This document shows, one piece after another, positions 1 to 64,000 of a stretch of DNA of 64,000 nt. Origin of the DNA: Candidatus Parcubacteria bacterium (GTDB lineage: Bacteria > Patescibacteriota > Patescibacteriia > Patescibacteriales > UBA12075). The notes under the pieces were generated by a model that saw only the letters and a program-made list of their open reading frames with translations, made no database searches and was not told the origin of the DNA. The DNA lies in assembly GCA_963814275.1 (NCBI GenBank), contig CAWFCE010000002.1:426537-490536 (forward strand). Direction: 5' to 3'. Within the stretch, counting starts at the first letter, position 1. Each line of letters starts with the position of its first letter. The translations under genes were made by a program, and so were the position numbers.

Positions 1-141
1 ATTAACAATTTGCAAGAACTTAAGGATAACGATGATGTAAGTTTCGGTTATACAGAGCAAAGCGCCCAAGAGGCGTTGCTGTATGTAATAGATGAGGATT
101 TGGTAAGCGTTTTTCGTAATAATAATTATAAAAGGAGGTGA
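1..141 (+). CDS. 3' end of an unidentified CDS truncated by the window edge
   Basis: Frame +1 is open from nt 1 (INNLQELKDNDDVSFGYTEQSAQEALLYVIDEDLVSVFRNNNYKRR) to TGA at 139-141 and is followed by a hairpin terminator. It is too short to assign a family. Confidence 0.3.
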   Translation: MNNLQELKDNDDVSFGYTEQSAQEALLYVIDEDLVSVFRNNNYKRR

Positions 142-151
142 ATATAATAAA

Positions 152-184
152 GGCCGTGTTTTTCTAAGAAAAACACGGCCTTTT
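152..184. terminator. bidirectional rho-independent terminator between convergent genes
   Basis: Perfect 13-bp stem GGCCGTGTTTTTC (152-164) / GAAAAACACGGCC (168-180) with a 3-nt loop. A T-run follows at 181-184, and the flank on the other side is A/T-rich. Confidence 0.75.
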
Positions 185-205
185 AATTTATATAATTTTA
201 TTTAT

Positions 206-1360
206 TTAAAAATAAATCACTTTTTTCCGTTTGAGGCATTCATAGGCGTAGAGATAGGCGCCGGCGCTCCAGGCTTGATAGGGCTCGCCCTTGGGACGGC
301 CGCTCCGGCCGGAAAGCCATTCGTTGAACTCGTAGCCGGTCTTCATGCCGCGGATCTTATATTTCTGCAGATTGGCCTTAGCCAGTTCATCCAAGGCCTT
401 TTCCGCTTCTTGGTATTTCTTCAGGCGCACGAGGGCAGCCACGTAGAAGCCGCCGATCATCGGCCAGACCCCGCCGTTCAGGTAGTGGTAAGGCGTACGG
501 GCGTCGCATTGCTCGAAATAGGGCTGCCAGGCCGGGTCGCCCGGTTTGAGCGGCGGCCAGAGCGCTTTGCAGGGATAGGGCCGGTCGATCTTTTCCTTTT
601 TGACATGGCCCAGTATTTTTTTGGCGTGCGGAAAGGTGGCCAGGCCGGTGACTACCGCCAGAAGATTGGCCAGGGTGTCGAACCAGTCTTCCGTTTCCTT
701 GATACCGGCGTGGTCTTTCCAGGCCCAGGGGCGGAAATAGCCCAGCTTGTCATCCCAAAGCGACAGGTATTTTTCAATCTCACCATTGACTACACCGCGT
801 ATATGGGATGCGGCTTTGTCATTCCCGACCAGGCGCAGGACAGCATAGTAAAGAGCCTGGGTGTGGAGGACGCGGCCGTATTTGTGCGGAAAGGCATCCA
901 TCCAGTCGTTGGTCGGCTGTTGGACGATGAGGCCGTCTTCGTTGGGATCCTGGTAGCGGAGCCAGACCAGCGCCTTGGCGATGTTGGTCTTGTGTTGTTC
1001 CAACAGTTTATGGTCGCGGTAGGCAGTCGCATAAATATAATGTCCGATAATGAACCAAAGCGGCGCATCAATCGAATTGAAGGTTACATCGGAACGGCGT
1101 TCGATATTGTATGAGCCGACGCAATTCGGAATGTGTCCGTTCGTGGTCTGATGTTTTGCCAGTATGCCGAGAGTATCGCGGATCGGCTTCTGGAAATCGC
1201 GGCTAATGAGCGAGGCGCCGAGCGCGGTGGTCAGGCCGTCACGCGCCCAGACCGCTTCATAGCCGCCCTTCAGGCCGGAAGCGTTGAAACCGGCAGGCTT
1301 GTTGGCACAGGCGTGGATTACTTCGATAGCAATTTTATAGGCTTTTTCAATAGTAGACAT
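206..1360 (-). CDS. (alpha/alpha)6-barrel glycoside hydrolase, amylo-alpha-1,6-glucosidase (GDE_C) / neutral-invertase-like clan
   Basis: 384-aa ORF. Motifs EAVWARDG, QQPTNDWMDAF..GRVLHTQALYYAVL and GEPYQAWSAGAYLYAY resemble the GDE_C pattern (tWMDa...eiqALwynAL ... QAWS) as I recall it. The antisense ORF 275-1114 carries no comparable signal. Confidence 0.7.
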   Translation of the reverse strand: MSTIEKAYKIAIEVIHACANKPAGFNASGLKGGYEAVWARDGLTTALGASLISRDFQKPIRDTLGILAKHQTTNGHIPNCVGSYNIERRSDVTFNSIDAPLWFIIGHYIYATAYRDHKLLEQHKTNIAKALVWLRYQDPNEDGLIVQQPTNDWMDAFPHKYGRVLHTQALYYAVLRLVGNDKAASHIRGVVNGEIEKYLSLWDDKLGYFRPWAWKDHAGIKETEDWFDTLANLLAVVTGLATFPHAKKILGHVKKEKIDRPYPCKALWPPLKPGDPAWQPYFEQCDARTPYHYLNGGVWPMIGGFYVAALVRLKKYQEAEKALDELAKANLQKYKIRGMKTGYEFNEWLSGRSGRPKGEPYQAWSAGAYLYAYECLKRKKVIYF

Positions 1361-1497
1361 AGAATAGTATATTTTTTATTTATTAAATAACCAATGATTG
1401 AATACCCAAACTGTTTGATTATTGGAATTTGATTTTTTTTGGTTATAGTATCTTGGTTGTTGGTTATTAAAACGTGCTAAATAGTCGTTTATAGTTG

Positions 1498-2994
1498 TCA
1501 TTTATTTTCGATTATATAAGCGTTGCTAGCCAGACGTTTTCGCAAAAACTGCTTGATGTATTTCAGGGCGGCAACCCTTTTTATCATTTGGCTAAGATAG
1601 AATTTGAAATAATATGTTCCCTGCAGATTTTTGAGGAAAGCGGCATATAGCCAGTAATGCCAGGGGCGGCGGCCGCGGTATACCAGGTAATCAAACCAGA
1701 TATAGGAACGGCGGATGCGGCGGCGGGAGAATCCGGGCAGATCGAGCGTCGCCCGGGCGCGTTCAGTGCGCGGATCCAGATGCCCTTTGATTAGGCCCTG
1801 CTCACGGGCGATCCGTTCCAATTCGGTGCCGGGATAGGGGTAAAAAATGGAAGTATAATGCCAATCCGGCTGGCAGATCCGGTTTATACGCACGGTTTCA
1901 AGAAAATCTTCATACCGTTCACCCGGTAAGCCGATCATATTAAAGAAGGCTACTTTCAGGCCATAACGGCGGGCAAGCTTGACGATATTTATAACATCTT
2001 CATTCTTATATTGGCGTTTCAGGATCGTACTACGGATTTTTTCACTGCCCGATTCGAGTCCGATATTGAGGAAGCGGAAGTTACTATCCCGGAAAGCCCG
2101 GAAAAGCGGTTCAAAATCACGGCCGGGTATAATCCGCAGGTTAACGCCGTAGCTAAACGGTTTGCCGTTCATATCGTTAAATCGCCTGATGCGCGAGCAG
2201 AGATCCAGAACCCAGGGAATATCGACGCCAATCGTTTCCACTTCCAAGTATATTTCCCGGTTATTCGGAAAATGCCGGTACACGTCTTCAAGCTCTTCGA
2301 CGATATTCCCGGGCGACCGCAGCCGGTAATAGCGGCCGTCGGCAATTCTTTTCAGGGCATGGTTGCAGCAATAGGTACAATCAAAAGGACAGCCGCGTCC
2401 GAGGATTATGGCATGGCGTGAACCGGGTTGCTCTTCGATCCATTCCTGCCACATTTCACGGTCGGGAAATGGCAAACTGTCTAAGTCCTCCAGAAACGGC
2501 CGGGCCGCGTTCTTCTCCCAATTGTTATTTTGGCGAAGCCAGAGATTCTTGATACCACTTGGTTTTTGGCTGCTGGCAAGCCGGTTTGCCAGTTCCAGAA
2601 CCGGGTATTCGCCCTCGCCGACACATATCGCATCAAAACCGGTTTCACGGCTGACCGCATCCGGATTAAGGCTGGCATGCGGACCACCGATGATATTGTA
2701 AATTTCGGGAAACTCACGTTTTGACCAAGCGGCATGTTCGGCCAGGAATTCGTATTGGGTGGCGACCGCGGTATAACAAACAAGACCCGGGCGGAATTCG
2801 ATAACCGCTTGGGCCAGGCGTTTACGATTGGCACTACCGAGTATCCTGCTCAGGATAATAAGTTTCGTTTGGTGTCCGTTCGATTTCAGTAATGCCGAAA
2901 TATATGAAATACCGAATTGGATTTGGTCCTGATTCCTCAAAGGCTTATCCGGTTTCAAAATATCATCGAGCGAAAAAATAAATAGAACTTTCAT
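1498..2994 (-). CDS. B12-binding-domain radical SAM enzyme
   Basis: 498-aa ORF. The N-terminus looks like a B12-binding Rossmann region (MKVLFIFSLDD...GHQTKLIIL). The canonical CX3CX2C motif GRGCPFDCTYCCNH is encoded at 2359-2400 on the minus strand. Confidence 0.85.
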   Translation of the reverse strand: MKVLFIFSLDDILKPDKPLRNQDQIQFGISYISALLKSNGHQTKLIILSRILGSANRKRLAQAVIEFRPGLVCYTAVATQYEFLAEHAAWSKREFPEIYNIIGGPHASLNPDAVSRETGFDAICVGEGEYPVLELANRLASSQKPSGIKNLWLRQNNNWEKNAARPFLEDLDSLPFPDREMWQEWIEEQPGSRHAIILGRGCPFDCTYCCNHALKRIADGRYYRLRSPGNIVEELEDVYRHFPNNREIYLEVETIGVDIPWVLDLCSRIRRFNDMNGKPFSYGVNLRIIPGRDFEPLFRAFRDSNFRFLNIGLESGSEKIRSTILKRQYKNEDVINIVKLARRYGLKVAFFNMIGLPGERYEDFLETVRINRICQPDWHYTSIFYPYPGTELERIAREQGLIKGHLDPRTERARATLDLPGFSRRRIRRSYIWFDYLVYRGRRPWHYWLYAAFLKNLQGTYYFKFYLSQMIKRVAALKYIKQFLRKRLASNAYIIENK

Positions 2995-3075
2995 TCATGT
3001 GCTGTAAATGACTTTTTATAAGTAAATTGGTTTGAGGCCAATAGCCTGCTTCTTTGGCCCCGGTAGACAATTGGA

Positions 3076-5328
3076 TTACTTATCTTTGATCTTTTCGATC
3101 GCCAGCCGGGCGAGAAAATAGGAAATCGATGATTCGGCGCCCTGGTTGAAATTGAGTGAGTATTTGCCCAAACCGTCGAAACAGCCGCCGGTCGCTTCGT
3201 CATAGACCATCTGGTTCAAATGGTTTTTGCCCAGGAACCATTGGAAGGCCAACTTGGCTTTGTCGCGGTAGATCTTTTTGCCGGTCGTTATATGCGCTGC
3301 CGCCAATCCTTCAACAGCCGAGGCGGCGTCTTCCGGCTGCTGGTCGAAATAGGCCCGTTTGCCGTTGCGGAAATACCAGCCATCCTGCCCGATAGGTGCG
3401 AAATAGCCTTCCTTTTCGAAGGTAATATCCAAAAGGAATTTCAGGCTTTTCTCCGCTACTTCCCGGTAGCGTTTGCTTTGGGTAAGGGAATAAGCTCGAA
3501 AAAGCGCTTCCGGCAGTTTGAAATTGGAGTAAGTCAGGCAGTCTTCGAACCAATACCATGATTTGCCGTTGGTATTGTTGTCGATTTGCCAGTCGAATTG
3601 GGCGACCAGCTTATCGCTTAATACTGTAATTAATTCGATGATTTCTTCCCGCCAATCATTAGGCATGATATCCTCATTTTGGACTTTGGCGACATGGTAA
3701 AGTCCGATGATCGAGAAAGCAATGGCGCGCGGCGAACGGAGATCAAGCAGGTGGGGCTTCGTTTTTTTGAGCATTGTTTTGGCCTGTGTCCGGACATCGT
3801 CCGGCAAGCGTTCGCTGCGGACCGCGTAGCCCAGAGCCCAGACCGCCCGGCCGAGCGAGTCTTCGCTTTCGGAAAGATCATTGAATGTCCGCTGATGGCT
3901 GACGAAGTTGTGGAAGCGGCCGTCGCGGCGCTGGCAGAATTTGACGAAAGCCAGATAGCGGTATATGAGGTCCAGAGTGCTTTTTATCCGTTTGTGTTCG
4001 TACCATTTAATACAGCCGATCAGGGCGCGGGCATTGTCGTCCAGGCAATAGCCGGAGTGCTTATCCGGCCGGGTGTGGTTGGCGAATTGGATCATACCGA
4101 ATTCGTCAGTCAGGTTTTTCAGATAATCGAGCTTGATCGGCGGCCATTTCCCCTGATTCCGCGGCATGATCTTGGCAAAATGGTTGAAAGTCTTGAAATA
4201 GGACAAAGCGACATTCTGCCAGGTCATGTGGCGGGTATAGAAATAGGTATTTTTGGACATGTTTTTGCGCATTTGTTTGTCCGCGAGCATCTCCAGGAGC
4301 GCCTTCTTGATGTCGCCGGGATTACGGAAACGGACCAGGATGCCCCGTTCACGGTTGATCACGCTCTGCGCATATTGGCTGGCGGTCGCGATCGACGGAC
4401 AAGCGCAGGACATCGCGTCGGAAAGCGAGCCGCTTGAAGCCTGTTCACGGGACAACATGGGATAGACGTAAATATCGGTCGCTTTGAGAAAATCGATCAC
4501 TTCCCGTTCGGTCAGGTATTTATTGTAGAATTTGACGTGGTCCTCCAGGCCGTGTTTGAAGACCAGACGCTTCAGTTTGTTGCGGTAGCGCTCGCCTTCG
4601 TTCTTCAATACCTGCGGATGGGTCGCTCCGATGATAAGATAAAGGATATCCGGATATTCCTTAACCACCTCGGGAAGCGCTTCGATCGCGTACTCGATGC
4701 CCTTGTCCTGGCTGATCATACCGAACGTGGCGATAACCGTCCGGCCGGACAGATTGAGTTTCCGTTTGGAGCGTGATTTGGAAGGAAAGGCGACATTAAA
4801 TACTCCATGGGGAATAACCATTATTTTGTTGGCTTTGACGCCGTATACTTCACTCAGGATGTCTTTGGCGCGGTGGTTCATCACGACCACACCTGAAGCC
4901 TTATCCGCGATCACCCGGCCGATCTTTTTCATCTTGTCGTCCGGATGAGGCAATACCGTATGCATCGTGACGATGATCGGTTTTTTGACCATCTCCAGAA
5001 AAGGGATCAAAAATTCGCCCTGTTCGCCGCCGAACAGGCCGTATTCATGCTGGATATTCACCAGCTTGATATCCGGCTGTCGGTTGATGTCGTGGGCGCG
5101 GTTCAGATAGTCCTCGATCTCCGTTTCGTTGATTTGCATCACAACGCGGCGCGGATAATTGTAGATAGAAGTGCCGTTGGAATTGATAGCCAGTATTTTG
5201 CCCTTGACCTCAGGATTGAATTCTTTGTCAATTGCGCTGGTCAGCCGCTTGGTGAAAGTCGCGATGCCGCATTCGCGTGGCGGGAATGAGCTGACATATA
5301 GGATACAGGGGGATGGCGGTTTGGACAT
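3076..5328 (-). CDS. GT4-family glycosyltransferase fused to a C-terminal ~350-aa helical (six-hairpin-like) domain
   Basis: 750-aa ORF. The N-half has GT-B/GT4 hallmarks (SSFPPRECGIATFT, HEYGLFGG, EQASSGSLSDAMSCACPSIAT). The C-half, from about KWPPIKLDYL, is helix-rich with DDNARAL, GRAVWALGY and QGAESSISYFLA motifs; the fold assignment for this half is inference. Confidence 0.75.
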   Translation of the reverse strand: MSKPPSPCILYVSSFPPRECGIATFTKRLTSAIDKEFNPEVKGKILAINSNGTSIYNYPRRVVMQINETEIEDYLNRAHDINRQPDIKLVNIQHEYGLFGGEQGEFLIPFLEMVKKPIIVTMHTVLPHPDDKMKKIGRVIADKASGVVVMNHRAKDILSEVYGVKANKIMVIPHGVFNVAFPSKSRSKRKLNLSGRTVIATFGMISQDKGIEYAIEALPEVVKEYPDILYLIIGATHPQVLKNEGERYRNKLKRLVFKHGLEDHVKFYNKYLTEREVIDFLKATDIYVYPMLSREQASSGSLSDAMSCACPSIATASQYAQSVINRERGILVRFRNPGDIKKALLEMLADKQMRKNMSKNTYFYTRHMTWQNVALSYFKTFNHFAKIMPRNQGKWPPIKLDYLKNLTDEFGMIQFANHTRPDKHSGYCLDDNARALIGCIKWYEHKRIKSTLDLIYRYLAFVKFCQRRDGRFHNFVSHQRTFNDLSESEDSLGRAVWALGYAVRSERLPDDVRTQAKTMLKKTKPHLLDLRSPRAIAFSIIGLYHVAKVQNEDIMPNDWREEIIELITVLSDKLVAQFDWQIDNNTNGKSWYWFEDCLTYSNFKLPEALFRAYSLTQSKRYREVAEKSLKFLLDITFEKEGYFAPIGQDGWYFRNGKRAYFDQQPEDAASAVEGLAAAHITTGKKIYRDKAKLAFQWFLGKNHLNQMVYDEATGGCFDGLGKYSLNFNQGAESSISYFLARLAIEKIKDK

Positions 5329-5368
5329 AAAATAGTTTGATATTTGAAAAATTTTATTTTCAGCGTAA

Positions 5369-5399
5369 AATCCGCGTAGTAATCCGCGTAAAATCCGCG
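5369..5399. repeat. three direct AATCCGCG repeats with 12- and 11-nt phasing
   Basis: AATCCGCG occurs at 5369-5376, 5381-5388 and 5392-5399, inside the 139-nt spacer between the GH130 and GT4 genes. Confidence 0.6.
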
Positions 5400-5443
5400 G
5401 TCAAAAGTCTAATATTTATAAAATCTTTATATTTAAGCATAAA

Positions 5444-5461
5444 GAAAGAATATATTCTTTC
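5444..5461. repeat. perfect 18-nt palindrome GAAAGAATATATTCTTTC
   Basis: It lies 6 nt downstream of the GH130 stop codon (minus strand). It could be a weak A/U-rich terminator or attenuator hairpin, or an operator. Confidence 0.5.
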
Positions 5462-5467
5462 CATGTC

Positions 5468-6499
5468 TTAACTTTTAACTTTATTGCGCAGTAGTTCTTT
5501 GACCAGTAGGTCGATATTGACGCTGGCGACCGAAACGCGCGAATCGGCTGAACCGTAATAGATATAGAGGCGGTCTTTGAAGCGGGCGGTACCGGTCGGG
5601 AACACCACATTATGGACAAAGCCATTGCGCTCATTGTAGTGTTTCGGTACGAAAAGAGGCTGGGGCAGGCGGGCAATCAGCTTGGTCGGATTTTTGAGAT
5701 CGAGCAGCGCGGCTCCCGCCGAATATATGCGGCCCCGGTTTCTCGGCTCCACGCCGTGGTAGATAAGTATCCAGCCGTGGTCGGTCTTGACCGGAGGCGC
5801 TCCGCCGCCGATATGGCGCGCTTCCCAGCCGTGGCGTCCCTCCAGGACGACTTGCCGTCCGATAGTGCGCAGCTGCTTGATCCAGTAGTCATTACGTTTG
5901 AGTTCATCAAAATCGCCGAACTTAGAGACCTGGATATCGGGATTGATATGGTGAAGCAGGGCGTATTTTCGGCCCAGCTTTTCCGGAAACAGGATGCCGT
6001 CCTTTTCCCAGACTTTGACGTTCTTGCCGGCGAATTTTTCGTAATAACTGGCGAAAAAATAGTAATCATCTTTGAGTTTGGAATGATCGAAGAGCTTCAC
6101 GGCATCACGATACATTATAGTCGGGGAGATGATGCCGCCGCGACGCAGTTTGAAGATATTCGGGCCGTACATATAGGCGATCAGGGCATGGCGTCCGTCA
6201 TGGGCGATATAAGTGAGATAAAAAGTGTCACCGATCTTGACGATGCGGGGATCTTCAATACCATGGCTCTCATAGGCAGCCAGGCGCTGGTAAAGCGGGC
6301 GTTTCCAGCGCTTGACGACCTGCAGTGGTCCATTCAGTTCGGCGTAGCCGAAACAGGACATGTATTCCTTGTTGACGGCACGGTAAATGACATGGATTTT
6401 ATCTCCTTCCTGGTAAATTCCCGGATTAAAAACGGCCTTGTTCTCGAAAACAAGCCGGGTTGGTTTGAGTATCGCGCCGTGTCTCACTACTCTTAACAT
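5468..6499 (-). CDS. GH130-family (former DUF377, PH1107-related) beta-mannoside phosphorylase/glycosidase-like protein
   Basis: 343-aa ORF. Motifs VFNPG, GIEDPRIVKIGDTFYLTYIAHDG, GGGAPPVKTDHGWILIYHGV and LYIYYGSADSRVSVA match the GH130 beta-propeller family as recalled. Confidence 0.8.
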   Translation of the reverse strand: MLRVVRHGAILKPTRLVFENKAVFNPGIYQEGDKIHVIYRAVNKEYMSCFGYAELNGPLQVVKRWKRPLYQRLAAYESHGIEDPRIVKIGDTFYLTYIAHDGRHALIAYMYGPNIFKLRRGGIISPTIMYRDAVKLFDHSKLKDDYYFFASYYEKFAGKNVKVWEKDGILFPEKLGRKYALLHHINPDIQVSKFGDFDELKRNDYWIKQLRTIGRQVVLEGRHGWEARHIGGGAPPVKTDHGWILIYHGVEPRNRGRIYSAGAALLDLKNPTKLIARLPQPLFVPKHYNERNGFVHNVVFPTGTARFKDRLYIYYGSADSRVSVASVNIDLLVKELLRNKVKS

Positions 6500-6641
6500 A
6501 GGTTAATTATAACAAAAATATTTTATCTAAGCAATAAAATAAGATTATACCGGGTTCAGAGTCCGGCGACCTAGCCATGTCAGATTCAAAGCGCTGTTTA
6601 CCGCCGCAACATGGCGCTAACGCCCAGGACGCGGCTTATAT

Positions 6642-6669
6642 TTGACCGTTTAGTCAAATGTGCTATAAT
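6642..6669 (+). promoter_or_regulatory. sigma70-like promoter for the response-regulator gene
   Basis: TTGACC (6642-6647), 16-nt spacer, TATAAT (6664-6669). AAGGAGG lies at 6704-6710 ahead of ATG 6714. The -35 element sits inside the inverted repeat TTTGAC-N6-GTCAAA (6641-6658). Confidence 0.45.
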
Positions 6670-6713
6670 ATTATTAGAATCAGATTAAAATTTGTCAAAT
6701 AACAAGGAGGCGT

Positions 6714-7394
6714 ATGCGAATTTTAGTTGTCGAGGATGAAAAAGAGATCCGTAATTTCCTCAAAAAAAGCCTGGAAGCGGAATGTTTTGCCGTTGACGCG
6801 GCCGCTGACGGCGAAGAAGGATTGCGGCTGGCCCGCAATAACGATTACGACCTGTTGTTATTGGATAATATCATGCCGAAAAAGAGCGGCAAAGACATGT
6901 GCACCGAACTGCGGGCCGTCAAATGCGCCGTGCCGATCCTGATGCTTTCAGTGAAATCGGAAGCCACTACCAAAGCCGACCTGCTGAACGCCGGCGCGGA
7001 CGATTATTTGACCAAGCCGTTCTCGATCGACGAGCTGATGGCCCGGATCAGGGCGCTCCTACGCCGGCCGAAAAAGATCGAAACGGAAATATACGAGATC
7101 GACGACTTGGTCCTCAGTGACAGCCGCCATCTAGTTACACGGGGCGGCCAGGAGATCTATCTGGCGCGCAAGGAATTCGCATTGCTTAAATATATGCTGC
7201 AAAACAAAGAGATCGTATTGTCGCGCAGCATGATCATGGAGCATGTCTGGGATATGGGCGCCGATCCGTTTTCCAATACGATCGAAGCGCATATCAATAG
7301 TTTACGGAAAAAGATCGATCTTCCCGATAAGAACAAGCTGATCCATACCGTTGCCGGCCGGGGATACAAGATCGACATAAAAAACGGCGAATAA
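6714..7394 (+). CDS. OmpR-family response regulator (REC + winged-helix Trans_reg_C)
   Basis: 226 aa. Receiver motifs are present (ILVVEDE, DLLLLDNIMPKKSG, LTKPF), and the C-terminus is a winged helix (LSRSMIMEHVWD...HTVAGRGYKI). Confidence 0.9.
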   Translation: MRILVVEDEKEIRNFLKKSLEAECFAVDAAADGEEGLRLARNNDYDLLLLDNIMPKKSGKDMCTELRAVKCAVPILMLSVKSEATTKADLLNAGADDYLTKPFSIDELMARIRALLRRPKKIETEIYEIDDLVLSDSRHLVTRGGQEIYLARKEFALLKYMLQNKEIVLSRSMIMEHVWDMGADPFSNTIEAHINSLRKKIDLPDKNKLIHTVAGRGYKIDIKNGE

Positions 7395-7427
7395 TCAGCT
7401 GATTACCGGCATAATGGTACGCAATAG

Positions 7428-7448
7428 AACCGCATGGGCGGTTTTTTT
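7428..7448 (+). terminator. small rho-independent terminator
   Basis: AACCGC (7428-7433), ATGG loop, GCGGTT (7438-7443), then TTTTT. It lies 34 nt after the response-regulator stop. Confidence 0.5.
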
Positions 7449-7651
7449 GATTGGCAAAATATTAATTTATTTTTTCTTTATTTTTTCTTTATTTTTTAAT
7501 TAGAATTATTTTATTTCATATTGATAAAATATAATTAAAATTATGCGGATGACCGTTCTTTCTGCAGTTGGAAAACCAAGGAGGAATTTCCAACTCACAT
7601 TAAGTGTCGATTGCCAATCAATTTAACCTTACTGTCGGAAAGGAGCAGATA

Positions 7652-8335
7652 ATGGAACCGGAATACAGGATATTTTTGACCGAGGAGTTGGAAAAATTAA
7701 CCCAAGAAACGATACAAAATATCGCGACTTGCTATCGTGAAGTATTTAATTATTTTTGGCACGAGAATTGGACACCCGAAGAAGCTTACGATGAAGTGAA
7801 AAAGGGCTTAGCCATAAATAATTGCCGCCAGCCGCTTTTGTCGATCATGGATATTAAGGATAAAGTGGTAGGTTTTGCCTGGGTAATTTTAGCCTCACGG
7901 GAAGGGTTATCGACCGATGATATGCCATTCGGACTGGCGGATACGGAAAAAGTATATGGGACAAATGTCGTGAAATATTGGTGCGATCTGGCTGGAATAA
8001 ATAAATTCCTGATTTTTCGGGAGATTGGCATAAGTAAAGATTTCCAAAACTGGAAAGGCGAGCATACGGCATCGAAGTTGTCAGTGCCGTTGATGAAAGC
8101 GGCCCTCGCCCGGGGGTATGAGGTGTTATTCTACTGGACAAATCCGCAAAGCGCGTCATTCAAACAGGGCCTTAATTTCGGCTGGCACCCCATACACTTT
8201 TTTACCGGAGCGGACCGCGTTATAATGAAGGGAAGCATCAGAAATCTTGTACATTGTCTGGAAGGCGTGCTCAAAAAAGAGCGCCAGATATTTAAAGAAA
8301 TGAATCAAAACCGAAAAAATTATTATTGCCGGTAA
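7652..8335 (+). CDS. hypothetical protein, possible GNAT-fold acyltransferase
   Basis: I prefer ATG at 7652 because AGGAG lies 6 nt upstream; the GTG at 7604 in the ORF track has no SD. The segment VVGFAWVIL...FREIGISKDFQNWKGEHTASKLSVPLMKAALARGYEVLFYWTNPQSASFKQGLNFGW follows the GNAT beta4-alpha3...beta5-alpha4 pattern only loosely. Confidence 0.45.
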   Translation: MEPEYRIFLTEELEKLTQETIQNIATCYREVFNYFWHENWTPEEAYDEVKKGLAINNCRQPLLSIMDIKDKVVGFAWVILASREGLSTDDMPFGLADTEKVYGTNVVKYWCDLAGINKFLIFREIGISKDFQNWKGEHTASKLSVPLMKAALARGYEVLFYWTNPQSASFKQGLNFGWHPIHFFTGADRVIMKGSIRNLVHCLEGVLKKERQIFKEMNQNRKNYYCR

Positions 8336-8397
8336 ATCGGTCAAGGGCAATTAAGTTTTCCGTTAATTGCCCTTATATTTATTTCAAGTTAAAATAT

Positions 8398-9243
8398 ATG
8401 TTAGGAAAATATGAAATATTATCGCGTACGATTGGCAGTATGGACAAGTATTGCGAGGGTATCTGGAACTGCCGGGATAACTGCTATCTGTTGGGTGTCC
8501 AGCTGGCAGCGGTTAAAACGGCGCGTAGATTCGGCCACAGCGGTTCCTCAAAACTGGATGAGATCAATAGTTTCGATTTGGCGGAAGTGGCGCGCGCCAA
8601 TTGCGGGCAGATCAATATGATTACGGTGTCGTCTTTTTGCGGGCCGAAAGGCTTGATCTGGGGTTATGATATTTTTCCCGGCGCCAAAATCCGCCATCCG
8701 TTAGACGGAAAATTCCAGGACCGTTATATATCGATATATGATATCATGGGCCTGGTGCGGGCGTTGGAAAAATTGCTGGGCCGGATCGAATCCCCGCATT
8801 TTCCGTTTTATCCCGGATCGCATATCCCTTGCGCCTCGAAAAATATAAGCGCCCACGGCCCGGCCATGATATATGCCGCCGAAGGACTGGCCGTACCGTA
8901 TGACCGTCAGCGAAACGCTTGTCTTTTGATGGAAGATATCGGGCACATACCCTTGTCGGTAAAGGACATCGATGATTATAAAATGATGATATTGAGCAAG
9001 CTGGTCAGCAGTATTTTACAAATCGGGATAAACCAAAGGGTCGATTACAAAGAAATATTCATCGGCCTGAATGCCGTATCCGTGGCAGCGGGGGAAGTAG
9101 GTTGCGCGATAGCCTTGTCACCCTACTTTAGCGTGGCTCGTGACGCCATACCGGGAGAGATCGATGCTTTTTCCATCAATATCGGCCAATGGGAATCACT
9201 AGTCTGTAATAAATTCATCGAAAAAAATGCAGCTATTCAATGA
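8398..9243 (+). CDS. pyruvoyl-dependent histidine decarboxylase family proenzyme (HdcA-like)
   Basis: It aligns by eye over its full length with Lactobacillus 30a HdcA as I remember that sequence. LDEINSFDLAEVARANCGQINMITVSSFCGPKGLIWGYDIF matches LDGIVSYDRAETKNAYIGQINMTTASSFTGVQGRVIGYDIL. The Ser-Ser self-cleavage site is encoded at 8629-8634. LLMEDIG matches MFVEDAG, and CAIALSPYFSVARDAIPGE matches NAITVAPYVSLPIDSIPGG. Confidence 0.8.
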   Translation: MLGKYEILSRTIGSMDKYCEGIWNCRDNCYLLGVQLAAVKTARRFGHSGSSKLDEINSFDLAEVARANCGQINMITVSSFCGPKGLIWGYDIFPGAKIRHPLDGKFQDRYISIYDIMGLVRALEKLLGRIESPHFPFYPGSHIPCASKNISAHGPAMIYAAEGLAVPYDRQRNACLLMEDIGHIPLSVKDIDDYKMMILSKLVSSILQIGINQRVDYKEIFIGLNAVSVAAGEVGCAIALSPYFSVARDAIPGEIDAFSINIGQWESLVCNKFIEKNAAIQ

Positions 9244-11383
9244 CCTGATCTATCTTATAACATTTGGGGCTTCTATTTTTTTTGCCTTGTTCGTATATCT
9301 TAAAAACAGGAAATCACCGGTGAATATATATTTTTCGATATACAGCTTCTCCATTATCGGCTGGCTGGCCTCGCTTTTCTTTTTTTATCGGGCAGAGGCA
9401 AGCAATGTTTTGCTGATCGGCCGCTTGAATTTCGCCGCTACGGAAATAATCGCATTTTTCGGATTTTATCTGGGCTATCATTTTCCGGCCTGTTCTTATC
9501 GTTTTAGCCGGAAAATCCACATAATGCTTTCTCTCTGGCTCTTGGTATTGGTCGGTTTGACCATTGGCACGAATCTGATCGATCAGGGGGAGATCATCGG
9601 CAAGGATGACATAGAAACCATATTCGGCAGGTTTTATTTTATATTCATAATCCATTTTCTGTTGTTTATATCCGGCATCTTCATATTGCCGCTGCTTAAA
9701 TACAAAAAAGCGAACCACCAGCGCCGGATGCAGATAAAATATCTGGCCCTCGGCACTTCCCTGTCGATCATATTTGCCGGCACTACCAACATCCTGCTGC
9801 CCTTTGCTTTCAATATTTACGATTTGCAGGCGATCGGTCCGCTGGGTTTGCTGCCCTTTTTCGGGTTCACTTCTTACGCGATCATCAGGCATAGTCTGCT
9901 GGATATAAAAATTGTCATCCAAAGAGGAATTATCTATTCTTTTTTGTTGGCGATTTTAACGGGAGTTTATGTAGTGATGATTTTCTTGCTGGGATTCTTT
10001 TTCCAGTATTCCACGGATGCGGCAATTATTCTGGCGGCCGGCATTTCGACAGTTTTGGGTATTTACGGAGCGCCGCGGCTGGAAAGATATTTCCAGAAAA
10101 AGACCGACAAGATATTTTTTAAAGATAAATACGATTACCGGCAGGCGATGTATGAGCTGAGCGAAGTCCTTAACCGTGAGCTGGAGATGAACCGGCTGCT
10201 CCGTGCTTTTACCGGAAGGTTGAAAGAAATAATCAAAGTCGAGTATGTTAATTTGTTATTGGTAAACGAGAATCTGGTTTGCGATTCCGGCGAGCTCAAA
10301 AGGACGGATGGCAAGATCAGCGATAACCTTAAAAAAATTATCGAAGAACGCGGCGAGATCATGTTGATCCACGACGAGATTCCCGATATTAAGCGGAATC
10401 TCCGTCTGACCGACAGATCGGAAGGATTGATAAAGGCATTGGATGAGGCGGAAAACCTCGGTAAACGTTTCCGTATCGCGGCTTCGGTGGCGATATTATC
10501 GAATAAACGCCTGATCGGCCTTTTGAACATGGGCAAGAAAATGTCGGGCGATTATTTCAACCAGGACGATATTAATCTGCTGAAAACCATGTCTTATCAG
10601 ATCGCCGTAGCCCTGGAAAAAGCCCGGCTATATGAAGCGGTTAAGGAATATTCCCAGGGACTGGAAAAGAAGGTGGAACAGCGAACCGCGGAACTTATGG
10701 GGCTGCAGATGGAGCAGAAGAAAATAATGGAGGAGATGGCGCATGGCCTGCAAACCCCGATCACTATCCTGAAGGGGGAGATCGGTGAAATCAGTCCCCA
10801 GATTCGCGACCATAAAAAAATAAGGCACATCGAGCGTTCGCTTGACCGGGTCTCGAAATTCATCTATGACCTGCTGCGCCTGTCCCGGCTGGAATCGGGA
10901 GGCCGGGAAGATGCCCGCGAAAAATTCGATCTGAGCGAACTGACCAAAGAACTGGTCGAATCGTACGAAATAATTGCCGCGGAACAGCAAGTCATAACCA
11001 AAAGCCGGATAGAGGATAAGCTGGTAATATGGGGCAAACGCTCGTCCGTCGAAGAAATGGTCAATAATCTGGTCAGTAACAGTATGAAGTATTTGAAAAA
11101 TACCGGCGAAAAAGCGATCGAAATCCGGCTTTATCACGCCAAGAAAGAAAAGGCCGCCATTCTGGAAGTAAGCGACAACGGCATCGGTATTCCGCGCCAG
11201 GAATTGCCGCGTATGTTTGAGCGTTTTCACCGGATTCGCAACGGCAATGGACAGTCTGAACGGGGCACCGGGTTAGGCTTGGCGATCTGCAAAGAGATCG
11301 CCGTCAAGCATGGCGGCAGCATTGCCGTGGACAGCCATGAAGGGGAATATACAAAGTTTAGAGTTAAGTTGCCGTTAGCGTAG
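9227..11383 (+). CDS. sensor histidine kinase (N-terminal 7TM region, GAF-like, HisKA, HATPase_c)
   Basis: 718 aa with multiple N-terminal TM helices. A GAF-like segment ends in SYQIAVALEKARLYE. The H-box is EEMAHGLQTPITILKGE, and the N/G boxes are NLVSNSMKY, DNGIGIP and GTGLGLAICKEI. The start overlaps the HDC-like gene by 17 nt. Confidence 0.9.
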   Translation: MQLFNDLIYLITFGASIFFALFVYLKNRKSPVNIYFSIYSFSIIGWLASLFFFYRAEASNVLLIGRLNFAATEIIAFFGFYLGYHFPACSYRFSRKIHIMLSLWLLVLVGLTIGTNLIDQGEIIGKDDIETIFGRFYFIFIIHFLLFISGIFILPLLKYKKANHQRRMQIKYLALGTSLSIIFAGTTNILLPFAFNIYDLQAIGPLGLLPFFGFTSYAIIRHSLLDIKIVIQRGIIYSFLLAILTGVYVVMIFLLGFFFQYSTDAAIILAAGISTVLGIYGAPRLERYFQKKTDKIFFKDKYDYRQAMYELSEVLNRELEMNRLLRAFTGRLKEIIKVEYVNLLLVNENLVCDSGELKRTDGKISDNLKKIIEERGEIMLIHDEIPDIKRNLRLTDRSEGLIKALDEAENLGKRFRIAASVAILSNKRLIGLLNMGKKMSGDYFNQDDINLLKTMSYQIAVALEKARLYEAVKEYSQGLEKKVEQRTAELMGLQMEQKKIMEEMAHGLQTPITILKGEIGEISPQIRDHKKIRHIERSLDRVSKFIYDLLRLSRLESGGREDAREKFDLSELTKELVESYEIIAAEQQVITKSRIEDKLVIWGKRSSVEEMVNNLVSNSMKYLKNTGEKAIEIRLYHAKKEKAAILEVSDNGIGIPRQELPRMFERFHRIRNGNGQSERGTGLGLAICKEIAVKHGGSIAVDSHEGEYTKFRVKLPLA

Positions 11384-11608
11384 AGTGGAACAAACAATAA
11401 AAAAGTGGTATAATAATATAAGTAAATCCCGTATAAATAGTATAGCACCGTTTATCGGGCGTGATAGACGCCATACGTGACAACCCATTGTATTTCCGAT
11501 TTTCCTGAAAATATTCTGTTTCGGGGGTTAATTAGATTATTAACTATAATTCCCATGCGAGCAAAACAAGGGGGACAATTTGCTTATTTTTGTAATGGTT
11601 GATATTTT

Positions 11609-11634
11609 TCGGCTTGAATTAGCCGATTTTTTTT
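11609..11634 (+). terminator. rho-independent terminator
   Basis: TCGGCT (11609-11614), TGAATT loop, AGCCGA (11621-11626), then T8 (11627-11634). Confidence 0.6.
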
Positions 11635-11720
11635 GTTTTAGAATAATTTTAGAATAAAACAAGATTTGACGTTAAATCAATAGTTTCGGGAAAAAACATC
11701 GGAAAAATTTTATAATTACT

Positions 11721-13049
11721 ATGCCAAAACACGATCAAAAAGAAGCCGCCGCTACAGAACGCCAAGCGAATTTCGTCAGCCAGCCGCCTGTAATGCCTGA
11801 AAAAAGCAGGAAAGAAGTGGAAGACAATGAAGAGCGGTTGAAAATATTGTTCGAAAATGCCCCAGATGCTATTTATCTGAGCGATATGAAAGGGACATTC
11901 CTCGACGGCAACAGAAAGGCAGAAGAATTGGCGGGATATAAACGCGGGGAGCTGATTGGAAAGAGCTTTTTGAAGCTGAATTTGCTTATGCCCGGAGATA
12001 TTCCCCGGGCGGCCAAATCCCTGGCAAAAGCCATATTGGGCCAGGCAACCGGGCCGGAAGAATATACCGTGCGCCGTAAAGACGGCGCAACAGTAATTGT
12101 GGAAATAAAGAATTATCCCGTAAAAATAAAAAATAAAACGGTGATCATGGGTATTGCCCGTGATATTTCAGAGCGGAAAAAGGCGGCGGAAAAAATAAAA
12201 ACTTATCTTGATATCGCGGGCGTGATCATAGTCGCGCTCGGTATAGACGGTACCGTAAACTTAATCAACAAAAAAGGCCGCGATATCCTGGGTTACAGGA
12301 AGAAAGAGATAATCGGAAAAAATTGGTTCGAACTCGTGATCTCGCGAAAAGATAGGGCAAATATTATCAAAGTACATAAAGAAAATTTGCTGATTGAGAA
12401 TAATGAAGTAGTAATAGAGAATAATATCGTCACCAAAAGCGGAAATGAACGAATTATCGCCTGGCACAATACCCGCCTGGTAGATGATGGCGGCAAAGTT
12501 ATCGGTACGCTTAGCTCGGGCGAGGATATTACGGAAAAGAAAGAAATTGAAAATAAATTGCATGAAAGCAATGAGATGCTTCAGAGAATAATCAATCTGC
12601 TGCCAACAAGAATTTTTTGGAAAGATAAAAATCTGAACTATCTGGGGTGTAATCAAATTTTTGCGGAGGATGCCGGGAAGACATCGACAGACGAAGTCAT
12701 CGGAAGAACTGATTATCAAATGGGATGGAAAGAACAGGCGGAACTTTACAGATCAGATGATCTCTCGGTGATTAAAAGCGGTAAATCAAAAATTGATTAT
12801 ATTGAGCCGCAAACAAGCTCTGACGGCAAGCGGATATGGCTGCAAACCACAAAATTGCCATTAACCAATAAAAATGGTGAATTAGAAGGAATATTAGGCG
12901 CTTATTTAGATATTACAAAAACAAAAAAGATCGAAGAGGAACTCCGAAAGCGAAATTTGGAATTGGAGAAAGCCAATAAATTGATGGTGGGGCGGGAGAT
13001 GAGGATGATCGAACTCAAGAAGCGTATCAGGGAATTAGAGAATAAATAG
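11721..13049 (+). CDS. triple-PAS sensor protein with C-terminal coiled coil and no catalytic output domain
   Basis: 442 aa with three PAS-like segments (EERLKILFENAPDAIYLSD..., TYLDIAGVIIVALGIDG..., MLQRIINLLPTRIFWKDKN...). It ends in ELEKANKLMVGREMRMIELKKRIRELENK. Confidence 0.8.
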   Translation: MPKHDQKEAAATERQANFVSQPPVMPEKSRKEVEDNEERLKILFENAPDAIYLSDMKGTFLDGNRKAEELAGYKRGELIGKSFLKLNLLMPGDIPRAAKSLAKAILGQATGPEEYTVRRKDGATVIVEIKNYPVKIKNKTVIMGIARDISERKKAAEKIKTYLDIAGVIIVALGIDGTVNLINKKGRDILGYRKKEIIGKNWFELVISRKDRANIIKVHKENLLIENNEVVIENNIVTKSGNERIIAWHNTRLVDDGGKVIGTLSSGEDITEKKEIENKLHESNEMLQRIINLLPTRIFWKDKNLNYLGCNQIFAEDAGKTSTDEVIGRTDYQMGWKEQAELYRSDDLSVIKSGKSKIDYIEPQTSSDGKRIWLQTTKLPLTNKNGELEGILGAYLDITKTKKIEEELRKRNLELEKANKLMVGREMRMIELKKRIRELENK

Positions 13050-13592
13050 ATGGTTATTTATTTTACCGTTATTATCGGAATATTGTTGATGATCTATGCG
13101 ATTTGGCTCTGGAAAAAGCTATATTCCGAGATTAGGGACAGCAAGGCCCGCCGGCTCTGGCTTATAATATTGGCGTTGATCTGTTTTTTTCTTTTCGGAT
13201 ATATTATTTATTTTTTAATACGGCTCCTGGACTATGACGCAATATCGGATATTTTGGTCGGTTTTATTATGCTTTTTGGGGCAATGTTTGTTGTGCTTAT
13301 TCTGAAATTGAATTTCCGAAGCACCGTTATGCTTAATTCATATGTGCGGAAGTTAGAAGGAGAAACCAAAAGAACCAATGAAATCAATGACCGGCTCAAA
13401 AAGAACGAAAAAGAATTAAAGGGATTGAAAAACGAAATAGAACAGAGAAATATTGAACTTCTGGAAACAATGGATGACTTTTATACAATGCGTATTAGCC
13501 TGCAGGAAGAAATGAAAACAGGTACGATCGAAAAAGAAAATATAAAAATAAAAAAGCGGCTGGATAGCCTGAAAAATAATCAAAATAAATGA
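13050..13592 (+). CDS. small membrane protein (3 predicted TM helices) with cytoplasmic coiled coil
   Basis: 180 aa. The ATG directly abuts the upstream TAG (13047-13049). The N-half is hydrophobic and the C-half is heptad-rich and charged. No family was recognised. Confidence 0.6.
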   Translation: MVIYFTVIIGILLMIYAIWLWKKLYSEIRDSKARRLWLIILALICFFLFGYIIYFLIRLLDYDAISDILVGFIMLFGAMFVVLILKLNFRSTVMLNSYVRKLEGETKRTNEINDRLKKNEKELKGLKNEIEQRNIELLETMDDFYTMRISLQEEMKTGTIEKENIKIKKRLDSLKNNQNK

Positions 13593-16579
13593 ATATCTTC
13601 AAGGACAAGCTGATAATATCCCTTTACGTTGCGGTAATACTGGTTTTGCCGCTTAACTTCGTATTGGCTGAAAACGAGGTTGATTTGATTAGTCCGGATG
13701 CAAATGTGATAACAATAAAGTCGGCTTCCGAATATGATTATCCGCCTTTTTCGGTCGTTGACGGAAATGGGCAGGCAGATGGATTTTCGATTGAATTGCT
13801 AAAAGCCGCGCTAGGCGCAGTTGGCTGGGAAGTCGAATTTTATACCGGGACCTGGGACCAGATCAAGGACGATCTGGCCAACGGCCGGATACAGGTATTG
13901 CCATTGGTCGGCCGGACGCCGGAACGGGAGGCAATTTTCGATTTTACCGTACCCTATATTACTCTTTACGGCGCGATTTTCGTACGTTCCGGAGAAACCG
14001 GGATCAATTCGGTTGCCGATTTGCAGGGCAAACAGATCGTGGTAATGGCCGGTGATAATGCCGAAGAATACGTGCGGCGCGAAAATCTGTCAGATAGTAT
14101 AATAACCACCAATACGTTCGAAGAGGCATTTAAACTCCTTTCGGCTGGACAATATGATGCTGTTGTTACTCAAAAAGTGATTGGTTCGCGCTTGCTGGCA
14201 ATGGCCGGAATAGAAAACATAGTGGTGGCCGCCCAGCTGGACGATTTCCGGCAGGATTTTACTTTTGCCGTGAAAGACGGCGATCGGGAAATGCTGAGCT
14301 TGCTCAATGAAGGCCTTTCAAAAATTATCGCCAACGGCACTTTTGATACGATATACGATAAATGGCTTGTCCAGGGCTTGCCCGCCGAGGAGGATAGATA
14401 TGGTTATAGTGAAATGTTTCCGAGCGACCCCGTTACCAGGGCGAAATTAATTTTCGAATATGACCGCAGCCTGACTGACTCGAGCTATAATTACATTTTG
14501 ACCGGTGATGTTTATTGGAAAAATAATTATGATGAAATTGGTAAAAAATTGGATATTTTGATAAAGGCGGCCAAGGACGAAGCAAAAACCGACGAGCTGA
14601 AAAATTTGTTTGCCGAATTGAATGACACCAACCTCAAGCTAGTGCAGATAGAACTCAAGGCCCATGAATTGGTAAAAGAAGACAAAAAAGACGAAGCAAA
14701 AGCGACAATCGACAGCCAGGAATACAAAAACTGGAAAGTGGCATATGCCAATCTGATCAATAATTATTTTAAGATATTGGGAGTGGCAATACCAGAGGAT
14801 TCTTTGTCGTATACTTTTGCCAAGGACATGATCAGGCAAAAAGCCGAAGACGTGGCGAGGCAGATCGAAATATATCTGGAAGCCCATCCGGAAATGACGG
14901 TAAAGGATCTACAAACAGATCCCGAATTCCAGGAGTTGGCCGTGCAAAAGATCGGCCAAACCGGCTATACATTCGTCTATGACTACGATACCATGATCAA
15001 TTTATTCGATGAGAAGCCGGAGTTTGTCGGGTTGGATTATACCACCCTGAAAGACGAGCCGAGGCGGGAAGAATGGTGGGCAATAACCGAACCGACCAGA
15101 TATGGCCGGCAGGACGCGGCAGGTACTTATCAATGGCAGGATCCGGACGGTGTCTTCCGGGATAAATACAAATACACCAGGATAATACAGGTTAAAACGG
15201 CGGACGGGGTCGGATTGGCATTGGCGGCGTCAACATATCTGGATGAATATGAGAATAGTCCGAACGTAGAGGATAAATCAGCCGAGACGGATTCAAGCAC
15301 CACTACCGCGCAGGTGAATAACGCGGGCTTTGGGCGGCTGACCATATTGGTTTATTGGATCGGCGGCATATTAATTTTGCTTTTTTTGTTTATCTTTATC
15401 TTAAATCAATTTAAGATAATTTATTTTGAACGCAAAAAGATTCTTTATATTTTAATATTAGCCTTGGTTGTAATGATCGGTTTATTCGCACTGAATACTT
15501 ATCAGACGACCGAGACAATGAAAAGAGACAGGATCAATTTTGTGGTTGATCGGATGTCCATGGTAGCCGTGTCACGAAAAAATTTCATACAATTTTTTAT
15601 TGATGAACAAAAAGAAAAGATACATATAGCGGCCACGCAACAGGATCTGACCGATGACGAATTGAAAGAATTGCTCGGATTGAATGATGAATTAGAAGAA
15701 GTGTTCGTAATGGATTCCGCGGGAATAGTGACTAGTTCTTCCGATCAGTCGTCCATCGGTTCCGATCGGTCGGCTTATGATTATTTTATAGAAGGCAAAA
15801 AGGCAGTATATATCAAACCGGTGTTTTATTACAGTCCGTCGGGAAAGGCCGAGATCTATGTGTCTACACCGTTTCATGGGGGTGTATTGGCAACAAGGTT
15901 GAATACCGAACCGCTTAACGAAATTGTCGCTGATTTTACCGGGTTGGGCGGAAGCGGCGAGAGTTTGCTGGCATTTCGCAATGATGACGGGGATGCAGTA
16001 TTTTTTACCGATCGAAGATTCAGCGATGAAGCGACCACGGAAGACGAAATAATACCGAAAGAAAACGAGGCAATACCGATTACGCAGGCATTGCTCAAAA
16101 ATGAAAAAGTTTATATGGATTTTAAAGATTATCGCAATGTGCCGGTAATCGCCGTAACCGGCTACATCGACAATTTGGATATCGGTTTGGTGGCCAAGAT
16201 GGATACGGAAGAGGCATTGGCGCCGGTAATCAATACGATCAATAAAATTTGGCAGTTCACTGTCGGCATCATTTTATCGATTATTATAATCGGGATAATT
16301 TTCGTATATTTGTTAACCAACTCTCTCAAGAAGGAAGTTGAAATTAAGACCCGCGAGATAAGGAATAACACCGCAAAGATCAAAGAACAGCTGCAAAAAG
16401 TAGCAACGGCCGGCCGCATCCAGGAGCAGCTTATTAAGGAACAAAAATTGTCAAAAAAAGAGCTTGAAAATAAAATCGACGAGTTGGAAAAATTCCAAAA
16501 ATTGACAATCGACCGGGAGCTTAAGATGATCGAATTGAAGAAAAAAATTAAAGACCTCGGAAAGAACAGCCAGTCCTGA
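13589..16579 (+). CDS. membrane sensor with SBP_bac_3 (amino-acid-binding-like) domain, Cache-like domains, TM helices and a coiled-coil tail, without an output domain
   Basis: 996 aa with an ATGA overlap onto the upstream gene. The SBP3 pattern is present (EYDYPPFSVVD..GFSIELLKAA...TPEREAIFDFTVPY...YDAVVTQKVIG...FAVKDGDREMLSLLNEGL). A later Cache-like region sits between TM helices. The tail is ELEKFQKLTIDRELKMIELKKKIKDLGKN. Confidence 0.8.
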   Translation: MNIFKDKLIISLYVAVILVLPLNFVLAENEVDLISPDANVITIKSASEYDYPPFSVVDGNGQADGFSIELLKAALGAVGWEVEFYTGTWDQIKDDLANGRIQVLPLVGRTPEREAIFDFTVPYITLYGAIFVRSGETGINSVADLQGKQIVVMAGDNAEEYVRRENLSDSIITTNTFEEAFKLLSAGQYDAVVTQKVIGSRLLAMAGIENIVVAAQLDDFRQDFTFAVKDGDREMLSLLNEGLSKIIANGTFDTIYDKWLVQGLPAEEDRYGYSEMFPSDPVTRAKLIFEYDRSLTDSSYNYILTGDVYWKNNYDEIGKKLDILIKAAKDEAKTDELKNLFAELNDTNLKLVQIELKAHELVKEDKKDEAKATIDSQEYKNWKVAYANLINNYFKILGVAIPEDSLSYTFAKDMIRQKAEDVARQIEIYLEAHPEMTVKDLQTDPEFQELAVQKIGQTGYTFVYDYDTMINLFDEKPEFVGLDYTTLKDEPRREEWWAITEPTRYGRQDAAGTYQWQDPDGVFRDKYKYTRIIQVKTADGVGLALAASTYLDEYENSPNVEDKSAETDSSTTTAQVNNAGFGRLTILVYWIGGILILLFLFIFILNQFKIIYFERKKILYILILALVVMIGLFALNTYQTTETMKRDRINFVVDRMSMVAVSRKNFIQFFIDEQKEKIHIAATQQDLTDDELKELLGLNDELEEVFVMDSAGIVTSSSDQSSIGSDRSAYDYFIEGKKAVYIKPVFYYSPSGKAEIYVSTPFHGGVLATRLNTEPLNEIVADFTGLGGSGESLLAFRNDDGDAVFFTDRRFSDEATTEDEIIPKENEAIPITQALLKNEKVYMDFKDYRNVPVIAVTGYIDNLDIGLVAKMDTEEALAPVINTINKIWQFTVGIILSIIIIGIIFVYLLTNSLKKEVEIKTREIRNNTAKIKEQLQKVATAGRIQEQLIKEQKLSKKELENKIDELEKFQKLTIDRELKMIELKKKIKDLGKNSQS

Positions 16580-16660
16580 ATCATAAATTACGCACATAAA
16601 TAATTAAAGTTACCTTTGCGCGTCGGCTGGACCGGCTCAAGCGTAAAGCGTTTTAAAATT

Positions 16661-17803
16661 ATGCAAGTTGAACAAAAAAAATGGACCGTCGATACCGGCT
16701 GGACCGATATCACATCGAATAAGCTTAAAGAAAAGCCGCAGCTAGTGCTGGTTTTTGGAGGAACCGCGGCCCTGAAAGTAAAGAAAAATTATGAATATTT
16801 AAAGTCATTATATCCGGGCTCCAATATTATAGCCTGTTCCACGGCCGGCGAAATTATCGGGACGGAAGTATTGGACAACTCTATAGTATCGACGGCTGTT
16901 TATTTTTCGAATACAAGATTAAAATTCGCCCAAGTCGAAATAAAAGCCAGCACGGATAGTATTAAATGCGGAAAAGAATTAGCCGGAACTTTCGATCAAG
17001 ACGGATTGGTGCATGTGATGGTGTTTTCCGACGGCCTGTTGGTCAACGGTACGGATCTAGTCGACGGACTCGAGCAGGTCTTGCCGAAAAGCGTGTCGGT
17101 TACGGGCGGTCTGGTCGGCGACGGTGCTGATTTCAAGGAAACCTTGACGGGTTTTAACGAGTTGCCCGCAAGCGGGCGGATCGTGGCCGTCGGGTTTTAC
17201 GGTAGTAAAATCAGGATCGGCTACGGTTCGCTCGGCGGCTGGGATGCTTTCGGGTTGGAACGCACGATAACAAAATCAGCCAAAAACGTATTATACGAAC
17301 TTGACGGGAAACCGGCCCTGGCATTATACAAGGAATATTTAGGCGATAAAGCCGCCGGTTTGCCAAGCACCGCTCTGTTGTTTCCCCTGCGGGTAAAGCT
17401 CGATACTCCGAATGGAGTGGTCGAGGTTGTCAGGACAATTCTGGCAGTAGATGAAAAAGAACAGAGTATGACTTTTGCCGGCGATATGCCCGAAGGCTCC
17501 GCGGCCGCCTTGATGAAAGCCAACCCGGAGATGCTGATCAGCGGAGCTGAGGGAGCCGCGAAGGAAAGCAAGAGCATTATTGATTTATCCCCCGATCTGG
17601 CGATATTGGTAAGCTGTATCGGCCGCAAACTGGTGCTAAAAGAGCGAACCGAAGAAGAGCTCGAAGCCGTGCGCGGCATATTCGGAGAAAATACCGCTCT
17701 TGCCGGCTTTTATTCATACGGCGAGATTTGTCCGATCAAGGCGGCCGAAAAGCAATGCCAGTTGCATAACCAAACGATGACGATTACGATTTTTAAAGAG
17801 TAA
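16661..17803 (+). CDS. FIST-domain sensor protein (FIST_N + FIST_C)
   Basis: I prefer ATG at 16661; the track start at 16616 is a TTG. Supporting motifs are PQLVLVFGG...GSNIIACSTAGEI, LDGKPALALYKEYLG and DLAILVSCIGRKLVL...FYSYGEICP. Confidence 0.85.
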   Translation: MQVEQKKWTVDTGWTDITSNKLKEKPQLVLVFGGTAALKVKKNYEYLKSLYPGSNIIACSTAGEIIGTEVLDNSIVSTAVYFSNTRLKFAQVEIKASTDSIKCGKELAGTFDQDGLVHVMVFSDGLLVNGTDLVDGLEQVLPKSVSVTGGLVGDGADFKETLTGFNELPASGRIVAVGFYGSKIRIGYGSLGGWDAFGLERTITKSAKNVLYELDGKPALALYKEYLGDKAAGLPSTALLFPLRVKLDTPNGVVEVVRTILAVDEKEQSMTFAGDMPEGSAAALMKANPEMLISGAEGAAKESKSIIDLSPDLAILVSCIGRKLVLKERTEEELEAVRGIFGENTALAGFYSYGEICPIKAAEKQCQLHNQTMTITIFKE

Positions 17804-17900
17804 AATTTATAGCCATATTTAACAGAAAAAACAAGATTAATTATAATTGGCAGTTGCCGTCATCCGGGCCGGGCAATTACGGTTGGTGAAATTTTTAAAT

Positions 17901-19802
17901 ATGCATAGCATCTTAAAACGACAAATAAATAAATACCTAAAAGAACCGGATGAATTATCGGGCAATATTGGGGAACTTCTCAAGGCAGTCAGCTTGGCTT
18001 ATGAACATTTTGACGAGGACAGGGCTTTTATGGAGCGGACTATGCAGATAAGCACCAGGGAACTTAACGAGGTTAACCAGCGGTTAAGAGGCAATATCGA
18101 AGCGGAAAAGACAAGTAAACTAGCCCTGGAAAAACAACGTTTGGCAATGATTAATATTCTGGAAGACGTATCCGAATCTCAGGATGAACTGGAATCAACA
18201 TACCGGAAGCTGCAGAATAAAAGCCGGCAATTGTCCGCCCTGAAATCGCTAAGCGATGAATTGGGCTCGGTATTGGAAGTGGAGGAGACTATTATAATTA
18301 TAAACCAGTATTTATGTGAATTCGCCGATCCCTGTACGGCCAGTTATTTGATTAACGATTCCTTGGAAGAGGGGGCATTAATTTATTCCGCTTATTTGGC
18401 CAAAGAAGTGAACGAAAAATATCTGGAGCAAAGCGGAAACTACCTGATATCATACATGCGCGACGCCAATAACGAGGGTATCAGCGGTTTACTCAAGATT
18501 GTATCAGCGGCAAAACCGAGGATTTTCGGCAAACAATTGGATAACGCTTCCCGGCTTGAACCCAAGCAGATTGAGATCTTCAAATTAGCGGTTGGCGAGC
18601 GGATATTGGGGCTGGTTCAGATTACGTCAGATAGCGGCAAAGTGCTGTCCGGGGAAACGAGAGAGATGATTACCGCCATAATCCTTACGGCTACATTGAC
18701 AATCGACCGCCTGCAAAACATCAATCTCACCCACCATTCGCGCACAGTATCGCTGGTCGAAAGCATGACAGACGGAGTCGTAATGTTCAATTCCAATGCC
18801 GATATCGTGCTGATGAATCCGTCATTCAGCCGATTTACCGGATTTTCCCGGGAATATTTCCGGATGGCCGATCTGTATCGGCTATTATCCGGACATAATA
18901 TGCAAGAGAAGGTCCAGGAGACGGTAAGCGGCGGAGAAGCGGCAAAGATCAATGAGGCCGTGATCGGCAATAAGACATACGAAATATACATTACGCCGGT
19001 CAGCGATAATCGGCGGATTGTCGGCGGGGCGATCATTTTTCATGATATTACATATCTCAAGGAGATCGACCGGATGAAAACCGAATTCGTGTCCGTAGCT
19101 TCCCATCAATTGCGTACGCCCCTGACCGCCATTAAGCTGTTTACCGATATGATGATCAAGGGCCAGGTCGGCGGCTTCAACCCGGAACAGCAGGAGTATC
19201 TCGAAAATATTTCCCAATCGACCGACCGGATGGTCCGCTTGGTCAACGATCTCCTGAATGTCAGCCGGATAGAATCCGGCCGGCTGCGGGTAGAGCCGCA
19301 GGCGGTGGATGTTGTCGCCTTCATCAAAAATATAATTGCCGAAGCCAAGCCGTTGGCGGCGTATCGCAAACAAAAAATAAGCCTCAGGAATCCCGCGAAA
19401 GACCTTAACCGGGTATCTCTGGACCAAAATCTGATGCGGCAGGTATTCCACAACCTGATTGTCAACGCCATCCGCTATTCGCCGGAAAATACGGGCCTGA
19501 TCAGTGTGGCAATAAATTCCGATAAGGAATCGTTCACCGTATCCGTCCAGGATAACGGCATCGGTATCCCCCCCCAAACCCAAGGCAGGATTTTCGAAAA
19601 GTTCTACCGGGCCGACAATGCGATCAAAGCGGTTACCGAAGGGACCGGATTGGGATTGTATGTATCCCGGATGATCGTCGAATCGTCGGGCGGTAAGATC
19701 TGGTTCGAATCGGCCGCGGGAGCTGGCAGTACGTTCTTCGTCCGGATGCCGAAAAGCGGCATGAAAAGGAAAACCGGGGAGCGCGGCCTGTCTATATCCT
19801 GA
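17901..19802 (+). CDS. PAS-containing sensor histidine kinase (HisKA + HATPase_c)
   Basis: I prefer ATG at 17901. The N-terminal helix ILKRQINKYLKEPDEL...AYEHFDEDRAFMERTMQISTRELNEVNQRL is a type often found C-terminal to FIST domains. The H-box is FVSVASHQLRTPLTAIK, with DNGIGIPPQ and GTGLGLYVSRMIVESSGG. Confidence 0.9.
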   Translation: MHSILKRQINKYLKEPDELSGNIGELLKAVSLAYEHFDEDRAFMERTMQISTRELNEVNQRLRGNIEAEKTSKLALEKQRLAMINILEDVSESQDELESTYRKLQNKSRQLSALKSLSDELGSVLEVEETIIIINQYLCEFADPCTASYLINDSLEEGALIYSAYLAKEVNEKYLEQSGNYLISYMRDANNEGISGLLKIVSAAKPRIFGKQLDNASRLEPKQIEIFKLAVGERILGLVQITSDSGKVLSGETREMITAIILTATLTIDRLQNINLTHHSRTVSLVESMTDGVVMFNSNADIVLMNPSFSRFTGFSREYFRMADLYRLLSGHNMQEKVQETVSGGEAAKINEAVIGNKTYEIYITPVSDNRRIVGGAIIFHDITYLKEIDRMKTEFVSVASHQLRTPLTAIKLFTDMMIKGQVGGFNPEQQEYLENISQSTDRMVRLVNDLLNVSRIESGRLRVEPQAVDVVAFIKNIIAEAKPLAAYRKQKISLRNPAKDLNRVSLDQNLMRQVFHNLIVNAIRYSPENTGLISVAINSDKESFTVSVQDNGIGIPPQTQGRIFEKFYRADNAIKAVTEGTGLGLYVSRMIVESSGGKIWFESAAGAGSTFFVRMPKSGMKRKTGERGLSIS

Positions 19803-19940
19803 ACCCCGCAACCAAAGATCAGTACGAAGGCCGCTATCCGGGCCAATATATGCCAGGCCAGCGAGAGACAGCTTAATAAGCCATAGCACAAAAGTATAGT
19901 TTAAATATTTGTCATTAATACTTAATTTTAATAAAAATAT

Positions 19941-20336
19941 ATGGCAAAGCAAAAAACAGAAAAAAAATATAAGATTTTATTGGCGGAGGATGATAAATTC
20001 ATTTCCCGCGCCTATTATGACGGCTTAAGCCGGGCCGGCTATGACGTGATCGCGGTATTTGACGGCAATGATGCCCTGGAAAAAATCAAGAATGACAAAC
20101 CTGATTTGATCCTCTTGGATTTGATCATGCCCGAGAAGAACGGTTTCGAAACCTTGGAAGAGCTGAAGCGTGATCCCTTGACCAAGGATATACCGGTCAT
20201 AATTATTTCTAATCTGGGCCAGGACAGCGATATCAGCCAGGGCTTGAAATTGGGGGCGGCGGATTACCTTATCAAATCGAACTATTCCCTGGATGAGGTG
20301 GCGGACAAGATCGCCAAATTGCTAAATATAAAATAA
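19941..20336 (+). CDS. single-domain CheY-like response regulator
   Basis: 131 aa with ILLAEDD, DLILLDLIMPEKNG and YLIKS. The stop lies 8 nt before the pilB-like ATG. Confidence 0.9.
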   Translation: MAKQKTEKKYKILLAEDDKFISRAYYDGLSRAGYDVIAVFDGNDALEKIKNDKPDLILLDLIMPEKNGFETLEELKRDPLTKDIPVIIISNLGQDSDISQGLKLGAADYLIKSNYSLDEVADKIAKLLNIK

Positions 20337-20344
20337 TATTCGAT

Positions 20345-22039
20345 ATGCAATTGACCGAAAGTTTAATCAAGGAATTATTGGTCGATCACGGTTTCATAGA
20401 CGAGAAAGATTTTAAGCGCGCCGCCAACCATGCCCGGGCCAGCAGCCGGCCGCTTAATGATATTTTGATCGATGAGGGCCTGGTTAAGGATGAGGAGCTG
20501 GGCCAGCTTATAGCACAGCATTTCGGATATCATTTTGTATATTTGCAAAAAGAAGCGATCGATGAAGAAGTAATGAAAAAAATTCCCGAGATAATGGCCA
20601 GGCAACAAGGCGTAATCGCTTTCAAGCGGGATCGCGATGCGGTCAGTATCGGCATGATTGATCCGGTGGACGCCGCTTTACTTCATATCCTGGAGAAACG
20701 TTTTGCCTGCCCGGTCAACCCATACTATATTACGGAGAACGACCATAAGCTGGCAATGGCCAAATATCAGGGGGACTGGCAGGAAAAATTGACGCGAATG
20801 ATCGCCGCATTCAATCAAGCGGACGACAACAACGAGAGGCATAACCAGCTGGCTGTCGACATTATCGACCATTTATTGGCCTACGGCCAGTATAGCCGGG
20901 CATCGGATATCCATATCGAACCATTAGCGGAAGAAACCGTGGTACGTTTCCGGATCGACGGCCTCATGCACGAGGTATTACGCATGCCCCAGGCCCTGGC
21001 TGAGCTTTTTACGATGCGGATAAAGATCCTGTCCAGGATGAAAACCGATGAATACCGGGCAGCGCAAGACGGGAAATTCCAATTTAAAGCCGGCACGCAA
21101 ACCGTGGACGCGAGAGTTTCGGTCATACCCGTCACCAACGGCGAAAATGTGGTGATGCGCCTGCTGGCATCCGACAACCGGCAGATCAATCTTAATGAAT
21201 TGGGATTTTCCGAAGCGGATTTTACCCGGTTAACCGAACATATCAGGCATCCGCATGACATGATACTGGTAACCGGGCCGACCGGATGCGGCAAAACGAC
21301 CACCCTTTATGCTATTCTGAAGATCGTCAACAAGCCGGAAATAAATATTGCCACCATCGAAGACCCGGTCGAATACGATATTCAGGGGATCAGCCAGATT
21401 CAGGTAAACACGAAAACCAACCTGAGCTTCGCCCAAGGTCTTCGGTCGATCGTCCGTCAGGATCCGGACGTGATCATGGTCGGTGAGATCAGGGATGAAG
21501 AGACCGCCGCTATCGCGGTAAATTCCGCCATGACCGGGCACATGGTGCTGTCTACTGTCCACGCCAATGATGCCGCCACCACTTTGCCGCGCCTTTTGGA
21601 CATGGGAATAGAGCCTTTTTTGATCGCCTCGACGGTAAAGCTGATAATCGCCCAGCGCCTGGTGCGCCGGATTTGCGCCAAATGCCGGTCGTCATACATC
21701 ATTAGCGAGGAGGAGAGCCGGTTGATCGAATCGAGCCCGAATCTGAAAAGGGTTTTGGCTGAAATAGGCGAGGATAACAGCGCCAAATTACGGCTGTACC
21801 GCGGTAATGGCTGTAATGTCTGCTCCCAAACGGGTTATGCCGGCCGGATCGGTATATTCGAAGTATTGGCGGTCGATGACACGATCCGTAAATTGATCCT
21901 GGACCGCTCCTCCAGCGAAACGATAGGAAAAGCGGCAGTAGCGGCGGGTATGGACACGCTATTGAAAGACGGGTTGGATAAAACTTTCAACGGACTAACC
22001 ACTTTAAGTGAAATTATCCGGGTTACCGAATCCGGTTAA
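20345..22039 (+). CDS. pilB: type IV pilus / T2SS assembly ATPase (GspE/PilB family)
   Basis: 564 aa. The N-terminus resembles a T2SSE_N-like domain. Walker A is GPTGCGKTT, with Asp/His boxes (IMVGEIRD, GHMVLSTVH). The tetracysteine CAKC...CNVC is typical of extension ATPases. Confidence 0.92.
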   Translation: MQLTESLIKELLVDHGFIDEKDFKRAANHARASSRPLNDILIDEGLVKDEELGQLIAQHFGYHFVYLQKEAIDEEVMKKIPEIMARQQGVIAFKRDRDAVSIGMIDPVDAALLHILEKRFACPVNPYYITENDHKLAMAKYQGDWQEKLTRMIAAFNQADDNNERHNQLAVDIIDHLLAYGQYSRASDIHIEPLAEETVVRFRIDGLMHEVLRMPQALAELFTMRIKILSRMKTDEYRAAQDGKFQFKAGTQTVDARVSVIPVTNGENVVMRLLASDNRQINLNELGFSEADFTRLTEHIRHPHDMILVTGPTGCGKTTTLYAILKIVNKPEINIATIEDPVEYDIQGISQIQVNTKTNLSFAQGLRSIVRQDPDVIMVGEIRDEETAAIAVNSAMTGHMVLSTVHANDAATTLPRLLDMGIEPFLIASTVKLIIAQRLVRRICAKCRSSYIISEEESRLIESSPNLKRVLAEIGEDNSAKLRLYRGNGCNVCSQTGYAGRIGIFEVLAVDDTIRKLILDRSSSETIGKAAVAAGMDTLLKDGLDKTFNGLTTLSEIIRVTESG

Positions 22040-22042
22040 AAT

Positions 22043-23134
22043 ATGTTTAACAGAACCGACCACACTAAAAAGACCACGCAGCGCCTCTCTTGGGCCTGGA
22101 TCACCTCAGGCGAGCGGGCGATGGTCGCGCGCCAGCTGGGGACGATGCTCATGGCGGGCCTGGAGATAAACGAAGCGCTTGATATCGTTTGCGACCAGTT
22201 GAAAGGCGGCGGCCGGCGGGTCTTGCGCGCGGTCCAGCAGGAAACGCTGGCCGGCAATCCACTGGCGCAGAGTATGGCCAGATATCCGCATGTTTTTCCC
22301 GCTTCATTGGTCGCCGCCGTGCGGGCAGGCGAACAAGCGGGGGTGATCGCCGAGAATCTGGTCCATGCGGCCGGCGGCCTGGAGCGGGAAAGGGAGCTCA
22401 AGGCGGCGATCCGGGGGGCGCTCTATTATCCCCTGATAATCATTTCGATGAGCGTGGTTCTGGGAGCGGTTTTGTCTTTTTTCGTGTTACCGCGGATCGT
22501 GCCGATACTCAAAGGCCTTCATGTGGAATTACCGTTAACGACCAGGGCCCTGATCGCCTTTACGGATTTCATCTCCCGCCACGGCTGGGCGACGGGCGGG
22601 GTTATGCTCGGCTCAGCGCTATTCATCTGGTGGATATTGCGCCAGCGTGTTGTCAAACCATTCTCCCATCAGGTACTGCTGGTATTGCCGATACTGGGGA
22701 AAATAAGCCGTGAATCGAATCTGGCCCATTTTTCCCGGACCCTTTCTACCATGCTCAAAAGCGGCCTGTCCGTGAACGAAGCCATGTCTATAACCGGTGA
22801 ATCATTGCCCAATTATGTTTATCGGCAGAGTGCGGCGGTGATCAGCGGGCGTTTGCAGTCCGGAGAGTCGATATCCGCTGTAATGGGCGGATACAAGAAA
22901 CTGTTTCCCCGGCAAGTACTCAGCCTTATCCGGGTCGGAGAAAAATCAGGCCGCCTGGAAGAGGAACTGGCACATATCGGCAAAATCTATGAGTCCGAAG
23001 TTGACCGGGCAGCCAAACGGTTAACCATCATTATCGAGCCACTGCTGCTTATTGCCATCGGTCTGGCGGTTGGCTTATTGGCCCTGTCCATCATTACGCC
23101 GATTTATAAAATTACAGGAAATCTTTATCACTAA
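22043..23134 (+). CDS. pilC: type IV pilus / T2SS platform protein (GspF/PilC family)
   Basis: 363 aa with two T2SSF-like repeats (LATMLMAGLEINEAL; LSTMLKSGLSVNEAM) and 3 TM helices. The start is 3 nt after the pilB stop. Confidence 0.9.
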   Translation: MFNRTDHTKKTTQRLSWAWITSGERAMVARQLGTMLMAGLEINEALDIVCDQLKGGGRRVLRAVQQETLAGNPLAQSMARYPHVFPASLVAAVRAGEQAGVIAENLVHAAGGLERERELKAAIRGALYYPLIIISMSVVLGAVLSFFVLPRIVPILKGLHVELPLTTRALIAFTDFISRHGWATGGVMLGSALFIWWILRQRVVKPFSHQVLLVLPILGKISRESNLAHFSRTLSTMLKSGLSVNEAMSITGESLPNYVYRQSAAVISGRLQSGESISAVMGGYKKLFPRQVLSLIRVGEKSGRLEEELAHIGKIYESEVDRAAKRLTIIIEPLLLIAIGLAVGLLALSIITPIYKITGNLYH

Positions 23135-23612
23135 AAACGGCAAAAATTATTATTATAAAATCCGCGGATTTACCATTACGGAAGTCTTGGTCGTATTGGG
23201 GATTTTTTCCCTTCTGGCCGCGCTGGCTATTCCGGCATTTGGTAATTGGCAGAATGAAACCCAGCTCGACACTGTATGGAGCGAAATGATCTCAACCTTG
23301 CGTTTGGCGCAAACGCGAACCGTTTCCGGTTATTTGGGCAAGAATTTCGGCGTTTATCTCGATCTGAACGGTGATAGCGGGAAGAGGTTCATCTTGTACC
23401 AGGGGGAAAATTACGTGTCGCGGGAAAGTGAATATGACCGGTCGATAGGAATACCGACTGCCATAACGGTCAATAGCGATCTAAGCGATCCGGATATCGG
23501 GTTTACTAGTGATGATCCGAGCGTAACGGCGACCGGTACGATTATTCTGGCGCAAGACAGCCGTCCCGGACGTATAATTTCTATCACTGCCGCCGGAGTT
23601 ACGGGAAATTAA
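23052..23612 (+). CDS. pseudopilin/minor pilin with prepilin N-terminal methylation motif
   Basis: KIRG|FTITEVLVVLGIFSLLAALAIPAF matches the G/F-x-x-x-E class III signal. The true start is uncertain: only a TTG at 23052, inside pilC, is in frame upstream. Confidence 0.7.
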   Translation: MPSVWRLAYWPCPSLRRFIKLQEIFITKNGKNYYYKIRGFTITEVLVVLGIFSLLAALAIPAFGNWQNETQLDTVWSEMISTLRLAQTRTVSGYLGKNFGVYLDLNGDSGKRFILYQGENYVSRESEYDRSIGIPTAITVNSDLSDPDIGFTSDDPSVTATGTIILAQDSRPGRIISITAAGVTGN

Positions 23613-23629
23613 TTATCCGGAATTTGTAT

Positions 23630-24586
23630 ATGAAAAATTATAACCAGTCCGGACAAAGTTTAGCGGAGATAATCGTCGCTTTGGCGATCCTGGCATTCAT
23701 GTCTGCGGCTGTAGTGAGCTGGCTGGCCGGATCCGCCGGAGCGGTCGAGCGCGGCCGTGACTGGCTAGTGGCCGATGGATTGGCCAAAGTCGGAATGGCG
23801 GCAGTCCAGTCAATAGGCCAAAGGGCCTGGAACGAATTACGCTGCGAAAAGAGCGCGGTAACGGACGAAAACGGCCGTTGGGAGCTGGCCGGCGAAGGGA
23901 CAACCGAACAAATCGGCAAATATACGAGGGAAATCGACCTGGCTGCCATGTACCGTGATCCATCGGGTACGGTTACGGACGCGGCCTCGCCCGGATCATA
24001 TCCCGACGCCCTAAGCCGTTTGGCAACGGTGACGATACGCTGGAACCGGGGGAACGGCGGCGAACTGGTCAGGCAGGCGTATCTGACGGATTGGCGGGCG
24101 CATCGTCTCCGCCAATCCGACTGGTCTGGCGGCAGCGGCCAAGCGATCTGGTCCGCGGCTAATAAATATGATTCCGATAACAGCGGGATAGCGGTTGGCC
24201 CGTCCGGGGAGCTCCTGCTCAGGGAAATCGCCACTTCCAGTTACGCCAGCGAGGGCAGCGTGATATCGTCGGCCTATAATACGGGTGGATCATCTTACGC
24301 GATGATCCGCTGGGAACAGCTGATACCGGAAATATGCGGGGATTGCGCGGTCCGATTACAGATCGAGACCGCGGCCGATAATGGCGGCACGCCGGGAGCA
24401 TGGTCCGCGACCTGGTGCGGCCCGGAAGGCGAAGACGGTGACGAGGACGATTTTTATACCATGGCTACCGGGGAGCTGATATCACCCGACCACAATGGCG
24501 AGCAATGGATCCGCTACCGGGCCGTAATGGCCGGAAACGGTTCGGAGACGCCGGTGCTGGCGCATGTTGAGATCTATTATCAATAA
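23630..24586 (+). CDS. large pseudopilin-like protein
   Basis: I prefer ATG at 23630. MKNYNQSG|QSLAEIIVALAILAFMSAAV is a prepilin-like head with Glu at +5, followed by a ~290-aa unassigned domain. Confidence 0.55.
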   Translation: MKNYNQSGQSLAEIIVALAILAFMSAAVVSWLAGSAGAVERGRDWLVADGLAKVGMAAVQSIGQRAWNELRCEKSAVTDENGRWELAGEGTTEQIGKYTREIDLAAMYRDPSGTVTDAASPGSYPDALSRLATVTIRWNRGNGGELVRQAYLTDWRAHRLRQSDWSGGSGQAIWSAANKYDSDNSGIAVGPSGELLLREIATSSYASEGSVISSAYNTGGSSYAMIRWEQLIPEICGDCAVRLQIETAADNGGTPGAWSATWCGPEGEDGDEDDFYTMATGELISPDHNGEQWIRYRAVMAGNGSETPVLAHVEIYYQ

Positions 24587-24651
24587 CGGAGACAACAGTA
24601 AACAGAAAATAGACTGCAGAAAAGAATATTTAACTTCTAGTATTTTTAAAA

Positions 24652-25194
24652 TTGCTTTCAATCGTAAATACATTTATCGTGAATATAAATATATTTTCAA
24701 TTAAATATAATAATGGCGGATTCACACTGGTGGAAACGGTTCTTTATGCCGGTTTGATCGGCATGGTATTGGCCGGATTCGTCAGCCTGGCCTGGGAAAT
24801 AATGGTCTGGCAGGGCAGGCAAAATGTCATGGAGCGGGTACAGGGTGAGGCCGGGCAGGCGATTATGGCGTTCGGCCGCGAGATCGGGCAGGGTGATTCG
24901 GTCTTGGCGCCGTCCGGGGGTGAAGCGAGCACCACCCTGATAATATCCCGGCCAGGAGGAGCGCTTTCGACTTTCCGGGTTAGCGGCGGCAGGCTATGGC
25001 TTACCAAGCATCGCGGTGCGCCGCTGCCGATTACCGCCGCGGATATGGATTGCGGCGATCTGGCTTTTCGAAACGAAGCCGCTGCCGGCGCGCCCGCTTC
25101 GATCGCGATCAGCGGCCAGTGCGCCCATCGATTGGGCGATACCGGAGATAGTGTATATTCCGTGCCGTTAACAGCGGCTTTCACTTTATTTTGA
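24652..25194 (+). CDS. pseudopilin with prepilin N-terminal motif
   Basis: NNGG|FTLVETVLYAGLIGMVLAGF is the prepilin head. The start is either TTG 24652 or, giving a shorter leader, GTG 24679. Confidence 0.7.
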   Translation: MLSIVNTFIVNINIFSIKYNNGGFTLVETVLYAGLIGMVLAGFVSLAWEIMVWQGRQNVMERVQGEAGQAIMAFGREIGQGDSVLAPSGGEASTTLIISRPGGALSTFRVSGGRLWLTKHRGAPLPITAADMDCGDLAFRNEAAAGAPASIAISGQCAHRLGDTGDSVYSVPLTAAFTLF

Positions 25195-25195
25195 T

Positions 25196-25603
25196 ATGTT
25201 GAAATTATACCAGTTGACTGAAAACAATGAAGGTTTATCCGCCCTTATAAGCGTCATTATAATCGGCGCGGTAGCTTTGCTCATTGTCAGAAGCGCGGCT
25301 TTGACCGGTTTTGATACGATCGAAAGCGCCTATGCGCTGGCGCAGGGAAATAGCGCCTATGCGCTGGCCAGAGGCTGCGCCGAAGATGCCCTGCGGCGGA
25401 TCCAATCAGATGGCACCGCCGCGGCAGATAATGCCGCTTTGGATTTCGCGAACGGCCACTGCATCGAGAATATCAGTTGGTCCGATCATGATTTTATCGT
25501 GGCGGTATCGGCCAATCATGAAGATTTTTATCGGGTTTTTAAGCTTGCCGGCAGCTTTGACGACGGAGAGATAATAAATATCAGCCAAATTTCCGGTGAA
25601 TAA
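25196..25603 (+). CDS. hypothetical small protein with pilin-like hydrophobic N-terminus (no +5 Glu)
   Basis: 135 aa. The head is ENNEGLSALISVIIIGAVALLIV. The start is 1 nt after the upstream stop. Confidence 0.4.
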   Translation: MLKLYQLTENNEGLSALISVIIIGAVALLIVRSAALTGFDTIESAYALAQGNSAYALARGCAEDALRRIQSDGTAAADNAALDFANGHCIENISWSDHDFIVAVSANHEDFYRVFKLAGSFDDGEIINISQISGE

Positions 25604-25657
25604 TACCCGACCGCATATAGCATCAACCAAGAAGAAAAATTACTAAGATCAGTATCA

Positions 25658-27541
25658 ATGGGCAATTTCATGAATAAACAAATTATCGGAGTGGACATAT
25701 CCGACTATTCGATCGAAGCCGTGGCCTTGGCCCGTCTGGCCGGCCGTATGACCGTAATAGGGCATCAGCGGCTGATATTAGCGTCTGGAACAGTCGAACA
25801 AGGCCGGGTCAGGGATTATCCCCGTCTGGCCGGTCAGGTGAAACGGTTATTGAAAGATATGTCGGCTAAGGGCGATTGCGGCACCCGGGTGGTATTCGGG
25901 CTGCCGGAGAGCCAGGTATATGTCCAGGCGGTCGAGCTCACCGAGAATGATCGTCTGACGGACGAAACAGTGAAGACGGCCGCGCAAACCAAATTTCCCC
26001 TGAATGCCGCCGACATGGCTGTCACTTCCAAACGTTTATCCGGTCCCACGGCGACTACCCTGATCATGGCCGCCGCCAGCCGGCAGGTGATAACGGAATG
26101 GGAGCAATTTTTTCACCGCCTGCGCCTGGAGCTGGTGTCGATCGAGCTTGAGCCGATCGCTATTTTTCGCGGCTTATATGATTTTTTGCCCGCTAAACCG
26201 GTTTGCCTGGTCGATCTGGGGTCGCGCACGGCCAATATCTCCTTTTTTACCGGCCAGGGCTATGTGTATGCGTATTCGAGTTTCCGGGCCGGGGATCATT
26301 GGACCAGGTTACTGGCTGAAAAGTTGAAAATTCCCCTGCCGGAAGCTGAAGCACGCAAAATTAAATTCGGCCTGACGGAAGGAAACGGACAGGTAAAAAA
26401 CATACTGTCAGCCGGCATTGACGAATTAGAGAACGATATCAGAGAAGGGATCACTTATTTTGAAAAAAAATTCCACCTTCGGGCGGCGGAGCTCGTGCTG
26501 ACCGGAGGCGGTGCGGAAATGAGCGGTCTGGTTGGCTACCTGCAAAAAGGCAGCCTGAATATTCCCGTCAGGCTGGGGCGCCAAAAATTGTTGCCTGGCT
26601 CAGACTCGCTCTATATCGAAGCATTGGGATTGGCGCTTTGTGGTCTGGAAAGCAAGTGGAAGACTGGGGAATTGTCATTCACATCGGAAATTTACGGACG
26701 GGCTTCCGGCTGGAATAGTTTTCGAATCAAACTACGAGAAGGGGCCGCAAAATTATCGGACCCGAAAAGCTATCTGCCGGCAGCGGCGATTATAGGCGTC
26801 TTGGCCGTTGTCTATCTGGGCTGGGCCGCGATTACCAAAAAAAATTTCACGAAAAAAGACAGCGGACCATACCCCTATCACTTTATTCTGCCGGTGGAAA
26901 TGGCAATGAATACCGCGGGCGACCACGGCACTGGCGGATACAACAGCGCGCGCCTGGTTAGCGTCGAAATAAAGGAACCGAAACCATATGAAGAAGCCCG
27001 GACAGCCGCCCTGAAGGAGGCCCGGGCGCAGGCCGGTCCATTGCAGAGTGTCTGGCCGGAACCGATCAGTCCGGCTAAATCCGAAAATTCGATATTTCCG
27101 GTCAATTTCATCTGGCTCGCTTATGACACCGGTGAAGCGGAGAGATCTGTGAATAATCGAATATCCGAAACGCTGGGGAACAGCCATTATCAGGTCGAGC
27201 GATCGGTTCCGAAAAGCATCAATCAGGGAGTGGCGGGCGGAAGCTATACTTTATCGTTTGACGTCGCCGTCAAATCAACAGTTCCGCCGCCAGGCAAGCT
27301 AACGGAAAATGAGAAACCCAAGACATTGGAAGCGGTGAAATTCATCAAAATAAAAAAACTCGACCAATCCCTGAATATCCGGTCGGGTCCGGGGCTGGAA
27401 TTTGCCGTTATCGCCCAGGCGCTGTCAGAAGGCTTGTATGAATTGATCGCTGCGAAAAACGAATGGAGCCAAATCAATCTGGCCGATGGCCAAACCGGCT
27501 GGGTCTACGCGCCATTGACGGAAATTTATTCTGCGCCGTAA
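25658..27541 (+). CDS. pilM: PilM-like actin-fold pilus assembly protein fused to a TM segment, linker and C-terminal SH3b-like domain
   Basis: 627 aa. IIGVDISDYSIEAVAL plus the later LVDLGSRTANISF and LTGGGAEMSGL follow the PilM/FtsA-like pattern. The TM helix is YLPAAAIIGVLAVVYLGWAAI. The C-terminus LNIRSGPGLEFAVIAQALSEGLYELIAAKNEWSQINLADGQTGWVY (about 27371-27520) looks like bacterial SH3. Confidence 0.8.
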   Translation: MGNFMNKQIIGVDISDYSIEAVALARLAGRMTVIGHQRLILASGTVEQGRVRDYPRLAGQVKRLLKDMSAKGDCGTRVVFGLPESQVYVQAVELTENDRLTDETVKTAAQTKFPLNAADMAVTSKRLSGPTATTLIMAAASRQVITEWEQFFHRLRLELVSIELEPIAIFRGLYDFLPAKPVCLVDLGSRTANISFFTGQGYVYAYSSFRAGDHWTRLLAEKLKIPLPEAEARKIKFGLTEGNGQVKNILSAGIDELENDIREGITYFEKKFHLRAAELVLTGGGAEMSGLVGYLQKGSLNIPVRLGRQKLLPGSDSLYIEALGLALCGLESKWKTGELSFTSEIYGRASGWNSFRIKLREGAAKLSDPKSYLPAAAIIGVLAVVYLGWAAITKKNFTKKDSGPYPYHFILPVEMAMNTAGDHGTGGYNSARLVSVEIKEPKPYEEARTAALKEARAQAGPLQSVWPEPISPAKSENSIFPVNFIWLAYDTGEAERSVNNRISETLGNSHYQVERSVPKSINQGVAGGSYTLSFDVAVKSTVPPPGKLTENEKPKTLEAVKFIKIKKLDQSLNIRSGPGLEFAVIAQALSEGLYELIAAKNEWSQINLADGQTGWVYAPLTEIYSAP

Positions 27542-27548
27542 TCAGTGA

Positions 27549-27577
27549 TTGTCCGATTACCCGGTGTTTGCTATAAT
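27549..27577 (+). promoter_or_regulatory. sigma70-like promoter for the major pilin gene
   Basis: TTGTCC (27549-27554), 17-nt spacer, TATAAT (27572-27577). It lies 31 nt upstream of ATG 27609. Confidence 0.5.
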
Positions 27578-27608
27578 TATAATAACTAATAAATCATTTT
27601 AAAACCGT

Positions 27609-28145
27609 ATGTTTATTTTTCCAAGGAGGAAAATTTCGGCAGAAACCTGCCCACGGGCGGCTGGATTTACCCTGGTCGAATTATTGATTGTGATCGGTAT
27701 CATCGCCATTTTGGCGGCCTTTGCCTTTGTGGCCCTGAATCCTCTGGCCCGTTTCCAGGACGCCAGGAACGCCAAGCGCTGGGCCGATATCAATGCGATT
27801 TTGTCGGCTATCAAAATGGACCAGATCGATAACGGCGGGGATTATATGGGTGATATTGCCGATCTTACCAACAATTTGTATTATCAGATCGGTAACGGCG
27901 GCAGTTGCAACGATACCTGTCTGAATCCCACTGTCGTTTTGCAAATAGATTGTATCGATCTGGAAGAATTGGTCGACGACGGTTATTTGCCCAGTGTGCC
28001 GATCGATCCGAACGATACTAATGCCGGCGAAGATGAGACCCGCTATTATCTGGTCAAAAGTTCGAATGGAACGGTTACGGTCGGATCATGCAGCGAAGAA
28101 AAAGGCAGTAATTCTGTCATACCGCCGATCCAGGTATCCCGCTAA
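27609..28145 (+). CDS. type IV (pseudo)pilin, probable major subunit
   Basis: 178 aa. The head is PRAAG|FTLVELLIVIGIIAILAAFAFVAL. The gene has its own promoter and a strong terminator. Two Cys pairs lie in the C-terminal half. Confidence 0.8.
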   Translation: MFIFPRRKISAETCPRAAGFTLVELLIVIGIIAILAAFAFVALNPLARFQDARNAKRWADINAILSAIKMDQIDNGGDYMGDIADLTNNLYYQIGNGGSCNDTCLNPTVVLQIDCIDLEELVDDGYLPSVPIDPNDTNAGEDETRYYLVKSSNGTVTVGSCSEEKGSNSVIPPIQVSR

Positions 28146-28178
28146 GTGATTTTCATTTGAATAATCTTCATTCTTCAT

Positions 28179-28212
28179 AAAAACATCTCCCTGCCTACAG
28201 GGAGATGTTTTT
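28179..28212. terminator. bidirectional rho-independent terminator between convergent pilin and PilX-like genes
   Basis: AAAAACATCTCCCTG (28179-28193), CCTA loop, CAGGGAGATGTTTTT (28198-28212). Confidence 0.75.
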
Positions 28213-28284
28213 ATGAAGATATATGTAAGGTCAATATTAAATTATTACATTCAGGGGTATACCCATTTATCGATCCACTGCGTT

Positions 28285-29787
28285 TTATTCTTCTTTCCAG
28301 GAAATAAAAGTGTATTGGCCAGTGGAAGGATAATGGGGCGGCGGGGCGAAGGTCAGGTTATTGTCGTAGATATAGTAGCGGTTATTGAAACCATTGGACA
28401 TATAAGGCCTCAAGTATGAGGCTGTTTGGCCGTAGATAGTGACAGAGTTCTTGTTCGGGGAGAAATTCGGGGAGAAGCGCCGGCCATATTTAGCCAGCAG
28501 GGCGGCATCGACGCGGATATCGTTCGAGCAATCCTGGGAAAAAGTGACATCGTACTGGGCAATCAGTCCCAGGGAATCGGTACCGTCATAATTGGTATAG
28601 CGCATATTGTCATTAACGATAATATCGGCATCACCGCTGCCATCGATCGGGTCGCGGATCGCCAGCACGGTTGCCCGGGTGCCGCTGGCGCCATTATTGA
28701 ATTGTCCGTCCACCCAAACGGTATGTTTGACGAAAATAATACCGCTCCGCGGTACGTTATATTCAGCCGCCGACGATTGGCTGTTGATTTTGTAAAGGCC
28801 GGTAACCGAAGAAACTTTGCGCAAATCGAATTTATCCCCCGGTTTGAAGGTAATATGAAATCCTTCGCGGCAGCTGCCGCCCGCTTCGCAACCCCAGTAA
28901 GCGGCCTCCGAACCCGGTTCGGCCGATCCGGCCGGATCAGGATCGATCAGCAACCCATCAGTGCCGGTGGCCAGCGCATAGACGCCACGCATATACTCGG
29001 CGCCGACGCTGGCGCCGAAACTGATGATCGGGATCTGCGGGCCGTAATCGCGTCCTCCCAGGAAGTTCGGCTTTTCCGGGGGCGTGATCGCGGTCGGATA
29101 GTCCGGGTCAGTGCCGGTGAAAACCCCCCAAACATTGCCGTCGGTGGTACCGCTGCAGTGGTCCTGGGATGAGGTCATGAGGTTATAAGCAATACCGTCA
29201 TTTTTTATGCAGCTGTAGTTGGAATGTACCGGCCCCCATACTTCCGAACCGGCACCGTAGGAGAATAAGCCTTCCGACGGCCAATCGGCGCCGTCGGTGA
29301 TGGTGGCGTAAGTCGCCCAGGAGGGGATTCCGCACAGTACTTCCACCGTCCTTTTGATCTGCGGGTAGTCAGCTACCCAGCCCACGGATTTTACCCGGAC
29401 GATAGTCGAACCGTTCAATGCCGGCGGCTCGATGTAAAGCTGGTAATAACCGGTAATATTTTCGCCGCCGGAATCGCTGTAGCCATACGGTCCATACGGA
29501 CCGTAATCCGGACCGCCGATGCAGCTTTCGAAGTTGCAATATTGGTCCTGATAATGATATAGCAGCCAGCGATAATAGTTCACCCCGGCTTCGGCAATGT
29601 TTAGGGCTTGGGCGCGGGCTATTTTATGGATATTGAGCTTCTGCTGCAGCAAAGCGACGCTAATCCCGCCCATCAGCATTACCAGGAACAGGCCGGTTGC
29701 CACTATTGAAAGTATTAACATCGAACCGCTTTCGCCCGGCTGCGGCCAATGATCGCGTGATGATATTCTCATAAACCTATATTTCAT
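28285..29787 (-). CDS. PilX-like pilus assembly/minor pilin-associated protein with large C-terminal domain
   Basis: 500 aa. The N-terminal TM helix followed by KIARAQALNIAEAGVNYYRWLL resembles the PilX N-terminal domain pattern (..AfqaAEAGl..). The start overlaps the stop of the upstream minor pilin gene. Confidence 0.6.
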   Translation of the reverse strand: MKYRFMRISSRDHWPQPGESGSMLILSIVATGLFLVMLMGGISVALLQQKLNIHKIARAQALNIAEAGVNYYRWLLYHYQDQYCNFESCIGGPDYGPYGPYGYSDSGGENITGYYQLYIEPPALNGSTIVRVKSVGWVADYPQIKRTVEVLCGIPSWATYATITDGADWPSEGLFSYGAGSEVWGPVHSNYSCIKNDGIAYNLMTSSQDHCSGTTDGNVWGVFTGTDPDYPTAITPPEKPNFLGGRDYGPQIPIISFGASVGAEYMRGVYALATGTDGLLIDPDPAGSAEPGSEAAYWGCEAGGSCREGFHITFKPGDKFDLRKVSSVTGLYKINSQSSAAEYNVPRSGIIFVKHTVWVDGQFNNGASGTRATVLAIRDPIDGSGDADIIVNDNMRYTNYDGTDSLGLIAQYDVTFSQDCSNDIRVDAALLAKYGRRFSPNFSPNKNSVTIYGQTASYLRPYMSNGFNNRYYIYDNNLTFAPPPHYPSTGQYTFISWKEE

Positions 29788-30365
29788 AAATTGTCTTTCA
29801 AATTACGGAGATGAACGTCTGATTCCAGGATGTAGTCGTTAGGGGCCCGTTCGGGCGTGACATTCACCATCAGATAAATTCTGATCAGGCGGATCTGGTC
29901 AAGGTCGTCTGTTTCGTCCAGGTCATTGTTAAAATAGCGGAAAACGGCAATACCCTGGTTACTGACATACTGGGCGATCGTGGTGGTCGCGCCCGGTTGC
30001 TTGTAATCATTGGCCGGTCCGGCCAGTGTTATCACCCGGTATAAAGCCAGATTGTCGAGAAAATATCTGATCCTTTCCGTTTTGCCGTCATAATCATTGT
30101 CACTGTAAAAAACGAAATTATCGTCCTCGATCTTGGTCAGGGGATAATCGCCCCGCTCCGAATCATTGGCGCCGCGGATTTCCTTGGTCATTATTTCCAT
30201 GGCCCGGCGGGCGTTTTCGATCGCCGTCAGCTGCTCCGAACCGAAAGTAAATGTGCGGAATCCGGTAGCGATTAACCGTCCGCCGTAAATCGCGACCAGT
30301 GTAAAAATGCTCATGGACACCATTATTTCGATCAGGGTAAAGCCGTTGTTGCCACGAATATGCAT
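29784..30365 (-). CDS. minor pilin (PilW/GspJ-like) with prepilin motif
   Basis: I prefer ATG at 30365; the track start at 30422 is a TTG. The head is MHIRGNNG|FTLIEIMVSMSIFTLVAIYGG. Confidence 0.7.
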   Translation of the reverse strand: MHIRGNNGFTLIEIMVSMSIFTLVAIYGGRLIATGFRTFTFGSEQLTAIENARRAMEIMTKEIRGANDSERGDYPLTKIEDDNFVFYSDNDYDGKTERIRYFLDNLALYRVITLAGPANDYKQPGATTTIAQYVSNQGIAVFRYFNNDLDETDDLDQIRLIRIYLMVNVTPERAPNDYILESDVHLRNLKDNL

Positions 30366-30520
30366 AAGCCAGAAAACTATTGATTCGTTAATTATAGTTA
30401 ATACGCGCGATATTGAAATCAAGCTATGTTTCCGGTTCGGCCCACTGCTTGCCGATTATAAGACATAAGTAATAGGCCGGTAATTTGGGAATAATTGTCT
30501 ATTATCTGTATTATTACTTA

Positions 30521-30539
30521 TTTTTTGCCAGGCAAAAAA
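30521..30539. terminator. A/T-flanked palindrome TTTTTTGCC-A-GGCAAAAAA, possible weak bidirectional terminator
   Basis: It lies 37 nt downstream of the stop of the 1,415-aa gene (minus strand). The GC core is only 3 bp, so any termination function is uncertain. Confidence 0.35.
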
Positions 30540-30575
30540 CCCATGAAACAGATAAATGTGTAATCTTTCTTTGCC

Positions 30576-33500
30576 TTATTCGATGTACAAATACCAGGTT
30601 TTCGTTTCCTGGGGCATTATCATGAGCGGTTGGATCGGATCGCGCAGGATGATGCTGCTACTGCTGGAAGCAGCCACTATTTCGACACGATAGCCCGGGT
30701 TGTCGAACTCAACAGCTGAGTCAAACTGTCCGTTCGCGTCCGTATAGAAAGTCTTGTCGTATTCGAACTTAAGCGGAGTGATACCGACCGTTTTCGTCCC
30801 CCAAACCCGCAGCGGGACATGGGGCATCGGAATGATCGCTCCGGGATCGGTGAATTCCGTCGCGTATATATCGTTGTAGCCGTTACGGCTGTCCTGCCAA
30901 ACGCCATAGGGATCGCCTGTCGAATCGACCGCGAGCCGGGAATATTCCTGGCTCGAAGTGCCGGTTTCGATATTGAGGCGCAGGTCGTCTGTCCACAAGG
31001 CGGTTCCGGCCAGATCGAATTTTTGGGCGTATATATCGTCGTTATTTTCACGGTTGTCGGTCCAGGAAACATACAAAGCAGCGCCCCGGACCGCGCAGGC
31101 CGGAGCTGATTGGTTGGCGGTAAACGCTTCCTGATTGGCCCTGACATTCCATTGTTCGGCTCCGTCGGTATCGTAGCGGGCAAGGTAAGCGGTGGTAATG
31201 CCTATTACCTTTTCGGTATATGCCAGGTATAGATTGTTGCCGCTGTCGATCGCCAAAGAGGGGTCATAGACATCAAACAACGAATCGACGATCTTTTTCG
31301 GTTCGGGCCAAAGCGCGCTGCCGGACAGGTCGTATTTGGCCAGATATATCGTTTTTTTCAGAACAGTGTCTTCAGTCCAGGCGATATAGACATTGTCGTT
31401 ACTGTCGATCGCGAGAGCGGGCGAGTATTCATCGGTGGATGAGCCGGTCAGCGCCAGGTCATCACCGCTGTTCCAGAGCTTGTTGCCGTCTGAATCGAAG
31501 CTCTGGGCGTAGAGATCGTAGTTGCCGTTCCTGGTATCCAGCCAGACGACTACGGTCGTGGCAGTGCCGAAGTTTTCCGTAAGGGCAATGCGCGGATCGG
31601 TTTGGTGGGCGTTCGAATTGTCATTGTTAACGCGTTTGACCGCCCAGCGCGTATTGCCGGCGCTGTCGAGGCTTTTGATATATATATTGTAATCGCCGAC
31701 CAATGTCACCTCGGGATAAATGTCATAATCATCGATTTCCGTACCCGCATCAGTCAGGCGGAAACAGTAAGGATTGTCGGCGGCATTGGCGGTGGAACGG
31801 ATCGAAAATTCGATTTCGGTCGTTTCGTTTCCGTCCAAAACAATTGGACCGGTGGTATTGGCTGATTCATGCATTTCTCCACTGGCGAATGTATGGCCGC
31901 CGAAATCGAACAACTGCCGGGTGGTGGGGTCAGCATCATCAATAAAGGCGCTCGCATCCATGCGCCAATGCATGCTTTCGTCGTTTGGTACCGCCGTCCA
32001 GGCGGCAGCGGCGCAGGATGTGAATTTTTCCCCATATTCCAGGCGATAATTGGCGGCGGCTGCCGGCAGACTGCCGGTATTCGTCAGTTTGAAGCGCAGA
32101 CGAAGCCGTTCGGCGCTGACTGCCGTAACCGGCATGACTTCGCTTTCCCGCCAGGTGGCGCCGGTCTCATCGCCGTCATCGTTGCGCCAGCGGTAGCTTT
32201 CCTGATGGGTTTCCGGCGGGGTGTCGATAACAGTCGAGCCATCCAGGGGTACGCTTGCTCCGCCGATGACATTGCCGACGGTAATCGCGATATCGCTGGC
32301 GGGATCGTCGATTTGGATATCAATCGTTTCTCCCGCCTCTGCGTCTGGTCCGGTATCGAGGACAGTGTATAGGCAGAGGGTCTTTGTGGTCGAGATGTTG
32401 ACGCTATCATTGAATATCGCGGTGCCGTTGGCGCCTGAAAAACCGTCCGCATCCGTCGCTCCGAATTGAGTTTCCGTGCCGCTGTAGCTCTCGGAACCGC
32501 AATCGTAGGGAGCGGAGGTGTCCAGATCATAGAAAAGTTTGATGTTCGCGAGGTCGTTTTGGGCGTTAACCGTACCCAGTTCCCTCAAGGTAATGCCGGT
32601 GACGCCGCGGCTGCCGGTAAGATCGCGGACCACGAACGCAGCACCCAAATAGTTACCGGCTTGTCCGCTCTGCACATTGGCGATCTGCGTGCCGGTGGCG
32701 GAGACCGAAACATCATCCGGGTTATAAAGATTATATACGACCATCACGCTGTTGCGTTCTTCGGAGCCGCCGCCGTATAAGGTCAGAGAGGCTCGCTGGG
32801 CGGCTGCTGCGGTGATGTTCATAGATGCGACCGCGAGCGAACCGTCGTTATTCGTCGACCAGTAATCCCAGAGCCGCTGCGTCCAATGGTCGGATGAGCC
32901 GGATGACCAGTTCGAAGAATTGGGTTGGGAAAAATTGTTGTCGGCGAAGACCGATGCAGCCACAGCAAATCCGCTATCGGTCGAAACCGCAGTCCATCCT
33001 GAATTGGACGTATTGCCGGTACTGCCGGTTTGGTCGTTGGCGGCGGTGACATCCACGAGGTTGCCTGTATCCAGGCCGGATACCTCCATAAGCATCATGA
33101 CGCCGCCGTTGATATAGCTGCTACAGGTAAGAGTGACTTGTTTGGGTTCGCCTGCTCCGGCAACTTTATGCCAAATCCCGATATCCATCTGCCAATTGGT
33201 ATTGCTGTATTTGGCTTCAGTAAAATTTCCGGCTGCATTGTAAGGGGTGTTGAATGTATCACCGGCATTGCTGTGGACGGCAATGGCGATAATGACATTG
33301 CCGGCGGTCGGGGTATTATCGAAAGCGGCGGTCAAAGTACTGCTCCAACCGGCCACATTGCCGATCTTAGTCTGGACGATATTACCGGCAGCCTGGGCCG
33401 GTCTGCTCACAAAAGCATCTTTGATTAGCGGCAGGGCGAATTGGCTAAGCCATCGTTGGGGTAGAGAGAACGCGGGTATAATATTCATGTGCAGATTATC

Positions 33501-34823
33501 GGCCAGGACGGAAAAATCGGGATACATAAAAGCGAATTCATTGGTCGATGTATAAAACGTGGTATCGGAGTATTCCTTTAATATCGGTTCAAAATAAGTG
33601 TTTTGACTGTTTATCAGCGCAAAATTCGGCTGTTTCTCGACGGCGCCGGCGGGCTGGGCTTTGTCCCGGGCCAGGCGGGTACCGGGGGCATAGGTCAACG
33701 CTTTCAGGCTGCTTGAATTATCCTGCCAGACGATAAAGGAATGGCCGCCCGCGCTGATGGCAATGTCTGGGTTTTCCTGGAAAAGCGTATTGTTGATCAC
33801 TATATCGTCCGTCCATTGTTTGACCGCGCCTGAATTGTATTTTTGCACGAAGACTGATGAACTGGCGCTACTCTGGCTTTGCCAGGCAAAATACAGATTA
33901 TCAGCGCCGTCCAGGGCCAGGCGCGGTTTGACCTGTTCCGCTCCGCCGTGGCTTTCGTTCACCGGCCAGTTTTCCGGCAGATTGGCCGTGACAGTCCTGA
34001 TTTGCAGAGTAGCCAGTTTATCGATAGTGAATGCTTCTTCGGTCATGTCGCCTTCAGTGACCGTCAGATGGTAAGGCGATTGGCCGGTCGAAGTGCCGTA
34101 AGTACGGTCTGTCCCATAGTAATACTGCGGTTCTTCATTGGTTTTGGTGACCGTAATCTCATAGCCCTGATAAGATGAAGTCGCCGGCAGATAAAGCTCG
34201 CCCTTGCCGTCGGTCAGATTGATGACATTGATCGGCGGGTTAACCAGATTATTGACCACCCGGACTTCGGCCGTGGGGATCGGCTGGGCATTGGCGCCGG
34301 AAACGGTTATTTTGAGCAGGCCGTAACCCTCGTTAGTTTCGACGGTGCGGGGGATGACCTTGGAGAACATGGTGACGTTTTTCAGGCCTGATTTGGCTTG
34401 CCAGCTGACCTTGACCGTGGCGATCTTATAGTCGGTGGGGATGGTGTCGGGAGTCGTCGATCCGATTCGGCCGTCGGCCGGATCATCAAAATAGGTAACA
34501 TAGGTGTTGACCGTATAGTGGCCCGAACGGGAGATAATTTCCTCTTGGGGAATAATGCCATTGGGGATACCGCTGATCACCCCGACATCAGAATAGGGCA
34601 TATTCCTGATTTGTTCGATCCTTTGGTTGGCGATCTCAATTGCTTCAACATAGAATTTATTATCATTGGTAATGCCGAGGAACAACAGGACCAGGCTGTA
34701 AACGCCCAGGGTAAGGATCATGATAATAAAAAGCGAAACGATTACTTCCATCAAAGTAAAGCCCGTCCGTGTTCTGTCGGGGCCGTGGTTTTTTTCTGAG
34801 ATTAGCTTGTCTATTATCCTCAT
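30576..34823 (-). CDS. 1,415-aa prepilin-headed protein with CarboxypepD_reg-like, unassigned, 'YRWRNDDG' and SBBP-like beta-propeller repeat regions (candidate pilus-presented adhesin)
   Basis: The N-terminus is DRTRTG|FTLMEVIVSLFIIMILTLGVYSLV. LKITVSGANAQPIPTAEVRVVN...GKGELYLP resembles a carboxypeptidase-regulatory-like domain. The repeats NLYFAWQS..VFVQKYNSGAVKQW, NYDLYAQSFDSDGNKLW, YLAKYDLSGSALW, YLARYDTDGAEQW and DDIYAQKFDLAGTALW (about 30830-31700 and 33680-33950) resemble SBBP propeller blades. Confidence 0.8.
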   Translation of the reverse strand: MRIIDKLISEKNHGPDRTRTGFTLMEVIVSLFIIMILTLGVYSLVLLFLGITNDNKFYVEAIEIANQRIEQIRNMPYSDVGVISGIPNGIIPQEEIISRSGHYTVNTYVTYFDDPADGRIGSTTPDTIPTDYKIATVKVSWQAKSGLKNVTMFSKVIPRTVETNEGYGLLKITVSGANAQPIPTAEVRVVNNLVNPPINVINLTDGKGELYLPATSSYQGYEITVTKTNEEPQYYYGTDRTYGTSTGQSPYHLTVTEGDMTEEAFTIDKLATLQIRTVTANLPENWPVNESHGGAEQVKPRLALDGADNLYFAWQSQSSASSSVFVQKYNSGAVKQWTDDIVINNTLFQENPDIAISAGGHSFIVWQDNSSSLKALTYAPGTRLARDKAQPAGAVEKQPNFALINSQNTYFEPILKEYSDTTFYTSTNEFAFMYPDFSVLADNLHMNIIPAFSLPQRWLSQFALPLIKDAFVSRPAQAAGNIVQTKIGNVAGWSSTLTAAFDNTPTAGNVIIAIAVHSNAGDTFNTPYNAAGNFTEAKYSNTNWQMDIGIWHKVAGAGEPKQVTLTCSSYINGGVMMLMEVSGLDTGNLVDVTAANDQTGSTGNTSNSGWTAVSTDSGFAVAASVFADNNFSQPNSSNWSSGSSDHWTQRLWDYWSTNNDGSLAVASMNITAAAAQRASLTLYGGGSEERNSVMVVYNLYNPDDVSVSATGTQIANVQSGQAGNYLGAAFVVRDLTGSRGVTGITLRELGTVNAQNDLANIKLFYDLDTSAPYDCGSESYSGTETQFGATDADGFSGANGTAIFNDSVNISTTKTLCLYTVLDTGPDAEAGETIDIQIDDPASDIAITVGNVIGGASVPLDGSTVIDTPPETHQESYRWRNDDGDETGATWRESEVMPVTAVSAERLRLRFKLTNTGSLPAAAANYRLEYGEKFTSCAAAAWTAVPNDESMHWRMDASAFIDDADPTTRQLFDFGGHTFASGEMHESANTTGPIVLDGNETTEIEFSIRSTANAADNPYCFRLTDAGTEIDDYDIYPEVTLVGDYNIYIKSLDSAGNTRWAVKRVNNDNSNAHQTDPRIALTENFGTATTVVVWLDTRNGNYDLYAQSFDSDGNKLWNSGDDLALTGSSTDEYSPALAIDSNDNVYIAWTEDTVLKKTIYLAKYDLSGSALWPEPKKIVDSLFDVYDPSLAIDSGNNLYLAYTEKVIGITTAYLARYDTDGAEQWNVRANQEAFTANQSAPACAVRGAALYVSWTDNRENNDDIYAQKFDLAGTALWTDDLRLNIETGTSSQEYSRLAVDSTGDPYGVWQDSRNGYNDIYATEFTDPGAIIPMPHVPLRVWGTKTVGITPLKFEYDKTFYTDANGQFDSAVEFDNPGYRVEIVAASSSSSIILRDPIQPLMIMPQETKTWYLYIE

Positions 34824-34921
34824 ATGTAATATAATTATACCATGATTTGCCTGTTTTTTAAAATTCTGGTTTATTATTTTTTTTAGACAATAGAATGATA
34901 ATATTCTCGCAATAAACCATT

Positions 34922-35245
34922 ATGAAAAGATTATATATTTTAGGAAAATTACACAAAACTAGCCGGGAATTATTTATCATTATATTTTCCTTGGTAATAA
35001 TTTCCGTGCTGGCAATTTTTTTGTTTCACCGCGACCGGACCCAGCTGCAGGGAAAATATTTGGTAAAATCCAATTTTTGCCTGAACGATAACGATTGTCT
35101 GCTTTATGAGTGCAGCAAATGCGGTAATAAAGCCTGGATCGAAGAAAATATAAACGGTAATATCGATTGCCACCAGCAGATTTCCGGACTGGTGGGCTGC
35201 GCCTGCCGGCAGGGGGTCTGTATGAGGCAATATGACAAGAAGTAG
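34922..35245 (+). CDS. small membrane-anchored cysteine-rich protein
   Basis: 107 aa. The TM helix is LFIIIFSLVIISVLAIFLF, followed by 8 Cys within about 50 aa (CLNDNDCLLYECSKCGN...CHQQISGLVGCACRQGVC). A terminator follows the gene. Confidence 0.5.
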   Translation: MKRLYILGKLHKTSRELFIIIFSLVIISVLAIFLFHRDRTQLQGKYLVKSNFCLNDNDCLLYECSKCGNKAWIEENINGNIDCHQQISGLVGCACRQGVCMRQYDKK

Positions 35246-35292
35246 GGATGCCGGACAAGAAAAATTGCCGGCCGATAAACAACAGTGTTAAG

Positions 35293-35317
35293 CTGCCCGA
35301 ATTGATGGGCAGTTTTT
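35293..35317 (+). terminator. rho-independent terminator
   Basis: CTGCCC (35293-35298), 8-nt loop, GGGCAG (35307-35312), then TTTTT. Confidence 0.6.
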
Positions 35318-35329
35318 ATTTATTTATTC

Positions 35330-35359
35330 TTGATTTTTAATCGATAAAAATGTTATAAT
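35330..35359 (+). promoter_or_regulatory. sigma70-like promoter upstream of the giant ORF
   Basis: TTGATT (35330-35335), 18-nt spacer, TATAAT (35354-35359). It lies 104 nt upstream of ATG 35464. No clear SD precedes the ATG. Confidence 0.4.
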
Positions 35360-35463
35360 AAGCTTAAGATTTCAATTTATCCACACTAATTTAATTAGTG
35401 CCATTTTTGCTTTTTATTGGCTAATATTGAATATTAATATTATTTTTTTCCTGTTGCATCCCC

Positions 35464-38400
35464 ATGCGCGAAACAGCAAAAAAAATTTATCATAACAATT
35501 TTGTTCGTTTTGGTTTTTTGCTAGGCATTTTTGCGGCTATTTTGGGATTTTCGAATAGCCGTTTTTCTTTTGTCCAAGCCTTCAATAACCAGGTAAATAT
35601 TTTACCCGGGAAATTTATCGTCGAAGGCGAACGAAGCATATCCGGTATGACCTATGGCTGGCAAAATGTTGAAAATGCTTTCGTCCAGGATCTGAACAGC
35701 AGTGACGGGTCAGCCGCTTTCAACGGGTCCAATTCTGCCGTGTTGGCGTCAGCAAGGGGGGCGGAGATCATAGCGGCGGCGAGTTCCACGGAAACGGACG
35801 CGTCATCATCCGGCATTATCGAAGGCATTGATGGCGAGAGCGGAACAGCGGCCGCTAACGCCGACAACCATGGAGCGGAAGGGGAGCATGATGGAATGGA
35901 TAATTCCGGCGAGGCGCTTGATACCGCGACGGGAAGCGACTCCCTGCTACCGGCTGATGATGCCGCGCAAGATAAGAGTAATGACGGCAATCCATCGATA
36001 GCGCCGGCAGCGCCCACTGGCGCCGCCGGCACGAATGACGCGGCGAACAGCCAGGGTGGCGGCGATAATAACGATTTCCGGCCGGAAGATAATGTTGGCC
36101 CGGATAGCAATCCGGCGCCATCACCCGAGTCTGCAGAGCAAGCCAACACGGAAATATTGGATATAAGCGAACCGGCCGCGAACAGCCAGGCTGTCGAATC
36201 TGCCCCGGAGCAGCCGATTACGGATGGCGCGGTGAACGATTCCGCCCCGGAACCGGAACCGCTTTCGTTATCCGCGCGTATCTACCGCTTGCTTTCCCGG
36301 GTTTCTGATTTTTTCAATCCGTACAATTTGCGTTTGGCCCGGGCTGACCAGGCCGGCGACTCTGAGACCCTTGATAATCAGGAGACATTGAAAGAAAGTA
36401 TTATTTTTTCCGATTTCAGCGTACCTTCCGATTTTGAAAGCAATAAACTGGGAACAGTGAAATTAAGCCTGTCTTTGTCTGCTATCAGCGAGCTTGAGAA
36501 TGACCGCTTGCTTATCGAATATAGTTTGGGCGATTCATTCCGCCCGGTCGGATCGATCGGATTGCTTGATAACCTGGACAACAAAAGCAACGGCGGCTAT
36601 TACGCCTTTACCCTGCCCGAAAGCCTGGGCTGGCAGGATTTTACCACGTTAAAAGTCAAATTAAGCTATTATCTGCCAGGCGAAAGGCCGGATGAATCCA
36701 GGGACGTACGGATTCTGCTGGATGGGTTGTGGCTCGAAGCGGAGTATGAGGATATGAGCCAGCAGGATGATTTATCGACTACCAGCGAGGAAACGATCGA
36801 AGAAAAATTGAGCGATGAAGAAGGAAAGGTCCTGGGAGAGGAAACGGAAGTCGCCAAAGAGGACGATACCCCCTTCACCCTCACCCTGGTATCCGGGGAA
36901 AGCGAGTTCGATAACCAGGAAACGCCCAATTTCCGCTTCCGGCTCAAGAAGAAACACGGGCTGTTGGGACGGATTTGGTTCGGGTTGATCAGTCCGCTCT
37001 ATGACCAGTATAGCGATATGGCAGTCGAAGCGATGGTGCGGGACCGCGCAACCGGAGAATTCCTGGACGTCCAGCCGGAGATCAGCTATCTCGGTGACGG
37101 GGAATTCCAGATCAATTTCGAAAACCAGCCGCGGCAGTTCCGCCCCGGCCGGCATAAGCTTGAGCTGGTCATCCATAACGAAAACAAGGAATATAATGTC
37201 GTTCAGGACTTTACCTGGGGCGTATTGGCCTACAATAGCGATAAATCGGTTTATGCTCCGGGGGAAACGGCATATCTGCAGCTGGCGGTGCTGGATGACG
37301 CGGGCAATACCTTATGCGACGTGGACTATCTGACCGTTGCGGTGCGCGATCCGCTGGGGCATGTCGACTATCTATCCACTTATAGCGGCGATATTATCGT
37401 CAATCCCGCATGCGATGGCAACAGCGTGATCGATACCCCGGATTTTTATGCTTATTACCGCACCGGTCCGGCCGGTGAGTACAACATCGAAATATCCGCC
37501 CTCACAGCCAACGGCCTGCGGGAAGCCAAGGATAGTTTTTTGGTGCAGGAATCCCCGGCGGTGTCGGTCGAACGGGTCGGACCGACGCGTATTTTTCCCA
37601 CAGCCGGCTATCATATCGAGTTCAGGATAAAACCACAAGAGGATTTTAGCGGCATATTCAGCGAATTCGTGCCGCTTAATTTTTGGATCAATGAACAGCC
37701 CGGATTCACTGTCAGCAATGAGGGTGACGTAAAAAAATTGACCTGGGACGTTGACTGGCAGGCCGGCCGGGAATATCAGATCGAATATTATTTCGACGCG
37801 CCCGATATCTCGCCGGAATTTTACTTCCTCGGCCCGGCGTTAATGGAAGTCAGAACCGCCAGCGGCACCATTCCCTATTTCCGGGAGGAGCGGAAATGGC
37901 AGATCGCATCTGACGCGATCGACCCCTTGGTTACTTTGGGCAGCAAGGATCGTAGCGATAACGCCTATAACGGGAATGAAGAAACCTTGGTATCCATTAC
38001 TTCCGGATTTGAAGCAGGAGAGAATTATTTCGTGTTCGGCGGCATCGGCAGCAACCGCTATCACGGCGGCAATGACCGGCATGAAGTGGCATTGGTCGCT
38101 TCCAGCTCCGATGCCAATACCGACGCCTATCATTTAGGCGATTCTGAAGCGATTTCGGAAGGGCCGGCCGCAGATGACGGGGCATCGATTTTCTTGATGG
38201 ACAAGGTCAATTGGGTTGACGCGGATTGGAATCTGTATCTTCGCGGTGACGCCCTGGCCGGCACCTGCCGGTCTGATGAGGCTTTTTTGATGGCCATGGC
38301 CACTTCGACAATGGGTATCCAGGGCAGCGATTATTACTGGGCGGAGGATTTCACCAGCAACGATCTGGCCGGCAATCCGGGACGCAACAATTACGTCTCC

Positions 38401-41400
38401 ACCACGATCAATGCCAATGGCACTGACCGGTATCTGATCATCGCGCAGATGAAGATCGACGTCGAGACCGTCGGTGAATTCGCCGGAATCGAGCTTTATG
38501 ACGGCAGCCGTGTCATGGTGCAATCCATCCGCGATACCGAGGATACGAGTGACGAGATCCAGATTTTCACGGCCACTTCCACGGTTTTGGCCGCCGGCGA
38601 CAATACCATCACCCTGCGCGGCTGGGGGGAAACGGTTAATACCGGCAATCATGTCAATTCCCGCATTCTGGCCATCCGCCTGAATTATTACGATGATTTC
38701 AGTTGCGGCTTCCTGAATAATACGAATCTGGTCGGCGCCGCGCCAGCTGTCTACGCCAATACGTCCCTGGCTCTCTCGGAGGCCGGAGACGTGGTGGCGT
38801 TTTATTATGGCGCTTTTTCCGCGTCAGACCGGGATTCGGACGTATCGCTTCGCGCCCGTTATGATGCGAACATCCAGTACCAGATAACCGAAGATGATAT
38901 CGCCAATGGCGAGGGCCGGATCAATGTCTGGGATGTAAACGATATCGAACCGACCTTATGGTTCGACAAGATCTCGGTTGCCGATACCAATGCCCATACC
39001 TACGATTTGTCCTATGAGCGCGGGGGAACGGCCGGCGCCCAGGTGGATTACGCAATGGTTTGCGTCTGGAGCGAGGCGATCGAACCGTTCTTCAATGCTA
39101 CGGCTTACGCGCAGTACGAAAGCGACGCCACGACTACGATCGCCAACGGGGATTATACTGGCAATGAAGTATACCTGGAGGCGCGGGCCGAATATATGGA
39201 TCCGTCATCGACCGCGATCGATTATTATTTCCAGCTGGCCACCACTACGGGGAATTATATAAGTTCAAGGGCCGAACCGGGCGCGTATTGCAGTTCCGGT
39301 ACGGCGTATGATTCCTGCGGCCCGAAGGTCTGGCACGCCACTTCCGCTCCGGCTGCCGCGGACTGGTATGACGCGCATTGGCTGTACCGGATGCCCCTTA
39401 CCGTCAATGCAAGCCAAGTAGCGACGACGGCCGCGGATTTCGTGGTCCTGGCCACGACCACTGATGTCAACCTGGCTTATACAGGCAACGGCGGCCATAT
39501 GGCCAGCTCGAGCGGCGCTGATCTGGTGGTAACCGATGCTTCCGGCAATCCGCTCAATTACGAACGGGAATATTATTCGCCTACGACCGGTGAAGTAGTG
39601 CTATGGATCCAAACCGATATTTCCTCCACTACTGACACAGAATTATTCATTTATTACGGCAATCCGGCGGTTACTGCCGATATGTCGGCACCCGCCGCCA
39701 CCTGGAATTCGGATTTTGCCGGCGTCTGGCATCTGTCCGAAGGCGGTACCGGCACGCGCTACGATTCCACGGCCAACAGCTACGACGGCACCACCTCCGG
39801 CTACGAGGGGGATGAAGCCACTACCGGCCTAATTGACGGGGCCGACAGTTTCGAAGGCACCAACGATTATATCGATACCGGCCAGACGCCGACCAATATA
39901 GGCATAAACGGAGCCGCCCCTAAATCCGTCAGCGCCTGGGTTTATACCCGCGCTTTTGCCAATGACGGTATCTTTGAAATGGGTACCCATGCTGCTAGCC
40001 AGGATTATTGCCTGCGGACCACGGGTGCGGTTAATACTTGGCGGGGCCAATTCTGGGGCGGAGATATTGACTTTACCTACAATTCCGCTAACCGCTGGGT
40101 GCATTTTGTGACCGACTATGACGGCACTACTGTTCGTATTTACGCCAACGGAACTTTAGCGGCATCCGGAGCAAGGGCATTGAACACTACCGACACCATT
40201 CCTTTCCGGATCGCTTATTATGGCGGCGCCACCATTAACGCCGTTATTGACGAAGTCAGGGTTAGCAATGTATCGCGCACCCTGGGCTGGGTCAAAACAG
40301 AATTCAATAACCAGTCGAGCGTTGATACGTTTATGGATATCGGCGCGGAACAGCCGGGTGTGTTCATTGCCCAGGGGATCGTCAATATTCCTGGCATCGC
40401 CAATGATAACGATGGTTACAAATGGCAAGTCTTGGCCTGCGAGGACGGCGGCGGCTGTTCCTATTGGGACACTTTCAACGACAATGCCCCCAATTTCCGG
40501 GTGGACGCCAGTGCCCCGACACCACCAGGGGATTTGACGTTCTTTTCAAAAACCGACAGGGAGATCACATTGGATTTTGGCGCATCGTCGACTGACGCGA
40601 ACTTCGACCGTTATCGGCTTTATTATGCCACTTCTTCGCCGGTTACGGAGGACGACATCGAACAAATGGACGGCAATCTGCTTTATCAGGATTACCATGC
40701 CGCCGCGACCACGACTTTGTCCGGATTGCAGCCGGATACCACTTATTACATAAATATCTGGGCTTATGACATGTCCGGCAACAAGGCCAGCGCCACGCCG
40801 ATCACGGTTACGACCAGAACAGCCGGCCGCGCCAACACGGTATATTTCCTGGCCGGCGAGTACAACGGCAATGGTTTGACCGGACAGAACAGCAACGCTT
40901 CCAACACCCTGCCGGCATTCAATATCTATCTGGCTGAAGATGATGTGGCGGTCGAAAACGCTTACATTGTTTTTGAAACGCAATTCGAGGGCTATAACAG
41001 CGATTCGGCGGATTTTACCGGCTATTCCCTGGCTTTCGACACTTGCGCTTCCCCCTGCGCGCCGGCGCCCTGGACCGGCAGCGGCAGACGCGTGGAGCGG
41101 GACACGACCGCGCTGGCCTACGACGACAATGACGGCGGCAGCCGGCACGCCCGCCTGGTGTTCGATGTGACAAATGAGCTGGAACTGAAGCGATATGCGG
41201 GCGCTTCGACCTTGTCGGCCCGTCTGGGCTATTATCTGGAGACCGATGCCGCCCGCAATTCGATCGCCTATGCCAGCGCCATGCTGGTATTGACCTATTC
41301 TTATTCTCCCTCAAGCGAATCTTTGACCAATACGGTGTTTTATCCCCTTGAATCAACCATCGGACAAGGCTCAATGCCGAGCGGCCAGGCTGATAACTGC

Positions 41401-44400
41401 ACCCTGGATTCCGACTGCCCGCTTTTTACCTATAACATGTATTTGCCGGAATTTGCCGATTCGCCGGGCGGCAAAAAGCTCAACCAATGGTTTGAGACCC
41501 ACAATACCCCCGACAATAACCGGGCGGACGATATTTACATCGATCTGAATATCGAAGCCAACGGCACGCCCGGCAGTACCAGGATTTTCGAGGCTGGCAA
41601 CACCAATAATGGCGAAGGTTCCCTACCGCCTTTTTATTTCACTAATATTCCGGGATATAGTGAAAATACCACCGCCACCCTGGAATACCATGCCTCGACC
41701 AGCCCCAATTTCAGCCCGATCTATTACCTGATCGGCGGCGAAGCGGCCGAAACATATACCGCTTCACGGACGGCCGCGGTCAAGACCAGGACAGTCCGGA
41801 TACCGGTCGGGGTAGTCAACGCCGGATTGACCACGGCTACGACCAGCGCGTCGGTCAGCGTGTATTTTCCGGAAAATGGCGCATCAAGCGGCATCGTCAA
41901 TATCAAAAAGGCCTGGTTCAGGATCAATACCAATATGCCGACGCGCGGGCCCACTTATATGAACGTGGAAACCAGGACCGGCGCTAATGCCACCACTGCG
42001 CCTATCCGTTATGAATATTCGACGACCCGGGTGGCCGGCCGTCCCAGCGTGATGTTTAACCATATAATCCCCGAGTCCGATTATGCCGCATTGGCCGCCG
42101 CTAACGGTGTTACCGCTGTGCCGGTGGCCATTACGACCAGGAACGATCTGGGCACGGTACCGGGTGTTACCTCCGCTGAGCTGGTCATTACCTATACCTA
42201 TACCGACGAGCAGGACGGTTATTTGTCGAGTCATGCCCTTTTTGCGGGCCAGCCCCATATACCGGCTAACGCTTTGACAGCGACAACGACGACCGCCCGC
42301 TTTGTCGCTCCCGAATATGACGATAGCCACAAAACTTTGCTGGCGGCCGGCCTGCTTTCCCATTTCCATTTCAGCGGCAATGACGGCAACGGGGTAGGCG
42401 GCGTTACATTCAAGTCCGGCGCCGGACTGGCCATAGCCAGCCCTTATGCCAGCACATCATTGGCCCTGATGACGGATGGCGTCAACGGCCTGGGTGAATT
42501 TTATCAAAATGTGACCACTGCCATGACCCCTAATCATGATATCAGTTATGAAACGATATATGTCAATGACGGCGGCAATGATCCGACCTCGGACGGGGCC
42601 AAGATGGGCGGCCAGCTGATCTATACATACGGCTATTATAATCCGGCGGCTATCAAAATATCCGACTTAGAACAATATAAATCAGATGCCAGCACCACTA
42701 TAGCAAACCAGGCCTGGACTGATGAAAATCAGGTCGTGTTGGAAGCGAAAGGCGAAGCCAACGGTGAGCTGACTTATTATTTCGAAGCCCGTGATGCTTA
42801 TAGCCAGTTCGCCACCTCGACCGACGAACCGGAAGATGGTTGCGCCTCAGGCACAGCTTTCGGGTCTTGCCCGAGCAAGATTTGGAGCGTGACCGCCACC
42901 AATACCAGTGACTGGTACGACATCGGTTGGCTGTATCGCAAGCAGATCACGATCCATGCCAGCCAGGTGGCGACAACCACCAGCGGGTTTCCGGTTTTGG
43001 CGACGACCACTGATGCTGAGTTTGCGTACAGTTCGCATGGCGGACATGTCGCCAGTTCGACCGGCGCCGATTTTGTGATTACCGGTGCGGATGGGGTTAC
43101 GGCTGTCCCGTATGAACGTGAATACTACTCTTCTTCCACCGGTGAGATCGTTTTTTGGGTCAAGACCGATATTTCCTCCACCACCGATACCGCTTTGTAT
43201 ATTTATTACGGTAATGCCGACATCGATTCCGATAAGTCATCACCGGCCGCTGTCTGGAATTCGGAATTCAAAGGCGTATGGCATTTAGGCGAAGAAAGCG
43301 GCATCCGATTCGATTCCACAGCCAATAATCGCGACGGTTCGCCGGTAACATTTGAGGGGGATGAAGCATATTCGACCTACATCGACGGCGGTTTGGACCT
43401 GGACGGTAATGATGATTATCTGCATGTCGGGGCGGTCGGGATTACCGGCGGCGCGGTGCGTACGATCTCCGGCTGGGTCAGGACCGACGACACTGCGCAG
43501 AACGACTGGACCGATATTTTCGGTTTCGCCGGCGGTACTGCCGCCAACCAGTTCTTCGACGTGGAAGTCGATGGCGGCGGCGGCTGTCCCGGCAACGGAT
43601 ATATCGTCCATGTCTATGGCGCCGAATGGTGTATCATGAATAACTGGGATACGGCCTGGCACCATATCGTGGTGACCTACAACGGCAGCCAGGTCAAGGG
43701 CTGGCTGGACGGGGCCAATACCCTGACCCAGGCTTATGGCGCCCTGAATGCGGCCGATAACGTTCAAATGGGCCAGCGCAATGATAATGCCAACAATTTC
43801 AACGGTAAGATAGACGAGGTCCGGGTGGCGGATGTGGTGCGCACCCCGGGCTGGATCATTACCGAACATAATAACCAGAGTAATAACGGTGATTTCCTTG
43901 CTTTCGATACTGAAGAGACCGGGCCGGCCCTGAATCCGGCGCAAGCGAGCATTACCGGTCTGCCGGAAAGTAGCGCCGGTTATCAGTGGCAAGCCATGGC
44001 CTGTGATGACGGCGGTGTTTGCAGCGCCTGGAAACCATTCGGCGTTCCGCCTAATTTCCGGGTTGATTTGACTCCGCCAACCGCGCCCGGCAATCTGACT
44101 TTGAATACCCGCGATAGCCGCAGTATCACGGTCGATTATGATTTCGCCACTGTTGAGAGCAATTTCGCTTATTATAAGATTTTTTATAAGGAAGGCGGCG
44201 CGGGGGTTACCGTCAATGACAGCGAACATAGCGACGACAATCTGCTTGCCCAGAATTATAACGGCGAAGGCGGTACGACTATTACCGGTTTGCAGCCGGG
44301 GGTAACCTACGCTATCAATATCTGGGCCTATGATCTGGCCGGAAACAAGACTCCGGCCGCGATTGAGTTAACCGCGTCAACCGATGAGGCCGGCCGCGCC

Positions 44401-47400
44401 CGGACGGTACAATTTATGGCCGGCCGGTATTCCGGCGACGGTACAACCGGTCTGTTAACCGACACAGATCAGGATTTGGACGGATTCGAATTCGCCTTAG
44501 CCGAGGATAATGTCTATATCGAAGACGCCTATCTGATCTATGAATTGCATTATGACGTATATGGTATCGATACCGACCCTTACACCGGTTATGAATTAGC
44601 CTTCGATGCCTGTCAGGAACCTTGCGATCCCAATCCGTTCGGCGGCAGCGGCTTAACAATCGAAGATACTACGGTACTCAGCTGGAATGACGACGGCGGA
44701 GCTTACGCCCGTTTGCTTTTCGACATAAGCGATGAGCCGGAAATCGCCGCTTATGCCGGCGGCGGTATTCCCTACGAAGGCAAAGCCGGCTTTCGCCTGA
44801 ATAAAGCAGCTCCCACTAATTCGATCGCCTATGCGTCGGCCCGGCTGGTGATAACCTATACCAGCGACCGGGACAGTGAAAATATCACAAATACGGTGAT
44901 CTATCCGCTGGAATCCCTGACCGGCACCGACCAGGGCAGCCGCCAGGTATATGAGGACGATAATTGCACGTTGGATTCGGATTGCCCGCTATTCGGTTAT
45001 AATATGTCTTTGCCGGAGTTCGTTACATCGCCCGCGCCGGAGAGATTACAGCAGTGGTTCCAGCTATACGACTCTCCTTACAATAACCAAGAAACCGATG
45101 TTTACGTCGATGTCAATATCGAAGGTGATGATACTTTGAGCGATCCCCATATTTTCGAGGCCGGTTATAACGGCAGCGGCGAAGGCACCATGCCGACCAT
45201 GTTTTACAGCGACGTGAGCGGGTACGGGGAAAATACCGACCAGGCCCTGGAGTACCGGGCCTCCTCCAGTCCCGCGCGCAACCCCGATTTCTATCTCATC
45301 GGCGGCGAAGTGGTCGAGACTTATGTCGCTTCGTCCTCCGCCGGTGTAAAGACCCGGACCGTGTCTTTCCCCCTGGGAGTGGTCAACAACGGACAGACAG
45401 ACGCGACGACCAGCGCCGAAGCGAATGTGTATTTCCCCGAAAACGGTTCGACCGGCGGTAAAGTGACCGTTAAGAAAGCCTGGTTCAGGATATTGACGAG
45501 TAACCGCGAGGTTATCGACGTGTCTACTGCCGTCTCCACGAAAGTGGGAGATAACAGTACCACTACCGACCGGACCTATCATTATATCGCCAATGCCTGG
45601 GCAACCAAACCGACCCACGATATCATCCATATCATACCGAGCGCTGACTATTCGGCCCTATCCCAAGCAGACGGCATTAACCCGGTTACGGTCAGATTGA
45701 ACACCGCCAACAGCGCTACGACCACGCCGGACGGCTTATCCGCCGAATTGATGATCACCTATACGTATTCGGATGAAACCGAAGGATACCTGAATAGCTT
45801 ATCCGTCTTTGGCGGGCAATCGGCTGAGGCCGGCAATTCCACCGATACGACGGTCAGCACCGCCGATTCGGTCATGCCTGAAGGCGGTAATAAGACCATA
45901 CTGGCCGCGGCGCTCAAAGCCAATTATTTGATTACCGGTTCCAATGCTATCAATAACGATCCGATCTTCAAGTTGGGCGCCGGTTTGGGGACCACCACCC
46001 CGAGCACCGTTAATAATTTCAATGCCCGTCCGGACAACCGCAATGCGCTGGTTACCTGGTATCAGGATGTCAGCCAATCGCTGGGTATCGTCCACAATAC
46101 CCCCTATCTGGTCCGTTACACCAATGACGGCGATGCCGACAGCAGCCATGACGGCGCCAAGATGGGCGGCGAGCTCATTTATACCTATCAGTATTATCAG
46201 GCTGAACCCGTCGTCGTCACCGCCAATGAGCAGTACAAAGGCGATGCCGCCACCGTTATCCCCAACCAAAGCTGGACCAACGAAAATCAGGTGGTGCTGG
46301 ACAGTGTCGCTTTCGACAACGGCACCAGCACCGCTATCGATTTTTATTTCGAAGTGCTCGGTAACAGCGGCACCTTTACCCCGACTTCGACTGTCCCGGC
46401 TTCATCATGCGCTTCCGGCGTCAGCTGGGGGTCCTGTGGCGCCAAAGTGTGGACCGATACCGTCAATGCGGAAACCGAGTGGTACGATCCCGCGTGGTCT
46501 TACCGCAAGAAACTGACGATCAATGCCAGTAATGTCAATGTCACGACTGATGATTTTGCGGTTTTGGCCACTACTACCGATCCCAATCTGGCTTACACCG
46601 CTTATGGCGGCCATATGGGATCATCCACCGGCGCCGATATCGTGATCACCGATTCGGATACCCTGACCCCCCTTGATTACGAACGCGAGTATTACGATGA
46701 AACGACCGGTGAGATCATGCTCTGGATCAGGACCGATATATCCACTTCAACCAATAAGATTCTATACATCTACTACGGCAATCCCTCTGTCAGTCAGGAT
46801 ATGTCCACCAGCACCGGAGTATGGGACAGCGATTACGCGGCCGTTTGGCATCTGGACGAAACCGGCAGCGGGGCGGCAGGCGAGTACAAGGACAGTACCA
46901 ATTACGGCAATGACTGCCGGGGCGGCGGCGGTACAGCCGCGCGCGTCCCGGCCCGCGCCGGCAGTGTTCTGGGCGGCTATGCCCAGGATTTCGACGGGGT
47001 GCAGAACGCCAATGGCGACTACCTGGACTGCGGCAACGGCAGCGCTTTGACCGGAACGAAAGGGGCGATTACCGTCTCCGCCTGGATCCGGCATGATCCG
47101 ACCGCGGCTGACGGCCACATCGGGGCGGATGGCGGCGGCTGGGGCCAGAACGGCTTTTCTTTCTTCTGGCTCAATGACCATATCCGCATCGAGTATAACG
47201 GCGATACGGATGATGATTCGAATATCACAGACGATGGGGAATGGCACTATGTGGTCAATACCTGGGACCAGGCGACCGATATAAAATACATCTATGTCGA
47301 CGGGGTGCAGGAGAATATCGGCGTATACGCCGGCGCCCAGATCAATGCCGGCGCGTACAACATGAACATCGGCCGCATGGCCAATCAGCCCAATAATTAC

Positions 47401-50400
47401 CTCTTCGGCGGGGAGATCGACGAATTCCGCGTGTCCAATATCAGCCGCGACGCTGATTGGATCCAGACCGAGTACAACAACCAGCACGACGCGAACAGCT
47501 TTATTTCTTTTGCCGGCGTGGAAGATTCATATTTATCGCCGTTGATCGAGGGCCAGGTGAATGTGACCGGTATTCCGGATTCGGCCAGCGGCTACAAATG
47601 GCAGGTGATCGCCTGTGACGACAGCGATGTTTGCTCCAGCTGGGACCAATTTGACACACCGCCCAATTTCAAAGTGGACGCTACTCCGCCCTTGGCGCCG
47701 GATGACCTGACACTGGCCACCACTACCCCCACCTCCATTACGGTCGAATTCAACGGGCCGGCCGCGGATGTTAATTTTGCCTATTACAAGATATTTTACA
47801 AGGAGGGATTGTCCGGTGTTACCATAGGTGATATCGAACATACAGACAGCAACTTGGACTATATAAATTATAATCATGCCACCTCGACCACCATTACCGG
47901 TTTGCAGGCCTATACCCAGTATGTAATAAATATTTGGGCTTACGACTGGGCGGGCAATTATACCGGGGCCCAGGAAATCCAGGTCACGACCGCCCAAGCC
48001 AATCACGCGCGGGCCAATTCCGTCACCTTCCTGGCCGGTACCTATTCCGGCAACGGTCTGGTCGGCAAGCAGTCGAATACCAACCAAAGTTTCAGTGCGT
48101 TCAATCTGCGCTTGGGTGAGACCGCAGTCGATATCCGCAACGCTTATATCATGCTTGAAGCCCAAATCGAAGCATATTTGCCGGCGACCACCACCAATGG
48201 CTTCCAGCTGGCTTTTGACGCCTGCGCCGAGCCCTGCACGGCCAATGCCTGGACCGGCTCCAGCTCCGTGATCTATACCGATTCGAAAGTGCTGGCTTAT
48301 CCGGATGATTCCAGCAAGCAGGTCCGGGTGATGGCCGACGTTACCGACGAGGCCCAATTAGCCGCTTATGCCGGCGATTCCGGGCTATTGGAAGCCCAGG
48401 TCGGCTACCGTTTCAACAATAATCAGGCGATCAATTCGATCGCCAGCGCCCGCGCCTGGCTGGTGCTTACCTATGCGTATGATTCCGACAATTCCAGTGA
48501 TTTTACCAACACGGTATATTATCCGCTCGATTCCCGCGCCGGCAATGACAGCGGCAGCAGCCAGAACCGGATAAACGACGACTGTGTCCTCAATTCCACC
48601 TGTCCGCTTTTCGGTTTCAATGCCACCATACCGGAAGTATCCGCCGATCAGGGACATTGGTTCGAAGTGTTCATGGCTAACGTGGGGAACGGCGCGAATG
48701 ACAATACCATTAACGCCAATATCCAGGGCACGGATGTGAATAGCGTCAGTTTCATCCATGAAGCGGCCCTGACCAATGACCAGAATAATTTCCCCCGCAT
48801 CGTGATCCCGGACAAAGCCGATAATATGGGCTTTGCCGAGAATGCCGCCAAGATATTGGAGATTCGCGGCATCGGCGCCGGCAACGGCCGCTACGATATG
48901 ATGGGCGGCGAAGTGGTGGAAACCTACATCGCACCCATGAACGCGGCACGAAGGACACGGACCGTGTCTTATCCGATCGGCGTTTTGAGCAAGGGCCAAA
49001 GTACGGCTACTTCGACCGGCTATGCCGATATATATTTCCCGGAGAACGGCCGGGGCAGCGGCGTCGTGAATATCGAACGGGCCTGGTTCAGGGTCAAAAG
49101 CAACTATGCCCAGAACGCCGATGCTTACCTGGAGCTTAGCGATCGGATCAGCGGTGCTGCCACCTCTTCGCTTTACCGGTACTACGTAAATTCCGGCAAC
49201 CGGACGATCAAGACCGATTTTACCGTGATCCATATTATTGCCACTTCCACTTACGGCAATCTCGAAGCCGCCAATGCCAGCAGCTCGGTGCGGATCTGGC
49301 TCACCACCCACAACACCAGCGATCTGATGGGCGGCACCGCGGCCGAATTGATGATAACCTATACCTATAGCGATGAATCAAGCGGTTATCAGGCCAGTCT
49401 TAACCTGTTCGGCGGGCAGAGCCAGCAGGACGGTAATGCCCATTTAGAAACCCAGAAGCTGCCACCGGCGGTGTTTCCCGAATTGCGCGGCGACAAAACG
49501 CTTCTGGCCGCCGCCCTGCAGCCGAGCTTCCTGGTCAGTGATGACGACGGGAATTTGGGGGCGTTTTATATCGAATTGGACGCCAATATCGATAAAACCA
49601 GCCCGGTTTGCGCCGCCACTTATGACGTGGCCGTCGATGGCCGCGACAACTGGGCCGAATTTTACCGTAATGTCACCGCGGCCATGGATTCGACCGACAA
49701 CGAAACGTATTATGCCTGCTATTCCGATGAGCAAACCAGCGATGATACGTCCGGGGCTAAGATGAACGCACAATGGAAGTATACCTATATGTGGCAAGCG
49801 CCGCCGATCGAACTGACCGAAAACGACTGGCGCTGGTATGCCAACGCCAATTCGGCCCAGCCGGGAGCAGCCAAAGCCGCCACCAATACCGCGGTTACGA
49901 ATGTCAATATCGGCGATGCCCTGCGCCTCAGGATGAATGTCGGTGTCAGCAAGGATACCCTGGCTGCCAGTACGCTGACTTTCAAACTGCAGTTCGCCCC
50001 CGGCTCAGACTGCCTTTCCGCCTCCCCCTGGACCGATGTCGGCGGCATCGGCAGCAACGCCCTGTGGCGGGGCTACAATAATACCGCCCCCGCGGATGGG
50101 GCCACCCTGAGCGGCAGCGGCGCCTTGCTCTATACGACCGACGCGGCACAGTCTTATGAGGAAGCTAACCCCAGCGTTTCCAATCCCCGTTCGATCGGAG
50201 TGGGGGAGTATGGCGAATGGGATTGGGTTGTCTATAATTACAATGCCTCAAGTTCGCCTTATTGTTTCCGCATGGTCAAGGGTAACGGCGACGAATTCGA
50301 AGACTACTTGGTCGATTCCTATGCCAAGCTCAACACCGCCCCGGCCAATACCGCGCCCGACAGCCCGGCCTCCCTGCTGCAATACCGGACCGATTCCGGC

Positions 50401-53400
50401 GCCGTAGTCGCCAATCTGGGATGGGCGAATTATAACGGTATGCAATTTCGGTCAACCGCCATCGATCCAAATATCAACGAAACGATTACCATATATTACG
50501 AACTGTTGCCGACCAGCGGCACCTTCAAAACCGCCACCAGCGTGCCCGCCGGCGCTTGCGCCTCCGGCACTGCTTACGGCAGCTGCGGCAGCAAAGTCTG
50601 GTCAGCGGGCAGCAGCCAGGGCGATTACCGGTCAACAGGATTTACCGGTATGGTCACCGTGCCCGGGATCGCCACCAGCAGCACGAACTACAAATGGCAA
50701 GTGATGGCGTGCGACAAGGATGGCGCGTGTTCCGGCTGGACCAATCCGGGGACCACCCCTAATTTCCGCCTCGATATGACACCCCCGACCCCGCCGGGCA
50801 GCCTGACCCTGGATACCGCCAGCGCGACCAGCATGCTCATCAAATTCGGCGCCACTTCCACAGAAGCCAATTTCAGCCGCTACCGCATCTATTATAAGGT
50901 CGGCAGCGGCAATGTGACGGCCGCGGACACCCAGCATAGCGACAATAATCTGCTCAATATCCTGTATAACGGCGCGACTACGACCACAGTGGTAAATCTG
51001 TCGGCCGGCACGGATTATACGCTCAATATCTGGGCTTACGATCTGGCAGGCAACCGGGCGACCGCTACCGTCGAATTGATCGCTTCGACCACGAGTTCTT
51101 TCACGCCGCCGGTCGGGCTGATCAACAGCACCGTACAGAAAACGGATGGTTCGGGCGTCGTGGATGTCGTGTTCCAGGCCGATGACCCAGATAATGACGA
51201 TACCCTGCGCGCCCGGTTGATGTACCAGGAGGGCATCAATTGCGATTTTTCCGCGGGAATTTACAGCAGCGCGACTTTGAGCCAGATCGATGCCGACACC
51301 ACCGCCACCTATGGCGACCCCAAAGTGGATAACGGGCAGACATACCAGGTCGGTACTGCGAGCGGCTGGATAATTACTTCGCCCGGTGCTAATTTCGTGT
51401 TTACCGACTGGGATACCAAAGCCGATATTCCCGATGCCAACGGCACTTATTGCGTGGGGTTGAGAGTCAATGACGGTATGTACGACCAATCCGCCACCCA
51501 GACCAAGCTGCTTATTATCGACAATGTCGCCCCGTCCGTACCGGCCGCCCTCAGCACGTCCAGTATCGGCTATAACAGTATTGTTCTGGAACTCAATACT
51601 CCGTATAGCAGCGATCCCCGCTTCGACAAATACCGGATCTATTACAAAAAAGGCAGCGGCGGCGTGTCGGAGAGCGATACCGAGCATGTTGACGCTAAAT
51701 TGAATTCAGTCAATTACGGCGGCGCCACATCTACCCTGGTAGCCGGACTACAGGCGGATACCTATTATACTTTCAACATCTGGGCCTATGACACCCGCGG
51801 CAATCGTGCCAGCTCGACCGAGATTACGGTCAAGACCAACGCTTCCCCGGCCAATATCGCGGCCCTGCAACAATATAAATTCGACGGCATTACGGCTGTC
51901 GCCAACCAGAGCTGGACCGATGAGGACCGGATCCGCTTGCGCGGCGCGGTCCATGACCAGGACGCGGGCGACAATATCACCTTCTACTATGAGCTGTTGG
52001 GCAATGGCAGCACCTTCACCGGCGCGGCCACGAAGCCGGCCACATCCTGCCCGAGCGGGGCATCCTGGGCTGCCTGTGCCCCGAAAATCTGGGATATCTC
52101 CACCACTTCCAGTGAATTGCCCCAGGACTGGTACCACGAAGACTGGCTTTACCGCAAACCGTTAACGATCGCTGCCGCGGAGGTGCCTCAGGACCAGAAC
52201 GATTTTCCGGTATTGGTCCATATTACCGATACCGATCTGGCGGCCAAGGCCCTGACCAGCGGCTATGACCTGATCTTTACCGATGCCGGAGGGACCAGCA
52301 CCCTGCCCTATGAGCGCGAATACTGGGACGAATCGACCGGCGAGCTCGTCGCCTGGGTAAAAACCGACATCTCCGGCACGGTCGATACGGAAATCTATCT
52401 GTATTACGGCAACGGCAAGGCCGAAACCGACCCCGCCACCACGATCGGGGTCTGGGACAGCGACTATCGGGGTGTCTGGCATTTGGATGAGGACGTGGTG
52501 GATGAGGGCAGCCAGGCCGGCGCGCATGGCGATTCGACCGCCTACGGCAATAACGGCGACCAGGCAGGCAACAATGAAACGGCCGGCTTGATCGGCCAGG
52601 GCCAGGAATTCGATGGTAACGATTATGTGGACATAGCCGATAATGCCAGCCTGGACCTGAGCAGCGAGCTTACCCTGTCCGCGTGGATCTATGATAGCGG
52701 CGGAGGCGGCACTTGGAGCTATAAGCGTTCGATCAGCTTAAGCACAACGACCGCTGCAGACGATTATCAGATCAAAGTGGATCTGGGTGCCGGTTATAAT
52801 TTCGATTATGATAAGGCGGATGAGGACGGCGATGACCTGCGTTTCTACGATACCAATGAAAACGAGCTTGATTATTGGATCGAGACCTGGAATCCGGCGG
52901 GCACTTCCACGGTTTGGGTCAAAGTTGCCGCGGCCGGCACCGATGAGCTGGTGATGTATTACGGCAATTCCGCCGCCGGCGCGATGAGCGACTTTGACGG
53001 CATGTTCACCCAGGGCGGCTTGCGGTATTTCTATTATGACGGGATTGCTTTTGACAGTTTCCAGGGTACGGATATCGATTCCGCCATTAATTTCAATTTC
53101 CCCGATCCGCAAGTGGTGCAGATCAACGGCAATGCCTGGGAAGACCAGGTGGACACCTGCTCTATCCGCTGGGAAGGTTTTGTCGAACGGGATCATCCCG
53201 GCAGCCATACTATGTGGGGCGGCGGCGACGACGGCTACCGCCTCTATATGCCCACCGGCGCATCGACCGAACTTTTGGGGGAGTGGTATAACCATGGCTG
53301 GCAGCAGGACAGCGGCGTATATGATTTCACCAACCAGCAATATTCTTCCCTGACTTTCGAATTCTATGAGAACGGCGGTACGGCCCGAACAGCCCTGCAG

Positions 53401-56400
53401 TGGGATCCGGGCACGGGAGTCGTCTCCATTCCCGCCGCTAACCTCTATTACCGCAATTACCAGCAATATGAACCGTTGCCGGCCATCGGCAGCGAATCGG
53501 CCGCCGGGGTGACCAAACTGGGCGCCTATGGAATCGTGATCGATTCCGGTTCGGCCAGCGGAAACATCAACTCCACCATCGCCAATGCCGGTCTGGGGGC
53601 GGGCTGGAACGATGTTGCCCTTACCTATGACCGCAACGCCGGAACGAACCAGCTTAAGCTTTATATTAACGGCCAGCAGGCTGATACGGAGATTCTTAAC
53701 GAAGTGATCATATCCAACGGGCAGGACCTCGTAATGGGCGATTTATTGGAAGGGATATTGGACGAAGTCAGGCTTTCGGCGGTCGCCCGCAGCGCCAACT
53801 GGATCCTGACCGAGTATAATAACCAGAAAAGCGGCAGTACCTTCCTGTCCGTCGGCCAGGAAGACCAGGTGGTCTCATTCTATGAAACAGCCCTGGTGAT
53901 CGATGTTGACGATTCCGCCAGCGGCTATAAGTGGCAGGTGATGGCCTGCGATGATGACGGCGATTGCAGCGGCTGGGACAAGTTCAACCTTGCAACTCCC
54001 AACTTTAAAGTCGATACGACCGACCCGACTTCACCCGGGGATTTGACCGGATACGACAAATCAAGCAACAGCATCACCCTGGAATACGGCGCTGCCACCG
54101 TCGAGAATAACTTCGTCGAGTATCGGATATTCTACGCCACCAGCTCGCCGCCAACCGAGAGCGATACCGAGCATGACGACAGTGACCTGGATCACAAGGA
54201 CTACAACAGCCAATCCACCACCCAGGTAACGGGCCTGCGGCCGGAAACCACCTATTATTTCAGGATCTGGGCATATGATATCGTGGGCCGCTCCGCCAGT
54301 TCGAGCGTAACCGCTATCACTACCGATGCGGCTGTTTCTTCGCCGGGCGTCGCCTTCTACACCAAGGGAACGCGCAATCTTTATTACCGGCGCTGGAACG
54401 GCGCTGTCTGGGAGGATGAGGAGACCGGACCGGTATTCGGCAGCGGCCCCGGCGACAATATCCGCCATGTCCGCGCGGTCCGCAGCGATAACGGCGGCAA
54501 GGTCGGCCTGCTCATAAAGACTTCGGACGGGTCTAACCAGGAATTCTGGGGGGCGGTATACCGTTTCGTGGCCGACGATTTCGTCGGCACCAGCTCCTTA
54601 GGCAGGGAAATAGACAATATTGACGAAGAAAAGATGAATGGTTGTATAGCCTCCTTGTCAAGCGGCGATTTCATGGCAGTGCGCGTGAATGAAGACGGCG
54701 CCGGCACCAGCACGGCCGGGTTGCAAGTCTATTCCTGGAGCGCCGCCGCGGACTGGACATACGAAGGCAATGATGTCATCCCGGACAGCGGCAGCCAATC
54801 GCAGCTGAACGGCTGCGAGTTCGTGCGCCGTCCCGGAACCGACAACTATATCCTGCTGACCTCGGGCCAGGCCCGTGATTTCGGAACGGCCTATTATTAT
54901 GGCGGCGCGGAGTACGCCAACCTCTGGGACGCCTGGGAGGAGCATTCCAACCAGGAACAGGACCGCGACAATACTTTCGGTTCCGCCTATTTCGATCCGA
55001 GCGACAACACCCGCGGCGCGATCCAGTATTTCGGCGGCCGCAACGTCAATAATTTCGTATATGCCAAGTATTTTACCGCCGACGGTACCGGACTGAATTT
55101 TGGCGGCGCCGTGGCTTCCCCCCAAACCGGCAGCGATAATTGGAGCGGCTATCCGATAAACGGCGAAATAGCATCGGATCCCAGCGGCACCGGCATCGCT
55201 TATTTCGCCGGCCGCGACACCAATGATGAATTGAATATTTACAAAGTTGACGCGTCAAACCCGTCAATCAGCTGGTCGGTGACAACGGGCGGCGATGATA
55301 TTTCCGGCGGCCAGCTTTATAATGAAAGCAATTATTCGCAGAAACCGTTCGATGCCGGATTCTATAAAGGCGGCAAGGGTCTGGTAGTATGGAATGACGC
55401 TGCCAGCGCTTTGCCCGCGTACCATGAGATCGACGCGTCCGCCAACAGCGTCAGCGCCGTCAGCACGGTACCCGGCGCGTCCGCCAATATCTGGACGAGG
55501 GTGAGAATATACGATGATCCGGGTGAAGACGAATTTGCGGTAATTTACCAGAACGATGATGTCGACTATGCGGCAGTCTTCTTCGAGGGCGGCTTCGACC
55601 GTTTTTATAATAACGTGGACAATCCCGGCAGCGGCCAGCTTTGGACGGAATTGGCAGCCGACACCGTGGCGGTTGTGGACGCAGATGACGAAAATATCAC
55701 TTTTGCCTATACCAGCTACAATTCGCCGCCGGAAACACCCTTCGGCCTGGCACAGAAGAAGCTGGACGACGTTACGGCTATCGCCAACCGGGGTTGGACC
55801 AATGAGAGCGCGGTGATTTTCCAGGCCAGTGTGAACGATATTGATACCGAAGAAGTGATCAAGGTATATCTGGAACTGTTGGCCAATAATGACACGTTCA
55901 CCGCCTCGACGAGCGAACCGCAGAATCCATGCCCGACCAGCATCGCATTCGGCGATTGTCTGAGCAAATTCTGGCGCATCGCCACCAGCAGTCCGGGCGA
56001 TTACAGCGTGACTCCTTATACGGTTTCCGCGTCGATCGCTTCTACGGTTGATTCCACTATCGGCTATAAATGGCGGATAATCGCCTGTGACGATGACGGG
56101 GAATGTTCCGGCTGGAAACAATTCAGCGCCACCGTACCGAATTTTTACGTTGACACCCTTCCACCGACAGCGCCGGGCCCGTTATCCGTTTATTCCTTGA
56201 CCAGCAATTCGGTGACGCTTAAATTCGGCGCGACCAGTACGGAAACCAATTTCAGCCGCTACCGTATTTTTTACAAACAGGCAGCCGCCGGCGCGACCAT
56301 CAATGATACCGAACACAGCGATAATGATTTGAATAATATCCTGTATAATGGCACGGCCAACACTGTCGTGTCCGGCCTCAGTTCCAGCACTCAATACGTA

Positions 56401-59400
56401 TTCAATATCTGGGCATATGATCTGGCCGGCAACCGGGCGACCGCCACTCCCGAGACCGCCACGACCACCAGGTCGCCGGCTTATATGGACCAAATATCTT
56501 ATCTGATAGAAAATGACGACGGTCCGAATGTTAACAACAACTCGGCTGCGACCTCGACCTATGATACCCCGCTAACGGGGGTCGAGATCGGCGAACGGAT
56601 GGTGGTCAGGCTTCAGCTGGAAAATACGGGCGAAGATGCGGCGACTGGCAAAATATACCGTCTGCAGTATCAGAATGTCACTGACGCGGGCGCCTGGACC
56701 GATGTCGGGGCAGCGACGCAAATCGCTTACTCCTTAGGGCTTTCCGGGGCGAACGGAAGCGCCTTGTTGTCGCACAAAGCGGCGGATAATGCCAATACCT
56801 GGCAAAACGGAACCTGGCATGAGGGCGTCAATCAAACCGGCTCCTATACTCTCAGCTACGGGCGTTATACCGAATTCGCATTTATGGTCAAAACGAGCGC
56901 CGCTTTGGCGGGAAAAACCTACCGTTTCCGCCTTTATGATATCAGTAGCGGCAAAGTGCTGGATGAATATGCCGAATATCCGACTATCAGCATTGTCGCC
57001 GGCACGGCCATGCGCTATTCCAAGCAAAGCGGTTCCCTGCCGAGCGCGACCGCTGACCTGACATATTTCCTAGACCCGGCCGGTTACGGCAAAGTGGCCG
57101 CGGATGACGCGGTGAAGGATGGGATCACCAGCGCCAACAATGTGCCGGTACTTCTGTACGCCACGAAGCATACGAACAATACGGATGCCTTTACCGTAAC
57201 CTGGAACGGCCAAAGTACCGTGGCGCCGGCCGGCGCCGCAGTTTATCTGCAGGTGTACCGCTACGGATCGCCCAGCCAGTGGGTAACCGTGGCCAGCAAT
57301 AACAGCGCGGCCGCCAATACCGATTTCACTTTGACCGGCAACCGGAATTCAGCCCTGTCCAGTTATTACGGCGCAAGCAACTGGACATATTGGCGGGTAT
57401 ACCAAGCTTCCGGCAACGAAACATTGTCTGCAGATTATTTCCATATCACATTCTCCGCGCCAGTACCGGAGGTCAAACAATTACATTACCGTTGGCGCAA
57501 CGATGACGGCAATCAAAGCGCCGCCACCTGGCGCGAGCTGAAAGACACGGGCGACCCAGTGGCGCCAACCGACGCGCTCGACAAAGGGGATAATATCCGT
57601 ATCCGGTTCTATGTAGCCAACACGGGTGGCGGCAGCGCTACGAATTACGGCTATGAGATCCAGTATGCCACGACTTCAACCGGCATTTGCACGAGCGGCG
57701 TGAGCCCCTGGCGCTATCCCACTGTCGATTATTCCGGCCAATGGCACCGGGCGACAAGCACTTATTTCAACGACGCCGACGTAACGACCGCGCAAATGAC
57801 GAATACGGAAGGATACACCTTCGTCGCCGGACGGATGGTCGAATATTCCAGCGCAACGAGCGCGGCCATCACTTTGTCCGAGAACCGCTATACCGAGATC
57901 GAGTATGCGTTGATGCCGACCAATAATGCGGAATTGGCCAGCACCTATTGTTTCCGATTGCTCGTGGCCGGAGCGCCGCTTGATTCGTACTCGGCCTATC
58001 CGATCATCACGCTGGCCGGCAATACGAACAATGCCCCGTCGTTTGCCGTTGCCCCTTCCGACAACGGGTCGGCTTCCACTTCGCCTACCGATTTCGGGCA
58101 AAATGTCGTATTTTCGGCAACCGGCAATGATCCGGATGGCGATGATTATTATCTGGCGGTCTGCAAGGTGAACAGCATAACTCCGGGGAACGGCGGTCCG
58201 CCGATATGCGGCGGCATCGGGCAATGGTGTGTATCGGACCGCGCTTCCAGTTCCGACGCGGTCAGCTGTGATTATACCGCGGCGGCAGCCACTGAGAATA
58301 ATGCCTGGTATGCATTTGTCTGCGACCATCATACCGGTTTTTCTATCGCCAAATGTTCAGCCGTGTCGCAAGGCAGCGGCAGCATCGAAAATAATTCACC
58401 GTTTGCCATCAACCACGCCCCGAGTTTCACGGCGATCAGTACGGTCAACAACAATCTGGATCCCGGATCGACCTTCGAGATCAAAGCGACAGTGGATGAC
58501 ACGGATTCTTATGGCGGCGACGACACATTGACCATGTATGTATGCAGCACGAATAGCGCCGATTGGACCGGCTGTACCGACGCGACGCTTTGCAGCGCTG
58601 CCAGTTCGTCCAATCCCAGCTGCGATATCGACACGGATATACCGGCCGCTTCTGGTGCCGTGAGTTATTACGCTTTCATATTCGATAACCACAACCTGGG
58701 AGCTGCCGTCAATCCGCGCGGTTCCTCATACACGGTCAAAAATGTCGCGCCCGTATTGGGCACTTTGCTGCTTAATGACGGCGCGGATATCGCGTTATTG
58801 ATGCGCGGCAGCGATACCCAGGTGTCGGCCAAGAACGCCAATATCACCGACGACAACGGCTGCGGCGACCTGGTATCGGCCACCGCCCGGATCTACATGT
58901 CGAATGTTTCCGGGGCTTATAACTGTACCGCCGACAACAACGACTGCTATCACGTGAATGTGGCCGGCTGCGCGATCAGCGGCTGCGAGCCCGACGGTGT
59001 CACCGCCAATATCACCTGTACCACCAGCATGAAATATTACGCTACACCGACCGATAATTCCGCCTCCAATCCGAATGAACCGTATGATTGGCTTTCTTAT
59101 ATGCAGGTCTATGACGGCGTTAATTATGTCGCTACCACCTCATACCCGGTGGAACTGAACACCACCCTAGCCCTGTCCGTCACCGAACCGGAAATAGATT
59201 TTGGCGACGGTTTTTCAGTAGGCGACAATTCCGGCGATAAAAACGCCACCACCACGGTAGTGAATAACGGCAATTCCCCGATCAATACCAATTTGTCCGG
59301 CACCAACATGGTCGGTAATCCCAGCGGCACGATTGACGTCGACAACATCAAGTGGAGCTTATTGAATTTCGAATATACCAGCGGCGGCGTTTCCCTGACC

Positions 59401-59565
59401 AGCGGCGGCGCTAATGTGGATGTGGACATTAACAAGCCGGTGAGTGATAGCAGCGTATTCGATGAAGTCTTTTGGGGCATCGGCATCCCCTACGGTACCG
59501 ATCGAAGCACTTTTACCGGGACTAATTATTTTAACGTCGTATTGGACAGCGGCGACTGGAATTAA
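35464..59565 (+). CDS. giant 8,033-aa N-terminally anchored surface protein (DUF2341 x5, LamG x4-5, FN3 x7, PA14, Cys-loop modules x6, 'YRWRNDDG' domain x3, cadherin-like C-terminal domains)
   Basis: A single open frame of 24,102 nt. The N-terminal signal/anchor is FVRFGFLLGIFAAILGF..FVQAF, followed by an acidic/Pro-Ala-rich linker at about 35700-36300. DUF2341 hallmark W(L/S)YR(K/M)..(I/V)..... F(P/V/A)VL..T.D......YYGN occurs at 39361, 42910, 46477, 52126 and about 52711. LamG_3 hallmark VWHL..(D)ST..GN ... IDE(V/F)RVS...R...WI.TE(Y/F/H)NNQ follows each DUF2341. FN3 domains lie after each P-P-x-x-P-G-x-L. PA14 spans about 53014-53455. Confidence 0.9.
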   Translation: MRETAKKIYHNNFVRFGFLLGIFAAILGFSNSRFSFVQAFNNQVNILPGKFIVEGERSISGMTYGWQNVENAFVQDLNSSDGSAAFNGSNSAVLASARGAEIIAAASSTETDASSSGIIEGIDGESGTAAANADNHGAEGEHDGMDNSGEALDTATGSDSLLPADDAAQDKSNDGNPSIAPAAPTGAAGTNDAANSQGGGDNNDFRPEDNVGPDSNPAPSPESAEQANTEILDISEPAANSQAVESAPEQPITDGAVNDSAPEPEPLSLSARIYRLLSRVSDFFNPYNLRLARADQAGDSETLDNQETLKESIIFSDFSVPSDFESNKLGTVKLSLSLSAISELENDRLLIEYSLGDSFRPVGSIGLLDNLDNKSNGGYYAFTLPESLGWQDFTTLKVKLSYYLPGERPDESRDVRILLDGLWLEAEYEDMSQQDDLSTTSEETIEEKLSDEEGKVLGEETEVAKEDDTPFTLTLVSGESEFDNQETPNFRFRLKKKHGLLGRIWFGLISPLYDQYSDMAVEAMVRDRATGEFLDVQPEISYLGDGEFQINFENQPRQFRPGRHKLELVIHNENKEYNVVQDFTWGVLAYNSDKSVYAPGETAYLQLAVLDDAGNTLCDVDYLTVAVRDPLGHVDYLSTYSGDIIVNPACDGNSVIDTPDFYAYYRTGPAGEYNIEISALTANGLREAKDSFLVQESPAVSVERVGPTRIFPTAGYHIEFRIKPQEDFSGIFSEFVPLNFWINEQPGFTVSNEGDVKKLTWDVDWQAGREYQIEYYFDAPDISPEFYFLGPALMEVRTASGTIPYFREERKWQIASDAIDPLVTLGSKDRSDNAYNGNEETLVSITSGFEAGENYFVFGGIGSNRYHGGNDRHEVALVASSSDANTDAYHLGDSEAISEGPAADDGASIFLMDKVNWVDADWNLYLRGDALAGTCRSDEAFLMAMATSTMGIQGSDYYWAEDFTSNDLAGNPGRNNYVSTTINANGTDRYLIIAQMKIDVETVGEFAGIELYDGSRVMVQSIRDTEDTSDEIQIFTATSTVLAAGDNTITLRGWGETVNTGNHVNSRILAIRLNYYDDFSCGFLNNTNLVGAAPAVYANTSLALSEAGDVVAFYYGAFSASDRDSDVSLRARYDANIQYQITEDDIANGEGRINVWDVNDIEPTLWFDKISVADTNAHTYDLSYERGGTAGAQVDYAMVCVWSEAIEPFFNATAYAQYESDATTTIANGDYTGNEVYLEARAEYMDPSSTAIDYYFQLATTTGNYISSRAEPGAYCSSGTAYDSCGPKVWHATSAPAAADWYDAHWLYRMPLTVNASQVATTAADFVVLATTTDVNLAYTGNGGHMASSSGADLVVTDASGNPLNYEREYYSPTTGEVVLWIQTDISSTTDTELFIYYGNPAVTADMSAPAATWNSDFAGVWHLSEGGTGTRYDSTANSYDGTTSGYEGDEATTGLIDGADSFEGTNDYIDTGQTPTNIGINGAAPKSVSAWVYTRAFANDGIFEMGTHAASQDYCLRTTGAVNTWRGQFWGGDIDFTYNSANRWVHFVTDYDGTTVRIYANGTLAASGARALNTTDTIPFRIAYYGGATINAVIDEVRVSNVSRTLGWVKTEFNNQSSVDTFMDIGAEQPGVFIAQGIVNIPGIANDNDGYKWQVLACEDGGGCSYWDTFNDNAPNFRVDASAPTPPGDLTFFSKTDREITLDFGASSTDANFDRYRLYYATSSPVTEDDIEQMDGNLLYQDYHAAATTTLSGLQPDTTYYINIWAYDMSGNKASATPITVTTRTAGRANTVYFLAGEYNGNGLTGQNSNASNTLPAFNIYLAEDDVAVENAYIVFETQFEGYNSDSADFTGYSLAFDTCASPCAPAPWTGSGRRVERDTTALAYDDNDGGSRHARLVFDVTNELELKRYAGASTLSARLGYYLETDAARNSIAYASAMLVLTYSYSPSSESLTNTVFYPLESTIGQGSMPSGQADNCTLDSDCPLFTYNMYLPEFADSPGGKKLNQWFETHNTPDNNRADDIYIDLNIEANGTPGSTRIFEAGNTNNGEGSLPPFYFTNIPGYSENTTATLEYHASTSPNFSPIYYLIGGEAAETYTASRTAAVKTRTVRIPVGVVNAGLTTATTSASVSVYFPENGASSGIVNIKKAWFRINTNMPTRGPTYMNVETRTGANATTAPIRYEYSTTRVAGRPSVMFNHIIPESDYAALAAANGVTAVPVAITTRNDLGTVPGVTSAELVITYTYTDEQDGYLSSHALFAGQPHIPANALTATTTTARFVAPEYDDSHKTLLAAGLLSHFHFSGNDGNGVGGVTFKSGAGLAIASPYASTSLALMTDGVNGLGEFYQNVTTAMTPNHDISYETIYVNDGGNDPTSDGAKMGGQLIYTYGYYNPAAIKISDLEQYKSDASTTIANQAWTDENQVVLEAKGEANGELTYYFEARDAYSQFATSTDEPEDGCASGTAFGSCPSKIWSVTATNTSDWYDIGWLYRKQITIHASQVATTTSGFPVLATTTDAEFAYSSHGGHVASSTGADFVITGADGVTAVPYEREYYSSSTGEIVFWVKTDISSTTDTALYIYYGNADIDSDKSSPAAVWNSEFKGVWHLGEESGIRFDSTANNRDGSPVTFEGDEAYSTYIDGGLDLDGNDDYLHVGAVGITGGAVRTISGWVRTDDTAQNDWTDIFGFAGGTAANQFFDVEVDGGGGCPGNGYIVHVYGAEWCIMNNWDTAWHHIVVTYNGSQVKGWLDGANTLTQAYGALNAADNVQMGQRNDNANNFNGKIDEVRVADVVRTPGWIITEHNNQSNNGDFLAFDTEETGPALNPAQASITGLPESSAGYQWQAMACDDGGVCSAWKPFGVPPNFRVDLTPPTAPGNLTLNTRDSRSITVDYDFATVESNFAYYKIFYKEGGAGVTVNDSEHSDDNLLAQNYNGEGGTTITGLQPGVTYAINIWAYDLAGNKTPAAIELTASTDEAGRARTVQFMAGRYSGDGTTGLLTDTDQDLDGFEFALAEDNVYIEDAYLIYELHYDVYGIDTDPYTGYELAFDACQEPCDPNPFGGSGLTIEDTTVLSWNDDGGAYARLLFDISDEPEIAAYAGGGIPYEGKAGFRLNKAAPTNSIAYASARLVITYTSDRDSENITNTVIYPLESLTGTDQGSRQVYEDDNCTLDSDCPLFGYNMSLPEFVTSPAPERLQQWFQLYDSPYNNQETDVYVDVNIEGDDTLSDPHIFEAGYNGSGEGTMPTMFYSDVSGYGENTDQALEYRASSSPARNPDFYLIGGEVVETYVASSSAGVKTRTVSFPLGVVNNGQTDATTSAEANVYFPENGSTGGKVTVKKAWFRILTSNREVIDVSTAVSTKVGDNSTTTDRTYHYIANAWATKPTHDIIHIIPSADYSALSQADGINPVTVRLNTANSATTTPDGLSAELMITYTYSDETEGYLNSLSVFGGQSAEAGNSTDTTVSTADSVMPEGGNKTILAAALKANYLITGSNAINNDPIFKLGAGLGTTTPSTVNNFNARPDNRNALVTWYQDVSQSLGIVHNTPYLVRYTNDGDADSSHDGAKMGGELIYTYQYYQAEPVVVTANEQYKGDAATVIPNQSWTNENQVVLDSVAFDNGTSTAIDFYFEVLGNSGTFTPTSTVPASSCASGVSWGSCGAKVWTDTVNAETEWYDPAWSYRKKLTINASNVNVTTDDFAVLATTTDPNLAYTAYGGHMGSSTGADIVITDSDTLTPLDYEREYYDETTGEIMLWIRTDISTSTNKILYIYYGNPSVSQDMSTSTGVWDSDYAAVWHLDETGSGAAGEYKDSTNYGNDCRGGGGTAARVPARAGSVLGGYAQDFDGVQNANGDYLDCGNGSALTGTKGAITVSAWIRHDPTAADGHIGADGGGWGQNGFSFFWLNDHIRIEYNGDTDDDSNITDDGEWHYVVNTWDQATDIKYIYVDGVQENIGVYAGAQINAGAYNMNIGRMANQPNNYLFGGEIDEFRVSNISRDADWIQTEYNNQHDANSFISFAGVEDSYLSPLIEGQVNVTGIPDSASGYKWQVIACDDSDVCSSWDQFDTPPNFKVDATPPLAPDDLTLATTTPTSITVEFNGPAADVNFAYYKIFYKEGLSGVTIGDIEHTDSNLDYINYNHATSTTITGLQAYTQYVINIWAYDWAGNYTGAQEIQVTTAQANHARANSVTFLAGTYSGNGLVGKQSNTNQSFSAFNLRLGETAVDIRNAYIMLEAQIEAYLPATTTNGFQLAFDACAEPCTANAWTGSSSVIYTDSKVLAYPDDSSKQVRVMADVTDEAQLAAYAGDSGLLEAQVGYRFNNNQAINSIASARAWLVLTYAYDSDNSSDFTNTVYYPLDSRAGNDSGSSQNRINDDCVLNSTCPLFGFNATIPEVSADQGHWFEVFMANVGNGANDNTINANIQGTDVNSVSFIHEAALTNDQNNFPRIVIPDKADNMGFAENAAKILEIRGIGAGNGRYDMMGGEVVETYIAPMNAARRTRTVSYPIGVLSKGQSTATSTGYADIYFPENGRGSGVVNIERAWFRVKSNYAQNADAYLELSDRISGAATSSLYRYYVNSGNRTIKTDFTVIHIIATSTYGNLEAANASSSVRIWLTTHNTSDLMGGTAAELMITYTYSDESSGYQASLNLFGGQSQQDGNAHLETQKLPPAVFPELRGDKTLLAAALQPSFLVSDDDGNLGAFYIELDANIDKTSPVCAATYDVAVDGRDNWAEFYRNVTAAMDSTDNETYYACYSDEQTSDDTSGAKMNAQWKYTYMWQAPPIELTENDWRWYANANSAQPGAAKAATNTAVTNVNIGDALRLRMNVGVSKDTLAASTLTFKLQFAPGSDCLSASPWTDVGGIGSNALWRGYNNTAPADGATLSGSGALLYTTDAAQSYEEANPSVSNPRSIGVGEYGEWDWVVYNYNASSSPYCFRMVKGNGDEFEDYLVDSYAKLNTAPANTAPDSPASLLQYRTDSGAVVANLGWANYNGMQFRSTAIDPNINETITIYYELLPTSGTFKTATSVPAGACASGTAYGSCGSKVWSAGSSQGDYRSTGFTGMVTVPGIATSSTNYKWQVMACDKDGACSGWTNPGTTPNFRLDMTPPTPPGSLTLDTASATSMLIKFGATSTEANFSRYRIYYKVGSGNVTAADTQHSDNNLLNILYNGATTTTVVNLSAGTDYTLNIWAYDLAGNRATATVELIASTTSSFTPPVGLINSTVQKTDGSGVVDVVFQADDPDNDDTLRARLMYQEGINCDFSAGIYSSATLSQIDADTTATYGDPKVDNGQTYQVGTASGWIITSPGANFVFTDWDTKADIPDANGTYCVGLRVNDGMYDQSATQTKLLIIDNVAPSVPAALSTSSIGYNSIVLELNTPYSSDPRFDKYRIYYKKGSGGVSESDTEHVDAKLNSVNYGGATSTLVAGLQADTYYTFNIWAYDTRGNRASSTEITVKTNASPANIAALQQYKFDGITAVANQSWTDEDRIRLRGAVHDQDAGDNITFYYELLGNGSTFTGAATKPATSCPSGASWAACAPKIWDISTTSSELPQDWYHEDWLYRKPLTIAAAEVPQDQNDFPVLVHITDTDLAAKALTSGYDLIFTDAGGTSTLPYEREYWDESTGELVAWVKTDISGTVDTEIYLYYGNGKAETDPATTIGVWDSDYRGVWHLDEDVVDEGSQAGAHGDSTAYGNNGDQAGNNETAGLIGQGQEFDGNDYVDIADNASLDLSSELTLSAWIYDSGGGGTWSYKRSISLSTTTAADDYQIKVDLGAGYNFDYDKADEDGDDLRFYDTNENELDYWIETWNPAGTSTVWVKVAAAGTDELVMYYGNSAAGAMSDFDGMFTQGGLRYFYYDGIAFDSFQGTDIDSAINFNFPDPQVVQINGNAWEDQVDTCSIRWEGFVERDHPGSHTMWGGGDDGYRLYMPTGASTELLGEWYNHGWQQDSGVYDFTNQQYSSLTFEFYENGGTARTALQWDPGTGVVSIPAANLYYRNYQQYEPLPAIGSESAAGVTKLGAYGIVIDSGSASGNINSTIANAGLGAGWNDVALTYDRNAGTNQLKLYINGQQADTEILNEVIISNGQDLVMGDLLEGILDEVRLSAVARSANWILTEYNNQKSGSTFLSVGQEDQVVSFYETALVIDVDDSASGYKWQVMACDDDGDCSGWDKFNLATPNFKVDTTDPTSPGDLTGYDKSSNSITLEYGAATVENNFVEYRIFYATSSPPTESDTEHDDSDLDHKDYNSQSTTQVTGLRPETTYYFRIWAYDIVGRSASSSVTAITTDAAVSSPGVAFYTKGTRNLYYRRWNGAVWEDEETGPVFGSGPGDNIRHVRAVRSDNGGKVGLLIKTSDGSNQEFWGAVYRFVADDFVGTSSLGREIDNIDEEKMNGCIASLSSGDFMAVRVNEDGAGTSTAGLQVYSWSAAADWTYEGNDVIPDSGSQSQLNGCEFVRRPGTDNYILLTSGQARDFGTAYYYGGAEYANLWDAWEEHSNQEQDRDNTFGSAYFDPSDNTRGAIQYFGGRNVNNFVYAKYFTADGTGLNFGGAVASPQTGSDNWSGYPINGEIASDPSGTGIAYFAGRDTNDELNIYKVDASNPSISWSVTTGGDDISGGQLYNESNYSQKPFDAGFYKGGKGLVVWNDAASALPAYHEIDASANSVSAVSTVPGASANIWTRVRIYDDPGEDEFAVIYQNDDVDYAAVFFEGGFDRFYNNVDNPGSGQLWTELAADTVAVVDADDENITFAYTSYNSPPETPFGLAQKKLDDVTAIANRGWTNESAVIFQASVNDIDTEEVIKVYLELLANNDTFTASTSEPQNPCPTSIAFGDCLSKFWRIATSSPGDYSVTPYTVSASIASTVDSTIGYKWRIIACDDDGECSGWKQFSATVPNFYVDTLPPTAPGPLSVYSLTSNSVTLKFGATSTETNFSRYRIFYKQAAAGATINDTEHSDNDLNNILYNGTANTVVSGLSSSTQYVFNIWAYDLAGNRATATPETATTTRSPAYMDQISYLIENDDGPNVNNNSAATSTYDTPLTGVEIGERMVVRLQLENTGEDAATGKIYRLQYQNVTDAGAWTDVGAATQIAYSLGLSGANGSALLSHKAADNANTWQNGTWHEGVNQTGSYTLSYGRYTEFAFMVKTSAALAGKTYRFRLYDISSGKVLDEYAEYPTISIVAGTAMRYSKQSGSLPSATADLTYFLDPAGYGKVAADDAVKDGITSANNVPVLLYATKHTNNTDAFTVTWNGQSTVAPAGAAVYLQVYRYGSPSQWVTVASNNSAAANTDFTLTGNRNSALSSYYGASNWTYWRVYQASGNETLSADYFHITFSAPVPEVKQLHYRWRNDDGNQSAATWRELKDTGDPVAPTDALDKGDNIRIRFYVANTGGGSATNYGYEIQYATTSTGICTSGVSPWRYPTVDYSGQWHRATSTYFNDADVTTAQMTNTEGYTFVAGRMVEYSSATSAAITLSENRYTEIEYALMPTNNAELASTYCFRLLVAGAPLDSYSAYPIITLAGNTNNAPSFAVAPSDNGSASTSPTDFGQNVVFSATGNDPDGDDYYLAVCKVNSITPGNGGPPICGGIGQWCVSDRASSSDAVSCDYTAAAATENNAWYAFVCDHHTGFSIAKCSAVSQGSGSIENNSPFAINHAPSFTAISTVNNNLDPGSTFEIKATVDDTDSYGGDDTLTMYVCSTNSADWTGCTDATLCSAASSSNPSCDIDTDIPAASGAVSYYAFIFDNHNLGAAVNPRGSSYTVKNVAPVLGTLLLNDGADIALLMRGSDTQVSAKNANITDDNGCGDLVSATARIYMSNVSGAYNCTADNNDCYHVNVAGCAISGCEPDGVTANITCTTSMKYYATPTDNSASNPNEPYDWLSYMQVYDGVNYVATTSYPVELNTTLALSVTEPEIDFGDGFSVGDNSGDKNATTTVVNNGNSPINTNLSGTNMVGNPSGTIDVDNIKWSLLNFEYTSGGVSLTSGGANVDVDINKPVSDSSVFDEVFWGIGIPYGTDRSTFTGTNYFNVVLDSGDWN
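39112..49800 (+). repeat. three tandem ~3.56-kb coding super-modules inside the giant ORF (starts 39112, 42673, 46231)
   Basis: The landmark motif Q-Y-(E/K)-x-D recurs 3561 and 3558 nt apart. The DWYD..WxYR motif recurs 3549 and 3567 nt apart. Truncated or variant modules start at 50380, 51871 and 55751. Confidence 0.85.
52711..53515 (+). other. DUF2341 + PA14 insertion nested inside a LamG domain of the giant ORF
   Basis: The LamG N-part ends in ..SSELTLSAWIYDSGGGG. The insertion follows: WSYKRSISL...VMYYGN (DUF2341) and GLRYFYYDG...IRWEGFV...DDGYRLYM (PA14). The LamG C-part then resumes at GIVIDSG..WNDVALTYD..LKLYINGQ..LDEVRLS. Confidence 0.6.
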
Positions 59566-59567
59566 TT

Positions 59568-60275
59568 ATGATTCGATTAAATAAGAAAATAAGGGTATAT
59601 TTACTCGCCACTGTCTTGTTTCTCGCATTAACCGCTGCCTTTGGCTTATTATACCGGCAATATAACAGTCCGGTTTCCCGAAAATCGCCGGGTCCAAGTA
59701 GTTTAACGGCCCGCAGCCGAACCGAGATCGAGAACGATATCGCCAAAATATATAAGTCCCTGGCCGTATCGTCAACGGACAACCGGGCTGGCACCGTAGC
59801 GGCTATATCACGGTTATGCGGCCTATGGCGCGAGTATGAATCTGTCGCGAGCAGGGAAAAACAGGATGAAGTCAATGCGTTGGCAAAAAACGCCTGCAAA
59901 GCCAATGAACTGGCCAAAGAGAATGATCTGGTAAAAGCCTTGGCCATGGCTGTGGCCACCGATCAGGAAAGCGTCGAAAAAAGCGTCAATCCGCAGCTGG
60001 CCATTGATCCCGTCTTAGTCCGTTTTTACGAGCAAAGCCGTGATTTTCTGGCAGCCGCGGGCAAGGAAAACATCAGCCGAAATTTAAATGATTTGAAATA
60101 TACTTTTACTGAATTGAAATCGCGTCCTACCGAGGGATCCAGCGGGGAATTGCTTGCCGAATTGGAACGGACAATCGGCGACCTGGACCGGCTCTTACCG
60201 GGGCCGGATTATGAGCAGGCGAGAAGCCGCCTATCGGAGTTGACGGAAGAGATCTATTTCGGGAAGCAACCGTGA
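59568..60275 (+). CDS. membrane-anchored helical hypothetical protein, translationally coupled to the giant ORF
   Basis: 235 aa. The ATG is 2 nt after the giant ORF's TAA. The N-terminal TM helix is VYLLATVLFLALTAAFGLL, and the rest is helix- and charge-rich. No family was recognised. Confidence 0.55.
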   Translation: MIRLNKKIRVYLLATVLFLALTAAFGLLYRQYNSPVSRKSPGPSSLTARSRTEIENDIAKIYKSLAVSSTDNRAGTVAAISRLCGLWREYESVASREKQDEVNALAKNACKANELAKENDLVKALAMAVATDQESVEKSVNPQLAIDPVLVRFYEQSRDFLAAAGKENISRNLNDLKYTFTELKSRPTEGSSGELLAELERTIGDLDRLLPGPDYEQARSRLSELTEEIYFGKQP

Positions 60276-60444
60276 CATAAAGTATTTTGGCTGCGGCGTA
60301 CGTATTTAGGCGTGTAGTTCCGGCAATTTTTGGGAAGGAACGCGTCTGTTAGCCGATAACGGTAAAACATAATTCAAACCATAAAATACCAGATATAGAA
60401 TTTCATATATTTTGCGGCATAAATTAGTGCGAAAATATGGTTTT

Positions 60445-60473
60445 TTGCTCGATATTGCAAATTATGTTATAAT
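60445..60473 (+). promoter_or_regulatory. sigma70-like promoter for the FN3-repeat gene
   Basis: TTGCTC (60445-60450), 17-nt spacer, TATAAT (60468-60473). It lies 21 nt upstream of ATG 60495. Confidence 0.45.
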
Positions 60474-60494
60474 TAATTATCTTAGTTATTCCCC

Positions 60495-62054
60495 ATGCCC
60501 GTAGAATTTCGTCCCAAACTACTCAAAATCGTATATCTATTGATAGCCATTCTGGCCATTTGGTCAGTGGGTCTTTTATTTTGGCAGAATTATCCATTAT
60601 TGCCGGCTGTCGCCCAAGACGAAGAAGCGGACAAAACGCCTCCTCTGATCTATAATGTCCAGGTATCCGGCATTAACGCCACCTCATCCATCATCACCTG
60701 GGAAACCGATGAGATGTCCGATTCCCTGATCAATTTCGGCCTGGACAAGAGTTACGGCATTGTTCGCGATCCGCGGGCGGATAAGAAGGAACACACGATT
60801 ATCCTCGAGAATCTCACGGCCGGGACCAATTATTTTTTCCGCATTACCTCAACCGACGCGGACGGCAACCAGGGCATATCGAGCGATTTCACTTTCAGCA
60901 CGGAAAAGATCGAGCAACCCCCGGAGTATACCGGCTATCAGGAAGAGATCACCCAGGAGGGTACCGCCGGCTTGAACGAAGTCGGCGTGGAAGAAGTCCT
61001 GCAGGCGATCAAAAGTATTTCCAGCGAAGAAACCCTGGAAGAAATTCAGAAAGAACTTAAGACCAAAGCCGAGGAAATAGTATCCCCGCCGACGATTATC
61101 CTGGACTATGCCGACGTGGAAGTCGGTACCGATTATGCCACCATCACCTGGAAGACGGATAAGGAGGCCAATTCGATCGTCGCTCTGGCCGTGGAAGGGG
61201 ATTATGATCCGGGCAGCGAGGACCCTTATGTCTGGCGGGAGGGGCAACCGGACGAGATGGTGTTGGAGCACACGGTGCAGATCACCGGTTTGCAGCCGGC
61301 CACCGTTTATCATTTCCAGGTTTCCTCGAAATCGGTTTTGGATTTGACCGGTTTTTCCAGCGACAAGACCTTCAAAACCAAATCCATCCTGCCGGAAATA
61401 TACAATATCAGCCTGACCAAGATCGAGGAAGATTCAGCCACCATCCGCTATACCACCAACGTGCCCTGTTCATCGATCATCGAATATACGAATTTGAATT
61501 CCGGGGAAACCAAACTGGAGGGCAATTCGATCTACATCACTATGAACCAGACAAAGCTGAGCAATTTGATATTCGATACTTATTATTCGTTCATCATCAA
61601 AGTCGAAAGCGAAGACGGCGAAAAGGCCCAAAGCGACCCGATCACTTTCATCACTATCAAAGACGAAGCGCCCCCGGTGATCGCGAAAGTCAACACCGAA
61701 TCGACGCTATATCCCGGTTCGGAAAACAAGATCCAGACTATCGCCAGCTGGGAGACCGACGAACCGGCCCAATGCCAGTTATTTTACCATCAGGGATTGA
61801 TTTCGATCGATGAGCCGGACAATCTCCAGAAAGAAGAGGACTATGCCACCAGGCATGTCCAGGTAGTGACCAACTTCCTGCCCTCGACGGTTTACAAATT
61901 CTGGATTATTTGCAACGACGAAGCGGATAATGCCGGAAAATCAGCGGATTATACGATGCTGACCCCGACCCAGGAAGAGAGTATAATAGATATCATCATC
62001 AAAAATTTCGAATCCAGTTTCGGCTGGCTAAAGAAAGTAAAAGTAGGCGGCTAA
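60495..62054 (+). CDS. membrane-anchored protein with four FN3-like (purple-acid-phosphatase-N-type) repeats
   Basis: 519 aa with N-terminal TM helix IVYLLIAILAIWSVGLLFW. The pattern repeats four times: PP.I..V.V......A.I.W.TDE.....I.......Y......H...(L/I).L...T.Y.F.(I/V).S.D..GN. Confidence 0.75.
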   Translation: MPVEFRPKLLKIVYLLIAILAIWSVGLLFWQNYPLLPAVAQDEEADKTPPLIYNVQVSGINATSSIITWETDEMSDSLINFGLDKSYGIVRDPRADKKEHTIILENLTAGTNYFFRITSTDADGNQGISSDFTFSTEKIEQPPEYTGYQEEITQEGTAGLNEVGVEEVLQAIKSISSEETLEEIQKELKTKAEEIVSPPTIILDYADVEVGTDYATITWKTDKEANSIVALAVEGDYDPGSEDPYVWREGQPDEMVLEHTVQITGLQPATVYHFQVSSKSVLDLTGFSSDKTFKTKSILPEIYNISLTKIEEDSATIRYTTNVPCSSIIEYTNLNSGETKLEGNSIYITMNQTKLSNLIFDTYYSFIIKVESEDGEKAQSDPITFITIKDEAPPVIAKVNTESTLYPGSENKIQTIASWETDEPAQCQLFYHQGLISIDEPDNLQKEEDYATRHVQVVTNFLPSTVYKFWIICNDEADNAGKSADYTMLTPTQEESIIDIIIKNFESSFGWLKKVKVGG

Positions 62055-62060
62055 TAATTC

Positions 62061-62088
62061 AGATAACAGATAACAGATAACAGATAAC
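62061..62088. repeat. tandem heptamer (AGATAAC)x4
   Basis: Four exact tandem copies, 6 nt after the FN3-gene stop and 52 nt upstream of the ABC ATPase start. Confidence 0.9.
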
Positions 62089-62102
62089 AGGAATGGAAAA
62101 GC

Positions 62103-62130
62103 CTGCCGTCTGTTTACTGCCGTCTGTTTA
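62103..62130. repeat. tandem 14-mer (CTGCCGTCTGTTTA)x2
   Basis: Two exact tandem copies. TCTGTT is the reverse complement of the AACAGA core of the upstream heptamer array. Confidence 0.9.
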
Positions 62131-62139
62131 TACGAAATC

Positions 62140-63465
62140 GTGCCCCAACCGATCATAAAACTTAAAGACCTGGAAATAACCTATAATCTGGGTAAGGTAA
62201 ACGAGTACAAAGCGACCCGGGGAGTGAGCATGGAAATCTATCCGGGGGAATTCGTGGCGTTTTTCGGCCCGTCCGGCTGCGGCAAATCGACGATATTTTA
62301 CAGTATTCTCGGTATCCTTGAACCTTCCGCCGGGCAATTGTTCGTAAAGGGCGAGAATCCGTATTCTTTTTCGCCGGAGGAGATGGTGAGGTTCCAGACC
62401 CAGATAATAGGCATTATCTATCAGGCATTCTTTTTGATAAATTCAATTGATGTGATCGATAATGTCGCTTTGCCGCAGATTTTCCATGGCATCAATCCGG
62501 CCAAGCGGCGGCGTTGGGCCAAACAGCTTTTGAAGCGTTTCGGCATGGGCGAGCAAGGCGATAAATACCCCGATAATCTGTCGGGGGGACAGTCGCAACG
62601 TGTTTCGGTTGCCCGCTCGATGGTCAATAATCCCGATATTCTTCTGGCTGACGAACCGACCGGTAATCTGGACAGTGTTTCCACGAAGCAAGTCATGAGT
62701 TCGCTTGAGGAGATCAATATGGTCGATAAGAAAACGGTAGTAATGATCACTCATAACGCCGCCCAGCTGTCCTATTGCCACAGGGTATTCTATATGAAGG
62801 ACGGCCTGCTTGACCGCGTGGTGCCGAACCCGGAAAAAAAACAGATCGCCAAAGTCGATAAACAGAAGATCCTGGTAACGGAATTCGACCAGCTGCAAAA
62901 ACTGTATCCCTACTCTTCGCCGATCGAGCTCAAGGTGAAGAGCCTGGTGAATTACCTGACCCAGGACCTGAATTTGTACCAATTGCAGCGCATGGAAGAG
63001 ATCCTTCAGTTGGTGGTGGAAAGAAAAATGAGTCAGCAGGAATTTTGCCTGACTTTGGGCAAAAAATATAATGACGGAGGTATCGACCTGGACCTACCGC
63101 TCGCCAAACATATGTCGGCCAGAGTCCAGCAGATATTGGAACAGGCGGAAGATGTCGGGCGTTATCGCCGGCGGTTTATGAGTAATAACTTTTTTGACCG
63201 CGAAAACAGCGTGATCAAGAGCCTGACCAAATACTTGATCGGCGAATACGGCCAATCGATGTCGCTGGTACAGCGGCGCCGTTTGCGCGACCTGATTTAT
63301 AAGCGCATTGCCGGGCTTATCTCGCGCCGTGAATTCAAGGATGGTTTGCGCCTTCCGTTAGCCGGCGGCGGGATCGGTCTGGACATTATCCCCTCGCGCA
63401 AACTGACCCGGTATTTCGAGAAAGTGCTGATCCAGGGCATCGAGACCAAGGGGCACGGACATTAG
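62140..63465 (+). CDS. ABC transporter ATP-binding protein (MacB/LolD-type) with ~210-aa C-terminal extension
   Basis: GTG start. Walker A is GPSGCGKST, the signature is LSGGQSQRVSVARS, Walker B is ILLADEPTGNLD and the H-loop is ITHN. The C-terminal extension contains an internal duplication. Confidence 0.9.
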   Translation: MPQPIIKLKDLEITYNLGKVNEYKATRGVSMEIYPGEFVAFFGPSGCGKSTIFYSILGILEPSAGQLFVKGENPYSFSPEEMVRFQTQIIGIIYQAFFLINSIDVIDNVALPQIFHGINPAKRRRWAKQLLKRFGMGEQGDKYPDNLSGGQSQRVSVARSMVNNPDILLADEPTGNLDSVSTKQVMSSLEEINMVDKKTVVMITHNAAQLSYCHRVFYMKDGLLDRVVPNPEKKQIAKVDKQKILVTEFDQLQKLYPYSSPIELKVKSLVNYLTQDLNLYQLQRMEEILQLVVERKMSQQEFCLTLGKKYNDGGIDLDLPLAKHMSARVQQILEQAEDVGRYRRRFMSNNFFDRENSVIKSLTKYLIGEYGQSMSLVQRRRLRDLIYKRIAGLISRREFKDGLRLPLAGGGIGLDIIPSRKLTRYFEKVLIQGIETKGHGH

Positions 63466-63472
63466 CAAATTT

Positions 63473-63500
63473 CGAATGACGAATTACGAATGTCGAATAA
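63473..63500. repeat. 7-nt-phased repeat (CGAATNN)x4
   Basis: CGAAT occurs at 63473, 63480, 63487 and 63494, starting 8 nt after the ABC ATPase stop. TTGATTCCA follows at 63501 and 63545. Confidence 0.85.
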
Positions 63501-63647
63501 TTGATTCCAGTCTGACAAAACAGTTCACAAAAATAACATATATATTGATTCCATTGATTAGTATGAATTGATTTTTGGATTTATGGTAAATGTTGCGACC
63601 TCATGGATATGTAATCAATTATAAAAAAATGTTTAAATCTTAAGTAT

Positions 63648-64000
63648 ATGATGAGATTGCAGGATACGCTAAAATTAGCGACTAGAATGTTCCGGACCCG
63701 GCCGGCGCGCACCTGGCTGACCATTTTTGGTATTGGCGTCGGTTTCGGCGCGGTCGTGATCCTGGTCGGCTTGGGCTACGGCTTGCAGGGAGTATTGCTT
63801 GAGAAAATCGTTTTTGGCGAAGCTTTGTTGTCCCTGAATGTCATTACCCCGCCCTCCCGGGTGGTCGTAATCGGCGACGAACAATTGCAGAAATTCAACG
63901 ATCTGCCGAATGTCGTCGATGTCGCCCCCTTGGCCAGCTTTACATCCCTTATCACTTACGGGGATTTGACCGGCAGTATTATACTGAATGGCGTCGAACC
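63648..64000 (+). CDS. ABC transporter permease, MacB/FtsX-type, 5' part (runs off the window)
   Basis: It is not in the ORF track because it is truncated. ATGATG lies at 63648. MMRLQDTLKLATRMFRTRPARTWLTIFGIGVGFGAVVILVGLGYG matches the MacB/FtsX N-terminus pattern (..lr.nklRs.LT.lGI.iGvaaVi), and an extracytoplasmic domain begins after it. Confidence 0.75.
   Translation, partial: MMRLQDTLKLATRMFRTRPARTWLTIFGIGVGFGAVVILVGLGYGLQGVLLEKIVFGEALLSLNVITPPSRVVVIGDEQLQKFNDLPNVVDVAPLASFTSLITYGDLTGSIILNGVE

Follow-up and report, generated by a model that had tools for sequence, protein, structure and literature searches.

In the NosP–NahK and H-NOX–kinase pairs, a separate sensor that has no output domain regulates a kinase encoded beside it; these sensors are globular and act through their own fold. 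The locus reported here resembles such pairs in that a stand-alone sensor adjoins a kinase gene, and its FIST protein is weakly NosP-like; it differs in that unrelated sensors have a portable helical tail in common, with a motif to match in the kinases (below, the tail and the head).

Helix-helix contacts are the means by which RetS controls GacS: according to the passages covered of PMC8498467, a signalling protein interferes with or remodels the dimeric helical core of the kinase. We propose control of the same general kind for tail and head; however, RetS uses its own DHp and is itself kinase-like, and the case is lineage-specific, with no widespread portable motif. The S-helix, as described in the passages covered of Anantharaman, Balaji and Aravind (2006, PMC1592074), lies almost always between two signalling domains. 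The tail is like it in being a coiled coil of about 40 residues, presumably parallel, that follows PAS, GAF, PocR, HAMP or TM inputs, and in having Arg at heptad position d of a polar signature (ERT at c-d-e in the S-helix, G-R-E in the tail); tail and head are both in heptad phase with an upstream ERT. The tail is, however, terminal, with no domain after it, and in its signature, FN.L.VGRELKMIELK, the Arg at d is kept and the E and T are not. Those passages mention neither a terminal form nor a partner in trans.

Proteins with inputs and no obvious output are also on record: REC-(PAS)n, REC-PAS-GAF and PAS-only proteins are discussed by Galperin et al. (2018, PMC5847659), whose passages covered here mention no C-terminal motif or partner for them. 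For some of the proteins of these three kinds, a tail/head pairing would provide the target that is missing. Finally, kinases of the BvgS/EvgS type have a periplasmic SBP_bac_3 (Venus-flytrap) input, as does the 996-aa protein of our locus, and many homologues of the latter are named EvgS-like kinases by their sources; unlike these kinases, the 996-aa protein has no HisKA, HATPase, REC or HPt, and its cytoplasmic part is a 93-residue helix with the tail only.

The window is the whole stretch of 64,000 nucleotides that was analysed. The features of the sensor block are as follows.

11609-11636, + strand: terminator-like hairpin with a T-run, 3' of the upstream kinase gene
11721-13049, + strand: cytoplasmic 442-aa protein with three PAS domains, no output domain and the tail at its end (ORF and Pfam)
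12921-13046, + strand: tail of the PAS protein, aa 401-442; core GREMRMIELKK at 12990-13022
13050-13592, + strand: 180-aa protein in which three TM segments, at aa 1-19, 34-52 and 66-84, precede a C-terminal coiled coil
13589-16579, + strand: 996-aa membrane sensor ending in the tail
16340-16360, + strand: S-helix-like EIKTREI directly after the last TM segment of the 996-aa sensor
16445-16567, + strand: tail of the 996-aa sensor, aa 953-993; core DRELKMIELKK at 16511-16543

The gene coordinates of the first-pass annotation were confirmed on the sequence, as were the stop TAG (13047-13049) of the PAS gene abutting the ATG (13050) of the 180-aa gene and the ATGA overlap (13589-13592) between the latter and the 996-aa sensor gene. 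The hairpin at 11609-11636 probably bounds the operon on its 5' side; on the + strand, nothing terminator-like in a comparable position was seen between the genes from 11721 to 19802.

Three PAS stretches are recognised by Pfam in the 442-aa protein (PAS_4 E 6.9e-35; TIGR00229 E 4e-57) and are assigned to the PAS fold; no TM segment is found in it. The 996-aa protein is arranged as signal/TM, SBP_bac_3, Cache-like region, two TM segments, dCache, TM and the 93-aa cytoplasmic helix with the tail. Its SBP_bac_3 domain (PF00497, aa 44-260, E 2.9e-28) makes it an SBP_bac_3 sensor, and there is a TIGR01096-like match (E 1e-27, under the equivalog cut-off). The dCache_1 match is sub-threshold in Pfam (E 3e-4, 20.9 bits vs a cut-off of 45). 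However, the AlphaFold model of aa 620-996 (mean pLDDT 77) finds its best PDB matches among dCache sensor domains (rpHK1S-Z16, KinD, DctB and Mlp24; Foldseek E 4e-9 to 1e-6 against 3lif, 4jgo, 3by9 and 6ioq), so that the predicted structure confirms a double PDC/Cache fold between two TM helices, and the earlier assignment of SBP3 plus Cache holds. As was also stated earlier, a Pfam search finds no kinase, cyclase, phosphodiesterase or DNA-binding domain in the three proteins; neither HisKA/DHp nor HATPase_c is among their domains, while the proteins encoded at 17847 and 9227 have both. HAMP has no match in any window protein; it precedes the tail in some tail proteins outside the window. The description of all three proteins as sensors is accurate for the PAS and SBP3/Cache proteins and too generous for the 180-aa protein, which has only the TM segments and coiled coil, nothing significant in Pfam and no sign of a sensor.

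That a frameshift or an assembly error hides an output domain, a concern raised in the first-pass annotation, we reject as having a negligible chance. The downstream ORFs are complete, unrelated and have their own starts; hundreds of homologues share the same end point and lack a kinase core; and an independent assembly (Logan, run ERR11571143) carries genes for identical 442-aa and 180-aa proteins, so the stop codons are not assembly errors. Nothing was found in favour of such an artefact.

A helix of about 42 aa, '..ELEKFNKL.VGRELKMIELKK.I..L', closes both the first and the third protein of the block. The similarity noticed earlier is real, although the recount gives 16/29 identical residues rather than 15/29. 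With an HMM built without the window sequences, the 996-aa protein reaches 57.4 bits (E 1.5e-18) and the PAS protein 55.1 bits (E 8e-18), and no other window ORF exceeds 1.2 bits; translated in all six frames, the window contains the core RE[LM][RK]MIELK at two sites and no more. At the DNA level the two tails are about 65% identical and differ at many synonymous sites; they therefore do not stem from a recent duplication. They end 0 and 2 residues before the C-terminus and, to judge from the sequence, sit where an output domain would be. Many tails have a separate ERT-like K/R-T motif 12, 19, 26 or more residues upstream; in the window it is EIKTREI, whose T lies 54 residues ahead of the D in DRE and thus in heptad phase with the tail family (5 mod 7).

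Both proteins fit the definition that we propose for the family, namely a C-terminal '..ELE.FN.L.VGRELKMIELKK.I..L' helix in which R, E, M, L and K are invariant, and no kinase core. The profile search yielded 18,072 representative proteins with the tail in bacteria and archaea at E<=1e-3, and 3,236 at E<=1e-10. The family is very large and apparently unnamed: Pfam, NCBIfam, the PDB and the literature gave no record of the tail. Its distance from the C-terminus has a median of 22 residues, and in most proteins it ends 9-35 residues before the C-terminus. In 99 proteins the accompanying domains are inputs only (PAS 82, PocR 16, GAF 13, REC 8, and further dCache, HAMP, SBP_bac_3, CHASE and CBS), and at least 10 unrelated input-domain types precede tails. 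REC-(PAS)-tail proteins occur as well, usually directly 3' of hybrid kinases; therefore the tail also acts as a response-regulator output. Kinase core and tail were never found in one polypeptide (0 of about 426 checked: 149 representatives, 141 and 86 locus ORFs, 21 homologues of the SBP3 sensor and 29 of the PAS protein, each 0). The conservation of the tail, its terminal position, its spread and its mutual exclusivity with kinase cores are thus direct observations.

One could suppose that the tail is nothing but a cap for homo-oligomerisation, an S-helix-like coiled coil that keeps the sensor dimer together, the signal leaving the sensor through other surfaces or partners. Such a cap would explain the hydrophobic 'a' positions, which in 135 tails recur at 7-residue intervals along more than 40 residues and mark a coiled coil of about five heptads, as in the S-helix, and the Arg at d, as in the ERT of the S-helix; it would suit the AlphaFold model, where a single unbroken, plain helix is predicted from the last TM segment to the C-terminus of the 996-aa sensor; and dimerisation was proposed as the output of REC-PAS proteins in the passages covered of Galperin et al. 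(PMC5847659). However, dimerisation needs far less conservation than the tail shows, R, E, M, L and K being invariant in lineages that range from DPANN archaea to Geobacter; an Arg kept invariant in the core would speak against a plain homodimer; and in the tail core hydrophobic residues span about 2/3 of the helix circumference, which suggests a further interface. The strict exclusivity of tails and kinase cores is also left unexplained by a cap.

The homologues of the 996-aa sensor separate in the same way: 21 have the tail and no kinase, 89 a kinase and no tail, and among the closest of them P0272, P0273, P0275 and others finish with the tail, P0274, P0278 and P0281 with head plus HisKA-HATPase. 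The latter fusions lend some colour to the idea that kinase-less sensors are decoys, that is, truncated paralogues which form heterodimers with full-length kinases by way of homologous sensor and S-helix regions and titrate or poison them, the tail being neutral; RetS, as covered in PMC8498467, inhibits GacS through heteromeric helix contacts. We consider this very improbable: if the ending were neutral, its residues would not have stayed invariant across 18,072 clusters; tails follow too many unrelated input types, and the kinase at 17847 has no sensor domain in common with either tail protein.

The genes downstream of the block are the following.

16616-17803, + strand: stand-alone FIST_N + FIST_C protein, probable ATG 16661 (FIST E 1.8e-43, FIST_C E 8.2e-35)
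17847-19802, + strand: soluble histidine kinase, probable ATG 17901
18054-18209, + strand: probable head region of this kinase, aa 70-121; core LAMINILED (aa 99-107) at 18141-18167
19941-20336, + strand: single-domain response regulator (REC)
20345-24586, + strand: type IV pilus genes, namely a PilB-like T2SSE ATPase with MshEN, a PilC-like T2SSF and a pilin with the N_methyl motif

The head is an 'A.LN..ED' motif in the coiled coil after the S-helix, upstream of PAS/HisKA and usually 19 residues past ERT. In the kinase at 17847, an N-terminal helical region is followed by a probable head, about 190 residues without an assigned domain, PAS, HisKA and HATPase_c; ahead of the head there is no recognised sensor domain, the protein has no TM segment, and the canonical ERT 19 residues upstream is absent. 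Its head scores 39 bits with a model that included this very sequence.

Tail genes and head-bearing kinases are linked as neighbours in both directions. Starting from the tail, as the first-pass annotation had suggested, a head-bearing kinase is encoded within three same-strand genes downstream in 40 of the 77 informative loci, from many phyla, and 41 of the 51 non-hybrid kinases in these loci have the head; in 17 cases the next kinase is a hybrid without the head, and in 27 no kinase lies within three genes. Of the kinases that come first 3' of a tail gene, 44 carry the head and 19 do not, against a background of 8/119 (odds ratio 32, p 4e-19, the samples being non-independent). Starting from the head, the four genes upstream include a tail gene, or two, in 51 of 54 loci (94%); the 54 kinases are non-redundant at 90% identity (19 clusters at 50%) and represent one head subfamily, A[TVI]LNILED[VIL], mostly from Patescibacteria-like metagenome contigs, where operon inheritance makes the loci non-independent. 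The commonest spacing between the tail gene and the next gene is -4 nt (ATGA). The tail is therefore not the generic coiled-coil ending without a conserved neighbourhood that was considered at first: it has invariant residues, thousands of representatives and head-bearing kinases downstream.

For the reading of the tail as a mere cap, this adjacency would be a matter of shared descent without contact, for instance fission of multi-sensor kinases and operon inheritance, and the 27 cases without a nearby kinase agree with it. Yet the 51/54 and the odds ratio of 32 describe a link to one kinase motif and not to kinases generally. Taking both sides together, we regard a cap as an unlikely explanation.

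Some proteins unite both motifs in a single polypeptide (in P0146, the tail, about 35 aa, then the head); the head is not exclusive to kinases, since P0124, P0135, P0139 and P0151 are kinase-less tail proteins with an internal head. Tail and head have a common heptad phase after the S-helix ERT: the T-to-G distance in tails is 12, 19, 26, 33 or 40, the T-to-N distance in heads is 19 in 100/107 cases, and the head-to-phospho-His distance varies in heptad steps (31, 38, 45, 52, 66). The net charges of the cores are opposite (tail +1.5, head -1.4). A simple in-register parallel heterodimer disagrees with the column profiles of 135 operon pairs, which favours the cap to some extent: position d is Arg in the tail and Ile/Met in the head, and the hydrophobic/polar pattern is reversed between the two at +1, +2, +3, +6 and +8.

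The same profiles give some room to docking elsewhere, whether on a stand-alone REC, on the DHp or PAS of the kinase, or on a pilus protein, for example the PilB-like ATPase. Head-bearing kinases are followed by one to four genes for single-domain REC proteins; T2SSE and T2SSF (Pfam) are directly 5' of the tail gene in locus L002, and ORFs of PilB/PilT size, judged by size alone, are upstream in several loci. We find such a partner improbable: REC genes follow most kinases anyway and leave the motif-specific association unexplained, pilus genes are absent from many tail loci (e.g., Geobacter, Nitrospirota, archaea), and the proteins with both motifs connect the tail with the head, not with REC.

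We believe, with a probability of roughly 55%, that kinase-less sensors have in the tail their output (transmitter) module, which couples them in trans to a head-bearing kinase, in this operon the one at 17847. The neighbourhood with head-bearing kinases favours the kinase of the downstream FIST/HK pair, one of the partners suggested in the first-pass annotation; the FIST protein is poorly placed for that role, few of the examined loci having FIST, and the other suggestion, the 180-aa protein, is disfavoured, as it has neither motif and no counterpart was seen between tail genes in other loci. The earlier idea of a modular relay of sensor-only proteins fits.

The relay might work as follows. 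The cytoplasmic 3xPAS protein and the periplasm-facing SBP3/dCache protein would sense separate cues, and in each a cue-driven helix movement would pass into the tail, a coiled-coil helix prolonging the last PAS or TM helix in the S-helix heptad register, with its invariant polar core (G/D-R-E at heptad c-d-e, then M..LK). The tail would then engage the acidic head in the N-terminal coiled coil of the kinase at 17847 and shift its kinase/phosphatase balance towards the response regulator at 19941, with the adjacent type IV pilus genes as the likely target area. Docking as such is presumed, and with it a direct contact of tail and head and the way in which they would fit together; so are the direction in which the kinase is regulated and the output to the pilus genes.

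In a wider form, tail and head would be a widespread portable coiled-coil 'plug and socket', any tail-ended sensor fitting a head-bearing kinase; we advance this tentatively, at somewhat short of even odds. If it is true, one kinase could integrate several separately encoded sensors (PAS, GAF, PocR, Cache, SBP, REC), it would be clear how output-less sensors and REC-PAS proteins, thousands of them across bacteria and archaea, pass on their signals, and a natural part for rewiring two-component systems would be at hand.

The FIST protein is a further optional accessory stand-alone sensor and not the partner of the tail; by the NosP-type precedent it may be a third stand-alone sensor of the kinase at 17847. 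With 52.8 bits against an equivalog cut-off of 450 in the NosP model, it is weakly NosP-like and not a demonstrable NosP. A FIST gene occupies the same position in three other loci (L004, L029, L032). As to the pilus genes, several CPR metagenome loci have two ORFs of about 549 and 371 aa, PilB/PilT-like by size alone, on the upstream side of the tail/head operon.

The three genes at 11721-16579 form a tightly packed block, and two of their products end in the same helix of about 42 residues, referred to here as the tail.

Open reading frames of the block
11721-13049, same strand as the next two: PAS-tail protein, 442 aa
13050-13592, same strand as its neighbours: transmembrane (TM) protein, 180 aa
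13589-16579, same strand as the previous two: SBP3/dCache-tail protein, 996 aa

The stop codon of the 442-aa gene directly abuts the ATG of the 180-aa gene, which in turn overlaps the 996-aa gene by an ATGA. Pfam finds three PAS stretches in the 442-aa protein and SBP_bac_3 in the 996-aa protein; for the 180-aa protein Pfam gives no significant match, and NCBIfam likewise no family. No kinase, cyclase, phosphodiesterase or DNA-binding domain was found by Pfam in any of the three, and NCBIfam agrees; the first-pass annotation, which described three tightly packed genes lacking an output domain, is thus supported by the ORFs, the junctions and both libraries. Identical 442-aa and 180-aa genes are present in an independent assembly. 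A simple hydrophobicity scan gives three TM segments for the 180-aa protein and four for the 996-aa protein (aa 7-25, 582-600, 616-634 and 885-903), with the last 93 residues as the sole cytoplasmic part of the latter. The Cache domain proposed earlier for this sensor did not reach the cut-off as a sequence match, but it is recovered from structure: the best PDB matches of the AlphaFold model of aa 620-996 (mean pLDDT 77) are dCache sensor domains. In the AlphaFold model everything after the last TM segment up to the C-terminal end forms a single unbroken helix with it.

The tail shared by the PAS and SBP3/Cache proteins, also proposed earlier, is confirmed: the two are identical at 16 of 29 residues, and a tail model from which the window sequences were left out gives these proteins 55 and 57 bits, against about 0 for all other ORFs. 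Translated in all six frames, the window contains the tail core at these two places and nowhere else. The tail-coding DNA of the two genes is about 65% identical, with many synonymous changes, so their resemblance is of old date and has been under selection.

Of 119 PAS-protein homologues, 29 carry '..ELE.FN.L.VGRELKMIELKK.I.ELE..' near their end, 9-23 residues before the C-terminus; across 30 aligned tails R, E, M, L and K never vary, and a longer variant ends in '..ELKKEINEL...LG..P.Y..'. The absence of matches to the 46-aa tail alone in a word-indexed protein database is a limit of the method and not a negative result, since too few 5-residue words are in common. The family was recovered by a profile search without a word index, which yielded 18,072 matches at E<=1e-3 (3,236 at E<=1e-10) in 1.84 billion representative proteins; in the best 150 of the 18,072 the motif lies at a median of 22 residues from the protein end. 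Scanning species-representative genomes confirmed 463 tail loci, both bacterial (Geobacter, Pelobacter, Desulfobulbaceae, Nitrospirota, many Patescibacteria, Verrucomicrobiota, Bacteroidales, Cupriavidus) and archaeal (DPANN, Methanoperedens); Geobacter sp. OR-1, Cupriavidus sp. D384 and Pontiella desulfatans are among the carriers that are in culture. The PDB contains no convincing match to the tail profile (best E 0.49, generic zippers), Pfam offers weak generic coiled-coil and bZIP noise but no model, and NCBIfam has no model of it; full-text searches for the motif strings returned no relevant paper, and keyword searches led to related concepts in which the motif is absent. The tail is therefore without a family model, solved structure or paper in the libraries searched, and may have been described elsewhere.

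The tail stands where an output domain is expected. Pfam partners in 99 tail proteins are PAS (82), PocR (16), GAF (13) and REC (8), followed by dCache_1, HAMP, SBP_bac_3, CHASE, CHASE4 and CBS; no output domain is present among the 25 Pfam families listed for these proteins, all of which are input or transducer domains. A local kinase-core HMM found a kinase core in none of the tail proteins of three sets (0/149, 0/141 and 0/86). The homologues of the 996-aa sensor divide in the same manner: 21 have the tail and no kinase, 89 have a kinase and no tail, and the closest relatives either end in the tail or continue into HisKA-HATPase via a motif 'A.LN..ED', referred to here as the head. REC-(PAS)-tail genes usually come after hybrid kinases, so the tail also stands in for a response-regulator output.

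The head leads to the probable partner. The first four neighbourhoods were fetched singly, and the larger samples were treated by our own ORF calling with local HMMs.

Gene order in the first four neighbourhoods
PAS-tail gene, then a dCache-HAMP kinase
PAS-tail gene abutting a dCache-HAMP-tail gene
PAS-tail gene overlapping a HAMP-tail gene, then a kinase
PAS-tail gene, FIST, kinase; a REC gene beside the kinase, divergently transcribed

The last of these shares the order of its first three genes with the window, whose REC gene comes next and on the kinase's strand. Each of the three kinases in this set contains 'KTA.LNMMED' after the ERT of the signalling helix (S-helix), and the window kinase (17847-19802) has 'LAMINILED' at aa 99-107. 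In a tail-centred sample of 80 genome loci and the five earlier ones, 40 of the 77 informative loci have a head-bearing kinase within three same-strand genes after the tail gene. The head is carried by 41 of 51 non-hybrid kinases of these loci versus 4 of 34 hybrid ones; the background, kinases retrieved solely by sensor similarity, gives 8 of 119, which corresponds to an odds ratio of 32 for the first downstream kinase (head in 44, none in 19), the samples not being independent. For the reciprocal test, the broad head alignment had no conserved stretch suitable for a metagenome scan, and a narrower subfamily alignment was used, which narrows the scope of the test. It fetched 80 metagenome loci with 54 kinases having upstream sequence (non-redundant at 90% identity, 19 clusters at 50%), and 51 of these 54, all of one head subfamily, are preceded by one or two tail genes at a distance of at most four genes. 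The commonest spacing between a tail gene and the next gene is -4 nt. The genes lying between tail gene and kinase (FIST, periplasmic substrate-binding proteins, hemerythrin, a SpoIIAA-like protein, CheR) are other small binding proteins. A functional tie between the tail proteins and the kinase has, in our estimate, a probability of about 0.8; that it consists in direct contact of tail and head is an even bet. In the central region of one Candidatus Paceibacterota locus (L026, JBBABZ010000006.1), eight tandem tail genes of about 350 aa were observed, with a kinase absent from the 20-kb locus.

The earlier reading, which named the intervening TM protein or the downstream FIST/HK pair as candidate partners, is partly supported: the kinase of the pair is the likely partner and the TM protein is not, as the latter has neither motif. 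A diverged head ('NIELLETMDDF') or tail in the 180-aa protein was rejected at about 0 bits with both HMMs. In the other loci compared, a TM protein of this kind was not seen between tail genes. The position is occupied there by substrate-binding proteins, hemerythrin, a conserved Cys-containing protein of about 108 aa ('YGID..K.VT.LMVRDAI..CF..AHCA'; L090, L096, L102, L129, L159) or a helical protein of about 66 aa with a ferritin-like pattern (L126, L127, L144, L148, L062). The 180-aa protein may serve as a local membrane scaffold, which is a speculative role.

In the account of the S-helix in PMC1592074, the ERT signature occupies heptad positions c-d-e, the Arg falling on d. The T of ERT precedes the tail G by 12, 19, 26, 33 or 40 residues and the head N by 19 residues (100 of 107 cases); tail and head therefore share the heptad phase, and the tail G-R-E again falls at c-d-e with Arg at d. 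The distances from the head to the phospho-accepting His go in steps of seven (31, 38, 45, 52, 66), so the head belongs to the coiled coil running into the DHp domain. The tail core is basic (mean charge +1.5) and the head core acidic (mean -1.4). In both cores the hydrophobic residues span more helix surface than a two-stranded coiled coil needs, which fits a larger helical bundle. The core columns of both motifs hardly vary, and the operon pairs are related by descent. Homology of the two motifs was rejected (hhalign probability 2%). A simple parallel pairing of tail and head in register, held by canonical g-e' salt bridges, was rejected as well: it conflicts with the column profiles, which set Arg at d of the tail against Ile at d of the head and show the hydrophobic positions inverted. 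A few single proteins contain both motifs: P0146 has a tail, about 35 residues and a head, while P0124, P0135 and P0151 have a tail, PocR, a head, further domains and a second tail at the end. Two tails with a sensor domain between them occur in P0215, P0132, P0256 and P0147; P0134 and P0127 (about 305 aa) combine several TM segments, repeated S-helix-like 'RTKEL' units and two tandem tails.

A terminator-like site at 11609-11636 probably marks the upstream limit of the operon, whose gene order is PAS-tail, TM protein, SBP3/dCache-tail, FIST, kinase and REC; the PilB-like, PilC-like and pilin genes come next. The window kinase is a soluble protein in which no sensor domain is recognised before the head, so its inputs are proposed to arrive in trans. 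The cytoplasmic PAS protein and the periplasm-facing SBP3/dCache protein would each signal to it through their tails, and FIST would act by the stand-alone-sensor route. A precedent for the latter is NosP-NahK, in which a separately encoded sensor controls the neighbouring kinase; the window FIST protein bears a weak likeness to NosP. Ahead of the head, the kinase has an N-terminal helical segment 'ILKRQINKYL...LLKAVSLAYEHFDEDRAFMERTMQISTRELNEVNQRL' (aa 19-70, 17901-18050), similar to N-termini that presumably occur in other PAS, kinase and GGDEF proteins. Type IV pilus genes (20345-24586, + strand: a PilB-like ATPase with an MshEN domain, a PilC-like protein and a pilin) directly follow the kinase-REC pair; their control by this pair is a guess from position alone.

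Genome censuses abound in input-domain-only proteins (PAS-only, GAF-only, REC-PAS). The catalogue of output-less REC-PAS and PAS proteins in PMC5847659 calls their targets 'still-unidentified'. Kinase control through helix contacts is described for RetS-GacS (PMC8498467). The closest described element is the S-helix, which differs in that the account in PMC1592074 defines it between two domains, with a signature unlike that of the tail. A portable terminal motif of unrelated sensors with a specific motif on the kinase side appears to be new, and the tail proteins are best classed as third-component sensors for a two-component system. With a conserved terminal helix never found with a kinase core, and a motif in the downstream kinase, there is a concrete partner and a pair of short segments open to mutation, so that the way in which sensors lacking an output domain signal can be put to a direct test. 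Should the pairing hold, two-component kinases would be hubs with multiple inputs from separately encoded sensors, an arrangement especially common in Patescibacteria and DPANN archaea, both with small genomes; tail and head would make a compact part for engineering sensor-kinase connections; and in the window, sensing of a periplasmic solute and cytoplasmic PAS sensing would be linked to a regulator beside type IV pilus genes.

Several further observations concern the loci and the window. In L002, T2SSE and T2SSF genes (Pfam) lie upstream of the tail gene, and several CPR metagenome loci have unannotated ORFs of PilB/PilT size (about 549 and 371 aa) upstream of tail/head operons. KaiC-like ATPase genes (PF06745) are found just upstream of the PAS-tail genes in the archaeal-type loci L003 and L004; a conserved protein of about 184 aa ('VCYVCLSKP..') adjoins the REC gene in L001 and L004. 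In the window, a pyruvoyl-dependent decarboxylase gene of the HDC/PvlArgDC family (8326-9243, + strand) overlaps the start of a multi-TM GAF-HisKA kinase gene (9227-11383, + strand), whose product matches the S-helix half of the head model alone and has no head motif. A prokaryotic N-terminal methylation (pilin) motif opens the 1415-aa protein at 30576-34823 (- strand), which resembles a pilin of giant size. At 35464-59565 (+ strand) one ORF codes for 8033 aa in which Pfam detects fn3 repeats, Laminin_G_3, DUF2341 and Ig-like domains; its product resembles a giant surface protein or adhesin.

Follow-up and report, generated by a model that had tools for sequence, protein, structure and literature searches.

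The window (the whole 64,000-nucleotide stretch of DNA that was analyzed) contains a giant open reading frame encoding a multi-domain surface protein of 8,033 amino acids, delineated from the list of open reading frames, Pfam matches, and sequence comparison. A type IV pilus-like gene cluster lies upstream and a gene block whose order is kept in orthologous loci lies downstream.

20345–28145, plus strand: type IV pilus-like gene cluster, upstream of the giant gene
20345–22039, plus strand: PilB/T2SSE
22043–23134, plus strand: PilC/T2SSF
23052–23612, 23624–24586, and 27609–28145, plus strand: prepilin-type N_methyl proteins
25658–27541, plus strand: PilM
29784–34823, minus strand: two prepilin-type (N_methyl) proteins of 212 aa and 1,415 aa, divergent from the giant gene
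35464–59565, plus strand: giant open reading frame (8,033 aa)
59568–63465, plus strand: downstream gene block
within 59568–63465, plus strand: 235-aa protein with no Pfam match
60495–62054, plus strand: FN3/purple-acid-phosphatase-N protein
62140–63465, plus strand: ABC ATPase

The N-terminus of the giant protein, read by eye, carries a hydrophobic signal or anchor segment. The N_methyl prepilin motif (PF07963), present in neighboring genes, had no Pfam match in the giant protein, and Rfam and tRNA scans of the window returned no matches. Synteny was compared at three loci, the window and the orthologous loci L048 and L050, which share a common gene order: sensor kinase, response regulator, PilB, PilC, pilins/PilM, giant gene, FN3 protein, and ABC/MacB; in the orthologous loci, a MacB/FtsX permease follows the ABC ATPase. 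At these three loci, the giant gene consistently belongs to a type IV pilus-like gene cluster, and pilus linkage is seen at 3/3 giant-gene loci versus 0/4 loci encoding a stand-alone form of the module described below.

Three super-repeats of ~1,187–1,205 aa each lie within this one open reading frame. A masked, tiled BLASTP self-comparison of the giant protein (300-aa tiles) revealed colinear self-matches at offsets of ~1187–1205 aa (E-value of each tile, 1e-50 to 1e-96), in agreement with the three super-repeats proposed by an initial annotation.

39112–42672, plus strand: super-repeat unit 1, aa 1217–2403 (Pfam, tiled BLASTP, landmarks)
39112–39357, plus strand: unit 1, N-half of the split sandwich
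39358–39699, plus strand: unit 1, DUF2341 (Pfam)
39700–40338, plus strand: unit 1, LamG (Pfam)
40339–40512, plus strand: unit 1, C-half of the split sandwich
40513–40821, plus strand: unit 1, FN3 (Pfam)
40822–42654, plus strand: module copy 1, aa 1787–2397, the copy modeled with AlphaFold2
42673–46230, plus strand: super-repeat unit 2, aa 2404–3589, domain order as in unit 1 (Pfam, tiled BLASTP)
44389–46212, plus strand: module copy 2, aa 2976–3583
46231–49809, plus strand: super-repeat unit 3, aa 3590–4782, domain order as in unit 1 (Pfam, tiled BLASTP)
47998–49809, plus strand: module copy 3, aa 4179–4782
51871–54330, plus strand: fourth, partial unit, aa ~5470–6289 (tiled BLASTP)

The landmark motifs that had been placed at near-constant spacing are all found at their positions. 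QY[EK].D recurs at nt 39112/42673/46231 and [DE]WYD..W.YR at nt 39361/42910/46477, while NTV.YPL[ED]S, C[TV]L[DN]S.CPLF, [KE][KR]AWFR[IV], ETY[TVI]A, AEL[VM]ITYTY[TS]D, and [IK]YTY occur once per unit. Each unit consists of six parts, in which a split sandwich domain with a nested DUF2341–LamG is followed by FN3 and, last, by a module of ~605 aa; the three modules (3 × ~605 aa) make up ~23% of the giant protein. The DUF2341, LamG, and FN3 content originally read into the units is borne out by three Pfam matches each to DUF2341, Laminin_G_3, and fn3 across the three units. Pfam places three DUF2341 copies in the first 4,800 aa and two more downstream. The two Cys-loop domains described for each unit do recur, but they look like halves of one sandwich domain, split by the nested DUF2341–LamG insertion, and not like separate domains. 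Likewise, the count of three holds for full units, yet the partial fourth unit contributes a further N-half sandwich, DUF2341, split LamG, C-half sandwich, and FN3, without the four-domain module.

Pairwise, whole units are 41–46% identical in protein and 51–55% in DNA, with a third-position identity of ~0.39–0.41 and a longest exact nucleotide match of 15–17 nt, which fits the remark that their nucleotide sequences differ throughout. Module copies are 37–48% identical to one another (the control, ungapped identity to shuffled sequence, is ~7%) and share 170/606 positions (~28%) invariant in all three; the early estimate of roughly half of the positions conserved is therefore right for pairs of copies but not across all three. 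Between units, synonymous sites are saturated (pS 0.71–0.76) at a dN of 0.50–0.59, and dN/dS, where dS is computable, is at most about 0.2–0.27. In a neighbor-joining tree built without bootstrap, module copy 3 clusters with the final module copy from each orthologous giant protein; its split is therefore older than the divergence of those lineages. As the initial annotation had supposed, these comparisons indicate that the super-repeat duplication is ancient and under purifying selection. Module copy 3 is the positional ortholog of the last module in orthologous giant proteins, in which the super-repeat number ranges from 1 to 4.

The ~600-aa stretches had been left unassigned, and all three lack a match in Pfam even at E ≤ 10. 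The module likewise had no match in NCBIfam or PHROGs at E ≤ 1, and neither the module nor a single domain matched PDB sequences at E ≤ 10. Pfam searches with 13 family members gave isolated weak matches only, in two members at most for each, and literature searches found no description of the four-domain module. Derivation from the protein's own LamG, DUF2341, FN3, or split sandwich was rejected at HHalign probabilities ≤ 1.5%. An exhaustive HMM search of 1.84 billion proteins returned 212 cluster representatives at E ≤ 1e-3 (120 at E ≤ 1e-30), mostly with matches spanning the full module length. A word-indexed homology search with a profile of 13 sequences added no proteins, and the exhaustive search alone revealed the size of the family, which, with 212 cluster representatives, is not private to the giant protein; the exact giant protein is absent from the protein collection searched.

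The taxonomic spread, which the initial annotation had proposed to map by profile search, centers on one group: the named source records are mostly Patescibacteria/CPR MAGs, and 43 genomic loci carry labels that are for the most part Parcubacteria, Falkowbacteria, Sungbacteria, Saccharibacteria, or Patescibacteria, with some MAGs under non-CPR labels. The module occurs either alone after a signal peptide or in 1–4 copies inside giant proteins, and is also found in proteins without DUF2341 or LamG. In many members it directly follows a signal peptide that has an AxA-type site, and many consist of little else than a signal peptide and one module (e.g., 633–681 aa). A viral origin, considered because a low-confidence VirSorter contig encodes one homolog, was rejected, as IMG/VR contigs contained no relatives and PHROGs gave no match. 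On sequence grounds, the ~605-aa stretch is a real, unnamed extracellular family, found mainly in Patescibacteria.

The four sub-segments discerned by eye within each stretch correspond to sub-domains, delimited as follows in module copy 1.

40822–41310, plus strand: copy 1, sub-domain A
41311–41769, plus strand: copy 1, sub-domain B
41770–42213, plus strand: copy 1, sub-domain C
42214–42639, plus strand: copy 1, sub-domain D

HHalign pairs A with C (98.2%), B with C (97.7%), C with D (95.3%), and A with D (94.7%) in colinear alignments of 120–130 columns, indicating that the module is composed of four mutually homologous domains of ~150 aa. Conservation was assessed in 112 full-length module copies extracted from 99 proteins, where the order is always A-B-C-D and each position keeps its own identity; the unit of inheritance, as far as these sequences tell, is a fixed four-domain block and not the single domain. 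AlphaFold2 modeled copy 1 (606 residues) with a pLDDT of 85.1 and a pTM of 0.91, and a single domain alone with a pLDDT of 88.7. Because of the high pTM, the four domains are predicted to pack as one rigid body. DSSP assigned eight main strands to each domain in 4/4 domains of the models (a strand count, pairing aside) and one short helix, at the same position, in A and C. The suggestion of a new β-sandwich family thus stands for the family, which is unnamed and has no match in Pfam, NCBIfam, PHROGs, or PDB sequences, but not for the fold itself, which in the models looks like an eight-stranded jelly-roll-type β-sandwich.

Foldseek searches of PDB and BFVD with the whole module matched PNGase F, PHM, BcsB, nepovirus and other capsid proteins, and Cry domain III. 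Full-length alignments are governed by differences in domain arrangement, and a single domain was therefore modeled and searched alone. Its top matches are essentially all jelly rolls, each of them marginal relative to a TM-score of 0.5. Specifically, the best query-normalised TM-score is 0.51–0.52, for the carbohydrate-binding domain of BcsB, followed by 0.47 for Cry11Aa, 0.40–0.47 for capsid proteins (Foldseek E 1e-4 to 1e-3), and 0.39 for CBM35. The modeled domain weakly resembles the jelly rolls of viral capsid proteins, BcsB, and Cry domain III. Among the 112 copies, 32 columns are at least 90% conserved, 29 of which lie in strands, and their residue types are G/T/Y/L/V/E. Apart from three Glu, one Asn, and one Ser, most of them in strands, no polar residue attains this level. 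Conserved His, Cys, Asp, or Lys are absent, every His or Met column stays below 90%, and the ≥ 90% columns contain no conserved cluster of catalytic-type residues.

The alignments to PNGases (9lwg, 7zgn, 1png) and PHM extend over ~330–360 columns, equivalent to two consecutive domains, with Foldseek probabilities up to 1.00, as for an enzyme akin to PNGase F or PHM that would act on host envelope glycoconjugates. However, the target-normalised TM-scores to these two-jelly-roll enzymes are only 0.16–0.28 (1png 0.28, 9lwg 0.16) with an rmsd of 14–15 Å, so at most one domain superimposes, and the module has no sequence-level match to any enzyme family. A PNGase F-like amidase was rejected for this mismatch in arrangement and the missing sequence match. 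A PHM-type copper monooxygenase was also rejected: the His and Met columns are all < 90% conserved and, with no conserved His, the PHM copper ligands are absent from the module. We regard an enzymatic role as very improbable. The capsid matches raise another reading, in which the module might be a self-assembling lattice or shell element, S-layer- or capsid-like, and perhaps a relative of single-jelly-roll capsid proteins. The best single-domain matches include such proteins (cucumber mosaic virus, IBDV VP2, tymoviruses, nanovirus), the whole-module matches include capsid proteins with three jelly rolls per chain (tobacco ringspot virus and other secoviruses), and secreted stand-alone forms of the module exist. 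This reading is nonetheless improbable, since TM-scores to capsid proteins are low (≤ 0.47 for the domain, ≤ 0.20 for the whole module), the match to cellular carbohydrate-binding jelly rolls is as good or better (BcsB 0.52), viral contigs (IMG/VR) hold no relatives, and an internal position with up to four copies in multi-domain giant proteins is ill-suited to a lattice subunit. Equally hard to credit is a cellular version, in which the four-jelly-roll block would be a self-assembling shell or lattice element of Patescibacteria surfaces, follow the building principle of multi-jelly-roll viral capsid proteins, and represent a cellular lineage of capsid-like jelly rolls; if true, it would be relevant to the origin of viral capsid proteins.

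A simpler role, as an inert structural spacer that sets only the length and rigidity of a stalk and leaves binding to LamG/DUF2341 or other regions, would agree with the concentration of conservation in core strands, the rigid body indicated by the high pTM, the regular alternation of the module with LamG-containing segments, and the variation in super-repeat number among orthologs, as expected of a length-setting element. We consider a pure spacer unlikely, because it hardly explains the many members that comprise a signal peptide and one module, and because the fixed domain order and position-specific identity suggest position-specific roles. Our best reading is a new jelly-roll-type domain family that provides a pilus-linked giant adhesin with a rigid block, adhesive or spacer in function. 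With slightly better than even confidence, we infer that this rigid module both extends the reach of the giant adhesin and presents host-binding loops. The giant protein would be a pilus-associated adhesin, secreted or surface-anchored, that projects from the cell; each module would act as a stiff block lengthening its reach, and the module's variable loops may bind the surface of the host, with cell-wall glycans as the likeliest ligand. With three LamG-plus-module units, this binding would be multivalent. The unnamed four-sandwich block thereby probably contributes to the cell's attachment to its host.

Patescibacteria are ultrasmall, comprise a large fraction of all bacterial diversity, and live in attachment to other microbes; to our knowledge, few of the molecules behind this attachment to hosts are known. 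The module occurs in about 200 protein clusters, mainly from Patescibacteria, and is found here in a giant protein of a pilus cluster. As a compact, confidently modeled, unnamed unit of ~605 aa, it offers a concrete target that can be expressed for binding, structural, and genetic tests of attachment, and its definition as a family (boundaries, signature motifs, and domain order) could enter domain databases and annotate unannotated sequence of giant proteins.

Among known β-sandwich proteins, the carbohydrate-binding domains of BcsB, CBM35, and Cry domain III are extracellular, eight-stranded, and the best single-domain structural matches, but they have no sequence similarity to the module, their structural similarity is marginal, and they act singly or in loose tandem, whereas the module is an obligate, rigid block of four domains. 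Multi-jelly-roll viral capsid proteins, also among the top Foldseek matches, similarly pack several jelly rolls per chain against each other. However, the coat proteins of secoviruses and nepoviruses have three jelly rolls versus four in the module, in an arrangement that is not superimposable (TM ≤ 0.20), and capsid proteins are viral while the context of the module is cellular and non-viral. PNGase F and PHM share with the module adjacent jelly-roll pairs that align, but differ in inter-domain geometry and in having a catalytic or metal-binding residue set of which the module conserves none. For Saccharibacteria, host binding has been proposed to involve pili, additional close-range surface adhesins, and host cell-wall glycans (PMC11623550). 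According to a study of Patescibacterium danicum and relatives (PMC11809585), the giant DUF2341 proteins found in Patescibacteria have a proposed adhesin role, and DUF2341 carries the annotation of a predicted type IV pili-like component. A keyword search of the text of that study gave no mention of the four-domain module; those giant proteins resemble ours in size (> 4,000 aa), in their DUF2341, LamG-type, and FN3 domains, in bacterial group, in the proposed role in adhesion or host interaction, and in the link to type IV pili-like systems. With 8,033 aa, its DUF2341 domains, and relatives mostly in Patescibacteria MAGs, the protein described here falls among the giant DUF2341 proteins of this group.

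The entire repeat array lies within one open reading frame. Tiled self-comparison of its product, in which each tile was masked and searched by BLASTP against the remainder, reveals colinear self-matches at offsets of ~1187–1205 aa (E 1e-50 to 1e-96 per 300-aa tile) and three consecutive super-repeat units.

35464–59565, + strand, giant ORF encoding 8,033 aa and holding the entire repeat array
aa 1217–2403, + strand, super-repeat unit 1 (tiled BLASTP)
aa 2404–3589, + strand, super-repeat unit 2 (tiled BLASTP)
aa 3590–4782, + strand, super-repeat unit 3 (tiled BLASTP)

The landmark motifs listed by the initial annotation were all recovered in place, one per unit, and the DUF2341, LamG and FN3 domains it had read in each unit are detected by Pfam in all three (DUF2341, Laminin_G_3 and fn3). 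A fourth, partial unit (aa ~5470–6289) lacks the ~600-aa stretch that ends each of the others, hereafter the module.

The two 'Cys-loop' pieces of a unit resemble the N- and C-terminal halves of a single ~130-aa sandwich domain (unit 1, 39112–40512). These halves are contiguous at aa 4973–5106 and 6764–6899 (window 50380–50781 and 55753–56160) and in orthologs such as P0015, and in units 1–3 and the fourth unit a DUF2341–LamG pair is nested between them. The LamG of the fourth unit (window 52681–53613) is interrupted by an insertion with a second DUF2341 (aa ~5788–5873, E 7e-16), followed by a stretch that is PA14-like by eye (IRWEG...DDGYRLY) and in which Pfam does not detect PA14. A ~220-aa segment occurs twice (aa 6963–7181 and 7292–7521, window 56350–58026; 29% identity, E 1e-7), bearing a W-R-N-D-D-G-type motif and having no Pfam match; a similar motif is seen by eye after the module in a homologous protein, P0010, and, within the giant protein itself, at aa ~4790. 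The giant protein has a low-complexity acidic region rich in Ala/Pro/Gly at aa ~100–300 and is without Pfam assignment at aa 300–1216, 4783–4972, 6290–6763 and most of 7004–8033 (including window 54331–55752 and 36361–39111).

The module represents a genuine protein family. The three ~600-aa stretches have no Pfam match even at E ≤ 10, and the module, either entire or as one domain, matches nothing in Pfam, NCBIfam, PHROGs or PDB sequences. A word-indexed homology search returned 12 proteins; when 1.84 billion cluster representatives were searched exhaustively by HMM, 212 matched at E ≤ 1e-3 and 120 of these at E ≤ 1e-30, with nearly all matches spanning the full profile length. The 112 full-length copies that we extracted come from 99 proteins: 90 carry one copy, six two, two three and one four. 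Many members begin the module directly past a signal peptide (AxA-type site), at G-T-R-x-(R/K/N)-T-V, and some consist of signal peptide, module and little else. Kinship of the module with the LamG, DUF2341, FN3 or split sandwich of the same protein was considered and rejected, profile similarity being absent. In P0085, a 1,439-aa homolog, the module stands straight after the signal peptide and precedes multihaem cytochrome c motifs (Cytochrome_C7, Cytochrom_c3_2, GSu_C4xC__C2xCH), a fusion unexpected for a presumed adhesin module.

The four sub-segments distinguished by the initial annotation are real, as HHalign profiles relate domains A, B, C and D to one another. A and C match with a probability of 96.8% over 132 columns using 13-sequence profiles, and a deeper run used profiles from the 112 module copies.

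HHalign comparisons between module domains (112-copy profiles)
A and C: probability 98.2%, E 5e-14
B and C: probability 97.7%, E 2e-12
C and D: probability 95.3%, E 2e-8
A and D: probability 94.7%, E 6e-8
A and B: probability 64.7%, E 6e-5
B and D: probability 63.6%, E 7e-5

The alignments are mostly colinear across ~100–130 columns, the A–C local alignment in the 112-copy run covering only 47. This homology shows that the module arose anciently by quadruplication of one ~150-aa domain, which starts with a (K/R)-T-x-T-V strand and ends with an L-x-(I/L)-T-Y-(T/S)-Y strand. A position-specific HMM scan of all family members finds A-B-C-D as the sole domain order; in remoter relatives A-B-C is followed by a ~145-aa gap, presumably a diverged D that escapes recognition.

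AlphaFold2, supplied with a 13-sequence alignment, predicts an all-β module of 606 residues (mean pLDDT 85.1, pTM 0.91) with eight main strands in each domain; domain C modelled alone gives pLDDT 88.7 and pTM 0.85. The pTM across the four domains implies that they would form a single rigid assembly, not beads on a string, in agreement with the constant domain order. For the whole module, Foldseek matches in the PDB and BFVD are only partial (TM ≤ 0.20) and are to jelly-roll proteins: PNGases, PHM, BcsB, Cry toxins, phage tail proteins and three-jelly-roll secovirus coat proteins. For the single domain, the closest PDB structures are the BcsB carbohydrate-binding domain (TM 0.51–0.52), Cry11Aa domain III (0.47), single-jelly-roll capsid proteins (0.40–0.47) and CBM35 (0.39), with Foldseek E-values of only 1e-4 to 1e-3. 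The lack of a named-family match and the jelly-roll-type predicted fold support the β-sandwich family suspected earlier: the stretch deserves a Pfam entry as a new domain family, predicted to be of jelly-roll type and built as an obligate four-domain module.

Whole units share 41–46% protein identity and only 51–55% DNA identity, with third-position identity of ~0.39–0.41 and a longest common exact nucleotide word of 15–17 nt. Proportional synonymous differences of 0.71–0.76 represent saturation, so that, with dN of 0.50–0.59, dN/dS is at most ~0.21–0.27. Using HMMs made from the window's three copies to locate the six unit parts, we found one, two, three or four super-repeats in orthologous giant proteins in public data, whose architecture is otherwise common. 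A neighbour-joining tree built from the module copies without bootstrap clusters copy 3 with every ortholog's last copy and pairs copies 1 and 2 together; the split between last and upstream copies thus predates the divergence of those lineages. Nothing indicates recent gene conversion. Saturated synonymous sites, low dN/dS and the copy tree support the initial proposal that the duplication is old and has been selectively maintained.

Scanning one genome per species located 43 module loci, most labelled Parcubacteria, Falkowbacteria, Sungbacteria, Saccharibacteria or Patescibacteria, with a top identity of 45–46%. Labels outside Patescibacteria (loci L006–L008, L016–L017, L020–L021, L029, L034–L036 and L043) include several TPA assemblies named 'uncultured Gammaproteobacteria bacterium' and one MAG named 'Acidimicrobiales', and may be placeholders, mis-binning or true occurrences. 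IMG/VR viral contigs contain no module relatives, so a phage origin is unsupported for P0002, a stand-alone module protein on a 22-kb contig of VirSorter category 3 (L004), where it neighbours genes without Pfam matches and one whose product has a weak CHAP domain.

Upstream of the giant gene is a type IV pilus-like cluster with PilB, PilC, PilM and several prepilin-type proteins; downstream come genes for a small protein without Pfam match, for an FN3/purple-acid-phosphatase-N protein and for an ABC ATPase. The window (17847–63465) and two orthologous loci, L048 and L050, share the order sensor histidine kinase, response regulator, PilB, PilC, prepilins/PilM, giant gene (P0014 and P0017 in the orthologs), then the FN3/purple-acid-phosphatase-N protein and ABC ATPase, with a MacB/FtsX permease in the orthologs. 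This MacB-type transporter, encoded directly downstream, might help to export or process the giant protein. Pilus genes are not adjacent at the loci of stand-alone module proteins examined. Divergent from the giant gene, a 1,415-aa protein (window 30576–34823, − strand) carries the N-terminal methylation motif of prepilins as its sole Pfam feature and would be unusually large for a pilin-like protein; it is missing from the corresponding position in L048 and L050. Genes in window 1–19802 specify a GH130 phosphorylase, a GT4-type glycosyltransferase, a B12-binding radical SAM protein, a pyruvoyl-dependent decarboxylase and a FIST protein, together with several PAS/GAF histidine kinases and response regulators. 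This sensory repertoire is rich for an organism with a presumed reduced genome. Scans of the 64 kb for tRNAs and Rfam families gave no matches.

When the 112 module copies are aligned, 32 columns reach 90% identity or more, 29 of them in predicted strands. They hold G, T, Y, L, V, A, P, F, S, N and three Glu; no column reaches this identity with His, Cys, Asp or Lys. Variability is only slightly higher in loops than in strands (entropy 2.41 versus 2.15). The conservation pattern is a scaffold signature. A PNGase/PHM-like enzyme, of the type met among the partial structural matches, is very improbable, the conserved columns resembling neither copper sites of the PHM type nor those of an obvious hydrolase. 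Capsid and coat proteins also occur among the jelly-roll matches, and we regard a self-assembling lattice or capsid-like element as improbable. A pure spacer, with the same predicted rigidity and no binding role, seems rather unlikely. Our preferred reading is a giant adhesin linked to the pilus, whose modules would each be a rigid block extending the adhesin's reach and would probably add glycan or host-surface binding, because of the pilus-gene context and published work on DUF2341 proteins and Saccharibacteria.

The value of the module family lies mainly in the defined starting point that it would give to studies of how Patescibacteria attach to their hosts. For host binding by Saccharibacteria, pili, extra close-range adhesins and host cell-wall glycans have been proposed (PMC11623550). 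The giant surface protein is of a kind already recognised in Patescibacteria: PMC11809585 notes giant DUF2341-bearing proteins of this group as candidate adhesins, DUF2341 being annotated as a predicted type IV pili-like component.
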